From Rhina ancylostomus (lineage: Eukaryota), in the NCBI GenBank assembly GCA_030265395.1, contig JARFYF010000063.1, forward strand, positions 64,105,654 through 64,169,653: a stretch of 64,000 nucleotides of DNA, written 5' to 3'. Shown here one piece after another: positions 1 to 64,000 of this stretch. The notes beneath the pieces are model-generated. The model made no database searches. It was not told where the DNA came from and saw only the letters and a list, made by a program, of their open reading frames with translations. Made by a program: the position numbers and the translations under genes. Position 1 is the stretch's first letter. Every line of letters begins with the position of its first letter.

Positions 1-155
1 GTCTTTGGAATGTGGGAGGAAACCGGAGCACCCAGAGGAAACCCACACAGTCACGGGGAGAATGTACAAACTCCTTAAAGACAGTGGCTGAAATTTAACC
101 CAGGTCATTGACGCTGTAATAGTGTTACACTAACCGCTACACTACCATGCCTGCC
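1..155 (-). mobile_element. tRNA-derived SINE (HE1/V-SINE-like), 5' part
   Basis: Minus strand has an A-box-like TAGTGTAGCGG and a B-box-like GGTTAAATTTC, then the core GGGTTTCCTCTGGGTGCTCCGGTTTCCTCCCACA; repeated elsewhere in the window. Confidence 0.8.
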
Positions 156-1664
156 CTTTTTGGCATTAGAAAAAGCAAAGTATTTCTGATGCTGTAAATC
201 TGAAATTTAAAAAAAAGCATAATATTGGAAACATTCAATTCTGTCAGGATCTGTGGATATGCAGTTAATGTTTTGTTTTAATCTTAATTGTAGCTTGATG
301 TTGTAAATTGTCAAAAATGATAATACGCAGCTTTACATTAACAGTCATGTGAACCTTAATATGTTGAGAATTTATATAGAGCATATTACCAATAGGCCAC
401 ATTCAAAGAATTATTTTGAAGTCCATGTATTGCTATGTAGGTAAAAGTTAAATGATGGGTAGGGAGAGGAATAAAAAAGGCACTGGGGTTACCTCTTAAG
501 CAAAATGAGATGTAGAACGGTGAGTGGGATGGATTGGAAATTACTTGAATGTTGGATTGGTAGCTTTGTAAAAGTATTTTTTTTAGGATTTTTTGTTTTG
601 AAATTGAGAGGAAATTATTTAATCAAGTCTTCTGGAGAGTTGACTGAGCACTGGTTTATGCCTGCATTACTACTTTTGTCCCTGTGATTTCTGTATGGGG
701 GAGAGGGAAATATAATGTAGCCATGCCAATCAAAAAAATGTGAAATGTAATGTATTTTGCCAGTTCTGTCCAGTGGGGTGAAAAATAAACTCACTGGCTT
801 CAACTACCAGGTATTGGTCAATGAGTGGCCACTATTCATGGATATGTACTGAGGATGCATTAATTGCTTATTAACGCCCCTACAATATCTAAGCACTTTG
901 GACATCTTTTGAAATCTGGAGCTACTCAGTGATGCTGATGTCTGGATGCCACTACTGTATTTTAAAAAGCTGGTTAGGTGTATTGCATGAGTTGCAGTTT
1001 TTTTCCATTCTGCTCTAGTGAAGTGCCTGTCATCTCAAACACTCGCATTGCAGAGATTTTAAAATTTGTGATATGATGCCTTGGGATATGTATTTTTGTA
1101 ACTAGGAAAAAAGATATTGTCATCAAATGAATTTGAGCCCAACTTCAAGATTATGGTCTAACTTGCCCTCAGAAACCATGATTCCCTGAGACCTGTCAAT
1201 TTGTCTTCAAAAATCAAACAACACTCTTTGCTCTTGTATTATTTAGTTTCTCCACATAGCATTTCAAGGGTTTGGAGATTTGGAAAGGGCTGGCTTTGGC
1301 ATTATTGCCTTATTGATGGAAAAACCTGAGATTAGCACACCAAAATTTGTTGACACCAGCCACTTGCGATGTTCATAGATTAATGATTGCTGTACATTGC
1401 CACTGCTGTTTCATGATGTACATCAGCTTAGTCACTGCACATATCTAATAATATCTGATTGGAGCGATGTATTACATGAGCATGTTGACCCAGTCCATAC
1501 TTAATAGTCCCCCTCTAGTGGGTTGACCAGATTTCAACTTTCTACACTGTTATTTTGACCAAAACTCATAACAGATGGGTTTTGAAGTTTTGTAGTGCAA
1601 CTGAATCAGAACCTATAAATCAATATCACTAATTCTTTTATCCTTCTGTTTTAGGTAAGCTAAC

Positions 1665-1740
1665 ATGATGTGGGGCAGCAAATCTAGTGAGGCATCTCCA
1701 CTACACCAAGAACAAATGCAGAGCCGGGATACGAGGCGAG
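1665..1740 (+). CDS. CEP350: CEP350 first coding exon (MMWGSKSSEASPLHQEQMQSRDTRR); exon starts 1655
   Basis: Pyrimidine tract + TTAG acceptor ending 1654, ATG ATG at 1665/1668, donor GAG|GTATAG at 1740/1741; phase 1 matches the next exon. Confidence 0.8.
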
Positions 1741-4700
1741 GTATAGTGGTGATTTACAGATGTAATTGGTTGAATGCAGTGCAAAAAGTTCACCTATTTG
1801 GAAGCCAGATCATTAATGCATAATAACGGAATAAAGATCCTGTCAATCATCTTTATTGTTTGTTTATAACAGTGAACTCTCTAATTTCCTTTCAGTCGGC
1901 TTAGTTAAAGGAACCTTGTGATTAAAGGCTGAGAACTTAACAGATAGCAACATGTTCTCTTCAACCCAGTTTCAAGTGGTGCTTCCACTTAATGTATGGT
2001 TTGCTTGGGTGTTGTTTCATCCTGAGGTGATTATCATTCATGTGTGAGCCTATGCAGTGTATGTCAAGAGGCCATTTAATAGTGGTGACCATTGTGGCTG
2101 AGCCTTATTTTAATGGCACATTCATGGAAATATTGAATCAGGTGATAATCATTTCAAAGTTGTTTCAGAAGCATACTAAGTAACAGGTGAAGTTTGTATC
2201 ATGGTGGGGGAAAGCTCAACAGCATTAGTTTAAGAAAAGCTTAGCTTGAATTTCAAAGTCAAGAGAACCATCCAATGGGCCAGGAAGTTGCAGGTTTAGT
2301 GTCTGGTCTGTGCTATTTCATGAGATTTTTTGGTGTGCTTCAATGCTGTCATGGTCATATGCTTGATAGAGTAAATAAAGCAAGGTTCAGAGAGATTCAT
2401 TGCTAACATCTTTTTGAGAAAAGAGGTCTGTTCTTGTTATTGAATGATTGATTTTGGAAATTGACGAAGTATTATCTGAATTTGTGGCTAAGGTTTGGTG
2501 TTGTTGAAGAGGCTTTCCCCATATCTGACCTTGGAATGGTTAATATATTCAAAATAGAAAGCATCCTTTTGCATATTACATCACTCACTTTACTGGACTT
2601 AATATTCATGCAAAAATAATCTAAGCAACCCATTGACTGACTATTAAACAGGTGCCTTGTAAACAGCAATCAATAATCCTTGAAGTGTCACTGACACTTA
2701 GATTGGAAGTAAAAACAAAATGCTGAAAACACTTTGCAGCTTACGCAGCATGTGTGAAAAGAAAAAAAATGATACTTCAGGCTGAAGACCTCTAAACTGG
2801 GGAAGAGAAAAAGATAGTTTTTAATAGTAGGGAAAATGGGGAAAGTATGGATAGGCAAAGGGAAATATATCTGGGGTGAGGCTAGGGTCGCTCTGGGGGC
2901 AAGTTTTTAAAATGTTCCACTTCTGGTGTTGGCATTCCTTTTGTAATATTCAGTTTTTCTCTGTCCATGAGAACTGCCTCCCTGGATTTTCCACGGGTCT
3001 GTGTTTCACAGATTTTCCATGTTTCTTTGACTGCATTCTCTATTTTAACTGCCCTGATTAACTTATCTACCAAATGGCTTATTCAATAGCTTATCACCAT
3101 GGTAACCTTAGCCTTGCCCTATCAACATTATTCCCTTTGTTTTATCCATTCCTTTTCCACCCTCTCTGCAATTTAAAACAACTTTTTTTAATCCTGGATC
3201 TGATGAAGAGATTTTCTTGAAATGTTAAGTCCCTCCCCCGCTCCCCCCCTCACTGCTGTCTAACCTGCCAAGTGTTTTTTTCCCTGTCTGAGTTCTAGCA
3301 TCTACAGATTTTTTTTCCTGATTTTTCTACTTGGGCTTCAACTCTGTATAAAATGCAGTGCTGTCATCTTCATAGCTGTTGGAAAGAGAATTATGTAGAT
3401 ACCCTGGCATGTTACGAAAACACTATCTACTTGAGGCAAATCTGCTATCACTGATTCAGCCTACTCAACAGAATTCTATTAAACTACGATGAATGAAACT
3501 TTAGGTAGAATCCCCTTTAATAATGGTAATTTAACAATTTGTAAATACAGCCCCATTCTCTAAATTAATATGGGTAAGAGTGGGGAAATTTTAATGTGCA
3601 TAATGTTAAACTAAAATTTGGGAAATGTTTTGAAGTAATAAATGTAATTTGTGTTTCAGATGTGGCCTCAGCATGGGATACAGTCAAACAGACTAAAGCT
3701 GCTGTAAGTATCTCAAAAAAATTTTACTTGTAATTAGTGTTCTCGAATAGGGCAGATGTTCTGCAGGGTGGTGGTGGTAGTGGCCAAGGTCAATATAAAT
3801 TTCCTCTTGTTCTGTATTATACTCAAAGATTCCTTTATAAATGCTCTTTATGCAACAATCTTTGTACAGTAAGATTCTGATCTGCTATCTGACTATTCGG
3901 ATATCCCAATGGTTTGGCATTTGACTCAAATGGTATTCACTGTTCTCCTTTCTGGCCTGTTAGGGCCCTGATTCACTGGAAATTTTATTGTAATACTGTG
4001 TGGCATGTTTTATATTGAACAAAAAGTAAATGTGTGTTTGGATGTTAATAGAAATAACATCAAATAATTTGGGAAATCTGCTAGTCTGCATCACCAAAAT
4101 TTGGAGTGTCATGAATTATTGGAATTTTACTGTATCAGAATGTGTTTCTTCACCAAAGTGTTGGCTGTTGAAAGTTTTTTTTGCCTTTGGCAAAAGTTGA
4201 CGAAACACCTTGAAGTGTTTGGCTTGCTGAAACTGTTACAACTGATAGTTAATACTCAGGTATAGCAATTAGGTTTTGAGATGTCACAGTTTTTTTTATT
4301 TTTGTGTGAGTTTAGTGTACCCAGTGACATTGAAAGAAAGTTAGGTTTCACTAATAATGTTTTTGTGGTGCCAGGGATAAAGACATTGTATCATTATCTC
4401 TTGCATTTGTCACTGAGGTTTGCCTCATCTTTTATTCTCAATACATTTCTTTTGTCTCACTTCCACTTGCATTAACAGATTTCAATACCTGTTTTACATA
4501 AGCAATGTTTTTAAATAACCTCAATTAAAACTCTTGCCATTGAAGTTTGTCACTTTTTTTGGAGATTGGAAGCCAGACCTCACATTGGACTGCAACTTCA
4601 AGAATCTGAAGATTTGTCATTGTATATGATATAATTCTTTATTTTTCCCTAATCGCACACTATCATTCAGCAAGTAATTTTTTTTAGTTACCCTGTGCAC

Positions 4701-7700
4701 AGAGATCATGTGTGCTTAATAAAAGAAATGTGCATGTCGATTTTGATTAATATCAGCCATTGTGTCATCCTGGCATGTAAGGGCATTTGACTGTGCCCAA
4801 AATCCACTGCTATTCTGATGTCAATTACGTCTCCCCAGCCCCACAATATCTTCCTTTACCAATTCTTTGTGATGCATCACTTCACCTGTTTTTTTTCATT
4901 GTCTAATTATCTCCTACATTGGCTTCTCCCATGCTTCTGGGTCTAGTGATCCTGGTCTTCCACTTTGAGCTTTTGCCTATTTCCCTTCCTTTGCTCATTA
5001 GCAGCAAAAGAACATTTACTAATGTCTAATGGCAATGCCCAACTTTACCTTTCCAATGGCAGTTCTAAATTTACAACTGAGTCTTCGACATCAAGATCTT
5101 CCTGCACCAAAGTATTGGCAGAAGAAAGGGCATTAAAAATTATCTGAACAATATGGTGGTGAAGGTCAAGACATATAACAACTTCCGCAGGCCATTTTTT
5201 GCACAGCAGATATAACTGATGTTCTGACCTTGCCATCTTGTGTTCCATAGCAGAGCTTCCTATGACAATGTAGAGTCATTCAGCACATATCAAACTCCTA
5301 CATGTCTAACTTAATTCAATCATGAGCTGCAAAACAGGAAGTCTCTTTTAATTACCATGACTCCCAGTTTGCCATAGCATTATGGCCACCTTGCCTTCTC
5401 ACTAATCCTTCTACTAATTACTAGAGGTCTATGGTTTTTGACCTTTCTGTTAAGAAAATGGGACCTTCCTTGATAATCTGCTGGCTACTCATAATTTTAT
5501 ACATTTCATGTAACATTCCCTTTAGCTCCCTTAGTTCTAAGAAAGCAATCCTATTGTATCTGGTCTTTCCTCTTGGTACAAGTTTCCAGCCTTGGCTACG
5601 TATCCACAAATCTCCACTGTATCAACACAAAAAGTGCTGGAGGAGCTCAGTGGGTCAGGCAGTTTAGATGCTGCTTTGCCCACTGAGTTCCTCCTGTACT
5701 TTCTGTGTTGCTCCAGATTCCAGCATCTGCAATCTGTGGTCTCTCCAATCTCCACTGCATCCTTAATGAAAAACATGATGATGCTGGAGAAACTCAGCAG
5801 GCCAGGCAGCATCCATGGAGAAAAGCAGGCGATCAATGTTTCAGGTCAGGACCCTTCTTCAGGACTGAAGATAGGAAAAGGGGAAGCCCAGCAGATAGGA
5901 TGGAAAAACAGAGCAGTGATAGGTGGACAAAGGAGGGGAGACAGGGTGGTGATGTGTAGTTGCAGGTAAGAGATAGTGATAGGCAAGTGCAGGAGAGATG
6001 GGGAGAGCAGATCCACTGGGGGATGGGTGAAAGGTAAGAAGAGAGAAAAAGAAGGCTAGGAAATGGAAGAAGAGAAAAAGCATGGTTTTGTTGGGGGGTG
6101 GTAAGTTTGTGGGAAAGTGGGGTGGGGATTACCTAAAGTGCGGGAATTTAATATTCATGCCGCTAGGCTGCAAGGTTCCAAGATGGAAAATGAGGTGCTG
6201 TTCCTCAAGTTTGAGCTTGGAATTCTCCTGGCAGTGGAGGAGACCGAGGACTATCATATCAGTGATAGTGTTGGGGAGGGGAGAGGATGGTGGTGGGCTG
6301 GAGAGTTGAAGTGACTGGCAGGAAGATGCAGGTCACGGTTTCGGACAGAGTGCAGGTGTTCTGTGAAATGGTCACCTAGACTGCGTTTGGTCTAACCAAT
6401 GTAGTGGAGGCCACACTTGGAGCTCCGAATGCAGTAGATGATATTAAGGGAGGTGCAAGTGAATCTCTGTCTCACCTGAAAGGACTGTTTGTGTCCCTGG
6501 ATAGGNNNNNNNNNNNNNNNNNNNNNNNNNNNNNNNNNNNNNNNNNNNNNNNNNNNNNNNNNNNNNNNNNNNNNNNNNNNNNNNNNNNNNNNNNNNNNNN
6601 NNNNNACCAATGTAGTGGAGGCCACACTTGGAGCTCCGACTGCAGTAGAGGATATTAAGGGAGGTGCAAGTGAATCTCTGTCTCACCTGAAAGGACTGGT
6701 TGTGTCCCTGGATAGGGGTGATGGAGGTGGTGTAGGGGCAGGTGTTGCACCTATGTCAGGGGCAGTGGAAAGTTCCTGGGGTGGGAGTGGGGGGGGGGTG
6801 AGGAGTGAATGAGGGAGTTGTAGAAAGAGCAATTCCTGCAAAAGGCAGAAAGGAGAAGACATGCTTGGTGGTGGGGTCCTGTTGGAGATGACGGAAGTTG
6901 CGGAGAGTGATATGTTGGATACATAGGCTGGTGGGATGAAATGTGAGGATAGTTTCTCCACTGCATCCTTTCTTGCTCAATCACATCTTTCCTGTCCAGA
7001 ACTCTATGGGATCTAACTACAGATGTATGCAGTTCTGGATTAACCTCTTTTCCTGTACTCTATGCCTCAGCTAATAAAGGAATTCCTGTGAGATGTCTTT
7101 TAACCATCTTATTGATATACCTTGCAACCTTGGAGGCTCTATGAACAAACGTTGCCTAAGGTCCATTTATTCCTTCACACCTCTTGGCATATTCCCAGAT
7201 ATTATGTTATTTCTGAATGCTTTCTCATACTTGGTTGAGTTGGATTCCATTTGGCATTTTTTGCTTAACTTGTTGGTTCATTGATATCTTACTGCAATCT
7301 AAAGATTTCCTCCTTGCTATCAACCACAAATTTATCCATCCTTCATTTATATTTAAATCATTAATATGTATAATATGTACCACAAACAGCAAGAGACCTA
7401 CTATTAGGCCTTGTGATATGTTTTCCAGTCACAAATATACCTGTTGAGCATTACTTTGTGTCACTGAGCCAATTTTGGATGCAATTTGTCACTCTCCCTT
7501 CGATCCACAGGCTTCTACTTTCAGACTAGTCAGCTGTGGAGGTCCTTATTAAAAACCTGGCTGAAACCTGCATAGACTAGATTAAATGCATTGCCCACTT
7601 TAACCTTCTGTTCTGCCTCAAAAAAATCAATCAAGTTTGGCGGACGCAACCTTCCCCTAAACCCCTGCTGCATCTCCTTGATTTTATCTCTTCCTTCTAA

Positions 7701-10700
7701 ATGGATTCCGGTTACTTGCTCCACACTAAACTAATTAACCTGTAATAATAATAGCTTGTTGAACTGTAGCTGATCACTAAAAATATAATTGACTGGCTTG
7801 AAGTACATTGAAATAAAAAATAAAAAGAAATCTGCTTAAGTCAGACATTGAACTATGAAGAGTTTGAACAACTATGACACTGTTTAACCATAATTTATTA
7901 TTTTTGACTATTTACTTTTTATCTGAAGTTGCGACACATAGAGAACAGATTGGAAGCTGTTCCAACCAGTACTGCTGTCTTAGACACTGTGATGGACAAC
8001 AAGAAACCCCTGGGCAGTGCTACCAGGAAAGTTAGTAGGAAGGGTAAGTGGAAAGAGAATGCAGAAAAAAAATATTAATGGAACATAGAGCAGTGGTAAC
8101 CTTTTTATCATGTGTAGACAACTATTAATTGATAATTAGTGAAAACAAACACTGGACTTGACCTTGAGGTAAAAGAAGAAGTCTTGTAAATATGTAATCT
8201 TTAACCAGTTATAGTAAAACTCCAATAATTCTCTATCTGACTGTTCAGAAATCCTGATGGTTTGGCATCTGGTTTACCAGATGATGATTCCTACATTCCC
8301 TTCTGATGTCTTTGAGGGCCCCCAGTTCCTGAACACTTGCTTCAAGCTAGGTTCATGGAACATTTATAATACTGTGTAACATCTTCTATTTTCAGTGAAT
8401 TAAATGAATGTTGAGGTATTAATAGGAATATTGTTCTAAAAGTCCAGAAAATCTCCTAGTCTAGCACCAGCAACATGCCAGATTATTGGAGTTTCACTAA
8501 ATTGGTGGAACCGTATGTAATATTTTTGTAATATTGTGGAAGAATTTACAAAATGTATTGAAGCTATCCAAAATCAACTTGTGGATCTCTGCCCTACCCT
8601 GACTCCACTCTCACTACCCCCCCCACCCCCCAAATAATGCTCCCCATGAATTTCAGATCCACCCTGTGCCAATGTTCTTTGCATGGACTGGAGTCAGCCT
8701 TCTAGTCCTTCACCTAAATAACCAATCCGTACCTATGGACACCAAGCAATTAATTTGCATCAGTTGTAATCAGTTTTTAAAAAAAAACATATATGCAAAT
8801 TAAGAAATTAGGGGACTTGGAAAATGTATACTGCATTACTATAATCTGTAGCTCTCATTTGAGTTCCTATGTTTTTTAATGATATATTTCCAAGTGCTTG
8901 CTTTTACAGTGGCTGAGGTAGGCTTGAAAATTGCCTTGAATCCCTGAAACTTTTTTGATAATATTGTTGCTGGTTCTGAGACAGATATGGTGAAATATTG
9001 TTAGTAATTTGTTTTGATTTGGTTTTGTATTTTCTATTCGTGTTTGCCACAGGGAAATTATTTAATACTGCAAGGCTTTGGTAAACGTAATGTAAAAGTA
9101 GCACAAGCCCATTTTTCTAACCAAAGGACATCATCCATGTCTGTTGTAAGAAACCACATGCAGTCATGGGACAATTTGTATAAGGCAAGATACTGACAAA
9201 AATTCAAGCTACAATCCCTGACTGAGCTCTTAGAACTTGAGATTCACTGAATTGCATAGCATATATTGCAGAGTGCATCTCTAAAGCCTCCTCCCATCCA
9301 GCAAACTGAAAATGTATGTGATGTATACAAATCACATTTAAATATTGTTCTATATTTAGTTATTCTAAATGTTTGGTTTGAAATGAAATATTAAAAAAGC
9401 TATTACCTTGACGTGATTACAGTCTGACACTGTGGTTCATGTGGCAGCTGTTTTGATAGAACCTGTTTCTGTCAACAACTTGTGTGAAATATCTGTCAAT
9501 TGGTTTGCTGTTGCTGTTTTGCCATTCATGGCATTGTGACATAAGTTGTGCACATTCATCCTCCAGTACGTCCAGTCCTCCCCTGGATAGCCTCTCATAA
9601 GTAACTTAATTCAAAACACTCTTGCCACTAACTTAAATTGAATTGGGCCCAGCTGAACCTTCACCATAATGCTTAGCAACCTGGGTTGGCTGCAACTCTA
9701 CAATTTTAAAAATCCTTCATGACCTTATCCCCTTTTGTCATCTTAGCCATCTCCAGTGCTTTTCTACAAACTGCCAGATAGGATTTATTGGCTTTGCTTT
9801 AATGTATGAGATTCATGGGAGCAAATAAGGGCCAGCAGCCATAGCTTCCATTTGAATGTAGCAAAATGCCCCAAAACTTGTGATTTATGTATATGTACCT
9901 CTTGCATGTGAAAGAGTCAGTTAAATTAAAAATTCCACTGCTGACTCTCCTGTAATGGCGTGAGAGAGGGAAAATATATATGCTTTGTTTTATCCCTGTC
10001 AGATGGAAGGTACATGGAGGACTCTGTAGGCAGTGCTTCAGCTGGCAAGTCCAACAGTCGCAGCAAATCACGAAAGGACAAAATGTCCCGGAACCCCTTG
10101 AGATCTACTACCCTGGAAAGCAACATTAAGAAGAGCAGTCAAGTAGAATTCAGGGACCCTTTAGCTACATCTAGGTAAGATGAGAGGTATGTACTTGTAG
10201 GTAAGGGAAAGTAACTCTCAATAACAGGAACAGTTTGTGTGATCTTGTCACATGCTAGTTGCACTCTCTGATAGGCAAGGAACTCATTATAGTGTATTCA
10301 TCATCAGTTTTGTCATTACTGGTGATGAATATGCTATGATTTGTTTTCATAAATGTTTTTCATTCTAAGAATGGATGGTAAAATGACTTGAGTATGAAAA
10401 ACAGATCAGTGCACCGCCAGTTATCCTGGGCCATTTAACCTTTCTTCATTTGTATTATATCTGGCCTTGGCTCTCATTCTTTAAGCATTAGGAGATTGAC
10501 TATTGCTTAATATAAATCGGTGATGTTGAATGTATTTGGTGGATCATTGATCAAAATCCTTCAACCTTTTATATATAGGCATTAAGTACATAACTATTAC
10601 AAATCTTTGAATCTGCAGTTCAAATTCCCAAATTTTAGTTTGGGAACCTCTGATTCGCAAGGTGTTTGAGATTGCAGAAAATAATCCTTTAGACAATACC

Positions 10701-13700
10701 AACAAAAGGAGTCTAAAGTTGTGGGAAAGGGCTATAGAAGCTTGGGCCATCTTCATTAGTGCATTGCATGCAAGGGATCTAATAGTTGCTCAAAGCTATA
10801 AGGGGTTTTGATAACATCAGTTGGGGAGAATTATTTTCACTGGTTGACTTGAGCAAATTTAGCTTGAATTAAATGTAATCAGCTACGGAGCAAAGGGTGA
10901 GGAATGAAGAATAGATTTTCTTGTTGCAGATTTCCCTATCTGTAACAATGGCAGAAGCAGTATCTCTAAACACATTTAGAAAAAGAATTGGATAACTATT
11001 TGGAAATAGATATTATTAGATAGTATATGGAGAAGTTGGGGAATGGACTTATGGGAGTTTCCTTCAGAGTTTGAATTGGCATGTTTTCTTTGAAATTCTG
11101 TAGTGCTGTTACCAGAAGTTTCATATTTATGCAAGGTCTGTCTGAACATTGGGACTGAAGTAATACTTTACACAGGCAGATTATTGCTTCTGCAAATTTT
11201 GCTCTTTTCATCAAGTATTTGTTGGATGGAGGAAATGACTTGTTTTGTTACTTTATTTCGGGCTTTTCTGAATATCCCAAAGTGCTTTCCAACAATAAAT
11301 ATAATTAGTGGTCAAATGCTATTGTACTTTCTTGTTAAGGATCATTGGTCCTCAAAAGTGATTTATGTATTTTCTGCACAATGTAAAAAGTATAATGAAA
11401 GATCAATAATGTTAATCTGTTTCATGTTACCAGGGAATTAGATGGCACTGTCCCACCATGTCTGACTGCTGGCCAGCTGGAAGCTCAGCGCCTCCTTTCC
11501 AATTTGACCTCAAATGAAGCCCAAGGGAAGGAGAGTGAAACTCGCCACATGATATACGAGCGAGACAACCAGAGTTACCATGGTTTGGATAATGATAGCA
11601 CACGATCAACTGCAGTGGATGATACTGTGGTGAAATTTCTCAATGACCAATTAGCACTTGATGCCCTGCACAACTCTGCACTTTACAAAACTTTGAGCCG
11701 AGATACACTGGGACAGAAAGGTGATGGCATCAAAGGCTTCCATACTAAGGTAGTGAGCATTGACGTGGATGCAAAGAGTGAACGACCATCTGAGCAGTCT
11801 CAGCTGTCCTCCCCGAGTTCCACATCTGAGTCGGTGATGCAGAAACTAGAGATTATGCGCAGGAAGCAACATGATGATAAACTTGAAAAACTGAAAGAGC
11901 GGATTAGGAAGCAACGGGAACATTCAGAGGAGCCTGTTGAGAGGGACCGGCAGCTAAACTTCCATGAGTTACCTATTGCACTTGGTGTAGGTACTGCAGT
12001 TCCAACCACCAAAGTGAGGAAGGTTGCTGTAGCACCACCTGCTCCATCATATAAAGGTATGACTGACGTTCCTACGCTGTTTTTAAATTCCTTTCAGTTT
12101 CCCTTTCCCTTTTCTGATTCATGGTTGTGGTAGGATACAAGCAAACCTTGTGCATGCAAGTGAAGGAGGCAGCTTTGGCTTCCAGGATCCTGCTGATGTA
12201 TACTTGCTAAGTAATTATTGTTATAATGTGAGAACTGTGACAGACAAATTGTGCACAGTGATTTCTCTCAAACAGCAGTATGATTTTGAATGGGTAACGT
12301 AGAGTTTTTTGAAGGATGAATATTGTCTAGGTTACAAGAGAGGACCCTCCTGCTCTTAGAGTGATGGAATATTTTGCACCACTTGAGTGAGCAGCAGATA
12401 TTCTCTCATTTTAAAAGATGGTGCCTTCATCAAGTTTGCCTTAGTACTTCAGTGGAACATCAGCTGAATAATGGCAGCCCAGTGCAGTATATGTAACACT
12501 CCAGCAACCTATGTTCAGTCTTGACCTGAGTACTGTGTGTACGATGTTTTTTGTGTTCTCCCTGAGACTGAGAGTTTTCCCCTTGGTGCTACAGTTTTCT
12601 CCCACATACCATAGGTGTGTTAGTATGTTAATTGAGCACTGTAACTTGTCCCTAGTGTAGGTGGGTAGCTGAAAAATATGGGTGAATTTTTTTTTAATTA
12701 CTTAGTGTGGTAACAGGCCCTTCCGGCCCAACGAGTCCATGCCACCCATTTTAAACCCCAAATTATCCTACCCGTATGTCTTTGGTATGTGGGAGGAAAC
12801 CGGAGCACCTGGAGGAAACCTACGCAGACACGGGAGAACGCACAAACTCCTTACAGGCAGCAGCAGGAATTGAACCTGGGTCGCTGGTGCTGTAATAGTG
12901 TTCTGCTAACCATTACGCTACCGTGCTGCCCTTAATTGATGAGAGAATAGGTTGCAGAGAGAACTCTGGGTATATTTTGAAAACTAGCATGGACCAGATA
13001 GGCCAAATGGCCGCCACCCATGTCATAAGTAAATATGTGAAATCTCTGGAGTGGGACTGGAACCTGCTCATCACGAACTGAGGTGAGATTGTCAGCCACT
13101 GAGCCACAGCTGTCAGCAGTAAATTGTGTAACAACCTCTCAGTACAATTATAGAGATTAAATCCCTGCCATGCATTGGCAATGATGTGTATCAACTTGCA
13201 TTCTACAATCATAGTGTAATATTTGTCAAATTGGAGTATGAATGTGACTTTATACCTGTACCATTTTCATTTTTTGTGCCATTTAATTTAGGGTGACTGT
13301 AAAAAAAAAAGTAATGAGGCATAGTCACACTGAGCAACAGTAGTTTGAAATCTGATGTTTAAAACTTTAGCTTCAGAAGAACACAGACTTTCAATAAGAA
13401 AAATTGGAAAGGAAAACAAGTGTTCATTGATATGAAAGCAAATTGATGTTTATCCCAGCATCTGAGGGGCCACTTTTTGTAAACCTGACAAATGTGCAAC
13501 TGACTTTCTCTGTGACAGGTTGACTTGCCTGGGCCGTTCCAGTGTATTAGTTCTGGTCTAAATGTGATGTCCATACTTTATTGCCAGCAAAAGGAAAAGA
13601 TCAAAGTATCAAACTTTAAAATCAGTATAATAATGTAATTTTAATACTGGCTGAGTAAACCAGAGCCCTACACTGAACAGCAGATACGAGTTCTGATTCC

Positions 13701-16700
13701 GTGATGTTCGTGAGGAATATAATGCATAGAAAGCTTCTTTCATCAGTTTTCATTTATTTTAGTAGAACTGTTTGGTTATTAGGTTATTAACCTGTAACCT
13801 TAACTCGGTCTTCTCTCTTCACAACTACCATCTGAACTATTGCTAGCATTTCATATTTCCATTGACTAATGTGTTCTGGATCTCCCAGTTCAAGCAAGCG
13901 TTGTTTTTCTTTTGAAAAACAAATAAAACTGCAGAAGCTGGAATCTGAAACAAAAACAGAAAATGCTAGAAGAACTCAGCCATTCAAGCAGTATCTACGG
14001 AAAGAGAAATCGGTTAACATTTGGATAAGGGACCCTTCATCAGAAATGTGAACTGGTTTCACTTTCTACAGATGCTGCTTGACCAGCTGATTTCAGCATT
14101 TTCAGGAGAAAGATAATGTCCTGTATTCAGTGTATTCTAACCTTTACTTTCATTACAGGTTTCAATCCCACAGAGACAAAAATTCGGACTCCTGATGGCA
14201 AGGTGTGGTGTGAAGATGAAATGCACAATATTAGCAAGGATATGTACCGTGACTTCACACTCCAGTTGGCAGGTAAGAAACCTTCTCTGATTCGGGTTAT
14301 TGCAATATGAGGGGACTGTTCTTCCTCTTGATTATGTCTCACCATTTTTAAGATCCTGGTGTTATCCCAATTTTAAGTTCCCACTCCTGCCTGCTGCAAA
14401 ATCACACAGTGTCACAGATTAATTCTGTTAAAATGTGTTTATTAGCAGTGTGCTACCAGGGAGAATTCTCCTCTGAATCTTGTGCAGAGTCTTTATTGGA
14501 GGTATCCACAATACANNNNNNNNNNNNNNNNNNNNNNNNNNNNNNNNNNNNNNNNNNNNNNNNNNNNNNNNNNNNNNNNNNNNNNNNNNNNNNNNNNNNN
14601 NNNNNNNNNNNNNNNCGTTGATGTACAGGTTTAAGTCTGCTGACTGGAAGGCCTTATCCGAAAGGTCTGGATGGGGTGTAGTCAAAAAGTGGTTTTGCAT
14701 TAAACAGTCATCTGGTGGATCTTCAAGATCCTCAGATGGGGCTTCTAGAAATGTGGCAGGGTTCATAGTGGTGCAGTATGCAAAAGTGAGGAGTGGTTAT
14801 TCAGAAGCGCTACCTCATATCTGTTTAAGCGGGCTTGGATAAGGTGTTACGTCTGATGGGAGGTCAAGAGTGCTGTTACCGTGTGGGAGAAATAAACAAC
14901 TACTGACTGTTGCAGGGTTATATTGGAGGCTGCTGTTACCAGGGAGTAGATCGCTGGAAGCATCTGTGAGCATGGCGGAAGTCCCCTAGCAACTGGGTCC
15001 AGCCAAGTAGAGTAATATGCCACTGGTCTTTTTCTATCCCCATGTGTTTGAGTAAGGACGGCTGTAGCGCAGTCCTCCAGGACATTCACAAAAAGCTGAA
15101 ATGGGTGATCATATAGAGGGCATCCCAGGGCCGGGGAGCTGGCAAGGGCCTGTTTGAGCTTATCAAAGGCCTCCTTTTGTTCCTCTAAGTTCACAAGGTC
15201 CCACAGACTGGCTTGAAGCCAGGGGTGTGAGGTGCTTAGTAAGGAGGGCCACATTAGGTAGCCATTGCCTGCAGAAATTTACAATATCAAAGAAGGTGCA
15301 CATGCCCTTCGGTGGAGAGGGTGGTAGGGTAGCAATAATGTGTGTAATACATTCAGGAGTGAGCTGCTGCTCAGTTGCACTTAAAAGGGTGCCTAGAAAT
15401 TTCACCTGGCACTGCGTTTGCCATACTTTCTGTCCCCAAGAATGGAGTAAGTTAAGTAAAATCCTCTGGGTTGGTTTTACGGTTGGGCGCCTGAATAATG
15501 GTTAGGCAATTCTCCTGAGGCTTCCAAGGGGTGTATATTTGGATCGTAGGAATAGTGCTTGCTTGGGCTGGATCAGGATTGGGAGCACTCCTATTGGGGA
15601 ACTGTCTTTTAGCCTTGGCTCCCTTTACCTCATTCAACATAGGTGATAGGTTAGGATCTTTAGGGTCATTATTATCAATGGTAGAATCAGAGTCATAATT
15701 GGTGTCTGACTGAGGATCTACTAAAGGTCTGTCCCCTACCAAAATGTTGCATCGCTTGTCTGTGGCCTTAGAACCATTCATATGCAGGCTTCCTCTCTGT
15801 CTAAGCTGATTTCTAGTTTGGGATGCAATAGGGCCATGGAATTGTCCTTGGGACGGCACTTGGCTAGCAGTCATTGGTGGTGAGAGCAGAACAGTTTGCA
15901 GACTAGTTACATTATATGGGGGTGGCAGTGAAATTGGGGGGTAAATAGGGGCTGTGTGTCGGACCATCCAATCCTCCTCATTTTCATCCGTATCATTACT
16001 TTGGAACAACAGGGGCATGCCAGACATGTTAGGAGGTACCTCCACTTTATCCTTATTTCTCTATTTCTATTCCTACATTTTTCCTTCTTTTCCTGGTCTA
16101 CCCTTTCCCTCTCCCTTCTTTGTGCATTATGTTCCCAACTACTCTGTTTAGATCTATTTGTCAGGTCTTCGGCCATTTTTCTCCAAGTAGACATTAATAT
16201 TTTCCAGTTTTCTCCTGTATTGTTTTCCCAAATTGCCTTTTCTGCCTTTAGACACTTACCCACATCCCAAGTTCCTCCTAATGGCCATATTTCATTTCCC
16301 AATTTCTTATTGAGGCATACTGATAATTTACGGAAGTTATTCTCATTATTCAACCATAAGGTACAAATCGCTACAATTATCTATAATATCAGTCTCTTTC
16401 CTTCACCCACTTCAGGTTCCTGACCTTCCCGTGGGGGATTTCCCCTCTTGAACCGGTCTAAGGCAGGGTGGTAGTACTGGAGAACCGATCTGAAACCTTA
16501 AAACTCAAAACCTTGAAAATCACAACCTTAACACCCAAAACTGGGGACTCAAGCCCCTTACCGTTATTACTCCGAGGACTCGAACCTCAAATAATTTATC
16601 TGGAGGACTGTAACCTCCTTTTACCTGTGGCACTCAGACAGGTTCGCAAGGAGTCCATCAGAGGATATTCGATAAGCGAAAGAATCAATCAGGTGTCCGA

Positions 16701-19700
16701 CTCCCTAAGAGGGATCAAGGTGAATCTTACCTTGTGGGCCCTTCCATATCAGGTAGTCGTTAACCCCGTCGATCGCTCACGCCGCTTCGGAGACCTTGTC
16801 TTGGACTCCTGGCTGGCTCGCTAAATTGTTATCCCAATTTTAAGTTCCCACTCCTGCCTGCTGCAAAATCACACAGTGCCACAGATTAATTCTGTTAAAA
16901 CACAATATGCTGGCAGGGAGAATTCTCCTCTGACTCTCATGAAGAGTCTTTATCGGAGGTCTCCACAATACAGGGGGGCAGACATTAATTTATACAGTCC
17001 ATGTCACACATTTAAACAATATGACTACATAGATTTCAATTGGGGAGCCTAAGATACAGACACAACCATCACACTTATTGTTTAGGACAAAACCTCACTT
17101 ATTGTTTTGTATAATTGGCTTACAATCAAGTTCCAGGCATAGTAATCACCAACTGGTTCACGTGGTCTTGAGTCAGGGGCTTGCACGTGGTATTTTTTCA
17201 TTAGTTATATGTACGGTCACAATTTCTTAACCCTTTACTTCCTCACTGGTTCTGCATCTCTGTCTCATTTGCTTCTGTTGACTCTATATTCCTTGATATC
17301 TGTACCCAAGGTAAACCAAATTGATTAACTGCAGCACACACAATCTTGTAGATAGTTCTAGATTTTCATCTTCCTCTGCCAAAAAATGCTTATTGATGCT
17401 AAGTAACCTACCTCTACTTTTAAAATGAACTGTGGTGGAAGACGTGTTCTAATGATTGGTGTGATGTGCTGGACATGAATCTGTTAAATTTTTCAGCCAT
17501 CGTGGCTTTTGAATGAAATGACTAGTTTCGAAGTAATTTCAGAATTTTTCAATTCTGAATCTCTGTCTTCCATCATTCCTTTGCTCATCTAAACTATATT
17601 AGCTCCTGATTTAAGCATTGCTTTGTTTTTAAAATTCTCAGACTGGTCAGACTAGTTTTCTAGTCCCTCAGTGGCTTTGTTTCTCTACCCCCCCCCCTCC
17701 CCCAAACCTTCTTTGAAATCTCCAGTTCAAAGATTCAGTTAGCTACACTTCAATTCTGGACTGATTTTAACTCATTCACCATTGATGAGCAAGTATTCAA
17801 TGGACGAAGCTCTAAATTCTGGAATTTTCTCCCAAAATCTATGTAGCTTTCTTTCTCTAAATAATCGGCTCTAATGTGGTTCAGTATAGTGCCTTGTAAA
17901 TTTCATTACATTAAAAGCACTTTATAAATATAATGAATATATGGGTTTTAGTCTTTCTTGCCAAATGGAGGATGTTAAAAATAGTCTAAAATGAATGCTG
18001 TGGTTTCAGTATAAGCAGAGTTGGAGTTCAGCATTAATAAAGAAGAGCAGAGATCTGTACAGGGTGTTCAAGTAGATTGATTAAATCTCAACAGTGCTGC
18101 TGGCATGGGTTGGCTTTTTTTGGTTTTGGCTTTAGATGCTTTAGGTGATCAGAAACATAACAAGGAGAGATTGTTTACATGTTACATCTGTTCACCAGTA
18201 TTGGTAGGCATGTCTGACAGCTTACAGCAAGTTGTATTTAAATAGCACCCTTGACATTAAAAGTCCCTAAGGTGCATTGCAATCACAGCTGAGGGGAAAA
18301 GCTTCTCTCTACCCTATCTATGGCCCTTATAATTTTGTGTACTGTACCTCTAATTGGTATTAAAACAGGTTGGTCACTGTGGAAGATTTTAAGGAGTATC
18401 TGAGAAAAGTGACAGTGGGGAGATAAATTTGGGGAGCTAATTGCAGAGCTTGGGGGCAACTAGCTGAAGGCATAGTTCATAATGGCAAAATAATGCAGAC
18501 TTGCAAAAACCCATAATTGAAAGAGACAAACTTCTGAGTTTGTGACTCAAGGACGTTAGAGACTGGGACAGTCAAGACCACAGATTTGAAGACCTGACTA
18601 AAGGCATTTAAAAGTTAATGTTGGTGAAGGTGAATGTGATGTGATGCAGCTTGGAAAGGCAGTATGTGAGCAGCAGTTTTCATGGAGAATGACGTGAAAG
18701 GTTAGATGGGAGAGCAAAAGTAAACTCATGATATCCTATTTGTGAATTAGCCTCCTGTCATGGTTCTGAGTTCTGGCCCTCATTTGGCTCCACTAGTGTC
18801 TTGTTGTCCAGCACATGGATTCCATGCTGGACTGATTGCATAACAATACACACCTGAGCCCCATCAGGGGNNNNNNNNNNNNNNNNNNNNNNNNNNNNNN
18901 NNNNNNNNNNNNNNNNNNNNNNNNNNNNNNNNNNNNNNNNNNNNNNNNNNNNNNNNNNNNNNNNNNNNNNNNNNNNNNNNNNNNNNNNNNNNNNNNNNNN
19001 NNNNNNNNNNNNNNNNNNNNNNNNNNNNNNNNNNNNNNNNNNNNNNNNNNNNNNNNNNNNNNNNNNNNNNNNNNNNNNNNNNNNNNNNNNNNNNNNNNNN
19101 NNNNNNNNNNNNNNNNNNNNNNNNNNNNNNNNNNNNNNNNNNNNNNNNNNNNNNNNNNNNNNNCAGATTTTAACCACCTGGATGAGAAAGCAGTTTTTTT
19201 CAATTCCCCTTATTTTAAATCAATATGCTTAAGGCTTAGACACTTCTTTGCTAAGGGAAAAGTTTCTCACTGTCTACCCTTTCAGTGCCCATAATTTTGT
19301 ATACCTCAATCAGGTCCCCTCTCAGCCTTTTGGCCTTTTGAAGAAGAACAGTCTCTGCCTATTCAGTGCCTCTTCATAGCTGAAATGCTCTTTTCCAGGC
19401 AATATCCTGATGAACTTCTGCACAGTCTCCAGTGCAATCACATTGTTCTGTAAAGTGGCAGCCAGAACTACACACAATACTCTGTGACCTAACTAATATT
19501 TAATGTGTTATATCATAACCTCCTTGCTCTTGTATTCTGTGCCCTGGCTACTGCGTGGCTTTCTTAATCACTTTATCTACCTAGGCTGCTGCTTCAGGGA
19601 TCCTTGGGCAGGTGTACCAAATCCCCCTCTCCCTCAGTGCTTCAGAGGGGACTACCATTTATTGTGTTTATCCAAGCCATAATGATCTTCCTAAGCGACA

Positions 19701-22700
19701 TCATCTCGCTTTAAGGATTAAATTCCATCTACCATTGCTGTGTCCATTTTACAAACCCATCAATATTATCTTGTAACTGAAGACTACCCTCAATACCAAA
19801 TGTACCTGGTTCCTCTTTTTTTCTGTAAGGAGTGGCATTAGCAACTTCATTGCTTAAAATACTTACTGCATTTTCACATAAGTTTAAATAGAATCATTGC
19901 TGAAGCATGTAGGGATTAATTCTGTTGTGCTCCACTGCACTTTTCACTTTACTCTGGAGCCCTATGATAACACGTTCCCTACTGTGGAAAATGGTCCCTT
20001 TACTTCTGTTAGTGCAGTAGCATACACTTTGCTTTGCAGGCAAGGGCAGGTTTACAATCCAAACTACTGAGGATCAGTTACAAGAGAAACAATTTATTTT
20101 AATCATACATAATCAAATACTGATTTTTTTAAAAAAATCATGTTTAATAACACATGCCTTGCTGCTTGCTAATCCAATCTTGGACTTGGTGCCATGTTCC
20201 CAAGCTTTCATCATACCCCCTATACTTCCTCTCTCATTTGTATCTCTCATAATATATTCAATGACTCCACCTCAATAGCTCTGTGGGTTAGAGAATTTCA
20301 AAGATTCGCAATTCTCTGAATTACATTTACTGCAGCAAGGGTGAAAATAATGGCATAATCTTGACATCAGTCGCCACTGAGGTTGGGTTTGTCGTGGGCC
20401 TGTTGGTTAGAATTATGGCTTGGAGTAGTGTGACAGATGTAGAATGGGGAAAAAAAAATGCTGAGGGCAGCCATTTTGGAGGATTTGCCATAATCCCCCT
20501 TTGGAGTTGTATGCCATGTATAGTGATTAATGCTCCCATCTACATTTTTCTTGGAGTTGACATATAATGAAGAGGTCTATGGTACCTCATGTTGGACTGA
20601 ATCGTCATTATGATCAAGCAGTAGCTGTTTGGCCACTGGAAGAAAAGTTTTGAGGAGGAGATTTTTGATGACTTCTACGTGGCTGACAGTGGGGTAATTA
20701 TTGCCTTTGGATTTGTCTCCTTTTGAGAAGATTGCAGTATTTCTGAGGTTCTCTGACAAGCTCTACCTTCCCTACATAAGGGAAGTGAGGTTATAAATCT
20801 GTGGAAAAAATTCCCCTTCAGCAAGTTTTAGAATTTCAGTTGATAAATCAATAGAGTGCCAACACCTTTACCTGAAGGATTGGAGACTAGTTTCTATCCA
20901 TATAATTCTACTCCAAGAACAGCAGGTGTCTTGGGAGAATGGATAGACTGCATGATAACACAGCCACATTCCTTTGGGTCTGGTGTTGTGAGACAGCAGC
21001 TTTACCAGCTACACCACTGTACTACTCAATGGACAACCAACACCTGACACCTCAAAGGACCTGAGGGGAATCACCAACACTGTCTCAGCAAAATGTTCTA
21101 AATCCAACATCAGAGACTTCCCCAGGACACAACTCTATCAACAATTATGCACTACATCATCCACATGCCAACACAAAATTCCCAAAATCAAAGACATTGA
21201 TTCCATGAGTGCCATTTTTATCTTATACCAACTTTGAGGTTTTCTGTCATTATTAATTTGGGTCATGAGCAAGTTCCCAGATGTATGAATGTTCTGTTAA
21301 TCTATTAACTACGACTTGCAAGAAGGTGCTATCCTCAAACTCAGAGCAGCAGGTTGTGACGTGGGAGCAATGCTCTTCAAGATGAGGGCTCGTGGTTTTT
21401 CCCTCTTTCTGAGGAAGGTGGTTCAAAATCCAGAAGTTGAGATTAGAACAGTATCATCCCATAACAGCAGATATTGGCTTACCATCACTTTCTTGAACCT
21501 GGAGACAAAATTAAAGAATGTCTCAAGTAGTTATTTATGAAGCTTAAGCCAAGAAATTGAGAGTCAGCAATATTTATCCATGAAAGGCATTGCTACTGAA
21601 CTTTATTATAGAAGTAAGAGATCAAGAGTTGAGAGATTTTCCATAATATTTGGTAGTGTCTGAACCCTTCTCTTCATTGTGCCTTGTGAAAATTTGGAGT
21701 GTGTTGAAATTTGCAAATGATACCAGAATGAAAGGTGTCATTAATTTTTTTAAAGGTATATACAAATAGGATCCTCCAAACTTTTTCCTATATAATTTTA
21801 GCACAGAGATGTCATAGATTGGTCTTTGGAAGACTTCCAGAGATGATGTGAAAATTTAAAACCTGGAATTATTCATCACCTCAAAGCACGCGCTAATAAA
21901 TGGCAACAAGTATGGGTTTGTTGAGTCAAATTGTGATCAAGTGTTAAATGTGAGATTTAAAGGATAGAAGATGACTTAGAGTCCTAGTAATATACATGGG
22001 CACAGGGCAGCTGGCATTGAATTCAGTGAACTATGAAGTGGTTAATTGTGGATGAAAGAATGAGAATAAATGTAAATTTAAGTAGTGCTGTTTTAAATGG
22101 GATGGAAGAACAACCTGGGGGTGGGGGGGGGGTGTTGTGATATAACACATCTCTGAAGATTGTAGCATAGGTTCATGATGCTTCTTGATAAGGAATAGCT
22201 GTGGACTTAGGGTGAAAAGGTGGTGAATTGTGATACACTGGTACATGTTGCGAAAGTGATTTTTGTGGTTCCACTGATGTTTCTTTTGGGTGTTGGAAGA
22301 AAACATTTTGGAATTCTGCTCCTGACTAGTATGTTTCTAATCAGTAGTATAATTTGATGTTTATTGATCCAGCTTGAAAGGAGGAATAACTAAGGATGTG
22401 TACCCAGGGACTTGAGCACTTGCAGAATCCACACTAAGGGGAGTCGTGATAGAATTGTATATGGACGGAATCATTGTCGACAGTGCTGCTACGCAGAGAA
22501 CCTAGTGCAAACCACTGCCATACCCACTACCATATGCTGCTGTGTTGGGAACCTGGTGGAGGGCTCAGCCCTCTGCTGGTGCTCCTGCAACAATGAAAGT
22601 TAAAACTATCTCACTGATCAATTACTCAGTGTGGAGTGAGCCACCAAGGTAGTTTGCAATGACTGGTTGTGAGGGCTAATGTTGGGTGGACTGAGGAGTC

Positions 22701-25700
22701 CGTGCAACCTCTTAGAGCTGAGATATGGGCTTAGGGCTGCACCCCAGCTGCTTGCACAAGTTGGGCACTACTTGTGTTGACAAACTGCATCCCTCTCTCT
22801 TTGACTGCTTAGCTCTCTCATCCTGGAGATTTCTCTGTGATGACTTGCCTGATGGTGGATAACATTCTATGCTGTCAGCATGCTGCCCTAGGCCCCACAT
22901 GTCTGTGATAAGCAGTCTCATGGCTTGTCCAAGCTCACTGAACAGCCCCTGCTGGCAATGTCTACATTGCTCCAATGGTTTGCATCATACCTAGATGTAT
23001 TGCGGTGAGATCACTGCTTCATTTCTGTGGGAATGCTGGTGGAGGGTAGGGGTTTGCATCAGGTTCCTGGCACAGCAATGCACAGATTGAGCAAATTTTG
23101 TTTTGGTGAATGTTCAAACTCAGATCAATGACACTATATCAGCACTCTATGGGGTACCACCAAATGGGTGCCAGAATAGTTGCTCAGAAAAGCACTGCAG
23201 ATACTGCTTCCATTAAGCATTGCCCCCAGAAGAAAAGTCTGTACATCAGATGAGCAAAAGGACAGAACATGATCCTTGCAATACTGACTTTTCCTTTTAA
23301 AGGAACTATTCCACCTTTCTGCTTCCTTGAAAGTAGTTCCCTGACACACATTTTGGACATTAGTTCTTCATTAATTGGTTTGGATAGTTAAATCTTTTTT
23401 TATCAGAAAGAAAACAACAAAATGTTGTTATAAAGTTGCATTCACAATATTGCTTCCTAATCCTGAATAGTGTATTCCCGTTTCTAATATAGGGTATATT
23501 TCCATCATGAAACTTAGAATTGGGGCTCTTGTTATGGCTTTGTGTGGTATTTTGAAAAATCTTTAATTAGTTTACAAGCTTTTAGCTTGTGGCATCAGTA
23601 CTTGTGCACACATACTGCTCCTCTTGTACATCAGCCCACAAATTGGAACCCACTCCTATAATTATGTAACAGAAAATAGCTTAATATTCCTTAACTGAAA
23701 ATTGTAGACCCATATTTTTGGGGCTTGTTTCTCTTGCCTTGATGGAATGTGGTACTATGTGGGCAGAGTGGGAAAATGAATAATCTGTGACGTATCAGGG
23801 TTCCTTCGGAGATTCATTAAAACTTCTGTTCTAGAGTCATGGAGTTGTACAGCAAAGAAACGTGCTCTTGAGCCCCCTGTGTCTCTGCCAACCATTCTAG
23901 ATATCTATACTAATCCCACGCCTTGATTAATTCCATGTCCCTCTCTGCCATGCTTATTCAAGTACCTGTCCAGATACATCTGAAATGCTGTTGCTATTCA
24001 TGCCTCCACCATCACCTCTGGCAGCTCATTCCAGATATTAACTACTATGTGTATTGGGGGAAAAAGTTACCCCTCAGATCCCCTATAAACCTCTTACCTT
24101 AAACCTATGTCCCCTATCATGGGAAATGGACACTGACCATTAACTTTGTCTCCCATAATTCTATATACCAATATCATTGTCTCCTCTCAGGGAAAACAGA
24201 TCCAGCCTGTCCAGTCATTTTATAACTCAAGCCATCTACATAACGCTTCAGAAAACTTTCCTGAACACAAATTATGCCCCATCTAATCCCTTTGCACCAA
24301 AGCACCCAATTGAAGAACTAATCTACTGGTCCAAGCAATTTTTATTTTTCTGTTTGGGTGCTGAAGCTAAACTATTAACTTTAAAATTACTTGCGTATTT
24401 GGCTTTAAATCGTAATTTGGCCTTGCATCCTATTAAGTACATAAAATCCTTTTGGTAATTTTTGTTTTAAATTGAAGACTTTGCCATTGTTTTCTTGGTT
24501 ATTCCCTCTCTTTGATGTTTTATCTTTGCAATCAGCTCTCATTTCACTCCAGCTAATTCCAGATCCTCAACTGTGTTTTTTTTTTCCCCCACTTTTCCTT
24601 GCTGCCTTGTGTCTATTTTTGAAGGAGAGAGCAATTTTAATTTACAGACACTTTTAAATTTTCTGAATTCATTCATAGATTGGGATGCTACTGGCAAGGC
24701 AGCATTTACTATCTATCCATAGTCATTCTGAACTGAAGAGATGTATAATGGTAAAATGCATTGCTGTAGGTCTGGACTTTTATGCCAGGCTGGGTAAGGA
24801 CAACGGATTTCCTTCCCTGAAGACCATTAGTGAACTAAATTGGCTTGTGCCACAATCTGTTGGTTTATTGATGATTTAAGAAATACTACCATTGTATTCC
24901 AGAATTATGTTTAAATATTTGTATTTAAATTCCCTGCTGCCATGGTGGAATTTAAACATATGGCTCTTGATCAATGGTCTAGGCATGTAGATGCTGTTTC
25001 ATTAATATAGTAAGAGTAAGGCTGTAGCATAGCCTTAAAGTTCATTGCAGTTGTTTAGACAGCTTTAGGTTGGCAAACAAATAATTCATAAAAGTGTCAA
25101 CAAATGCAGTATGTTTCTCTTAGAAGAGGAGACAAAAGCCAAGAGATATGGATTTAAAGTAATAGAAGGATTTGTGGATGGGGAAGAGATAAGATGCCTA
25201 CTGTGCCACAAATCATAGGATCCATGATCTGTGGATCGGGTGAAGAAGAAAGATTGCAGATGCTGGAAGTGTGGAGCAAGATACAAAATGCTGGAGGAAC
25301 TCAGTGGGTCAGGCAGCATTGAAGGAGGGAAATGGACAGTTGACGTTTTGGGTCAAGACTTTTCATTGGGACTGGCAAGACAGAGGGGCGGTGGCCAGTA
25401 TAAAAGGGGGTGAGGGGTGGCGCAAGAGNNNNNNNNNNNNNNNNNNNNNNNNNNNNNNNNNNNNNNNNNNNNNNNNNNNNNNNNNNNNNNNNNNNNNNNN
25501 NNNNNNNNNNNNNNNNNNNNNNNNNNNNNNNNNNNNNNNNNNNNNNNNNNNNNNNNNNNNNNNNNNNNNNNNNNNNNNNNNNNNNNNNNNNNNNNNNNNN
25601 NNNNNNNNNNNNNNNNNNNNNNNNNNNNNNNNNNNNNNNNNNNNNNNNNNNNNNNNNNNNNNNNNNNNNNNNNNNNNNNGGGGACAGTGGGATCAGGGTA

Positions 25701-28700
25701 AACGAAAATGGGGGGACAGAGGTGAGTGACCCCTCCAGCAACTACTTCCCTCCATAGATGCTGCACAACCTGCTGAGTTCCTCCAGCATTTCGAGTGTTG
25801 CTCTGTGCATAGGATGTTGGAATAAAATAAAATCCTAGAAAGGTTAAAAGCTTTTTCTTGCCAAGTTGGATTTTTGTATAACCTACTGTCTGGATTGTGT
25901 TTATCAAAACTTAGCCTAGATTGTGCCAGAAGCGGGAAGATCTGATGCATTTGCTGTGTTAAGTATTTCATTTAAGGTCAGCAGAATTCATGCCAGTAAT
26001 TTTAAAACATACCATCCATGTTTTGCAATATTTCATAATGGCTGTGATTTACAGAAATAACTAATTATTTGGGTCCTGCATCTTTGCTAGTCTTCTAGCA
26101 CAAAGACATTGGATTGTTAACTTGGAATATGAAAAATGCCATAACTTGTGGATTTGACAGCTGTGTGTGATTAGTGAAGGAAGCAATTTTGGTGGGTGGA
26201 GTGGTGGGGGAACACAGTTCAGAGTGGGTATCTGGCTTCCTGGAGTTGAGCTGGTAGTAGTTACTTCTCTATTGTTTGCAACAGAGCTGTTCAGGACTTG
26301 GAGGGATGTTGTCTATAATTTCATGCTAAGTAAGCAATCAGGAGGTGAAAGTCTCTTAAGATGTTCAGCAAACATGTATGTATTTAGAGAAATACTTTAA
26401 GACTATTTTTTATGGATTATATGCCAGATCCCTTAAGCAGCTGTACTAAGCCAATACATTTCACTGGGTTATTTTAAACTCTAGTTCATTATGTATTTCT
26501 GCTTCCTCACGCAGTTTTCATCTGTTTTAAGGGACTAGCTAAAAATATTTTCCAGTTTCCAACTGGTACTAACCAAAGTGTAAAACAATCTATATTCTCA
26601 CTGTTTGCTGTTTAGTCATTTGTTCTTACATATGGACTTGGTGAAGAGATAATTCATGTTCCCCTTGATTGAACAGCTAGTTCACTGTGGTTAACAGAAC
26701 ACAGTGTGCATGCAGAACACTGTACCAGTTGAATTCATTGAGACAAAGATTCACCTCCTCCAATCTCGTCTACTACATTCAATGCTCTCGACGTGGATCC
26801 CAAGGAAACGAGCGAAAAGATGACACTCCTATTATCACTGGTCTATTGTATTAGTATGTTTAATGATGCTATCTCAGCTGCTCTTGATTGCAAGATGCTG
26901 TGAAAGAGTCAATTCTAATAAAATTGTGATTTGTAGTTAATGCTTGTTTGCTGATTCTACACTAGCTAATTTGTAGCTAATGGAAAGTAATTTGCTACAT
27001 GTAGTACCAACAAAAGTGAACTCTTGCTTTACTTTCCATTGTTGACAGAGAGTAGTAAAGTGAAAGAAGCTGCATGGGAAAAAGCCAGAGAGAAGAAAGC
27101 CACTAAACCTGTGCGTAAGGTACAGAAAATAACTCGATCACCGAGCCCTGACACCAAACCAAGTGAGTCAACCAAATTTTCTTTTTTTAGGCACTACAGT
27201 TTTTTTTGCCAGAGTATGTATCAGGCTAAAGTATAAATTTGTAATTTTTGCCATAAATTTCATGTGGAAGCAAAATGGAATAGTTTAAATAGCACTGCAA
27301 AATTCAACTACACAGATGTGCAAATCGTTTCAGAAACACAGATAAATCCAAATTCCTAATCCTTTTAGATTTCTTTAACTGAATCTTGTGTTGGCATGAA
27401 AACTGCTTTAACTCCATTTAATTTTGCCTGGTCACTGTAAAGCAGCTCTGATTCCACTGAGTGAACTCGAATAAAGCAGAAACCTGTTATCTTTAAAATC
27501 TTAATGGCTGAAAGACAATTATAATCAGAGATAGTGGTAGGGGTGTCTGGGAAATGCTCACATGACATTTATAGCTCTCAAACACTGACTGTTAAGCAGC
27601 TGAAGTTTTTGATTACTTTCCAATATTTATTACTGTCTATGGAAGCTTGCAATCTCTAACACCTCTCTGACTGAAATAACAAAAATGTTATCTAACAGAA
27701 TTTCCTTAAGATCTAAGTCAATTCTGGCTGATGTCTGTAAGGAGTTTATACGTTCTCCCTGTGTCTGTGTGGGTTTCCTCCAGGTTCTGCAGTTTCCTCC
27801 ACACATTCCAAAGACGTACGGGTTAGGAAGTTGTGGACATGCTATGTTGGCGCCGGAAGTGTGGCGACACTTGCATGCTGCCCCCAGAACACTCTACGCA
27901 AAAAGATGCATTTCACTGTGTTTTGATGTACATGTGACTAAAAGATATGTTACCTTAATCTTTGATAATTTACAAGTTGCTATGCTGTTTGAAATTTGAC
28001 TATAATATCAGACAATTGAATTTATTTACTATTTTCATATCATACGAGTCTCAAATTTCTGCTGGAAAGTGCTAAGCAGATTCACATTTGACTTCCATAC
28101 CGTCATGATTTATATGAAATGATATAATAAAGCACATTAACATGAGATATAATGAAGCCTACGTTAGTCTCGCATAGTAATTAAGTTCCTCTAAAAATTA
28201 CAATAGTTGCAACAATGTCCCCGGTTATCCTTATCTTTCTAGTAAAATCTCAAAACCAGGCATAAGGATATATTCTTTCGTCTCTAGGGTATACTACCTC
28301 TAAGATTTTTTTAAAAAAGGATACAATGAGTCCAAAACTCATTGTGTTTGTACAGCTGAGACAATTTATTATCTTAATTTCCTCCAAACCTAAACTTTGG
28401 CACTCTGGAATTCTAGTTCCAAGTCGCATTGGAACAATAGTCTCTAATTTTACTTATTACATGTTATAATTAAGATGAGAATTCAACTTGCTTACCTGCA
28501 TGGTTCACTGATATTCCAGTCGTGCAACAGGTAATATAGANNNNNNNNNNNNNNNNNNNNNNNNNNNNNNNNNNNNNNNNNNNNNNNNNNNNNNNNNNNN
28601 NNNNNNNNNNNNNNNNNNNNNNNNNNNNNNNNNNNNNNNNAGATTAATGAAATTAAAGGTTTGTGTACAGACAGACACATCAATGTACATCTAGCATATG

Positions 28701-31700
28701 CATGAAGATGATTGTGATGTTTCATTCTTTTTGCATTGGTGATCCTGGCAAGTAGTCTTTTGCAGACACCACTAACATTTGCCCCACTGAACTTGTGTCC
28801 TCGTATCTTGACTCCATTTTGTCCCCCCTTGGCTCAGTCCCTTCCTGCCTCTGTTCGTGACACTTCGCATGCTCTCCATCACTTCAACAACTTCCAGTTC
28901 CCTGGTCCTGACTGCCTTATTTTCACCATGGGCGTTGTGTCTCTATACACTTCCATCCCTATCAGGAAGGCCTTGAGGCTCTCTGTTTCTTTCTCAATAA
29001 CGGACCCAACCAGTTCCCCTCCATCACCACCCTCCTCCATCAAACCACAAAGCAGAAGACCAGAGTACCATTTTAAAAATGGTGATGGATTCTGAAATAT
29101 TAATGTTCAAGGACATCCAGGTCCCCTTGAACACATTATTGAAAGCCAGCATGCAGGTGCAGCATGAGATTGGGGACTTTTACTGTGAGAGGATTTGTAT
29201 GCAGGAGTAAAGGGGTCTTACTAGAATTACATAGGGCTTTGGTGGGATTACACCTGGCGTATGGTGGACAATTTTGATTTCTTTATCTCAGAAAGGATTT
29301 ACTTGCCATACAGAGAATGCATCAAAAATTCCAAAACATTAAGGCTATCATGTATATCACCTGCTGGCCTACACATTATGTAATTCTTTTCAAACTAAGG
29401 CTGGCTAAAGGTGGGGTGCAGCTCTTTCTGTGATCTGCCCTAGTCCTTGTGTATATTCTTTTCTCATCACGCTGGCTTTCTTAAAGTAAGCACTCTTGAG
29501 CAAACCTCCATGGAATTAAGTCTGCCAGCTAAATATAGCAAAAGCCTGCAGCAGTGAGCCAAACTTGTCCCATGTCATGCCTTTGTAAAGAAATTAGGGG
29601 AGGAGATTTGCTGCAGTGCATTCCACTGTTTATGGATGGCTTACCACTTGCTATAAATAGCCTCCAATCTGAAAGAAAGTGTGCAGCAGGGTGGGCTTTT
29701 AATGGCTTCTTGCTATTACATCAATCTCTGGAGATGATTTTCTCAAGTAATTCATTGGCAATAATAGGGACTGCTATCAAAGTGTCTGAATTCACATTCT
29801 TTTATGCACATATGGGAAGTGGGTATTGATGGCAAGATCACCACTTATTGCTTTTGGTGGTGAGCTTCCTGTTGAACCACCTGTAATTCATCTGGTGATT
29901 GATACCTCTGCAGTGGTCACAGACAGGGACTTCAGTATTTTTCAGTCCATCAAAATTGAGGGAACAGCAGTGTTTTTCTAAGTCAACAAGGCTTGCAACT
30001 TGGAGAGAGATCCACAGGTGGTAGTGTTCCAGTGTTAGCTTTTCCACTTTTTGGACAGGATTGCATATTTGGGATGTGCTATTGGAGTAGTTGGGTCCTG
30101 GAGTGAATAGTAAACTAATCAAGTGGGCTGCTTTGCCCTACATGGTGTCAAGGTACTTTGATGTCGTTGGAGCTACAGTAGTCCAGCAAATGGGGCATAT
30201 TACATCACATTTTTGTGTTCTGGATGATGGAAAGACTTAGTGGTGTCAGAGAATGAGTCACTTGCATAAAAGCTACAATCTCTGATCTGCTTTTGCTGTC
30301 ACATTATTTAATGTAACTTATCCAGTTGAGTTTTTTTTTCCATGTCCTTACTTATTCTTGAATATTACTTGCCACAGCAACTGATGTCTGAGTATTGTCC
30401 AGTCTTGCTTCATGCAACCATGGACCATTTCATTCTCTGAAATGAATGGAATTTGACACTGTGCGTTTGTCAAAGAATATCTGCAGTTCTGCTTTAATGA
30501 TAGAAGGAAGGTTATTGTGGAAGCACCTGGCAGTGGTTGGCCCTTGGATTCTGCCCTGAGGAGCTCTTACAACAATGTTTGTGCTGTGATGATTGACCTA
30601 CAATCACCATAAGTGTCTTTCTTTCTATGACTCCAATCACTGGAGTGTTTCCTCTTGATGCCCATTGACTTCAGTTTTACCAGGATTTAATGTGACACTC
30701 AGTTAAATGTTGCCATGATATCAATGGCATTCTCATTCAACCCTCGAATTCATACCCTTAGTCCATGTTTTGGCCAAGGCTGTAACAAACATAGAACACA
30801 GTAGAGTACAGCCCACAATGTCTGTGACGGCCATGATGCCAATCTAACTAATCCATCTGCCTGCACGTGGTCTATATCTCTCCATCCAATGCCTGTTCAC
30901 TTGTCTGTCTAAATGTCTCTTAAACATTGCCATCACATCTGTTTCTACAACCTCCCCGGCAGCGCATTCCAGGCACCTACCACTGTCTGCATTTTTTTAT
31001 ATAAACTTGCCTCACACAGCTCCTTTAAACTTCTCCCCTCTCTCCTTAAACCTATGCCCTCTATTATTTGACAGTTCCACCCTGGAGAAAAAGACTGGCT
31101 ATCTACCTGGCTATATGTGCTTCTCATTTTATATACTTTTATCAGGTCATCCCTCTGACACTTCAGAGAAAACAATCCGCGTTTGTCAACCTTTTGTAGC
31201 TAATACATCCAATCCAGGCAACATCCTGGTGAACCTCTCAAAGGTTCAACATTCTTCCTGTGGTGTGACAACCAGGAATGTGTACAAATCTCCAAATGTG
31301 GCTCAAACAAAGTTTTAAACAGGTGCAACATCTCAACTGCTATACTTAACACCCCAACTGCCTCCTTTACCACCCTATCCACTTGTGTTGCCACTTTCAT
31401 GGAAATATGGACTTGCATCCAAAGATCCTTCTGTATATTGTTGCTTATAAGGGTCCTGCCATTTATTGCATATCTTGCTCTTGCATTTGACCTTCCAAAA
31501 TGCATCACTTCACACTTGTCTGGTGTGAAGCTGAGTGGTCCTGGTAAAACCCAAACTGGGCTTCGGTGAGGAACTTATTGGAGAGTAAATTCTACTTGAT
31601 AATACTTCAATGATGTCTTCCGTTACTTTGAATGAGATTTCGACTGGGCAGTGATTGGCAATTTTGAATTTGTCCCATCTTAGTGTATATGGTGTATCTT

Positions 31701-34700
31701 AACAATTTTGCACATTGATGGATAGATGTCAACTGTATAGAAGCAGCGTGGCTATGTCTGGAATGTAAGTCTTCCATACTTCCAGCTGGGATGTGCCAAT
31801 GCTCTCAGCTATTTCTTGATGTCACGTTGAGTGAATTGAATTAGCTGAAAATCAGCTTCTGTGAAAACAATGGAATTCTTAGGAGGAAGAAGAGATGGAC
31901 CATCCACTTGAACCTTCTGTTAAAGATCGATATGGATGTTTCACCTTGGTAAGTAAATGCTGGGTCTTTGAAGGTGGAAGAATGTTCTTGGAGTCATTAC
32001 TTGCCCCATCTCGGCTGACTATTTGTTTGCTTATCTCCATTCACAGCAAGATTGTCGGGACTGGAGAGCTGTGATCTGATGTTGGTTATGGGGTCACTTA
32101 TCTCTGTCCATTGCATTCTACTTGTTGGTTAACAGATGCACATTCAAGTATTTCTCTTCCTACCTTGCCCTTCCGCATTCATGGGACTAGGGTGATACCT
32201 TGACATGATAATGGTAGAGGGCAGGATGTGTTGTACTCTGAATTATAGGTCATGATGCAATACAATTCTGCAGCTATTAATGACCCACAGTGTTTAATGG
32301 ATACCCACTTTTGAGCTGCCAAATACGTTTCAGTCTATTTCAGTTTGCACAGTTAATGTGCTGCCCAAGACGATGCTTGATGTCCTTAAAAGATGGTGTG
32401 CTAGATACACTCAGCATGTCAGTCAGCACCTTCGGAAAAGAGAAGAGCAACTATTAAGTGTTTCAGGTCAGGAACCCTTCATAATATCTGGGAAATAGAT
32501 GAGCAAATTAGTTTTAGGTTGTAGAGAAAGTAGGGCAGGGATGGGGAAAGCAAAGTCAATATCTCTGATAGGGTGATTTCAGGTAACTTAATGTAGCAGT
32601 TAAGCTCAGTTGTACAGTGTGTTGCTTATGTAAGACTGTGGGACATGTCCAGCAAACCTGACTATATATTTTAAAAAAAACTGAGCCAAAATGAAAGACA
32701 GAAATAGCCAGTTCCAATATAGACAAAGAAAGACAGAATTGCCTAAAGTGCGAGAATTCCATATTCTCAGTGAATTCCATATTGAAAGCTTCACTATGCC
32801 CAGATGAGATGTGCTGTTCCTCAAGCTTGGAGTGGATTAAGTTCCTCAATACAGTGCAGGAGGCCACAGACACAAAGGTCAGAGTGGTGATAGATGGTCA
32901 GTTAAAGTGGATGATGTTTTGGTGATAGGTTGGATGTTATCTCCAAAACCATTAATGTGGTCACCCTACCAGGAACAAGTGCATCTGCACCTGGGTAAGG
33001 ACAAGATCAAGTAAGTTCATCTCCTGTTTCTTTGTTCATCACCTGCCATGGGCAACCTCTGGTGCTTATGTCTAATGGGTCATCGGTGGTGTTATGTCTA
33101 ATGGTGGTGCTGCGAGCCATTTCTGGTGAAAGGCATTGGATTCCCCAGCCCAAACTGCATTTTGTTTTTGCTACTCACAGTGCTTCTTCCAAATGCAGTT
33201 CAGTGTGAATTAGCTCTGATTTGTCAGTTGAAGGAAGATGAAAGTTAGTAATCGGGAAGAGATCTCCATGCCTGCGTTTGATGTGGTGCCATGCGACATC
33301 GCAAAACTACAAAAAATCCTCTTCGTTTGCTTCCTCCTGTAGCCAAAGAGCTTCTGCCAAAGTCATTGCAGGTTCCATTCATAAATTGCGCCTTGTTAGC
33401 CATAGAATCAGAATTGTGCAGCACAGAAACGGGCCCTTTTGGTCCATCTCATTTTTACCAACCATGATGCATATCTATGCTATTCCCATTTGCCTGCACT
33501 GGGCTGTGTTCCCCTTTGTCTCTCCTATCTAACCACCTGTCCAAATGCCTTTTAAATGTAATTGTATCTGCCTGTACCATCACCTCTGGCAGCTTGTTCC
33601 AGATATTCACCACCCTCTGGCACAATAGCACACCATTTGCACAACAGCAAATGTGGAAACTCTTGTGTGTGAAAAGAGAAAGAAAACTAACTAAGGTCGA
33701 AGGTCCTTTGTCAGGGCATGTAATCCTGGTAGTTATGCTGTCAGAGTGACAACAGAACGTTTAGCCAGAAGACTAAAGCTATGTGCTTTTCTTTGCAGTC
33801 TCTGGGCAGTTGTAGAGCCAGAGGCATGTAGTAGAAGTCTTGAAGGGTAACTTTTGGAGTCAGTGAATTGATTCTGGTAGCTGTACGAGTTGGAGATTAA
33901 AGGTACAATGATTATGACCAAGAATGAGAGAGATTGCTGAGAAAATAGGGCTTATGAGTGCAGAACCTTTAAGAACTGAGTAGATTCCTCGAGGGATTAA
34001 TTTGCCTTTGTTGAATATAAACCAGTTGATGCCTTTAGCTGCCCAATATCAAACTTTACAGATGGTTGGGTAAGATGAAAATACATTGAGATTTAGGTTA
34101 CAGTTCTATTTCAGGGAGATTCTGTTGGCTGTCATTAGAATTTGTGGAGTGGGATTTTAATAATTTGTGGTTTCATCTAAGAGGATGTCCTTTGAAGATT
34201 TGTGTAGGCTATATAGAATAAGTTTGTGATAAATTATTATTTTTGATTTCAGGTGCCCATGTTATCAGCACAGCTTCATGGCGTGAAGGCCAGAAACTGG
34301 TAAAAATGGTTCTGGGACCTGTACCAAAGATGATAACTGAAAGTAAGATGGACACTAGCTCGAAAACCAGGAAAGAAAGGAATGCCACACCTAGTGAGTA
34401 GCTGACTGTGCTCAAACTTGCCAATCTTCATGATTATGTTGACCAATACCTATTAATGAAGCGGCATCCATTAATGCTGTGTATGCAGTAAATACCATGA
34501 TTGGTCTTGTCAATCATGTGTAAATCTGTGTTGGGTACAGTGGACCTTGAGTTGTGTTTTGGTTTGAGTCATGAGATCCATTAAAGTAAGATTACGGCAA
34601 AATGAGCAACATACACTAACAACAGGGGAAGCCATGTATTCTATGATTAACGTTGAGAATGGTTCTCGTGTTCATTCCTATAACATTCACAATTTTTGCC

Positions 34701-37700
34701 CAGTTCTACACCCTCCTTTCCCTCGTGCTCTTTAACACCATTTCCGAAAGAGCATTCAAGATTGCATACAAAACCAGTAATATAAGAGATTGCTCGTAAC
34801 CAATCTATTAAGGGCTTAGTTAAAGTTTAAAGACCATGGCAGTTCTTAAAAATTGCAAATGCTTGTGCTGTACTGAAGGGCTTTCACTGATGTTTCTAAA
34901 CTGAGTGTTTTAGTAATGGAAAATGGATATGAATTCCAATGAAACACATTCTTTTCTAACTAAACCCAGTTTCTGTTACTTTGCTGATATTTGGTTTGTC
35001 TAGAAGAGCATTTTGTACCACTAGAAGATATTACTGAGCTTCTATTACTAAATTCTAAAACATTTCTCTGATTTGTTTAATGTTCCTTACTTCCAACTAG
35101 GTAGACTTGCATCATTTGCTAATGTCCACTGAATGCAGATATTGGCAATAATTTTAAAATCTTGCTGCCTGTGATATCCAAGGCAACAAGGCCCTCTGGA
35201 AAGAGATGCAAGGGGGAGGAAGGGAAGAGAAATGTGTGGGAGGGGTTGGGAAAGAAGAGAGGGAAGGGGAAAAAAGACAATTGGGGAAAGTTTGGTTGGG
35301 AAAAAGGTGAAATTGAAAGTAAACTGGTAAGGGCTGGTATGGTGTACCAGTAAGTAAATGGCCCATGCAATCAGTACAAATAGTCAGTGTTACTGATGTA
35401 ATTGTACTAGTGAGAAAATTAAGTTACTTTCACTCCTGGGAATTGAGGCCAGCCTACCTGCTCTGCTGGGCAATAATGGTGGAGGAGTTGGATGAAGGAT
35501 AGGGAGATGAGACAGAAGGTAGTGTCCTTCTACTCCCACCTGTAGTCTGAGAGCCTGAGTTTTCTGATAGTTGGGGTGATTGATGCCTAACGTTGTAATG
35601 TGTGAGCCTGAAATTTCTCTGCATACTGATTGTTGGGTCAGCCAAATCCACAGATAACCAAGTGTGTCTGTAGTGGTGGTGTCCTTGCTACTGAGTTGGA
35701 AGGTAGTATATTTGGGTCCACTCCAGAGATTTGTACACATTAGATTTGAAACACTAATGTAGTATATGGGCGATTGCACTATTTTGGTTAGGTCTCCCAG
35801 CCAGGTGAAAAAAATCCCAAGATGTTTTGGGGGGAAAATATTGTTATTTGCTTGATTGCTGTTTTTTGATTGGCTCAGGCAAAGTTTCAAATAATGAAGA
35901 TGGGGGTCATATAAAAGTATAGCGTAGTAAGTCCTGACTTAACAACGATAGCCAGCTTTAACAAGGATGTGGGCTGTAACTACTATACTCCCCTCACTCC
36001 TTTAAGGTGAGACGTAAATTCCCAGCTGAGACAAATAAACACACACCAGGCACCCAGATTGAGACTTTCCTCTGTATCAACTCTATTCCAGCCTAATGAA
36101 CCAACAGAGTTTACTTGTTCTATTTTATAAACTGGTTAATCATTTGACTCTTTGAGAGTTATCTTTAAAATGGTACAATTTCAGGCAAGGGGTAGATGTT
36201 GTTTAAACTCAAANNNNNNNNNNNNNNNNNNNNNNNNNNNNNNNNNNNNNNNNNNNNNNNNNNNNNNNNNNNNNNNNNNNNNNNNNNNNNNNNNNNNNNN
36301 NNNNNNNNNNNNNTCAAATATGTAAAACTTGGTATAAAATCAGAAAATGCTGGAAACATTCAGCAGATGAGACAGCGTGTATGGAAAGAAAAATGAGTGG
36401 GGAGGGGGGGAATAAAAAAACATTGCAGATCAGCAACCGTGCTTCAGAATTTGTCCAGAACTGATAAAAGGTCTTTTGAGCTGACTTCCACAGATGCCAC
36501 CCTTACCTGTTGGGTATATCCAACATTCTCTGTTTCTATTTCAGATGTGTACAGTATTTGTATTTTTTTTGTTTGCTCATCCAAAACTTAATTTTTGATT
36601 ACATGCCTCTATGTGCCACCTTCTTGAAAACAGCAACTTGCTGTCATATGAACGTAGAAATTGAGAGCAGGAGTAGGCCACTCAAATGATCGTGTTTGCT
36701 CTGTCATTCAATGATATCATAGCTGATTGGAGTTGAGACTATAATCCACACTCCTGCCTCACTCAGGTGTTTCACTCCTTTGCTTATTAATAGCTACCTG
36801 TGTCTTAAAAATAGTGAAAGGCTTATCCTCTATCATCCTTTTGAGGAAGCAAGTCCAGTGGGCAGAGCAGACAGGCAGGTTAGGGAATATGGGAGGGCTG
36901 ACAAGCTCAACATTTACTTTAATGCAAGGGGCCTCGCAGGTAAATTAAACTATCTTTATATCTATGGATTAGCACTTGGGATTACAATATTATTGCAATG
37001 ATAAAAATGTTCTTGAAGAAAGGGTAGGACTGGCAGTTTAATGTTCTGGGGTATTGAAGTTTCAGATGTCAAACTTATGAAAGTTTCATACTTCCACACT
37101 TGCCCAGTTTCATTTCCTAAGATGAGGCCAAGTACAACGCTTTGTCTTGTAGGACTACATAATGTCTCCAAAAACTAGCTTGGGCACATGTAAGCCCCTT
37201 GTACCAACGCAGTCACATTCAATGTTGGGGAAGTTAAAAATCACTCAGCATTATAACCCTAATTCTTTTGCACCTTTCTGCAATTTGCTTACATTATCTG
37301 TTCCTCTAATTCCTGCTGATTGCTGGGAGGCCTATAGTATAAGCCCAGCAAAGTGATTATTCTCGTATTCTTAAGTTCTCCCCATGTGGCCATATTGGGC
37401 AATCCCTTCAGAATACCTTCTCTACATATTGCTGTGATGATGTCTCTAGTCAACAGTGTGACTTCCCTTACTCTTTTGTATCTCCCTCTCTAATACCTGA
37501 AACCTTTGTGTACTGGAACATTAAGCTGCCCTTCACTCAACCACATTTCCATGATTGCATTAATATCATAATTCAGTGTTCTAAGGTCATCTGACTTGAG
37601 GCCCCTTACATTAAAATAAATGCAGTTGAGCCTACTAGCACCCTGCCCGCCCGCCCACCCATGTTCCATATACTGCCTCTGTTTCTGCCCACTGGACTTG

Positions 37701-40700
37701 ATTTATCCTCTAAATTTGCATCAGTCTTCCCACCTTTCAAATTGCTGCTGAGTTTTCTACACCCTACCAAATTAGTTTAAATCCTCCTGAGTAGCATGAG
37801 CAAGTCTCCGTGTAAGAATGTTTGAGCCCTTCCACTTCAGATCTAACCTCCTTGTACAGGCCCGACCTGCCCCAGAATCGGTTGCAATGATCCATGTACT
37901 GAGGAGCCCTGCCTCCTAAACCAGTTCTTTAACCACGAAATCATCTATCCTATCCAACTTTTTACCCTCACTAGCATGTGGCAGAGAGTAATGGTGATAT
38001 AACGACCCTATAGGTCCTGCATTTTAACACTTGCCTAACTCCCTAAGTTTGCTCTGAAGGACCTCGCCAACCTTTCTACCTAGGTTGTTAGTACCAACGT
38101 GTTCTACAACTTCTGGCTGTTCTCCTTCTACCTCAGTGTTCTGTATGTATTCTGAGACGTCCCTGAACCTGGCATCAGGGAGGCAACAGCCCATTCTGGA
38201 TTCTTGCTTTTGGCCACTCAGTAACAAATCCCCTACCACTAGTGCTCTTCATGACTTTTCCCTCCCTGCATTGCATCAGAATCAACTGTGGTGCCGTAAA
38301 CTTTGCTGCTGCTGCTGTCACTTCTAAAATGCCATTTCTCTTTCNNNNNNNNNNNNNNNNNNNNNNNNNNNNNNNNNNNNNNNNNNNNNNNNNNNNNNNN
38401 NNNNNNNNNNNNNNNNNNNNNNNNNNNNNNNNNNNNNNNNNNNNNNNNNNNNNNNNNNNNNNNNNNNNNNNNNNNNNNNNNNNNNNNNNNNNNNNNNNNN
38501 NNNNNNNNNNNNNNNNNNNNNNNNNNNNNNNNNNNNNNNNNNNNNNNNNNNNNNNNNNNNNNNNNNNNNNNNNNNNNNNNNNNNNNNNNNNNNNNNNNNN
38601 NNNNNNNNNNNNNNNNNNNNNNNNNNNNNNNNNNNNNNNNNNNNNNNNNNNNNNNNNNNNNNNNNNNNNNNNNNNNNNNNNNNNNNNNNNNNNNNNNNNN
38701 NNNNNNNNNNNNNNNNNNNNNNNNNNNNNNNNNNNNNNNNNNNNNNNNNNNNNNNNNNNNNNNNNNNNNNNNNNNNNNNNNNNNNNNNNNNNNNNNNNNN
38801 NNNNNNNNNNNNNNNNNNNNNNNNNNNNNNNNNNNNNNNNNNNNNNNNNNNNNNNNNNNNNNNNNNNNNNNNNNNNNNNNNNNNNNNNNNNNNNNNNNNN
38901 NNNNNNNNNNNNNNNNNNNNNNNNNNNNNNNNNNNNNNNNNNNNNNNNNNNNNNNNNNNNNNNNNNNNNNNNNNNNNNNNNNNNNNNNNNNNNNNNNNNN
39001 NNNNNNNNNNNNNNNNNNNNNNNNNNNNNNNNNNNNNNNNNNNNNNNNNNNNNNNNNNNNNNNNNNNNNNNNNNNNNNNNNNNNNNNNNNNNNNNNNNNN
39101 NNNNNNNNNNNNNNNNNNNNNNNNNNNNNNNNNNNNNNNNNNNNNNNNNNNNNNNNNNNNNNNNNNNNNNNNNCCCCCCCCCCCCCCCCCCCCCCCCGTA
39201 GTATCCAAACAACTGCCTGTTTGAGAGGAGAATGACCACAGGAAGGGTAGTGAGGGCAGGCAGCAGGGATACTACCTGCCTGCCCTTGCTCAGGGTCACC
39301 CACCTCTCCTTTTGTACCTGTGCTGTGATCAACTCATTAAATATACAATCTTCAACATATTTTGCATCTTGAATACTTCATAGTAAACACAACCACAACA
39401 CCAATTGCTCTGTGGTCTGTCAGGAGTGGCAGCTGGACAGACTTCTTGCAGGTAGAATCACCAGGGATATTGGAAATGTCCCTGATCTATATACTGCAGG
39501 AGGAGCATACCACTGTCCTGGCTTTCATATCCTTTATTCCCATTCTCTTTAAGAAAGAGGGAAGAAAAGAATATATCTGGTCACTACTCCCCCTCCTCAC
39601 TGAAGCCAGATGTTCATCAATGTGTGCACTTTGACCTCAACAGCAGCAATTTGACTTCTCAGCTCCTCTCAAGATGGCTGCTCCCACTCTACCTGGTGTT
39701 CCTTTTATAACTTGACGATCCCACGTGTGCTACCAGTCTCACTGATGCTTCTAGGCCTTGGTTGATATCTGGAATGCACTACCAGAGGAGGTGAATCAGA
39801 TGCAATCACTATGTTTGAGAGAGATTTAGACAGGCACTTGAAAAGATAANNNNNNNNNNNNNNNNNNNNNNNNNNNNNNNNNNNNCAAAAGGGTTGGCTG
39901 GATGCGATGGGGCTAACGGGCCTGTTTCTTCATTGTACAACCCTGACTCAAAGGGAATTCCAGAGGCACATGACCTTCAGAATTTTGCGTCATTTGTCTT
40001 AAATGAGTGACCCCTTAGTTTTAACTTGTGACTCCATGGTTCTAGATTATCTAATGGGGAAAATCCCTCCCACATCCACTTTATCAATGACCATTAGGTT
40101 GTTTCAACCCAAGATACTCTCGCTTTTCTAGTCCCAAGCAGAAGCAAGTCTAGCCTGTCCACCCTTTCCTCATTGATAAAATGCCAGTTCCAGATTTAGC
40201 AATGCTTCCAACATATTAACATCTCTATATGTTAACCAATACTAAACACAGTTCTCCAGATATTATCTCCTGATGGCCTGATATAACTGAAACATAACCT
40301 CCCTGCTTTTGTATTCAATTCCTCCAATAGGCAATAATGCTACACCCTTCCTACACCCAGCTCCCTGAAGGTAGAGGCACTGGTAGATAAGATGGTAAAG
40401 AAGGCATATGGATAATTGCCTTCAGTAGCCAGACCATAGAATAAAAGAGTAGGGATGTAATAGTACAACTATGCAAAACTTAGATCACAGCTTGGAGTAC
40501 TCTCTGCTATTCTGGCTGCCACATTATTCTAAGGATATGATTGCACTAGAGAAGATGTAGAGGTAAGATTCACCGGGGTGTTGTCTGGGATAAACCATTT
40601 CAGCTATGAGGAGACATTGTTTAAGCTGGGTTAGCCTGACCTCAGTGGTTGGTAAGATTTTAGAGTCCATTATCAAGGGTGACATTTCGGAGTACTTGGA

Positions 40701-43700
40701 AGTATATGATAAAATAGGGCAAAGTTAGCACCGTTTCATTAAGGGGAGATCTTGCCTGACATATCTGTTAGAATTCTTTAAGAAGGTAATAAGCAGGTTG
40801 ACAAAGAGTCTGTAGACACTATTTACAGTGGACGATGTGTAATCACCTTANNNNNNNNNNNNNNNNNNNNNNNNNNNNNNNNNNNNNNNNNNNNNNNNNN
40901 NNNNNNNNNNNNNNNNNNNNNNNNNNNNNNNNNNNNNNNNNNNNNNNNNNNNNNNNNNNNNNNNNNNNNNNNNNNNNNNNNNNNNNNNNNNNNNNNNNNN
41001 NNNNNNNNNNNNNNNCATGCTGGTGTCCTGAAGTTCAGTTTCAACAACTGAACATCAGGGGTTCTATTTGGAACTGCTGGCTTAGTCTGCACAATCTAGT
41101 CCATTACTGTCAGATTTTGATGGGAATAATATAGATGGGTACTTAAGTCAGTATGAATGGTTGGTCAAAGAGCCTGTTTTGGGGCTCATCTCTGACAATT
41201 TTTATATCTTGCCGTGGGTTAAGATGAATTGAGAAGTGATGGGATGACTTAAAATTGTTGAGCGAATATGCAAAATCAAGTCTAACTCTGCTGTTCCTAG
41301 TAAATTTCAAAATTCATTTATGATATGAAATATTCTATTACTTGTCATTCTACAAAAGAAATTCCTTTTAGTTCTTTCCCTTGCACCTCTTTCAAGTAGT
41401 TGCAGCTTAATGTTCTCTTGGAAACTTGATTTATTGCAGAGCTAAATGATGTTATGATTTGAATGGCAAATTTCATTTGTTGGCAGGAGCCCTTGCATTT
41501 GGACAGCATTGTATCAGTGTAGGAACATATTTTTGTATGCCAATGATAATGTTGTATCAGATCCTATGTATGTGAAAGGCTGTAATTGAATCCCATGTCA
41601 AAAGCTCTTTTGTTCTGCCCTTGAACTTGGGTCTGGCCGAATATAATAAAGTAGTATCTAATTGTGTAACTTATAAGCATAATTTGAGAATTGAATAACA
41701 TGATATGTAAAACTCTTATCTTCTGTTCCTAAACTTAGTTATCTCCTCCCCATCTTGTTTGATGCTAGGTTCTTGTTTTTTTTGCCCCATCTGCAGCAAA
41801 TGCCACAAGAACAGACCCTGACCCTAGACTCGAAGCTTCCAGAAAGTCGAGGCCTAGAAACTCTGAGCCTCGCACAGCAAAGCAGCCATTTGGGGATGAC
41901 TGGAGAAAGGAAGAGGCGCAAAACAAACTGGAAGTGCTGAATACACATGCGCTGCCAGCCGAAGTAAGAGAGATCCTTGATGACCTTCAGCTTGAGGGAA
42001 CTCGGAAAGGTTCAGAAGAAAAGGCAAATTTGGAAGGTGGCAAACAGACTACAGGAGGCCGTGCCTTCTGCAGAAGTGTGAGCCCAATTAAGAGAAAGCA
42101 GGAGAAGTCCAACCTGAGCACTGAAATGCAGCTGAAGCGATTGAGGCATTATGATGCAGAGGAGGTAAGGCAATATATTGCCAGACAACAAGTAGAGAGG
42201 AAGAAGAGGCAGACAGAAGAGAAGAAAGCTCAGAAGGAAGCAATGGAACAAAAGAACAAACGATTGCAAGAACTCTACAGGAAACAAAAAGAAGCCTTCT
42301 TGAAGCCTAGGCCAGAACCCATGTGCCAGAAATATTTACAGGAGACTTTCTCAAAATGTGTAACTGAGCTGGCGAAGTTTAATGAGCCGCCTCCCAACCA
42401 ACTAGTACCAGAGGAGAAACAGGTAACCCTTTTTATGCAGATATGTGCTGTTTCTTTTTGCTGTAATTAAAATTTTCCTTCGCATAACAGAGTAGACGAG
42501 GTTGTAAATGACCATGGAGGGAGACCTGAGCTAGCAAGATTGAACTAATTTTTCATGCAAGCCAATGTAACCAAATGTTTGAGCCTGCAGTACCAGAGCC
42601 TATCAAATGGTTTACGTATAAATTTAGTAAAAATATAAGGAAGTAAGAGCAGGAGTAGGCCTTTGAGGCTGCTCCCCCCTTTTAAGATCATAGCTGATCT
42701 CCTACTTCAGTGGCATTTTTAGCACTATTGCCATATTTTTTGAATTCCCATAATACATGGAAATTTATCCATATCTGTTTTGAATGAATGCTATGACTGA
42801 GCCTCCACAGCACTCTAGGTAAAGAATTTCAAAAGTTTCTTTAAATGAAGAAATTGCTCCTCATATCCATGCTAAATACCTATCCCTTATTCTAAAACTG
42901 CCCCAATCCTAGATTCTTCAGCCAGAGGACACACTCTCCCTGTATCTAGTCAGTCAATCCCTTTAAGAATTTTGTACTTTTCGACAAATTCTCCTTACAT
43001 TCTTCAGAACTCCAGAGAATGCAGTACAAACTCTCCTAACACAGCAATCCCCACCCTCCTTGGAATGGAACCAATCTAGTGGATCTCTGCTATGCTCACT
43101 CAACAGCAAGACTATCCTTTCTTGGACAAGGAGATGAAAGTTGCATACTCCAAATGCAGTCTTACCAAGGTCATGTAAAGCTGCAGTAAGACTTTGTTAG
43201 TCTTCTATTCAAATTTTTCTTGTAAAATCTAATGTACAATTTTCCCTCCTAATTGCTTGCTGCACCCTCATTGGCTTTCAGCAACTATGTTACAAGCACA
43301 CCTCAATCCCTTTTGGACATCAACACGTCACAAACTTTCACCATTTAACAAATACTGTTTTTCCATTATGTGTACTGAAACGGAAGACCACATTTTTACA
43401 TATTCTATCGGCCATGTTCTGGCCCATTCACCATATTAAGTCCACCTGAAGCCTCTGCACCATTCTCCATGCTTACAACTCCACCTTATTTGGTATCCTC
43501 AGCAAACTCTGAAACATGACATTTGATCCCCTTGGCCAAATTGTTGATGCAGATTTATTGAAAGTTGGGTCTCTGGCTGTGACCCCTGCAGTATCTCACT
43601 AGTCATAGCCTGCCAACTTGAGAGCAATCCATATATTCCTACCATTTTATTTTCTCAGTGATGACAATTCTCAATTCATGTCCTCCATTACCTACAATTC

Positions 43701-46700
43701 CATATGTTCTGACCTTCTTGGCCAAACTCCTGTGCAGGAACTTATCGATGCCTTCCAAAAAACCACATTGACCACCTCCCAGGTTCCCTTATCTATTCCA
43801 CTATTCATATCTGCAAAGAACTCGAGCAAATTATTTCCTTCTATGTTGGCTCTTCTCAATCCAATTATTGTTTATAAGATATTCTGTTATTACATCCTTT
43901 ATTAAAGTTTCCACCATTTCCCTATCACTGACATTAAGTTAACAGGTCAGTTATTCTCAGTTTTCTCTCTCCCACCCTCCCTTAAGTAATGTGATCACAT
44001 TTGCTCCCTCCAGTCAACTGGAACAATTCTAGAATCTATAGAACTGTGGAAGGTTTTAACTAGAGCACCCATGATGTCTAAAGCCATCTCTTTCAAAATT
44101 CTGGAATGTAAATCGTCAGGCCTTTTTGAGATTTATCAGTTTCAAGTTCACCAGCTTCTCTCATACTAATTTTTGACTGATACTTAATTCCTTTAGTTCC
44201 TCATTCTCACTAGGTCCTTGATTCTCTAATATAGCTATTTTATGTGTGTCTTTCATGATGGGTGTAAAGTAATTGTTTAATTTCCTCTAGGATTTCCTTA
44301 TTCCCTACTATTAATGCTCGTCTCTGTCTATAAGGTGCTCAGACTTGCCTTTTCATTTTAATGTACTGATAAAATATGCAGTATGTTATGTTGTATTTTT
44401 ACTTGTCACTATGTAGTGATGTAAGATGTTACTTAACCTGCAATGTAGGTGTTAATCTTGAACCTGATGCAACAACTTGCATTTGTGTAGCACCTTTTAA
44501 TGTAGAAAATATTCTAAGGTAGTCACAGGAGTGTTATCAGATAATAATTAACACTGAGCCAGTTGAGATATTAGGATGCATTACTGAAATATGCCTGATT
44601 TTTGGGAGAACTTTAGAAGACAAGATGGACTGAATTCCTGAGCTTGGATGCAGATAGGTCAGAGTGCACAGTAGTCATTTATCTCTTAATAGCATGTGAT
44701 CAATTAGAAAAAGCCTTGAATGTGTTTTGTAGACAGTATTTTTAGCTTCTATTGTCAGGTTTGTTTTTGGTAATGTTGATTACAGCCATTTTGGTGCTGT
44801 GGCAGGTCAGAACCTCAACTTGAGTTTCAGATGTGAAATTACAGAAAGATAAATTTAGGATGCCACTATACGTTCAAGAACTTTATAGAGACGAAGAAAC
44901 ACTTAACATTAGCTTAGCCTGGATGGTTGTCATCGAGAGAACAGGAGGTGTGTCTCAGGAAATTAATTTGGAGGTACAAAGAAACTAGAGAACAGGGTTT
45001 AGCATAATGTTCTAATTTAAGATGGGTAAGTGGATCTGGAAGGTTAGTACCAGAGATAGCTGAATGGGTAATGTCAATTTTACTAAATCAAGTTCACAGA
45101 TCCTTCATAATGTTCTTTTGATGTGGACCAACCAAATCTGGTGATGGATGACCAAGCAGGTTCAGTACCAAATTTTCTTTGTAACATAGTGAGTCACATG
45201 CTATTAAGAGATGGTTTTGTTTTTTAATATTGTTGGGTCTATATAATAGTTTTCTGTTCACTTTTTTCAGCCAAAGACTGTCTACCAGCCTTCAGGAGAA
45301 TCTGACAAAGAGAACAAAGGACAGGATCGCCCCCTTAGTGCCTCGTCGAGCAGTGACATGTCTCTCTCCGAATCTCGGCAGCCTCCTGGCAGGTAAGATG
45401 CATTTTGCATCAGAAGATATTTCAACCAGTGCTCCTTTTAACTAGATTTAATCTATTAATCCACAGTTAGATGGAAAGAATCAAAACGAGGTGTATTCCA
45501 TCAATACTCGTCACCCCTTATTGTTCACTTGTTTTCCCAAGTATTATTGTGTCTTTAATTTTTCAGCCTCTTTAATCTGAATATTGACAATGCAAAACAA
45601 ATGCCTCTCCCACTTATTTGCGTTCCCGCTCTCTGCCACTGGCATAGTATCTAGAGTTCACCATATACGTGAATCGTGCCATTGGTCTGGGCTATCTGCT
45701 TCCTGTTACAATAGCCACCTGCTTAATGAATGAGACCGAGTACATGGTCCTTTGCCAATCAAGAGCAGCAGGGCAACTTGTCAAAGTATTTCAGTTGATT
45801 TAAGTTTGGGGCCTTTCTTTGTAAGATGCCTCCAAGGCCTAAGAATTCTAGTTAATTTATTCTGATGTTACTCACCTTTTATATGCTGCCTTAGGCTACG
45901 ATGGTCAAAACTGAATCTTGGTATTTATTTACAGAACTTCCTCACTGGCCAACCTGCTTTGCATATTTCCTACTTTCTCTGGGTTATTTTTTTCTCCACA
46001 CACACACTTTTTCTTTTTAGCAATTTTGTTTGAGTTGGAACATCATAAATCCCCAATAGAACCCTTAAAGGTTCAGTGCATTTGTAATTGCTTTCTCAAA
46101 TTTTCTCATTTTTTGCAATAGCAAGTCTCCCTTAAGGTCAATTTTATTCCACTTATTGGTTAACAACCAAATTACATGTAAATTCTTCCACTTTATAGAG
46201 CTTTATATTTGCAATTCGAGTAAAACTTTCTGTTGCAGATTTTTAATAAAAAATATTTGGAATTGGAATAGGTTCATTATTGTCATTTGTAATGAGGTAC
46301 AGTGAAAAACTTGGCTTGCATACTATTCATACAGATCAATTCATTATACAGTGCCTTGAGGTAGTACAAGGTAAAAACTAACTGAATGCAGAATAAAGTG
46401 TAACAGTTACAGAGGAAGTGCATTACAGGTAGACAATAAGGTACAAGGCCATAATGAGGTAGATTGAGGTCAAGGGTCCATCTTATTGTACCAGGGAACC
46501 ATTCAGTAGTCTTATAATAGCGGGATAGAAGCTATCNNNNNNNNNNAGAAGTATAGACAGAGTGCATGGAAGGGAGGCTGGTTTGCATGCTGTGCTGAGC
46601 CGTGTCCACAACTCTCTGCAGTTTCTTGCACTACTGGGCAGAGCAGTTGCCATACCAAGTCATGATGCATCCAGATAGGATGCTTTCTATGGTGCATTGA

Positions 46701-49700
46701 CAAAAATTGGTGAGTGTCAAAGAGAACATGCCAAATTTCTTTAACCTCCTGAGGACGTGGAGGCCCTGGTGAGCTTTCTTGGCTGTGGCATCTACATGGT
46801 TGGACCAGGACAGGCTATTGGTGATGTTCACTTCTAGGAACTTGAAGCTGTCAACCCTCTCGACTTCAGCACCGTTGATATTAACAGGAGCATATGCACT
46901 GTCCCCCTTCTAAAGTCAATGACCAGCTCTTTCTTTTTGTTGATATTGAAGGAAAGGTTGTTGTCATGACACCATGTTACTAAGCTCTNNNNNNNNNNNN
47001 NNNNNNNNNNNNNNNNNNNNNNNNNNNNNNNNNNNNNNNNNNNNNNNNNNNNNNNNNNNNNNNNATTGTTATTTGAGATACAGCCCACTACAGTGGTATC
47101 ATCTGCAAACTTGTAGATGGAATTAGAGCAGAATCTGGCCATGTGTGTATAGGGAATAGAGTAGGGGGCTGAGGACACAGTCTTGTGGGGCATCAGTGTT
47201 GAGAATAATCATGCTGGAGACATGACCAGTCTGCAGAATATTAGTTGAAATTAATAACTTAAATATTTTATATATAAATGGTAAAATGTTTTGAGGTGTT
47301 CATAGTCATTATCTGGCAATATTTTGCACAGTTTTTGAGGACGAATGTAAAAGGGAGTGTGCTGAAGTGGCAAAGTGGTTTTGGGAGGGAATTCAGATAA
47401 ATTTTGACAAGTGTTATTCAGCAGTGTTTGGAAAAGTAGGTGATCTGGAAAGAATTTGTGAAAGTTAGTGTTAACAGAAATGACTTTGGCATATTCCCGA
47501 GTCAGCATGTCAGCAATGGAGATATAATGAATTATTGCAGATTTTTGCAGGTGATTATTAAAGTTTCTGTGCAATTTACCAATTTTCTGACAGCCAGTGT
47601 TCCAAATTCCAGAATTGCCAAATTTCCAGAAATACCAGTGGTGAGAGATGAGTATGGTGGTAATGTGAGGAGCAGATGAAGAAAACTCAAAGTATAGAAG
47701 GAAGTTGTGGGAAGTAAACATGTTACCTTTCCCAAACCCCAACCCAAGAAGGATTTCTTGCTTTCTATTGTATATATTCTACTGGAAATATTGGCAGTCT
47801 TTTTTTTCCTATGGAGGGCCAGAGCTCAATCCTGATTTTATCCCACCTGCTAATGTAAATGATTAAATCCCAACTGTTATCTTACCCAAACTTGAGATTT
47901 TGCTGTGGGATATGTCCGGTCATCAGTCTTTGTATATTACCTACATTGTTAGATAATGTCCCAGAATGGTTTCTTGGAAACCGTTGCTGTTTGACCATAT
48001 GTAACACCTTTAAGATGGATCTACATCTGTATTGCCTGGCAAGAGTTCAGAGAAATGCCTGGTTTTAGTTTTGGATTTGTTTATTTTGTGTACTGGTGAT
48101 GATAAAGTAGTTTTTAAAAAAAACTTTTCAGAAATTTTAGTATCCATTTTTCTGGTGCCTGTTGTCATCTTTGAAGAATTTTCAGTAGGAAACATGGCTT
48201 GTAAATTGATATTGATAAAGAAGGGATTCCACATAAGGATATGCAAGAGCTTCTGAATCTTACATTTACTGAATAGACCTATGAGTATAATGGAAACTGC
48301 CCTACTCACATATAAATTCAGTTTATGATGAAACTGCAGATGTGTTCACTTTTTTAAACATACTCTTTTTGATTTCACGCAGAAGGATTCAATATCTTCC
48401 TATCCTCAAATTGGGAAAGTGAAACTAAAATCTGGGCTTGTGCAACCACTGCACAACTAATATTGTTGGAAGTATATATTTGGAATTATAACCAGATTAT
48501 ATAAACACCAAAAATGGCAGGTCTGTGATGGAAGAGTTTTTGCGATGTTACCAGATAGCTGGTATGCAACAGCATTCTTTGGCCTCCAAATATTGAAACC
48601 CAAGTGCAGTGGGCTCCCTCATTCTAGTATTCAACATGGATTTCCATGTATTCAGTGAAATGCTTGTCCTATTCATAATCGGGCAAAGGGACCTGCATTC
48701 TTCCAATTCTCGCTTCTTGTTGGTCATTATTTAACACCATTGATAGCCTTTCTTTCAGCTGCCTAGGCCACAAATTTTGGAATAATGTTACTAAATGTTT
48801 GATAAGGTACCCCATGCAAGGCTTATTGAGAAAATAAGGAGGCATAAGCTCCAAGGGGACATTTCTTTGTGCACCCAGAACTGGCTGGCCCACAGAAGGC
48901 AAAAAGTGGTTGTTTACAGGTCATATTCTGCATGTAGGTAGTGACCAGTGGTGTGCCTCAGGGATCTATTCTGGGACCCTTGCTCTGTGATTTATATAAA
49001 TGACCTGGATGAGGAAGTCAAGGAATGGGTTAGTAAGTTCGCTGATGACACAAAGGTTGGAGGTGTTGTGGATAGTGTGGAGGGCAGTCAGAGGTTATAG
49101 CGGGACATAGGATGCAAAACTGGGCTGAGAAGTGGCAGATGGCGTTCAACCCAGATAGATGTGAAGTGGTTCATTTTGGGAGGTCAAATATGATGGCAGA
49201 ATATAGTATTAAGGGGTAAGACCCTTGGCAGTGTGGAGGATCAGAGGGATCTTGGGGTCTGAGTCTATAGGACACTCAAAGCAGCTGCACAGGTTGGCTC
49301 AATGGTTAAGAAGGCAAACGGTGTATTGTCCATTAATCGTGGAATTGAATTTAGGATCCGAGAGGTAATGTTGCAGCTATGTAGGACCCTGGTCAAACCC
49401 CATTTGGAGTACTGTGCTCAGTTCTGGTCGCCTCACTACAGGAAGGATGTGGAAACCATAGAAAGGGTGCAGGGGAGACTTACAAGGATGTTGGGGATTG
49501 GGGAGCATGCCTTATGAAAGCAGGTTGAGGGAACTCGGCCTTTTCTCCTTGTAGCGACAGAAGATGAGGGGTGACCTGATAAAGGTATATAAGATGATGA
49601 GAGGCATTGCTTGTCTGGATAGTCAGAGGCTTTTCCCCAGAGCTGAAATGGTTGCCACAAGAGGACACAGATTTAAGGTGCTGGGGAGTAGGTACAGAGG

Positions 49701-52700
49701 AGATGTCAGGGGTAAGTTTTTTTTACTTAGTGGTGAATGCGTGGAATGGGCTGCCGGCAACGGTGGTGGAGGCAGATTCGATAGGGTCTTTTGATCCTAT
49801 CCTATTGAAGAGACTTTTGAATAGGTACATGGAGCTCAGAAAAATAGAGGGCTGTGGGTAAGCTTAGTAATTTCTAAGGTAGGGACATTTTTGGCACAGC
49901 TTTGTGGGCCAAAGGGCCTGAATTGTGCTATAGGTTTTCTATGTTTTATGTTCTAAATCTCTCTTTTCCTGCTACCTCTTCGGCATACCAGAATGAGAAC
50001 TTTAAACCCATGACTCGGAGCTAGTGTTGGTCAGCAAGTAAAGGAGTGGTGGTTAAGCTGGTATTGAATTAGGAGGGAGGTTCCTGAGTTTTTGGTAAGC
50101 TGGTTCATAGAGTGCAAGGTGGGAGTCCGGCCAGAAGTGCATTTTAATAATCAAATCTAGATGTAATGCTGGCCAAGCTTTTAGCAACAGATGAGCTGAG
50201 ACAAGAACAGTTCTTATCTGGAGAACAGGTTCTCTTCGCTTAAGTATGAATATGACAACCACAGCATGGTCGGATGAGACCCTCGAATGCACAGGGATGG
50301 TTGCCAAATGTTTGAACGAAAGTTCTCTCTTACAGTGTTAGATGCCGCCCTGAACTGGTTGCAATATTTAATGGACTTGGGAGAAAGTCTGCATACCAGC
50401 TACCTGGTAATATTAGCAAAAGTTTATGCAGTCACCTCAAACATCTATTTTTAGCATTTATTTATAATCCTGGAAGCCTAATTTGAACCAGCCTTTGGTC
50501 ACCCATTCTAGTATGGGTTTTTGCAGTTTGGATCTGTGAATTGGGTAAGAATTTTACTGCATTAAAAAAAATTAGCAGAAGTAGAAGCTTGATTCTCTTT
50601 ATCTGGCAGCAGTTGGCATGCAGAGAAGTGATTTATTCACTATCTGAAACATTGTTTTGGGGAGTGCTACACAAGCTCTAATTGTAAAACATTCTCACCA
50701 AAAGTATCTGTTAATTTCAAACCACATGCTGTTTGTTTAGTGAGCTTCTAGGAAACAGTATTAGAAATGCCAATGAATTTTAGCAATGATTTGCATTGTG
50801 CACTGAGCAACGTGGCAATGTGGCAGGCTGTATCTTTTTAAAACAGACACACAATTCATTTCACAATCACTGTATCAGACTTGATCTGACAAATGAATGG
50901 GTGTCCTTGATAAATGCTGTCAATCTATTTAAATTTGTATCTCTACATCAGTTCTGTTGTTAAATGACAGTGTTGTTTTGTTTTGTCCATTAATTTGCCT
51001 GTGAACAAAATACAGTGTCATAGTCCTGGCCCCATAAGGATTGCAGGACTCACAACAATAGATTGGTGAATAGGAAGAAGAAAAACTGCTTCCTGGTTGT
51101 CATATGTTGGCTTTTAAAACCACACCAATGGAGGTTAAGGATGCCTTAGATATTTAAAAATTTTCTTTGCACAAGAAGGAAGCAAAAGCTGAACTGGTCG
51201 TGCTTCATTTGTGGAACTCTCACAAACATCTTTAAGAAAGTAATCAGCATTTGTTGACCCTTATTTTGGCCTTGGCCCCTGTGCTTACCTTGGGTAATTA
51301 GCTGCTAGATTCCCATTACAGATAGGTGTGCTGAGAGAATTAAAATTTCTTGATTCTATGTGGATTTGCACACTCTTAGCCCATCCAAAATGAATTGGTT
51401 ACCACTGGTGTTAAAGCAGAGCTAATTAACTGCAGTGTCTGAATCTAAACTGTCTGTGAAAGACTTGAAATAAAAACAGAAAATGTTGGAAACAGTCATG
51501 AGGTGAGGGAGCCTCGGATGCTGCCTGACTTGACTATTTCCAACATTTTCTGTTAATTTCATATCTCCAGTTTCTGCAGTGTTTGAATTTTATTTAATGA
51601 CAAAGGACTTGATCCTATTATTTTCCTCGTTAGTGGCAGCGTTTCTTTATATTAGAAGAAAGTGCAGATGCTGCCTTTTCAAAGTCCCCTCCAAGAACAC
51701 ACTAGAAGGCCACCTGGCCCCTGAAGCCTACCCTGCCATTCGATTCCCAGGGTTTAACTCCACATCTGTGCCAGATCCCCATAACCTCCCCCCACACCCC
51801 CAAACAATGTTATAAAAATTTATTCACTTCCACTTTAACATTTCTGATGAGTTAACCTCCTTAAATCTCTGGGGCAGCGAGCTCCAGACATTCACCATCC
51901 CATGCGAGATGTCTATGTATCCTGGTTTTCAATGATTGGCCCTTATCTTGAAATTATTCCCCCTTGTTCAAGATTGTCCCACTATTGAAAACATCTTGAC
52001 TTGTTGTGCCCCTTTAGGATCTTATGTTTCAATAATATGTTTTGGGTGGCACAGCTGGTAAAGCCACTGCCTCTCAGTGCCAGAAACCCATGTTCAGACA
52101 CCCCCACCCATTTCTTCTAAACGCCAAAGAATAAGACACAAACTATGCATCAGTCCTGATGCAGGGTTTCAATCCAAAACATCAGCAATTTCCTTCCTTC
52201 CCCAGATGCTGCATGACCCGCTGAGTTCATCCAGCACATTGTTTGTTGCTCCAGATTCCAGCATTTTAATTTATCAAGTCCTATTCAATCTAATTTTTTT
52301 CTTTCAACCATCTAGAATTGACTCAGCTTTTCCTTATGGAGAATGAAGGGAATAACATTTTTGAGATTTATTCATTGATAACTTTTTAATCTTTTGAACA
52401 GTTGTCTAATAAACACAATCTGCCTAGATCACATTTTTTCTATATTTACAGATTAGAAATGTTTTAAGTTACTTTACCTTCTTTTCCAACACCATATAAA
52501 ATTGAAATTATGGAAAGAGTTTTAGGTTTTAATCCTTATCAGAAGGACCTGATAGCAATAATTTATGATCGGATTATGAAAATACATTCAGAGGAACTTG
52601 ATAAAATTAAGAATGAATGGGAAAGAGACCTCCAGATACTTTTACCTTCAGAGGCATGGAAGAAAATTCTTCAATTAGTTAATACATCTTCTGTGTGTGC

Positions 52701-55700
52701 CAGACACTCTTTGATACAGTTTAAGGTGGTTCACAGGACCCATATGTCTAAGGACAAGTTAGCCCATTTTTATCACNNNNNNNNNNNNNNNNNNNNNNNN
52801 NNNNNNNNNNNNNNNNNNNNNNNNNNNNNNNNNNNNNNNNNNNNNNNNNNNNNNNNNNNNNNNNNNNNNNNNNNNNNNNNNNNNNNNTCTAGATTTTTTT
52901 TTACTCCTTGTGATTTTATATATATATATATATATATAAACTGTTATGATTACTATCCTGATCTTTACACCACAATTACTAATGTTATATATTCTGTACT
53001 AATTTGAAAATTAATAAAAAGATTGAAAAAGAAATTATCTAGGGCTGAGTTGGTGCACAACCTGTGAGAACATTTTGGTAACATGACCATGTATGATATC
53101 AAGCAGCTACATGAAAGAATGTTAAGATGCTGCGTTAAGAACAATGCAAGCAATTGCATTTGGTGTAGGACTTTTGTGAGGCTTACCTGGTTCTGGACCA
53201 TTAGTTTGTGAAAAGGACAAAGAATTTCATGGAATTGAAAATTAGTTTACAACTGTTTAGTGGCAAATATATAAGTTGAGCTTATGGCATCTGCTATCCA
53301 CATGGTGAGAGATTGCTCACTGACAGGATTGGCAAACAAGTAATTAATTTGTCTTTAAAACCCAATGCAACATTGCATTCCAAGAAAAAGGCATCTTGGA
53401 AGAGAAGGTGTTTAGTGTGAAGGAAGCTAGCACAGGTAACATGCACATGTAAGTTGTAATAGTGTAGAGTGCTCTCCCTTATGCCTGAAGGGAGAAAAGG
53501 TGTTGTCTTTGCTGTACCGAATTAATAAATAGCCCTGATCACCAAGGAGCTGGTGGAGTGATAGGAGAATCGATTTGTGGTTGAAGCTGGGAGATATCTC
53601 TATGATGGAGCTAGCCGTGGGTTTCAGGATTGTTCTTCAGGGCAGTTGTACTACACACCCAAAGCTGATGTGATGTCCAGAAATATTGTTGCAACATTTT
53701 ATCCTCAGCTGTACTTCACTAATCCAGTCAATGGATTGGGGGATGATTTGCAGCATTTAATGTTTGTTACATAGGACATTGAGACCACATTTATAGTGCA
53801 GTCTATAGCAAGGAAAGATGTACATTCATTGGAAGCAGTTCACAAGACCAATACCCAAAATCGGTGGGTCCACTTGTGAGGAAAAGACAGGCTAGACTTG
53901 CATCCACTGGCGTATGTATAAAAGAATGAGGGGGACTCAATTGGAAAATTAAGGTATTAAGGGGACTTGACATGGTGGATCTGGAGAGGATGTTTGCTCT
54001 CAGGGGTGAACCTAAACCCAGGTTACTCTTTGGAACTCTGTTTCCACCACCCTTTGAATGTAAGAGTCTTGAATATTTTTAAAATGGAGGTAAATAGATC
54101 CTTGTTAAGCAAGGGGGTGATGTGATCTTATTAAATGATGGGACTGATCCCTTACCCTCAATCATTGTTTCTTATGATGTGCACCTCAAACAATAATTTA
54201 TTCCTGTTCATCTGATGGGACTGGTGCATTTGGGAGGCAGTTTATGATCAGGCTCAGCATTTGCATGGGAGTGATTAATGCATATGCAAGGCGGCAAATA
54301 ATGATTTAACAAAGCACCTAAGTGAAGCTGAGATGATTGAATAGATGAATTGTCACACTGAAGCCACTTGTCCACCAGATGATGGATGGAGATTGTCTCC
54401 ATGGTTATATGCCCCACTGAAGATGCTAATGACAGTTGGATTGATAAAGGAAAAGCTCATTGTGAATCTGGGGGATAAAGTTGTGAGCTATAAATTTCAT
54501 CATGCATCAAGAGACTGTTTACTATATTCAAAAGAAACTAATCAAGGAAAATTTTAACTTCATAAAGCAAGTGGTTCTAAGAGTTTTGCCATATCAATAA
54601 TAAATACAACAAATGTTTTTTATCTTTTATACAAATTTAGCATTTACTCCTATTCAAAGCATATTATTACAAATAACATTTTTAGATGACATTAGATGCA
54701 CAAAAATGGCATGGTTAAAAGATTAACACAGATGTTTCTGTAGGCTGAATTTGTCTATGGTTTGAATGTTGTTCGGTCCAATGGAATTGGACTGGAGACA
54801 TTCAACTGCACTTTCGAAGTGCAGCCATTAAGGTAATGTCAGAAATATGGCCAAGAATAGGCTTTCCAAATATGTATATGATATTATGAGTGTTACCTTT
54901 TCTTACAAAATGTTGAGCACTAAATGTTGCTCAGATCATTGAGAGATGTTTTTTTCGAAGTGTTGCTGTTGTATCTTCAATGTTAACCTGATACTGTATT
55001 TGAAGGATTGCACTCCTGACTTTAAGTGCTCTTGGTACTGCACTGAAGTCTCCAACTGTTCTTTGTGGTCTTGTGGCTTGAATTTGTGAATCTTAGCATT
55101 GCTGGCAATTAAAACCTTACCTTTCTTCAGGCATTGTAATTTTTACCTGGTGAATTTCTTTTCCAGGCGTGAACATTTGGAGCCCTCCTGGATACCTCCT
55201 CATCAGGTCAACTCATCAGCCCAGGCTGCTCACCCTTCTGCTGGGGTTAATCTCTTCTCTCACCTGCTAAACCTGGAACCTCGAAGTTTGATGCCCAGGG
55301 ATTTTGAAACAACAGCAAAGAGGAAGGATGCTCCACCAAAAGGACACATGCCTTCCCTCCAGTGCCCACCCTCCAGCTCCTTGCCATATGATCACAAGGC
55401 AGCTGGACAAAAGCCCACAGTCCCATACAAGAGCAAACTGGACCGCATTGAGGCACTAAAGGCAACAGCAGCCTCCCTGTCCAATCGGATTGAGAATGAA
55501 GCGAAAAAGCTGGCGGGTGCTGGCATTAACTATGGCATCATACAGGACTCCGAGCACGATGTGGTGCAGACCACTTGGGATGATAGGCACTGGGCCAAGC
55601 TTGCCAGCCCACCTGTCCGTGATGGTGGCAGTGACGATGTCTCATCCAGAATTTGGAGAATCCAAGGACCCAACATGGGCCACACTACCTATGAGGATCA

Positions 55701-58700
55701 GCTGCCTGGGGTTGGCAATTTGTATGAGTGTAAAAAGCCTCTTGAGCTGCCACAGTGTGACAACTTTTCAGCAAAGAGGCCTGAAAAATGCCAGGGAGTC
55801 ACTTGGGAAAACACTTACAAGAGGTCACTTGAGGCTCTGGAACAAAATCTACAAAAGCTCAATCGGGAAAGGAATCAGTTTGATTCCCCCAATTCCAGTG
55901 GAGGCTCAATCAGTGAAGGGCCACTACTAAGTGAAGGAAGTCTCTCAGAGGAGGATGGTCAGCCAAGTTCCAGAGACCCAACTAAATTAACACAAAGATT
56001 AAAGGACAAGGATTTCTGTGCAGAAGTGTCAAATCCTATTCAGCCTGTGGCAGAGTTCCAGAAAGACGCAGAGAGATATCAGCCTCTCCAGCTGCAACTG
56101 GAGGGACACAAGAGCATAACTCCCTGGGAAGAGCTAGCCAAGGGGAGCCCTCACAGTGTGATCAACATCTTTACAAAGAGCTATCAGTGCTGTGGGAAAG
56201 GTAAGGACCCAGCATAGGCTACACTACCTGAGAGGGTCAGACTGCACATTTATACCTTTGGCTGGAAATCAGTGTATATTTCCCCTCTTTTCCCACCCAC
56301 TTTACTCCCCAATCCATTTGCCTCTGACTAACACCATTATACAATGTGTGTGTTCTGCTACCTAGTCCAGATGTACATTGATCTTATGCACACCTCCATA
56401 GAGATGATATACTGTGATGGGTGTCACAGCCGAATAGGATCCTGTACATCCACTTCATGTGGCATTTTTGCTAAAAGGAGTCATTGAGGTTGGAAAGCAG
56501 GGAAAGACATCTGTAGTGTGGGTGAGGTGTAGGTTGCTGGACATTTGATAAGAGGATTGTGGGCAGGGAGGCCAATGGACTGTTGAGCAGGTAGGCATTG
56601 GGGGTTCTTTAGATCTGGGGTATGGAATGGGACACTGTCCCACATTCCTTTGCCGTGGTGGAGGGTAAAGGGATTAAGTTCTGATGGACAGTCATGGATT
56701 GGTGTTGCTGATATGACAGGGTGGAGTGGATGAATGGGAGAGTGTTTTGAGAAAGTGGGAGCTATGAGGCTGATCAACATTGGTTTTACTGCTACTATCT
56801 TGTAATCACTCTTCACTCACCTATTTTTCATTACTGTGGCAAGGAGATTTTCATCAAAAGGCCTGTTGGAAATTGCTGCATGTGAATTTCCTGACCGTGT
56901 ATGTTTTGTTGACAGGAGATTTAGAGGAGCAATCTGATAGAATCTCCCCAACTCTGCAACCTCTATCTGCAGCAAGCCCTGAAGAAGTGGATGGATATGA
57001 AGATGATTTCCTTTCCTCTCACAGCAGCACAGGTGTGAGCAGGAAGTTCCCTTCATACCAAAGGTAAAGACCAGGGCCTCCTGTGAGTACTACTCTTCAG
57101 ACCAAATCAAAATGCTTTACTGCATCAAAAAGCAGACATGTTATGAGAGTATTCATTAATATTTGAAGGATTTTTTCCAATAGTGAATTGTTTAGATGTA
57201 AAAATGGAGAACTACGGGCATTAGAGGTTTGAATACACAGCTTCTGGTTCTTCTGCCATTTATCGTAGATTTGCATTCACTTACAAACTATCCTAGCAAT
57301 TAAAGCAAGTCCTTCCTGTTTACTCCATTTAAAGTCAAGATTTAAACAGCCTGATTAACTCCCTCCATAAATTTATCTGAGAATGACAGACTTGCATCTA
57401 TTCGACTTACTTTACATTCTCAGTGCATCTCAAAGTGCTTTATAGCTCAGTCAATTTTTATTACAACTGTAATGAAGGGACAATCAAGAATATTTGCAAT
57501 TATTCATATCTAACAACTAAAGTCTCTTATTCTTCTAGAAATATTGGGGGAATACACAAACCTTAAATGCACTATAACATTGCAGTTTTGCTTGTAGCTG
57601 TAAAATTTGATGGTTTGAATTTTTGAAAGGATGGGAGTTAGAGTCAGAGAGAGAGCACAGAAACAGGCCCTTGGCCCACCAATCCTAGCCAACCATTAAC
57701 CACTTATTTTACACTAATCCTACATTATTTTTTTTTATTCTTCTCCCATTATCAACTTCCCCCAGATTCTTCCACTCACCTACACACCCAGGGCAATTTA
57801 TGGTGGCTTATTAGCCTACCTACCTGCAAGACTTTGGGATGTCTGAGCAAACATTTGAGCAAACCCTGGATCACCTGGAGGACATTGTCACAGGGAGAAC
57901 CAGATGGTACCTGGATCTCTAGCATGCAAAGTAGCAGCTCTCTTAGCTATGCCACTGCCACCCTTAGAGCAGAAAATACTGGTGCCAATACTTGGGACAA
58001 ATCTACACCCGCTCTTTCAGATGTATCTACGTTGTTACTTTCCCAAATGAGTGTCAAAGGAGTGGTGCTCTTGCAGGGATTCTTATTCCCAAGATGCCCC
58101 TCCTTATTTCTTGGATATCTCAATATGTTTCACTGCCTTAATTTACTTTTAAAGTTTAACCACTAACTTTGCAAGAAAACTATTTCCACCTTANNNNNNC
58201 TTGATGATTCTACAGCATTTGCCCCAGTTGATCATTCAATTTTCTTCTAGTGCCTCTCTGCTGTCATTCAGATGGGTGGGAGGTGTTCAGTTGTTTTAAT
58301 ATGTATCCAGCTGTAAACCAGAGAATCAGCTCTGAATGTCTTCTCTAATATCACCTAGTCCTCCCCACTGATACCCTGTGTTGTCCCTCCACTGGCTCTC
58401 AAACACCATGTCTGATATCTAGTACTGAAAGAACAAAAAATTGCTGAAGATCAAACCCAGAGCTGTTTTCAGCCATAATAGTCTAGCTACCAAATCCTTC
58501 CCTGTTTTTGCATCTGTCTGAAAGCAAACCAAACCATTCATAATCGTGGTGTATATTTGATCCCATTATCTGTTGACGTAATTCTGCACCATTACTAGTG
58601 CTGTCCATTTCCACCTATCTGACCCTGTCCTGCTTTGGTTTTCTATTCCTTCCTTCTAGACTTCATGATCCCTCACTTGATCCTCTGTAAACTTAAGTTC

Positions 58701-61257
58701 ATCCAAACCTCCATTTTCCCATGTATTTTAACTGTCCTTGCTTGTACAAGCTTACTAATTTAAAAAAAGTAATGTAACTAAGAAAATATTGGGGCACATT
58801 TCCTTGTCCAGCTCAAGTAATTTTTAATGTTAGTTGCAGTAAACTGTCTCAAGCTTTACTTAATAAAACAGAGGAATCTTTTCATGCCTTTTCGTCTTTT
58901 CATATGACCCAGATCCATATATACCAATTCCACATTTGGGGTCATGTGTCCCATGGAATCAGATTGCAACATCACATATTTGCCTAGAAACTGCAATGGT
59001 GTTCTCTAATGGCAGAAATAAGTTACTGCAGCCTGTGTTTTCAAAGTTCTGATGTGAAACATTAGAATCATAAGAGGCTAGTCAGCCATTGTGTTTGTGC
59101 TGGATGGAAAAAGAGATGCCTGGCATTTGACTTTTAACCATAACCTTGCAAATACACATCCCAGGTACTTTTTAAAATATAACAAGGGTTTTTGGCTCTA
59201 TCATCCCTTAAGGCAATGAGTTCCAGACACCTACCATGCTTTGGATGATTTTTTTCCCCTGTAATTGGTATTGGTTTATTATTGTCACTTGTACTGAGGT
59301 ACAGTGAAAAGCTTGTCTTACAAACTGATCATACAGGTAAATTCATTACAAAAATTCTTTTTACCAGTTTCTTTACCCCTGTTTATTAACCTCTTTGTTA
59401 AACAAAATACTTCCTTATTCATTCTAGGCCCCTCATAATTTTATACACCTCAATTATGTCTCCCTGAGACTCCTGTTCCAAAAAAACATTCCCAGCCAAT
59501 CTAATCTTGACTAAAATTTTCCAGTCCTAGCAATGTCCTCACAAAATCTCTCGGTGTATGTTCTCCAGACAATTATATCTTTCCTATAGTGTGGTGGCCT
59601 GATCTATGTACAGTACTCCAGCTGTAGGCTAATTAGGGTTGTACAGTATTCCAGTATAATTTCCCTGCTCTTGTATTCCATGTTTTGGCTGATAAAGGAA
59701 AGCATATCTTTTACCATTTTAACCAATTCATGCAGCTGCTGCCTTTTAACAATCTGTAGACGTAAATCTTTTATTCCTTGATACCTCCTGTGTTTTCCTG
59801 TTTATTGTCTGTTCCCTTGCCTTGACGCACCTCCCAAAATGCACTATCACTGATTTCTCCCAGATGAATTTAATTTGCAATTTTTCTGCCCTACTGACCA
59901 GGCCATCTATATCTTCCTGCAGTTTGTGGCTTTCTTCTTGTTGTGTTTCCTTGTGTCACTGTTGTGTTGCTCAGGGGCGCATTGCACTTTTCTGATTAGT
60001 TTTAAAGATCATGTTGATTTCGTCATCTTAGCAAAAAGGTTAGCATACCACCGGAACTTTGTTTCCCCTGTCCTGTCACCTGCCATAGAATTGAATATGA
60101 CATGGGATATTTTAGTATTAGAAGATTTGCTGAGCTTTCCAGTTCTAGAATCCCATTGTGAGTTGCTGTCAGTCAACTGTGAACCACTGTGGTGATATTG
60201 AAAGAGTAGGAGAACAATATGGTGGTAATTTTAACTTGACCATCCATAAGGAAACCACCAGACAACTGGTGTTTAGTATGTTTGCTGATCTTGCATTCCA
60301 TTTAAGTCAGTATGGGGCAGGATGTATACCTTAATTACCTCTACTTGATTCTAACTGATTTCCTCTTTGTTAATTTAAAGTCCAATCATTCTAAGAGGCT
60401 GCAATTCCGTGTGCTGACATGTCAATATTGTGCAGTGTGTTCTCCGTCATAGTGGCTACCAGCAATACAGTGCCTTGGACTTGGTTCTCAATCTTTCTAA
60501 GTCTACAGAGTCCTTATCCCTTCCTTTCTTTTCAAACCTGCAATTTATTTTGGGACATTTTAGTGTTTATGTTGTTGCCTTGCTAATGAATCAGCATGTG
60601 TGTACCTGTTATTTTCTGTACCTTTTGCAGGTGATGCCTCCGTGCCTACAATTTATTTTTCTGGAAGGTCTGTTTGAAAGTAGAGCCCTGATTAATCTTT
60701 TTGTTTTGGGTTGCTTTAGCAGTTGTGCTAGTAGTCCTTCCAGTGTCTGTGAGGAGCTTCCCAGCAAAAGATCTCAAGAAAGAAGGTCTGGAGAGGTGTC
60801 CCCTCTATCTTCATTACACCGTTCCACACCCTCCTCCCAATCATCCAGTTCTTCAAGAAAGAAAATGAAAATAAATGGTAAATGATGTTGACTTTATTGT
60901 TCCACCTCTCTTATTCCCACCCACCCCTTCCTGGGTAAAGAACTTTGCAATCAGGAGGGAGTACTTTATGGATATTGAACAATTTAACTAATTTTGATTT
61001 GGTTTGAGAAGATTGGGGAGATGTTCACTATCATCCTTCTAACATATTTAACTTTTAATTTTGATAGGTGCAGATGTTGCTGGAAGTGTGCGACATTCTC
61101 CTGTGGATGACAGTACATGTATATCTGCAAGTATTTCAGATCAAGCCTCTGCTGAAGGAAAGGTACTGAGTCTGGGGCAAGGTGTAGTCGGTGATCCTGA
61201 GCAAGTGAAATACTCTAATGGCACAGCAGAAGAAGCCCCCGTTGTATCCCCTATTAG
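1665..61257 (+). CDS. CEP350: CEP350 (centrosome-associated protein 350), 5' portion, 14 coding exons; continues beyond the window
   Basis: Spliced exons give motifs matching vertebrate CEP350: LRHIENRLE..PTSTAV, PLRSTTLESNIKK, QHDDKLEKLKERIRKQ, KVRKVAVAPPAPSYKGFNPTETKIRTPDGKVW, RHYDAEEVRQYI, KNKRLQELYRKQKEAF, YQPSGESDKENK, YKSKLDRIEALKATAASLS, SEGPLLSEGSLSEE, PWEELAKGSPHSVINIFTKSY. All introns are GT-AG with compatible phases. Confidence 0.96.
2705..3320. repeat. Degenerate Penelope-derived repeat fragments (both orientations)
   Basis: AAAATGCTG...GCAGCAT and CTGATGAAG...GAAATGTT...CTAGCATCT motifs shared with the other PLE-derived copies. Confidence 0.5.
3660..3703 (+). CDS. CEP350: CEP350 coding exon 2 (DVASAWDTVKQTKAA)
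   Basis: tttcag| acceptor, |GTAAGT donor; resembles CEP350 WD...QTKAA. Confidence 0.88.
3867..4132. mobile_element. Non-autonomous Tc1/mariner(pogo)-type MITE, copy 1
   Basis: TA|CAGTAAGATTC ... GAATTTTACTG|TA terminal inverted repeats with TA flanks; internal similarity to 8212-8499. Confidence 0.7.
5765..6954 (-). mobile_element. Penelope-like retroelement 3' fragment (GIY-YIG endonuclease + tail)
   Basis: Minus translation QSFQVRQRFTCTSLNIIYCIRSSKCGLHYIG is a PLE GIY-YIG motif; flanked by a 16-bp direct repeat; hammerhead-like motif at 5830-5867. Confidence 0.85.
5830..5867 (-). ncRNA. Minimal type I hammerhead-ribozyme-like motif in a Penelope tail
   Basis: Minus strand: CAGTC-CTGAAGA-AGGGTCCTGACCT-GAAAC-ATT-GATCG; located downstream of the GIY-YIG coding remnant. 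Confidence 0.55.
6985..7740 (-). mobile_element. Old CR1-like LINE fragments
   Basis: ORF 7530..7724 QQGFRG...NLIDFFE...VYAGFSQVFNK resembles the CR1 RT QHGF...NLIEFFE...VYMDFSKAFDK. Confidence 0.6.
7929..8043 (+). CDS. CEP350: CEP350 coding exon 3 (LRHIENRLEAVPTSTAVLDTVMDNKKPLGSATRKVSRK)
   Basis: aag| acceptor, G|GTAAGT donor; strong motif match. Confidence 0.93.
8212..8499. mobile_element. Non-autonomous Tc1/mariner(pogo)-type MITE, copy 2
   Basis: TAGTAAAACTCCAATAAT ... ATTATTGGAGTTTCACTA inverted ends; shares ATCTGACT, ATGGTTTGGCAT, TAATACTGTGT and CTAGTCT blocks with copy 1. Confidence 0.7.
10003..10174 (+). CDS. CEP350: CEP350 coding exon 4 (DGRYMEDS...PLRSTTLESNIKKSSQVEFRDPL)
   Basis: tgtcag| acceptor, AG|GTAAGA donor; lies within ORF 9960..10178. 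Confidence 0.93.
11434..12056 (+). CDS. CEP350: CEP350 coding exon 5 (DDTVVKFLND...KLEKLKERIRKQ...PPAPSYK)
   Basis: accag| acceptor, AAG|GTATGA donor; overlaps ORF 11504..12133. Confidence 0.94.
12472..12680 (+). mobile_element. Diverged HE1/V-SINE-like SINE
   Basis: Degenerate core GTTCTCCCTGAGACTG...GGTGCTACAGTTTTCTCCCACATACC. Confidence 0.6.
12695..12932 (-). mobile_element. Full-length HE1/V-SINE-like SINE with CR1-type tail
   Basis: tRNA-like head (GGCAGCACGGTAGCGTAATGGTTAG...GGTTCAATTCC), conserved core, tail GGACTCGTTGGGCCGGAAGGGCCTG. Confidence 0.85.
14159..14272 (+). CDS. CEP350: CEP350 coding exon 6 (GFNPTETKIRTPDGKVW...QLA)
   Basis: ttacag| acceptor, CAG|GTAAGA donor. Confidence 0.94.
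14360..14515 (-). repeat. ERV 3' LTR (R-U5 part; remainder lost in the assembly gap)
   Basis: Aligns with 16827-16972; minus-strand AATAAA at 14438-14443. Confidence 0.9.
14616..15430 (-). pseudogene. pol: Decayed retroviral pol fragment: RT thumb, connection/tether, start of RNase H
   Basis: VKFLG...FCRQWLP; AFDKLKQALASSPALG.P.Y..PFQLFV; AVLTQ.HG...RPVAYYS..LDPVARGLPPC; NPATFL...DC...PDLSD...LYI(N)G. Contains frameshifts and stops. Confidence 0.92.
15452..16400 (-). pseudogene. gag: Decayed retroviral gag (MA, p12-like, start of CA), frameshifted
   Basis: ORFs 15907..16353 and 15452..16045: WPLGGTW (class I matrix WPxxGT), PPPY late domain, PIASQTR, QFPNR (cf. FPLR at the CA start), YTPWK. 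Confidence 0.8.
16806..16823 (-). promoter_or_regulatory. Primer-binding site complementary to the tRNA-Arg(ACG) 3' end
   Basis: Minus strand reads CA-ATT-TAGCGAGCCAGCCAGGAG(TC). Vertebrate tRNA-Arg(ACG) ends GACTCCTGGCTGGCTCG-CCA, giving 17/18 match (TGG->TAG). Confidence 0.9.
16827..17245 (-). repeat. ERV 5' LTR (419 bp, TG...CA)
   Basis: On the minus strand it begins TGAGGAAG and ends GATAACA, adjacent to the PBS; TATAAA at 16989-16994 (minus) and CCAAT motifs upstream. Confidence 0.88.
19165..19800 (-). mobile_element. CR1 LINE 3' fragment
   Basis: Similar to the reverse complement of the CR1 copy at 48797-49952 and to 30790-31523. Confidence 0.65.
25245..25805. repeat. Penelope-derived repeat (tail region, inverted ends around a gap)
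   Basis: TGCTGGAGGAACTCAGTGGGTCAGGCAGCAT ... GATGCTGCACAACCTGCTGAGTTCCTCCAGCA; decayed hammerhead-like motif at 25337-25374. Confidence 0.7.
27049..27162 (+). CDS. CEP350: CEP350 coding exon 7 (EKAREKKATKPVRKVQK)
   Basis: gacag| acceptor, |GTGAGT donor; phase 1-1. Confidence 0.9.
27718..27948 (+). mobile_element. HE1/V-SINE-like SINE, subfamily with a Rex1-like tail
   Basis: Core GGAGTTTATACGTTCTCCCTG...CCAAAGACGTACG; same subfamily as the minus copy at 63682-63876. Confidence 0.8.
28785..29040 (+). mobile_element. Penelope-like reverse transcriptase fragment
   Basis: PLAQSLPASVRDTSHALHHFNNFQFPGPDCLIFTMGVVSLYTSIP resembles the PLE RT motif (IRDT...FTMDV.SLYTSIP). Confidence 0.75.
30790..31523 (-). 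mobile_element. CR1 LINE 3' fragment
   Basis: MHFGRSN, QVDRVVK.A.G.L, PHLE.C, RDDLIKVYK, VVGAWNALP are CR1 ORF2 C-terminal motifs. Confidence 0.85.
32390..32910 (-). mobile_element. Penelope-like 3' fragment, diverged
   Basis: Translation RKLEEQH-like (HSKLEEQHISS...FNMEF); similar to 6130-6260; partial hammerhead-like motif at ~32458-32484. Confidence 0.6.
34253..34393 (+). CDS. CEP350: CEP350 coding exon 8 (HVISTASWREGQKLVKMVLGP)
   Basis: tttcag| acceptor, |GTGAGT donor; matches CEP350 ISTSSWRDGQKLVK. Not in the ORF track. Confidence 0.92.
37150..39520 (-). mobile_element. CR1 LINE 5' region with ORF1 (zinc-finger-like + SGNH esterase) and start of ORF2, decayed
   Basis: ORF 38024..38239 SRMGCCLPDARFRDVSE...EGEQPEVVEHVGTNNLGRK...LRELG matches the CR1 ORF1 esterase (CCLPGARVRDV...VVVHIGTND); Cys motif near 39430-39510. 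Confidence 0.8.
40340..40850 (+). mobile_element. CR1 LINE fragments
   Basis: GTAGATAAGATGGTAAAGAAGGCATATGG and AAGGGGAGATCTTGCCTGACATATCTGTTAGAATTCTTT (KG.SCLT.LLEFF) blocks. Confidence 0.7.
41797..42422 (+). CDS. CEP350: CEP350 coding exon 9 (DPRL...ILDDLQL...RHYDAEEVRQYI...RLQELYRKQKEAF)
   Basis: ctgcag| acceptor, CAG|GTAACC donor; overlaps ORF 41934..42470. Confidence 0.93.
42635..44330 (-). mobile_element. Old CR1 LINE, ORF2 3' half, decayed
   Basis: Begins with the typical CR1 tail (ATAAG..AAGAGCAGGAGTAGGCC), followed by long pyrimidine-rich antisense CR1-like sequence. Confidence 0.65.
45271..45392 (+). CDS. CEP350: CEP350 coding exon 10 (PKTVYQPSGESDKENKGQDRPLSASSSSDMSLSE)
   Basis: ttttcag| acceptor, CAG|GTAAGA donor. 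Confidence 0.94.
46255..47220 (-). mobile_element. Rex1/Babar-clade LINE 3' fragment
   Basis: SNSIYKFADDTTVVG, WCHDNNLSFN..KKELVIDFRR, RRLKKFG, TNFCQCTIESILSGCI.TWYGNC. Confidence 0.85.
48797..49952 (+). mobile_element. CR1 LINE, 5'-truncated, relatively young
   Basis: FDKVPH, SGVPQGS, KFADDTK, PHLEYCAQFWSPHYRKD, RGDLIKVYK; tail TTCTATGTTTTATGTT; possible target duplication CTAAAT (48791-48796 / 49953-49958). Confidence 0.9.
52316..53036 (+). mobile_element. L1/Tx1-clade LINE 3' fragment
   Basis: ORF 52510..: WERDL...W..IL...SSVCARHSLIQFKVVHR is the fish-type L1 C-terminal region; ends AATAAAAAGATTGAAAAAGAAA; ATCTAG on both sides. Confidence 0.8.
53770..54175 (+). mobile_element. Old CR1 3' fragment
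   Basis: TTGGAAGCAGTTCA...AGAATGAGGGGGACTCAATTG...GAGAGGATGTTT blocks typical of CR1. Confidence 0.55.
55167..56200 (+). CDS. CEP350: CEP350 coding exon 11 (large exon; KSKLDRIEALKATAASLS...KGSPHSVINIFTKSY)
   Basis: ttccag| acceptor, AAG|GTAAGG donor; lies within ORF 55099..56217. Confidence 0.95.
56916..57063 (+). CDS. CEP350: CEP350 coding exon 12 (…GYEDDFLSS…)
   Basis: gacag| acceptor, AAG|GTAAAG donor; YEDDF motif; phase 1-2. Confidence 0.85.
57640..57962 (-). mobile_element. Diverged SINE with CR1-type tail
   Basis: GCACAGAAACAGGCCCTTGGCCCACC tail; CTTTGGGATGT...CACCTGGAGG...CACAGGGAGAAC core. Confidence 0.55.
59060..59930 (-). mobile_element. Old CR1 fragment with a Rex1-type 3' tail inserted (~59265-59350)
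   Basis: CR1-like antisense sequence interrupted by ATTGGTATTGGTTTATTATTGTCACTTGTACTGAGGTACAGTGAAAAG, which matches 46260-46310. Confidence 0.65.
60720..60877 (+). CDS. CEP350: CEP350 coding exon 13 (Ser-rich, ...SSSRKKMKIN)
   Basis: tttTAG|CAG acceptor, G|GTAAAT donor; phase 2-1 fits neighbours; Ser-rich/basic like the CEP350 segment. Confidence 0.75.
61068..61257 (+). CDS. CEP350: CEP350 coding exon 14 (ADVAGSVRHSPVDD...); 3' end uncertain (alternative donor at 61162)
   Basis: gatag| acceptor; candidate donors AG|GTATGG (61257) and AAG|GTACTG (61162). Confidence 0.65.
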
Positions 61258-62840
61258 GTATGGACAACTCAATTTTACAGAGATTGGTTGACTGCAGTAA
61301 CCTTCTGTTTATAGGGTGAAGTAATTAAGCTGTATGGATATGAATAATGAGTGATTGTATGAATTAATGACTCATGGTATATATAGGTGATATAAATGTA
61401 TGACTGACTGTTTTGCCATTATCTCGCAGATAGAAAAGATAACTTTCAGAATGACCCGCAGTGTTTCAGCCATTGAAATAGGTACAGTTGTTGGAAGTTG
61501 TTTAGCCAATTTGTACACAACCTGGTTTCTCAAAAAGCAATATGATAATGCCCAGATAATCTCTCCTGATTATTTTAGTCAAAGGAAAGATATTTGCCAA
61601 GATAACAAGGAGGTCCCTTGTATTTTGACAGTCACATGTTGCCTCAGTTTTATGTCTCACCTGAAAGATAGCACCTTTGACAATGCAGTATTCCCTCATT
61701 ATACTGAAGTATTCTGGAATAAGAATTGAACTCGCAATCCTCTAATGTAAGTGAGATTGTTATTCACGCTAGTTTAATACTTTAGATACTTGGAACCCTT
61801 TTGGTATCAGTCTGCATTGAGGATGTTGGTGGGCCAACACAGAGTCTTCAATCCCCACATCTGCCCTTTCAATAAAAGTTTCCAGTTGGGCAAGTTGCTT
61901 CTAAAAGTTTTAGTTGCTTCTAATTAAAGGGCACAGAGTTTAATCCTTGCCTCCGTATTGCTGTTTTCATTCTGATTTGCTAATTGAAAATCAAATCTGC
62001 CTGTGTAGGAATGTATATTGTAATGGGGGGTGGATTCTCCTTGCTGCTGTTGGCAGCTTACCTTGGGGTTACATAGTAATCAGCAAGAGATGATGTGCTA
62101 CATCTCATGGTTAAAAACAAAAGAAATAAAAGTAGGTGTAGGCCCCATTCATCTGCTCCAACATTGTGACTCATCCTTTAGCTAATTTTCCTTGCTATTT
62201 CCCTTCTACTCTGATTATCAAAAATATTAAGCACAACAAAGGTGGATCAAAAGTCATCTGAAGCAGATCATTCAAAAGATTTGTGCCATCTGAGTAGAGA
62301 TTTCTCCTGAACCTCAAACTCGTTATCCTAAAGCCATGGCCCCTAGTTCTTCTCCAGCTGATGATACTCTGGTCATCTACACTGTTAATCTGCCTCAGAA
62401 TTTAGTATATCTCAAGGAGATCGCCTCCTTTCAAACTCACCTGAATACCGGTCAGCCTTATTTAATTTCTGCTCAAATGACAACCTGCTAATGCTTGGAA
62501 TCAACCTATTGACTTTACTCTGCACTTACTCCAATGTGGGTTTATTCTGTTTTAGGTAAAAAAAAATCAGAAAATATGTGCAGTCTTCCAAATGAGATCC
62601 CACCAAGGCATTGTACAGTCTTGATGAGACTTGATATCCTCCAAATCCCCTTGAGATTTCAACGTACTACTTGTCTTTCTGTTTGCTGAATCTGCTCATT
62701 TACTTTTAGTATCTTGTGAACCAGTAAATCAAGACCCCATCCACACCAACATTTGCTAATTTCTCATGGTTTTTTTTATATACATCTCCTCTTCTCACCA
62801 TTTTACTCCAACTATCAACTCCTAGCTGATGCTTAACCCC

Positions 62841-62877
62841 AGTTCTGAAGAAAGGTCATGGACCTGAAACTTTAACT
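62841..62877 (+). ncRNA. Minimal type I hammerhead-ribozyme-like motif in a Penelope-derived repeat (cleavage triplet decayed)
   Basis: AGTT-CTGAAGA-A-AGGTC-ATG-GACCT-GAAAC-TTT-AACT: helix I AGTT/AACT, core CUGANGA...GAAA, helix II AGGTC/GACCT. Confidence 0.55.
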
Positions 62878-63681
62878 TCACACATGCTGCCTAACCTGAA
62901 TATTTCCAGCGCTTGTTTCTACTTGAGATTTATAGCATCTGCATTCTTATCATTTCAGTTATTAATAGAAATTGAAGTGTTGATGATACGTTTGTCACTT
63001 TCTGAAACTCTTGGTCCTATAACAGAATCCAAGGAATTATGAAAGGTCATCAATGGATCTATTATCCATGGTTTTAGTCTCCTTAATTTCTCCAGTACTT
63101 TAAAGGTATTAATTACCTGAAGTTACTCACTATGAACAAACCCTCTGTTCCCTTTCATTTTATGCTTTTTTTCCCATTTGATATTTGAAAACACTTGAGT
63201 ACTATTTATAGATGTAGCACAGTGAAGTAGGCCTTGATGACCTTCATTTTCACCTCTTTCATGTGATTCTTCCAGTTTTGGCATGCTGTAGACCTGTCAT
63301 TACCTCCTTTATGGTAGCTATTGTGCAGTCAGTCCTGGTGATGTTACCTTGAGTTTTGGACAGAATGTGCATTCTTTGGTAGGCCTGGAACCCATGGATT
63401 GGCTTTCTTTTTTAACATTGCAGGGCTTATTTGGGTAAGGAGACTGGAGGAAATTTGCACATCCATCATTCAGAAAGGACAGATGTTACCCCCTAATTCC
63501 AATATTTTGTTCCTTTTTCCATTGGTGGAGCAATCCTTATTCCACTGTAATGCTGTTGGGCTCTGAGAATATCCCAGGCTTAAGACCAGGCCAGCTCATT
63601 CAGTTTTTCGAACTATCCTTTAAAGAGTCAGAGTCTTATTAACTTACCTGCTGGTTTGAGTTACGTGAATATCTATATGTA

Positions 63682-64000
63682 AGATTTCTTTATTAGTCAT
63701 ATGTACATCGAAACAGTGTTTTGCATCTTTTGCATAGTGTTCTGGGGGCAGCCCCCAAGTGTCACCACGCTTCCAGCGCCAACACAGCATGCCCACAACT
63801 TCCTAACACGTACGTCTTTTTGGAATGTGGGAGGAAACCAGAGCACCCGGAGGAAACCCATGCAGACATGGGGAGANNNNNNNNNNNNNNNNNNNNNNNN
63901 NNNNNNNNNNNNNNNNNNNNNNNNNNNNNNNNNNNNNNNNNNNNNNNNNNNNNNNNNNNNNNNNNNNNNNNNNNNNGAATGTGGGAGGAAACCAGAGCAC
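63682..64000 (-). mobile_element. HE1/V-SINE-like SINE (same subfamily as 27718-27948), broken by a gap
   Basis: GAATGTGGGAGGAAACCAGAGCACCCGGAGGAAACCC core; the tail is the reverse complement of 27840-27945. Confidence 0.8.

Follow-up and report, generated by a model that had tools for sequence, protein, structure and literature searches.

The window, meaning the whole 64,000-nucleotide stretch of DNA that was analyzed, holds a decayed retroviral provirus next to a coding exon of CEP350. The features of the locus are as follows.

14159..14272, plus strand: CEP350 coding exon, 114 nt; 53-69% identity by tblastn with CEP350 proteins, AG/GT context
14356..14359, plus strand: left target-site duplication CTGG, 83 nt past the splice donor; an X1 contig (14053-14388) spans the junction with 0 differences
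14360..14515, minus strand: the part of the 3' LTR that can be seen, with CA at its end; by position, U5 plus a portion of R
14516..14615, strand not applicable: assembly gap of exactly 100 N
14617..14796, minus strand: pol linker and beginning of RNase H (NPATFL, PDL.D); 47% identity to residues 703-760 of P0025
14847..15278, minus strand: pol RT connection/tether (RPVAYYS, LDPVARG.PPC); Pfam RT_RNaseH_2 E 6e-16, PDB E 2e-22
15205..15462, minus strand: pol from just past the YXDD motif through the RT thumb; aligned to P0025 residues 477-567, PDB E 1e-5
15455..15465, minus strand: internal deletion junction, capsid start to RT thumb; the alignment to P0175 breaks off at about residue 277 and resumes at about 1004
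15452..16060, minus strand: gag p12-like region with the PPPY late-domain motif, QFPNR, and the capsid start YTPWKP
15907..16380, minus strand: gag matrix-like frame with WPLGGTW; no in-frame start codon, frame break near 16060
16806..16823, minus strand: primer binding site, tRNA-Arg(ACG); 17/18 bases against the published complement, 19/20 when extended
16827..17245, minus strand: 5' LTR, 419 nt, TG...CA, TATAAA at 16994; family reads end at 17245
17246..17249, plus strand: right target-site duplication CTGG; an X1 contig (17220-17700) spans the junction with 0 differences

We found that the retroviral insertion proposed at 14356..17249 in the first-pass annotation, with its CTGG duplication and TG..CA ends, is present in the sequence as claimed. 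Read on the minus strand, the provirus begins with TG at 17245 and ends with CA at 14360. It lies just downstream of the exon, 83 nt into the intron that opens at the GT splice donor at 14273, and is antisense to CEP350 (element on the minus strand, exon on the plus strand). The tblastn match of CEP350 proteins to the exon bore out CEP350 as the host gene. The proposal of a cartilaginous-fish host gained indirect support: the exon was placed outside all 11 named tetrapod and teleost rows of the comparison, and the nearest named endogenous retrovirus (ERV) relatives are all from skates and sharks. The chance of a 4-bp match on its own is about p 0.005, and the CTGG pair has the 4-bp length given for group I ERVs in Table 1 of PMC11905727. 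In other copies of the family, reads stop exactly at 17245 and continue into unrelated flanks (193 X19 reads and 35 X1 contigs; agreement, 0.41 to 0.45). No tRNA genes or Rfam families were found in the window.

Both LTR copies reported in the first pass are present, though the 3' copy is visible for only 156 nt before the gap and is partly discordant. The pair is identical at 73/74 positions in the first segment (U5) and at 60/73, with a 10-nt indel, in the next segment, which adjoins the gap (Fisher p 0.0005). The 3' LTR has AATAAA at 14443 and 14497, and both are absent from the 5' LTR. A 3-nt ATT spacer separates the 5' LTR from the primer binding site, and the Arg(ACG) assignment held at 17/18 bases when compared with the tRNA-Arg(ACG) sequence in the accessible part of PMC7757669. 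The 18-base primer-site pattern occurred in 0 stretches of the viral_contigs set. A run of 100 N is the usual placeholder for a gap of unknown size. This gap conceals most of the 3' half of the element: the remaining RNase H, integrase, any env, the polypurine tract, and the U3 of the 3' LTR. Beyond 14624, 18 X2 contigs continue into sequence outside the window. The gap, the LTR discordance, and an internal deletion of about 2 kb or more are three features that were overlooked in the first reading.

LTR dating was tried and set aside as unreliable, because U5 alone offers 1/74 and the remainder of the LTR pair is discordant. The U5-only age would be 13.5 Myr (0.3 to 73) at 0.5e-9 per site per year and 31 Myr (0.8 to 166) at 2.2e-10, with rates drawn from PMC10699275 and PMC4422223.

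All of the gag motifs (WPLGGTW, PPPY, QFPNR, and YTPW) and pol motifs (RPVAYYS, LDPVARG.PPC, NPATFL, and PDL.D) quoted in the first pass were found in minus-strand frames. WPLGGTW is a class I matrix motif; the matrix-like frame that carries it had nothing significant in Pfam, PDB, or Atlas. The p12-like region aligned to residues 99-274 of the skate Gag-Pol protein P0175 (E 2e-8). The internal deletion then removes about 725 codons relative to P0175, and so about 2 kb or more, taking most of the capsid, NC, the protease, and the RT fingers and palm. The pol remnants that follow are broken in the 15190-15270 area, by an in-frame stop at 14847-14849 in the tether, and by a frame break near 14800 in the linker.

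We found that the Pol remnants are retroviral. In a PDB search with the pol piece, 4 of the 6 matches were retroviral RTs, at E 2-4e-22, and the other 2 were Ty3 chains at E 0.24 and 0.5. A Ty3/Gypsy (Metaviridae) identity did not hold on this comparison, and the class I ERV assignment of the first-pass annotation was borne out. The element thus has what marks a Retroviridae provirus: paired TG...CA LTRs (the 3' LTR partly visible and partly discordant), an 18-nt tRNA primer site after the 5' LTR (17/18), a 4- to 6-bp duplication with an empty orthologous site (which differs by 3 bp), and an RT tether and RNase H nearer to retroviruses than to Ty3/Gypsy.

An initial homologue search gave no more than 5 distant proteins from 996 candidates, and the skate and shark relatives were not among them. 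In the viral_contigs set, 26 of 58 candidates were relatives when the query was an alignment, as were 0 of 4 when it was a single pol frame. Among 1079 representatives, only P0025 and P0026 reached E 1e-30. P0025, an ERV Pol from Leucoraja erinacea, has its nearest named relatives in Leucoraja, Amblyraja, two Scyliorhinus species, and Heptranchias. The Pol comparison and tree proposed in the first pass placed the window piece in Retroviridae, where it clustered with skate and shark ERVs in all four trees (support of 99, 98, 100/98, and 100), to which it contributed 111 residues, or 18-22% of columns; the tree with support of 99 was a quick tree from which P0188 was left out. A 37-row class I clade, in which Pol groups with gamma- and epsilonretroviruses and apart from spuma and snakehead types, had support of 100, and the skate and shark relatives possess the class I MLVIN_C domain. 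By its Pol sequence, the element belongs to a clade of skate and shark ERVs.

The members of this clade (100/98) are P0025 and P0175 from L. erinacea, P0036 from Amblyraja radiata, P0176 from Scyliorhinus torazame, P0177 from S. canicula, and P0230 from Heptranchias perlo. They share with the window copy a homologous capsid start and are 60-64% identical to it in the tether. Long open frames persist in them, whereas the window copy is deleted and frameshifted. Their 36-40% divergence from it in this conserved region marks a different family, and 60% identity to named skate proteins argues for the same clade but a different family. In the accessible parts of Xu et al. 2018 (PMC6001957), supplement file 7 holds a little-skate consensus deposited in 2018, le_er_ERV2, whose RT is by eye of the P0025 type and which has the VKFLG..SATE stretch in common with the window thumb, also as judged by eye. 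That record is RT only and ends at the thumb, with LTR, primer site, and gag absent, and le_er_ERV2 is not among the readable labels of the S2 Fig text. It appears by eye to be a clade member, with the thumb as the only overlap. The suggestion of an unnamed lineage therefore did not hold for the wider clade, which has RefSeq gene models and, by eye, this skate RT consensus; only the family looks unnamed. Searches of the open-access literature, as distinct from Repbase, Dfam, and subscription journals, turned up no paper in which an Arg-primed ERV family of elasmobranchs is named.

We take L003, L001, and L008 to be the walleye dermal sarcoma and epidermal hyperplasia viruses of the genus Epsilonretrovirus, judging by length, ORF arrangement, and cyclin ORF. 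In L003, env is followed by a Cyclin_N ORF, and the layout is presumably that of walleye dermal sarcoma virus. The skate/shark clade was sister to L003 and its kin in all three trees that included them (97, 91/81 in the careful tree, where the link is unstarred, and 83). The pol linker also found its best exogenous matches in L008, L001, and L003 (E 1e-10 to 2e-9). These data suggest that the clade is likely the sister of the walleye epsilonretroviruses: Pol is nearer to the walleye viruses than to gammaretroviruses, as in epsilon-like (clade Mu) elements, with moderate direct sister support. In the strict sense, the genus Epsilonretrovirus has an upstream ORF, a retroviral cyclin, and a His-type primer. 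The element is not nested in the 100/100 clade of L001, L003, and L008 but lies outside it as sister. L003 carries cyclin-type accessory ORFs and a further ORF ahead of gag, whereas no upstream ORF was seen in the decayed leader of the window copy and its 3' region is concealed. The primer site of L003, which we assume to be of the His type, is another sequence than the Arg(ACG) site of the window.

The CmiERV lineages I to III of elephant shark (Han 2015, PMC4422223) are also ERVs of a cartilaginous fish, with II and III epsilon-like, and both complete copies have an ATT spacer between LTR and primer site, as in the window. By eye, the signature of the skate-catshark clade is absent from their tether regions, and the Arg(ACG) site is absent from both complete copies. 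We take the primer sites of those copies to be Ser- and Leu-type.

A class I ERV without any particular closeness to the walleye viruses, whether a separate deep branch or gamma-like, we consider unlikely. This reading can point to tether identities of 43-49% to gamma references, slightly above the 38-42% to L001, L003, and L008, to the weak root backbone of the careful tree (71/86), and to WPLGGTW and PPPY, which recall gamma Gag. Grouping with gammaretroviruses was nevertheless rejected by the AU test (p 0.031), the linker prefers the walleye viruses, and clade Jin (gamma) is, in the accessible text of PMC6001957, reported from amniotes only. A snakehead-like (clade Huo) or Ty3/Gypsy element is scarcely credible. 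The primer site matches at 17/18 that of L016, presumably snakehead retrovirus from its 10,688-nt length, and has at least 4 mismatches to the other 25 retroviral loci. An Arg primer in common with a snakehead-type virus, as first proposed, thus stood at the level of sequence (1 of 26 loci). It failed as kinship, because Pol identity is 23% to L016 (E 0.013) and 38-49% to gamma and epsilon references; the match would reflect use of the same tRNA. Tether E values against class I references were 1e-21 to 1e-25, and L016 is separate in the tree, in clade Huo rather than class I. The AU test did not reject a grouping of the window with L016, which is a long branch (p 0.36). For Ty3/Gypsy, the E values of its chains and the MLVIN_C domain of the relatives speak against it.

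The first-pass annotation had predicted an empty AGATC-CTGG-TTCTG site in a related species. We found that the site is empty in organism B, the one species concerned: a joint in X2 connects 14358 to 17247 at a depth of 47.5, which is what single-copy sequence has in that run, and contigs cover both flanks. The prediction erred by 3 bp, as the site is that much longer than a plain single CTGG. The junction reads CTG-A-TGG, in which CTG corresponds to the start of the left repeat and TGG to the end of the right. The flanks of organisms A and B differ at 13/331 and 23/314 positions, and the right flank has 5 gaps in 314 nt. The insertion thus likely occurred after the host split from the close relative with the empty site. 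An RNA run from organism B (X21), in which the insertion is absent, gave 466 reads on both strands at a depth of up to about 30 and is uninformative on the window copy.

The family is large. In organism C (X19), depth over the internal region was 167 to 525 (median of 327 over 18 bins) and 0 to 0.6 over the unique flanks, which corresponds to about 340 to 765 copies for assumed genomes of 2 to 4.5 Gb. Family contigs in X1 were 10-14% different from the window copy (6 of the 8 listed records). X1 contains only 0.30 of the sampled words and lacks independence, as it may derive from the sample behind the window itself; its records stop at 14388 and 17220, and no contig ties the interior to the flanks. 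Of the 15 datasets with small word shares, 14 contribute nothing to these results.

A provirus starts out with two identical LTRs (PMC4422223), yet identity here drops next to the gap. The insertion may be real with a chimeric 3' LTR piece at about 14434-14515, where the assembler slipped into another copy or gene conversion occurred. This reading, which is compatible with our preferred explanation, we hold at a little below an even chance. The discordant stretch adjoins the 100-N gap, unique X1 anchoring ends at 14388, and X19 coverage of 14475-14482 is low (7 to 9 reads per strand, versus about 135 for the 5' LTR type). On the other hand, the conserved block of 74 nt can be spanned by single reads, and mixed-type LTRs among the family reads (joint 14470→16930, 8 X19 reads) imply that LTR variants occur naturally. 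It is possible, if doubtful, that the copy belongs to a non-autonomous subfamily already without the capsid-to-RT-palm region, with intact helpers driving its copying in trans. Fish genomes do contain elements of this kind, according to PMC8672886, the LTRs and primer site are retained, and the 10-14% difference from other copies exceeds the A/B flank differences, so the copy was probably already distinct at insertion. At 15459, however, 218 X19 reads and 35 X2 contigs diverge from the window sequence, which indicates many copies without the junction. It is much less probable that organism B once carried the element and lost it, so that the insertion predates the A/B split, even with a junction that would keep 7 of the 8 duplicated bases as a footprint. 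Retroviruses are not known to excise; one 3-bp indel at the TG-A-TG microrepeat would suffice in a region whose right flank already has gaps, and the U5 pair differs at 1/74 only.

We conclude that the element is very probably a defective class I provirus that lies antisense to CEP350 within one of its introns, belongs to a skate/shark clade likely sister to the walleye viruses, and likely integrated after the host split from its close relative. By analogy with retroviral biology, a host tRNA-Arg(ACG) would have primed reverse transcription of an RNA genome, and integrase would then have inserted the product, through a 4-bp staggered cut, in a germ line cell. The deletion may have arisen before insertion, with mobilization in trans, or after it. 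The window copy is likely inert because it cannot encode a working Gag or RT. The insertion was likely tolerated, as, in the antisense orientation, the poly(A) signal of the LTR would not appear in CEP350 transcripts.

As a type of element it is no surprise: epsilon-like ERVs of sharks have been on record since 2015 (PMC4422223), and an earlier count across 6 chondrichthyan genomes gave 2018 clade I RT loci (PMC11089739, Table 2). The finding documents an ERV family of high copy number in vertebrates that have received little study and joins scattered skate and shark gene models in one clade, maybe sister to the walleye epsilonretroviruses, a placement that bears on where epsilonretroviruses arose. 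The value of the element itself is as a marker, a presence/absence character between close species. Tentatively, and as a somewhat improbable wider reading, sharks and rays may share their own deep retrovirus lineage, the nearest known sister of the true epsilonretroviruses, with an Arg(ACG)-primed branch of hundreds of copies that was inserting after a close species split. If so, that lineage would have had a long residence in elasmobranchs and possibly a still-circulating exogenous relative.

We found that the CEP350 intron carries a minus-strand endogenous retrovirus (ERV) with the following landmarks:

17245-14360, minus strand: ERV provirus, with TG at its start, CA at its end and CTGG flanking each side
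Both flanks of the element: target-site duplication CTGG, 4 bp, identical left and right
16827-17245 (419 nt), minus strand: 5′ LTR, with TATAAA at 16994
14516-14615: assembly gap of exactly 100 N, interrupting the element where RNase H begins

The first-pass annotation had proposed the TG..CA ends, the 4-bp duplication, an Arg(ACG) primer site, and a set of gag and pol motifs, and the window sequence bore out all of these. The 18-nt primer site, 3 nt behind the 5′ LTR, matched the complement of tRNA-Arg(ACG) at 17 bases (tRNA sequence from the available part of PMC7757669), and all the quoted motifs were found in minus-strand frames. The LTR end at 17245 is fixed independently by 193 raw reads of organism C (run X19) and 35 contigs of organism A (run X1), which depart there into unrelated flanks. 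About 70 nt beyond the primer site is a splice-donor-like GGTAAG (16726-16740, minus strand), where the major splice donor of a retrovirus would be expected.

The large exon at 55153-56202 matched CEP350: 19 of 5232 candidate proteins reached E ≤1e-20 and, among the matches listed, at least 11 carried a CEP350 or CE350 label. CEP350 exons are collinear through the window (one at 14159-14272, the next near 27040), and the element, oriented antisense to CEP350, begins 83 nt past the splice donor. With this orientation, the CEP350 transcript likely does not carry the LTR poly(A) signal. A tree of 13 rows paired the window exon with one EukProt protein (100/100), separate from seven tetrapod and four teleost rows, which is compatible with a cartilaginous fish.

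To place the element, we used the pol frame of the tether (the RT connection region). It matched Pfam RT_RNaseH_2 (E 6e-16) and, among structures, the RT chains of four retroviral entries (E 2-4e-22); a pair of Ty3 chains, one of them presumed to be Ty3, scored only E 0.24 and 0.5. The proposed class I ERV classification therefore stands. Two of the 1079 representatives at E ≤0.001 reached 1e-30, one being P0025, a Leucoraja erinacea ERV Pol. The nearest named relatives of P0025 were from Leucoraja, Amblyraja, two catsharks and Heptranchias (60-100% identity), with the remaining matches listed at ≤47%; the shark protein P0183 (Pristiophorus) was placed elsewhere in the tree. The 111-residue frame of the window was 60-64% identical to skate and catshark proteins and ≤52% to other named proteins.

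An alignment query against IMG/VR retrieved 26 natural genomes of retroviruses. Locus L003 has ORFs of 120, 582, 1143, 1225, 297, and 306 residues, with a Cyclin_N match on the 297-residue ORF; we take it to be walleye dermal sarcoma virus, L001 and L008 to be its relatives, and L016 to be snakehead retrovirus. All four trees grouped the window frame with the proteins of skates and sharks, with support of 99 (62 rows), 98 (41 rows), 100/98 (26 of those 41), and 100 (18 rows), and this clade was sister to the walleye group (97, 91/81, and 83). The raw identity of the tether is slightly higher to the gamma references, which speaks against an epsilon-like element, but the RNase H linker matches the walleye group best, and an AU test rejected grouping the window with gamma (p 0.031). 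The same test did not reject the window with L016 (p 0.36), where its power is low because of a long branch and 111 columns. For L016, direct comparison is clearer: the window frame is 23% identical to L016 (E 0.013) versus 38 to 49% to the gamma and epsilon references. The presumed snakehead virus has the same Arg(ACG) primer site but a distant Pol, and since it alone among the 26 loci has that site, the likeness reflects a shared tRNA, not ancestry.

This copy cannot encode a working Gag or RT. The gag frame breaks near 16060 and lacks a start codon; the pol frame is broken around 15190-15270 and again near 14800, and it contains a stop at 14847-14849. At 15459-15462, the alignment to the skate Gag-Pol P0175 skips from residue 277 or so to 1004; the copy therefore lacks most of capsid, NC, protease, and the fingers and palm of RT. 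At 16351, 248 X19 reads depart from the window sequence, with several further joints close by (16351-16450), so the beginning of gag, too, differs from that of other copies by rearrangement or deletion. The 100-N gap leaves most of the 3′ LTR, integrase, and any env out of view; 18 contigs of organism B (run X2) run beyond 14624.

The two LTR copies agree at 73 of 74 bases; over the next segment, they agree at 60 of 73 and are offset by a 10-nt indel (Fisher p 0.0005). Proviral LTRs are identical at the start, so this discordance suggests a chimeric assembly or subsequent conversion and makes the pair unusable for dating the insertion. In the part of the 3′ LTR that is visible, AATAAA signals occur twice on the element's strand (14443 and 14497), one of them within the indel, and the 5′ LTR (16827-17245) has none. 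The whole window has 14 N runs, five of exactly 100 N, and such a fragmented assembly calls for caution over contig ends adjoining repeats. A 111-nt repeat at 6395 and 6606, either side of a 100-N gap, is probably an unmerged contig overlap. Other repeats in the window were as follows:

4-150, 12781-12926, 27718-27893, 63736-63876, both orientations: SINE-like dispersed repeat, presumably resembling V-SINE-type elements of ray genomes
2709, 5618-5828, 13947-14090, 25272-25816, 36331, 52204: second abundant short repeat family, often in inverted pairs (copy 14056-14090 at high depth in all four runs)
6395-6716, 31200-31574, 46834-47208, 52468-53007: decayed retroelement-like fragments, which we take to be Penelope-, CR1/L2-, RTE/Rex- and L1-type

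Outside the window, the skate protein P0025 has an insert between protease and RT (residues 125-265) with two Hx(T/S)-type motifs. It resembles a 2H phosphoesterase (Atlas lead PF08302 at 0.81, a lead only), and several fish ERV proteins have comparable inserts; its expected place falls inside the deletion of the window copy. The available parts of PMC4977317 and PMC9503650 report 2H phosphoesterase-like domains from fish epsilon-like ERVs.

We compared four of the 24 listed runs with the window. Both junction contigs were found in X1, with zero differences; this run may be the window's own sample. An empty orthologous site had been predicted, and in X2 one contig at single-copy depth connects 14358 to 17247 with the whole element absent, while a second extends the right flank (differences, 13/331 and 23/314 bases on the flanks). 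The prediction held for the absence but not for the exact site, which is 3 bp longer than a single CTGG. The simplest reading of the extra 3 bp is one small indel; secondary loss of the element from organism B would also account for its absence but is a weak alternative. The remaining organism B run, X21, is RNA and says nothing on the window copy. From established retroviral biology, reverse transcription would have been primed by tRNA-Arg(ACG), integrase would have inserted the element into the germ line at a 4-bp staggered cut once organisms A and B had split, and the copy would then have decayed. In X19, depth was 167 to 525 (median, 327) over 18 internal bins and 0 to 0.6 on unique flanks, which gives about 340 to 765 copies if genome sizes of 2 to 4.5 Gb are assumed.

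We found no paper naming this family in the literature; Dfam and Repbase lay outside the search. In the portion available, Han 2015 (PMC4422223) describes three elephant shark ERV lineages, two of them epsilon-like, but both complete copies there lack the Arg(ACG) primer site. As far as its accessible text goes, Xu 2018 (PMC6001957) screened little skate, whale shark, and elephant shark, and its little-skate RT consensus le_er_ERV2, compared by eye, is of the P0025 type. Blanco-Melo 2024 (PMC11089739), likewise available in part, reports 2018 clade I RT loci across six chondrichthyan genomes. A deposited skate consensus already touches this clade, and the element adds a new, probably unnamed family member to a known kind, the epsilon-like class I ERVs. 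More tentatively, and with the balance leaning against it, the family may represent a lineage, sister to the epsilonretroviruses, that extends across elasmobranchs and was recently active.

Follow-up and report, generated by a model that had tools for sequence, protein, structure and literature searches.

Tandem T-arm-like units in the leader of a class I-type endogenous retrovirus of Rhina ancylostomus as a candidate dimerisation or packaging element

The window, by which we mean the whole stretch of 64,000 nucleotides of Rhina ancylostomus DNA that was analysed, contains an endogenous retrovirus (ERV) whose leader carries three small stem-loops resembling the T-arm of tRNA, and the question raised by this locus is what such a repeat could be doing between the PBS and gag. 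A first-pass annotation had described three hairpins on the minus strand, about 30 nt apart, with stems that differ in sequence and yet all pair, and this description holds. Unit 1 (16602..16618) has a 5-bp stem, GGAGG/CCUCC, with five Watson-Crick pairs and the loop UUACAGU. Unit 2 (16574..16588) has the stem GAGG/CCUC, that is, four pairs plus a U.G pair, around UUCGAGU, and is indeed, as had been claimed for the middle hairpin, an exact copy of the tRNA T-loop/B-box core. Unit 3 (16543..16557) has the stem GGGG/CCCC, with four pairs, and a decayed loop, CUUGAGU; at position 16553 in this unit the letter differs in nearly all covering contigs of sequencing run X8 (depth 340/348). The loop starts are spaced 29 and 31 nt, and the array is located between the PBS (16806-16823) and a gag-like frame that extends from about 16380 downwards.

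A scan of the 511-nt leader for stems of at least four Watson-Crick pairs closing 7-nt loops returned five hairpins, and the three of these that end in AGT are units 1–3. Three such hairpins within 100 nt, sharing any 3-nt loop end, were found in 0/5000 dinucleotide shuffles, such that the suspicion that shuffled leaders might contain them equally often can be dismissed; two hairpins with the AGT loop end occurred in 3/5000. It should be stressed that this test overstates the independence of the units, because they are tandem relatives of each other, and that the result shows repetition, not selection. The stability of the 101-nt array region is not unusual (z −1.33), and the in-context stem pair probabilities are 0.89, 0.00 and 0.01 for units 1, 2 and 3, respectively. 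The pairing potential of the three units is thus not the same as their predicted fold, in which only unit 1 is expected to form.

The array is part of an element that extends over 14360-17245 on the minus strand, as delimited by an LTR repeat and a target duplication. The 5' LTR (16827..17245, minus strand) is 419 bp long, has the TG...CA ends, and is recognised by its repeat with 14360-14515; the 3' LTR is present in its 3' part only (14360..14515, minus strand), where it adjoins a 100-N assembly gap (14516-14615). The comparable parts of the two LTRs are 85% identical over 156 columns. The 4-bp duplication CCAG is found at 17246-17249 and 14356-14359, and the matching of related reads and contigs from other organisms ends at 17245-17246, at the edge of the 5' LTR. 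The PBS (16806..16823, minus strand) is that of tRNA-Arg(ACG), with one mismatch in the window copy; it is complementary to 3/3 host genes called tRNA-Arg(acg) by ARAGORN, and is kept in 35 family copies. A broken gag-like frame (15907..16380, minus strand) extends from about 16380 downwards; it gave no match in a Pfam search, and we take it to resemble a matrix protein. The pol fragment (14847..15278, minus strand), which is RT connection/RNase H-like, matches Pfam PF17919 with E 6e-16, and its best PDB matches are 8wus, 4hkq, 5dmq and 4mh8 (E about 3e-22), annotated as Gag-Pol or 'Reverse transcriptase/ribonuclease H p80' and presumably MLV/XMRV enzymes.

An MLV-type integrase C-terminus (Pfam MLVIN_C) was furthermore found in the family copy L151, and two frog pol-like proteins that carry MLVIN_C are the nearest named relatives, at 44% identity. 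Because of the tRNA PBS, the MLV-type pol matches, MLVIN_C and the frog relatives, the element is classified from its sequence as a class I ERV (gamma/epsilon-like). It has the TG...CA LTRs, the 4-bp target duplication, the tRNA-Arg(ACG) PBS and the MLV-type pol of this class, the assignment being made on fragmentary copies in which no env was identified. The window copy of this old family is internally deleted and decayed, and so are the 16 longer family stretches examined. In a genome search for relatives, in which 40 of 200 candidates were scored, the copies are 75–89% identical, and related sequence is present in four sequencing runs of three other organisms; a search of IMG/VR gave no relative of the pol fragment. 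Elsewhere in the window, a 244-aa stop-to-stop frame on the plus strand (11399-12133) looks like a host exon, presumably CEP350-like; if it is one, the provirus would lie antisense within an intron.

We then considered the leaders of the whole family. Of 69 loci, those lacking either anchor or containing N were dropped, which left 43 distinct arrays flanked on both sides, and units were picked by allowing up to two mismatches to the 11-nt core, which gave 120 units in the 43 leaders. By this rule there are 0–5 units per leader, with 2–4 in 35/43 and at least one in 42/43. The loop TTCGAGT is exact in 62 of the 120 units and CpG-type transition variants of it account for 30 more, while the first and third loops of the window occur only 2 and 1 times, respectively. 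The ending in AGU that had caught the eye of the first-pass annotation, although present in all three loops, is therefore the decayed face of one loop, UUCGAGU, which is conserved as a whole, and the three stems of the window are decayed copies of a family-wide repeat consisting of a G-rich/C-rich stem (GGGG/CCCC or GAGG/CCUC) around it.

The loop bases U54, U55, A58 and U60 are kept in 114–118 of the 120 units of this selection-biased set, and the sixth loop base is G in 112/120. The conservation of the core is inflated, because the units were picked by core match and the loci L031-L050 were chosen by two perfect cores. The two outer stem pairs, which were not used for picking, are able to pair in 109/120 and 106/120 units. 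The spacers vary between 6 and 23 nt and are 52% alike, whereas the units reach 83% and their outer four bases 72%. Genome-wide, the tandem perfect core has 20 matches, against 1 for the control, and all 20 align to the window element; the triple core has 3 matches, all of the window ERV family. In the species' own genome no tandem core was found in which loop place 6 is A, C or T.

Concerning changes in the stem, the third pair is G-C in 77, A-U in 25, G.U in 7 and A.C in 1 of the 120 units. A tree built from 39 flanks separates the copies of the A-U type from the G-C-only ones by one supported split, with one deleted copy as the exception. Since the types separate at one subfamily split, this amounts to a single two-sided change. 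In the comparison of leader copies called for by the first-pass annotation, the units are conserved across the family, and covariation comes down to one two-sided stem change at one split, in copies that have decayed neutrally and hold this one informative change.

The location of the array relative to the splice donors may bear on its role. The first donor, AAG/GTAAGA (16716..16734, minus strand, exon end 16731), lies within a 6-bp hairpin, and the second, CAG/GTAA (16619..16627, minus strand, exon end 16625), lies 6 nt before unit 1. The commonest contexts of the latter in 40 leaders are CAG/GTAAGAG (19) and CAG/GTAAGAA (5). In RNA run X22, from another organism, 14 reads leave the reference at 16731 and 21 at 16625; these reads are mostly less than 95% identical, and the counts are among the best-supported loose ends listed. 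The read ends suggest splicing at both donors, in which case the array would be present only in unspliced RNA. A drop in RNA read depth over the array was also considered as evidence for splicing and was discarded, as the same drop is seen in the contigs of run X8. Among the matches listed, no RNA-holding sequencing runs were found, the shares all being below 0.2. In the window subfamily, a donor-like ACG/GTAAG also precedes unit 3, and the last unit is followed by a T4 run. An 8-mer located some 20 nt 5' of the array (16639..16646, minus strand) has complementarity to the 5' T-stem/T-loop of the primer tRNA; no other 8-mer outside the PBS is complementary to tRNA-Arg(ACG). This 8-mer is partly complementary to the units, with which it could pair, and presumably resembles a primer activation signal; it is exact in 23/43 leaders, but overlaps the anchor used to find them.

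A parallel to this array is found in mouse VL30. A 26-nt VL30 vesicle-enrichment motif printed in PMC8615591 contains GTGGG-TTCGAGT-CCCAC, and PMC8472637 describes tandem copies of the motif and reports that the fragment bearing them is enriched about 600-fold in vesicles from human cells lacking VL30. The authors of the latter study state that the motif matches the Psi of vectors and read the repeats as one long dsRNA hairpin; the main text of PMC8472637 does not contain the word 'tRNA'. VL30 RNA is, according to PMC4378196, abundantly packaged by MLV.

When metagenomes were scanned for three cores in tandem, 33 loci were found, of which 5 contain the published 26-mer and the remaining 28 consist of unrelated or unclassified repeats. 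Four VL30 loci cover the leader; in these, 4–5 units follow the PBS, the donor and a GACG pair, and in three of the four the array is followed by a gag-like ATG. Over 18 bases there is full identity between the VL30 unit and the T-arm of a host gene annotated as tRNA-Arg(tct), and 25/27 bases of the unit agree with L205, a host tRNA-like stretch that ARAGORN does not call. L204, L206, L208 and L209 are intron-bearing tRNA-Arg(TCT)-like genes that are called inconsistently or missed by ARAGORN in its bacterial setting. When seven distinct window, VL30 and host units are aligned, a hand-picked set that serves for description only, 97% of the cells are paired and two-sided changes are seen at three pairs, at one of these only via wobble; a comparison of the window with the VL30 units shows such changes at two stem places.

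The two arrays are alike in the loop UUCGAGU, in the G-rich/C-rich stem, in being tandem with a period of 30–38 nt, and in lying between the donor and a gag-like start. In both, the first unit is often UUAGAGU, which is seen in 4/4 VL30 loci covering it, while A is found at that third loop place in 10 of the 13 window-subfamily copies that keep unit 1. They differ in that the VL30 stem is GUGGG/CCCAC with 5 bp rather than GGGG/CCCC or GAGG/CCUC, in the spacers and the PBS, and in that the window array abuts the donor whereas the VL30 array lies about 270 nt from it. Only 11–13 nt of the 26-nt VL30 consensus are shared by the window family. The first donor of the window (16721-16731, minus strand) has 11 bases identical to the VL30 donor (L127:533-543), but outside the unit core and this 11-nt donor the leaders do not align, and common descent with VL30 is therefore not demonstrated.

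VL30 also has the GACG pair upstream of its array, a pair that was not found in the window family, and one VL30 locus (L140) gives a weak RF00374 match (E 7.7). The suggestion that T-loops are used in place of GACG loops accordingly fails for VL30, which has both. Moreover, the primers of the published 'motif-only' amplicon enclose the GACG pair and the array in 3/3 VL30 loci tested, such that the vesicle enrichment is not assignable to the repeats alone. The amplicon corresponds to L127:617-982, and L114 and L140 likewise have the GACG hairpin pair between the primers together with the repeats.

Tandem cores also occur outside retroelements. IMG/VR gave 60 tandem matches, none of them recognised as retroviral, and in all 10 that were checked a tRNA or tmRNA gene contains one of the units; the donor-plus-array pattern gave 2 matches, both already among the tandem-match contigs. 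In prokaryote genomes, 37 loci with the tandem 11-mer were found. In the phage contigs (L051-L110), a second T-arm-like hairpin is often present within about 30 nt after a tRNA gene; in 36/60 loci both units have at least 4 pairs, and among the 9 inspected several show differing stems. An AT-rich non-coding metagenome contig, L122, holds five TTCGAGT-type units with diverged spacers (1473-1559, minus strand), which is possibly the leader of another LTR element, with no ORF evidence.

We now consider how the units would fold. The first-pass annotation had envisaged separate T-loops, and this part of the proposal is disfavoured by nearest-neighbour folding, which prefers unit-to-unit duplexes. 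Using ViennaRNA, which does not include a T-loop bonus term, a separate hairpin (stem probability of at least 0.5) is predicted in 3/34 undecayed units and in 0/4 VL30 units, and unit-to-unit pairing beats the all-hairpin folds by 2–5 kcal/mol per unit in 6/8 arrays. The preference arises because UUCGAG is self-complementary, which gives an imperfect 14-bp duplex. UUCGAGU is in the top 7–9% of the 16,384 possible 7-nt loops for dimer preference, which we regard as a moderate preference within this model. The ordinary T-loop UUCGAAU is likewise top-ranked, while UUAGAGU is not, its self-pairing being +1.0 kcal/mol as compared to −4.5 kcal/mol for UUCGAGU. The pyrimidine-rich-G motif, a presumed NC-site, has an only slightly raised density in the window family, of 5.7 per 100 nt against 4.0 in shuffles, and shows no excess in VL30.

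The position of the array, its varying copy number with diverged spacers, the stem pairing that reaches beyond the B-box and the recurrence of the loop in VL30 are all direct observations. The explanation that we put first, albeit with somewhat less than even confidence, is that the units are a tandem T-arm-type repeat acting in the genome dimerisation/packaging region of a class I retrovirus, as an RNA hairpin/duplex element. Only unspliced genomic RNA would carry the array, and each unit would, according to the folding model, alternate between two states, a T-loop hairpin of its own and, owing to the self-complementary UUCGAG, a 14-bp duplex formed with a second unit. If two genomes paired in register, this would create a multivalent dimer link, by analogy with the pseudo-palindromic SL-A/SL-B of MLV, and the exposed loop Gs would be offered to nucleocapsid. 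The unit itself probably originated from a packaged tRNA that was captured by template switching and amplified by slippage.

A number of points weigh against a dimer role. The first unit is mostly UUAGAGU, which in the calculations lacks self-pairing; the dimer preference is common to the ordinary T-loop; the G-C/A-U stem change counts as one event; the tandem 11-mer is also present in unrelated DNA, as seen in the metagenome and prokaryote scans; and VL30 keeps its GACG pair, with the vesicle fragment spanning both pair and array. What is left of the packaging or dimerisation idea of the first-pass annotation is hence a T-arm-like and conserved unit, with a two-sided stem change, a location 3' of the donors and a parallel in VL30, while the separate folding of the T-loops is disfavoured by a model that has no term for this motif.

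The T-arm likeness could alternatively reflect true tRNA mimicry, in which a host T-arm protein would bind or modify the units in their T-loop fold and so route the RNA to assembly sites or exosomes. The readers considered here were export, vesicle sorting and m1A/pseudouridine enzymes. We find this unlikely, although the close match of the VL30 unit to a host tRNA-type T-arm and the retention of U54, U55, A58 and U60 would follow from it, as would the UUAGAGU variant, in which the U-A closure of the T-loop is retained but the palindrome and the C of the B-box are lost. It is also in line with the ability of isolated T-loop hairpins to fold (10.1101/2022.12.26.521914), with the vesicle enrichment of the VL30 repeat fragment (PMC8472637) and with the tRNA mimic held by the HIV-1 leader (PMC5689005). 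These arguments are countered by the small number of units predicted to form a hairpin and by the energetic cost of the all-hairpin folds, calculated as it is without a T-loop bonus, by the window family having no D-loop, no acceptor arm and no Rfam tRNA match, and by the GACG pair being included in the VL30 vesicle fragment. That the array would instead be a neutral by-product, namely a functionless captured T-arm that was amplified through slippage of the reverse transcriptase where the leader tolerates it, seems to us quite unlikely. The freely varying copy number, the single two-sided change within the family and the tandem 11-mer repeats in unrelated genomes are what one would expect in this case, and ZFERV provides a precedent with 9 direct repeats in 517 bp (PMC3382231), but the 15-nt unit stayed while the spacers changed in both length and sequence, the A-U change is found on both sides with A.C intermediates nearly absent, and the loop UUCGAGU recurs in the matching leader stretch of VL30.

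Two further possibilities involve the immediate surroundings of the units and their DNA sequence. Unit 1 could act against the second donor and limit its use, thereby preserving unspliced RNA. Its stem begins 6 nt after the donor, it is the sole hairpin predicted to form, the second donor appears to be used according to the X22 reads, and in the window subfamily unit 3 is preceded by a donor-like sequence too; nevertheless, with the VL30 array being about 270 nt from its donor, and with the T-loop sequence and the repetition left unexplained, we judge splicing control to be improbable. The least probable reading, and in our view a very improbable one, is that the units are B-boxes operating at the DNA level, as an internal Pol III promoter, as suggested in the first-pass annotation, or as a TFIIIC-bound insulator. 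The core does fit the B-box consensus GGTTCRANYCY, type 2 Pol III promoters are in use in BLV (PMC12498455), and in the window subfamily the last unit is followed by a T4 run. However, the best A-box 40–74 nt upstream has at least 2 mismatches in 40/40 leaders, while 126/800 shuffles reach one mismatch or fewer; the stem pairing is kept outside the B-box, and the first-unit variant alters the B-box C. In addition, no sharp read starts or ends were seen among those listed, which is a weak test given that the libraries are of long RNA and from another organism.

A wider reading would be that class I retroelements of distant vertebrates repeatedly captured a tRNA T-arm and amplified it as an array in the packaging region. 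This would constitute a second RNA sorting signal, beside or instead of the GACG loops, which a host or Gag surface would recognise in the form of T-loops or which would link dimers through self-pairing, and the VL30 vesicle motif would be such a tRNA-Arg T-arm array. We consider this generalisation doubtful, but if it is true, the missing determinant of the extreme enrichment of VL30 in exosomes and virions would be named. The VL30 repeat and palindromic leader hairpins are already known, whereas our searches of the open-access literature gave no publication in which the VL30 motif is interpreted as a T-arm or T-arm arrays are reported from ERV leaders, and no description of a packaging signal for class I lineages of the fish type. 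Few retroviral genera have known packaging signals, and the T-arm array offers, as judged by sequence, a concrete candidate in a family without the GACG pair. The published VL30 repeat, hitherto interpreted as generic dsRNA, agrees with a tRNA T-arm letter for letter, and the sorting of VL30 into vesicles thereby becomes a loop-versus-stem question that can be posed on short RNAs.

It is instructive to compare the array with known systems that share one or another of its features. The anticodon loop is mimicked by the tRNA-like element (TLE) of HIV-1, which represents tRNA mimicry in a retroviral leader (PMC5689005). The TLE is a single structure located in the PBS domain and binds LysRS, whereas the array of the window is a T-arm repeat located 3' of the donors. 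The type 2 Pol III promoters of BLV have in common with the units a B-box-like sequence within a retroviral genome (PMC12498455), but the window family has neither the A-box nor the pre-miRNA hairpins.

As for the tRNA T-arm itself, the units have its UUCRA-NY seven-base loop closed by G-C pairs (10.1101/2022.12.26.521914), this loop standing on a stem and being exact in 62/120 units and in unit 2 of the window. According to the same source, isolated T-loop hairpins can adopt the T-loop fold, with loop bases six and seven flipped out. The units differ from a T-arm in that their stem is mostly 4 bp, in that they have no D-loop partner and are unmodified as transcribed, and in that they are repeated.

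A further comparison is with the core encapsidation signal of gammaretroviruses (MLV SL-A to SL-D; RF00374), with which the array shares the position 3' of the donor. In the window family, whose array is located where Psi elements lie, the GACG tetraloop pair was not found, a single GACG with 3 closing pairs being present in 1/35 leaders, and an Rfam scan of the window leader and 8 other copies gave no RF00374 at E<=10, no tRNA and no relevant family. The units also differ from the MLV signal in being near-identical tandem copies and in having the 7-nt tRNA loop. In MLV, palindromic hairpins are converted to intermolecular duplexes (PMC5874298), and for the units of the window the predicted counterpart of this conversion is the imperfect 14-bp duplex.
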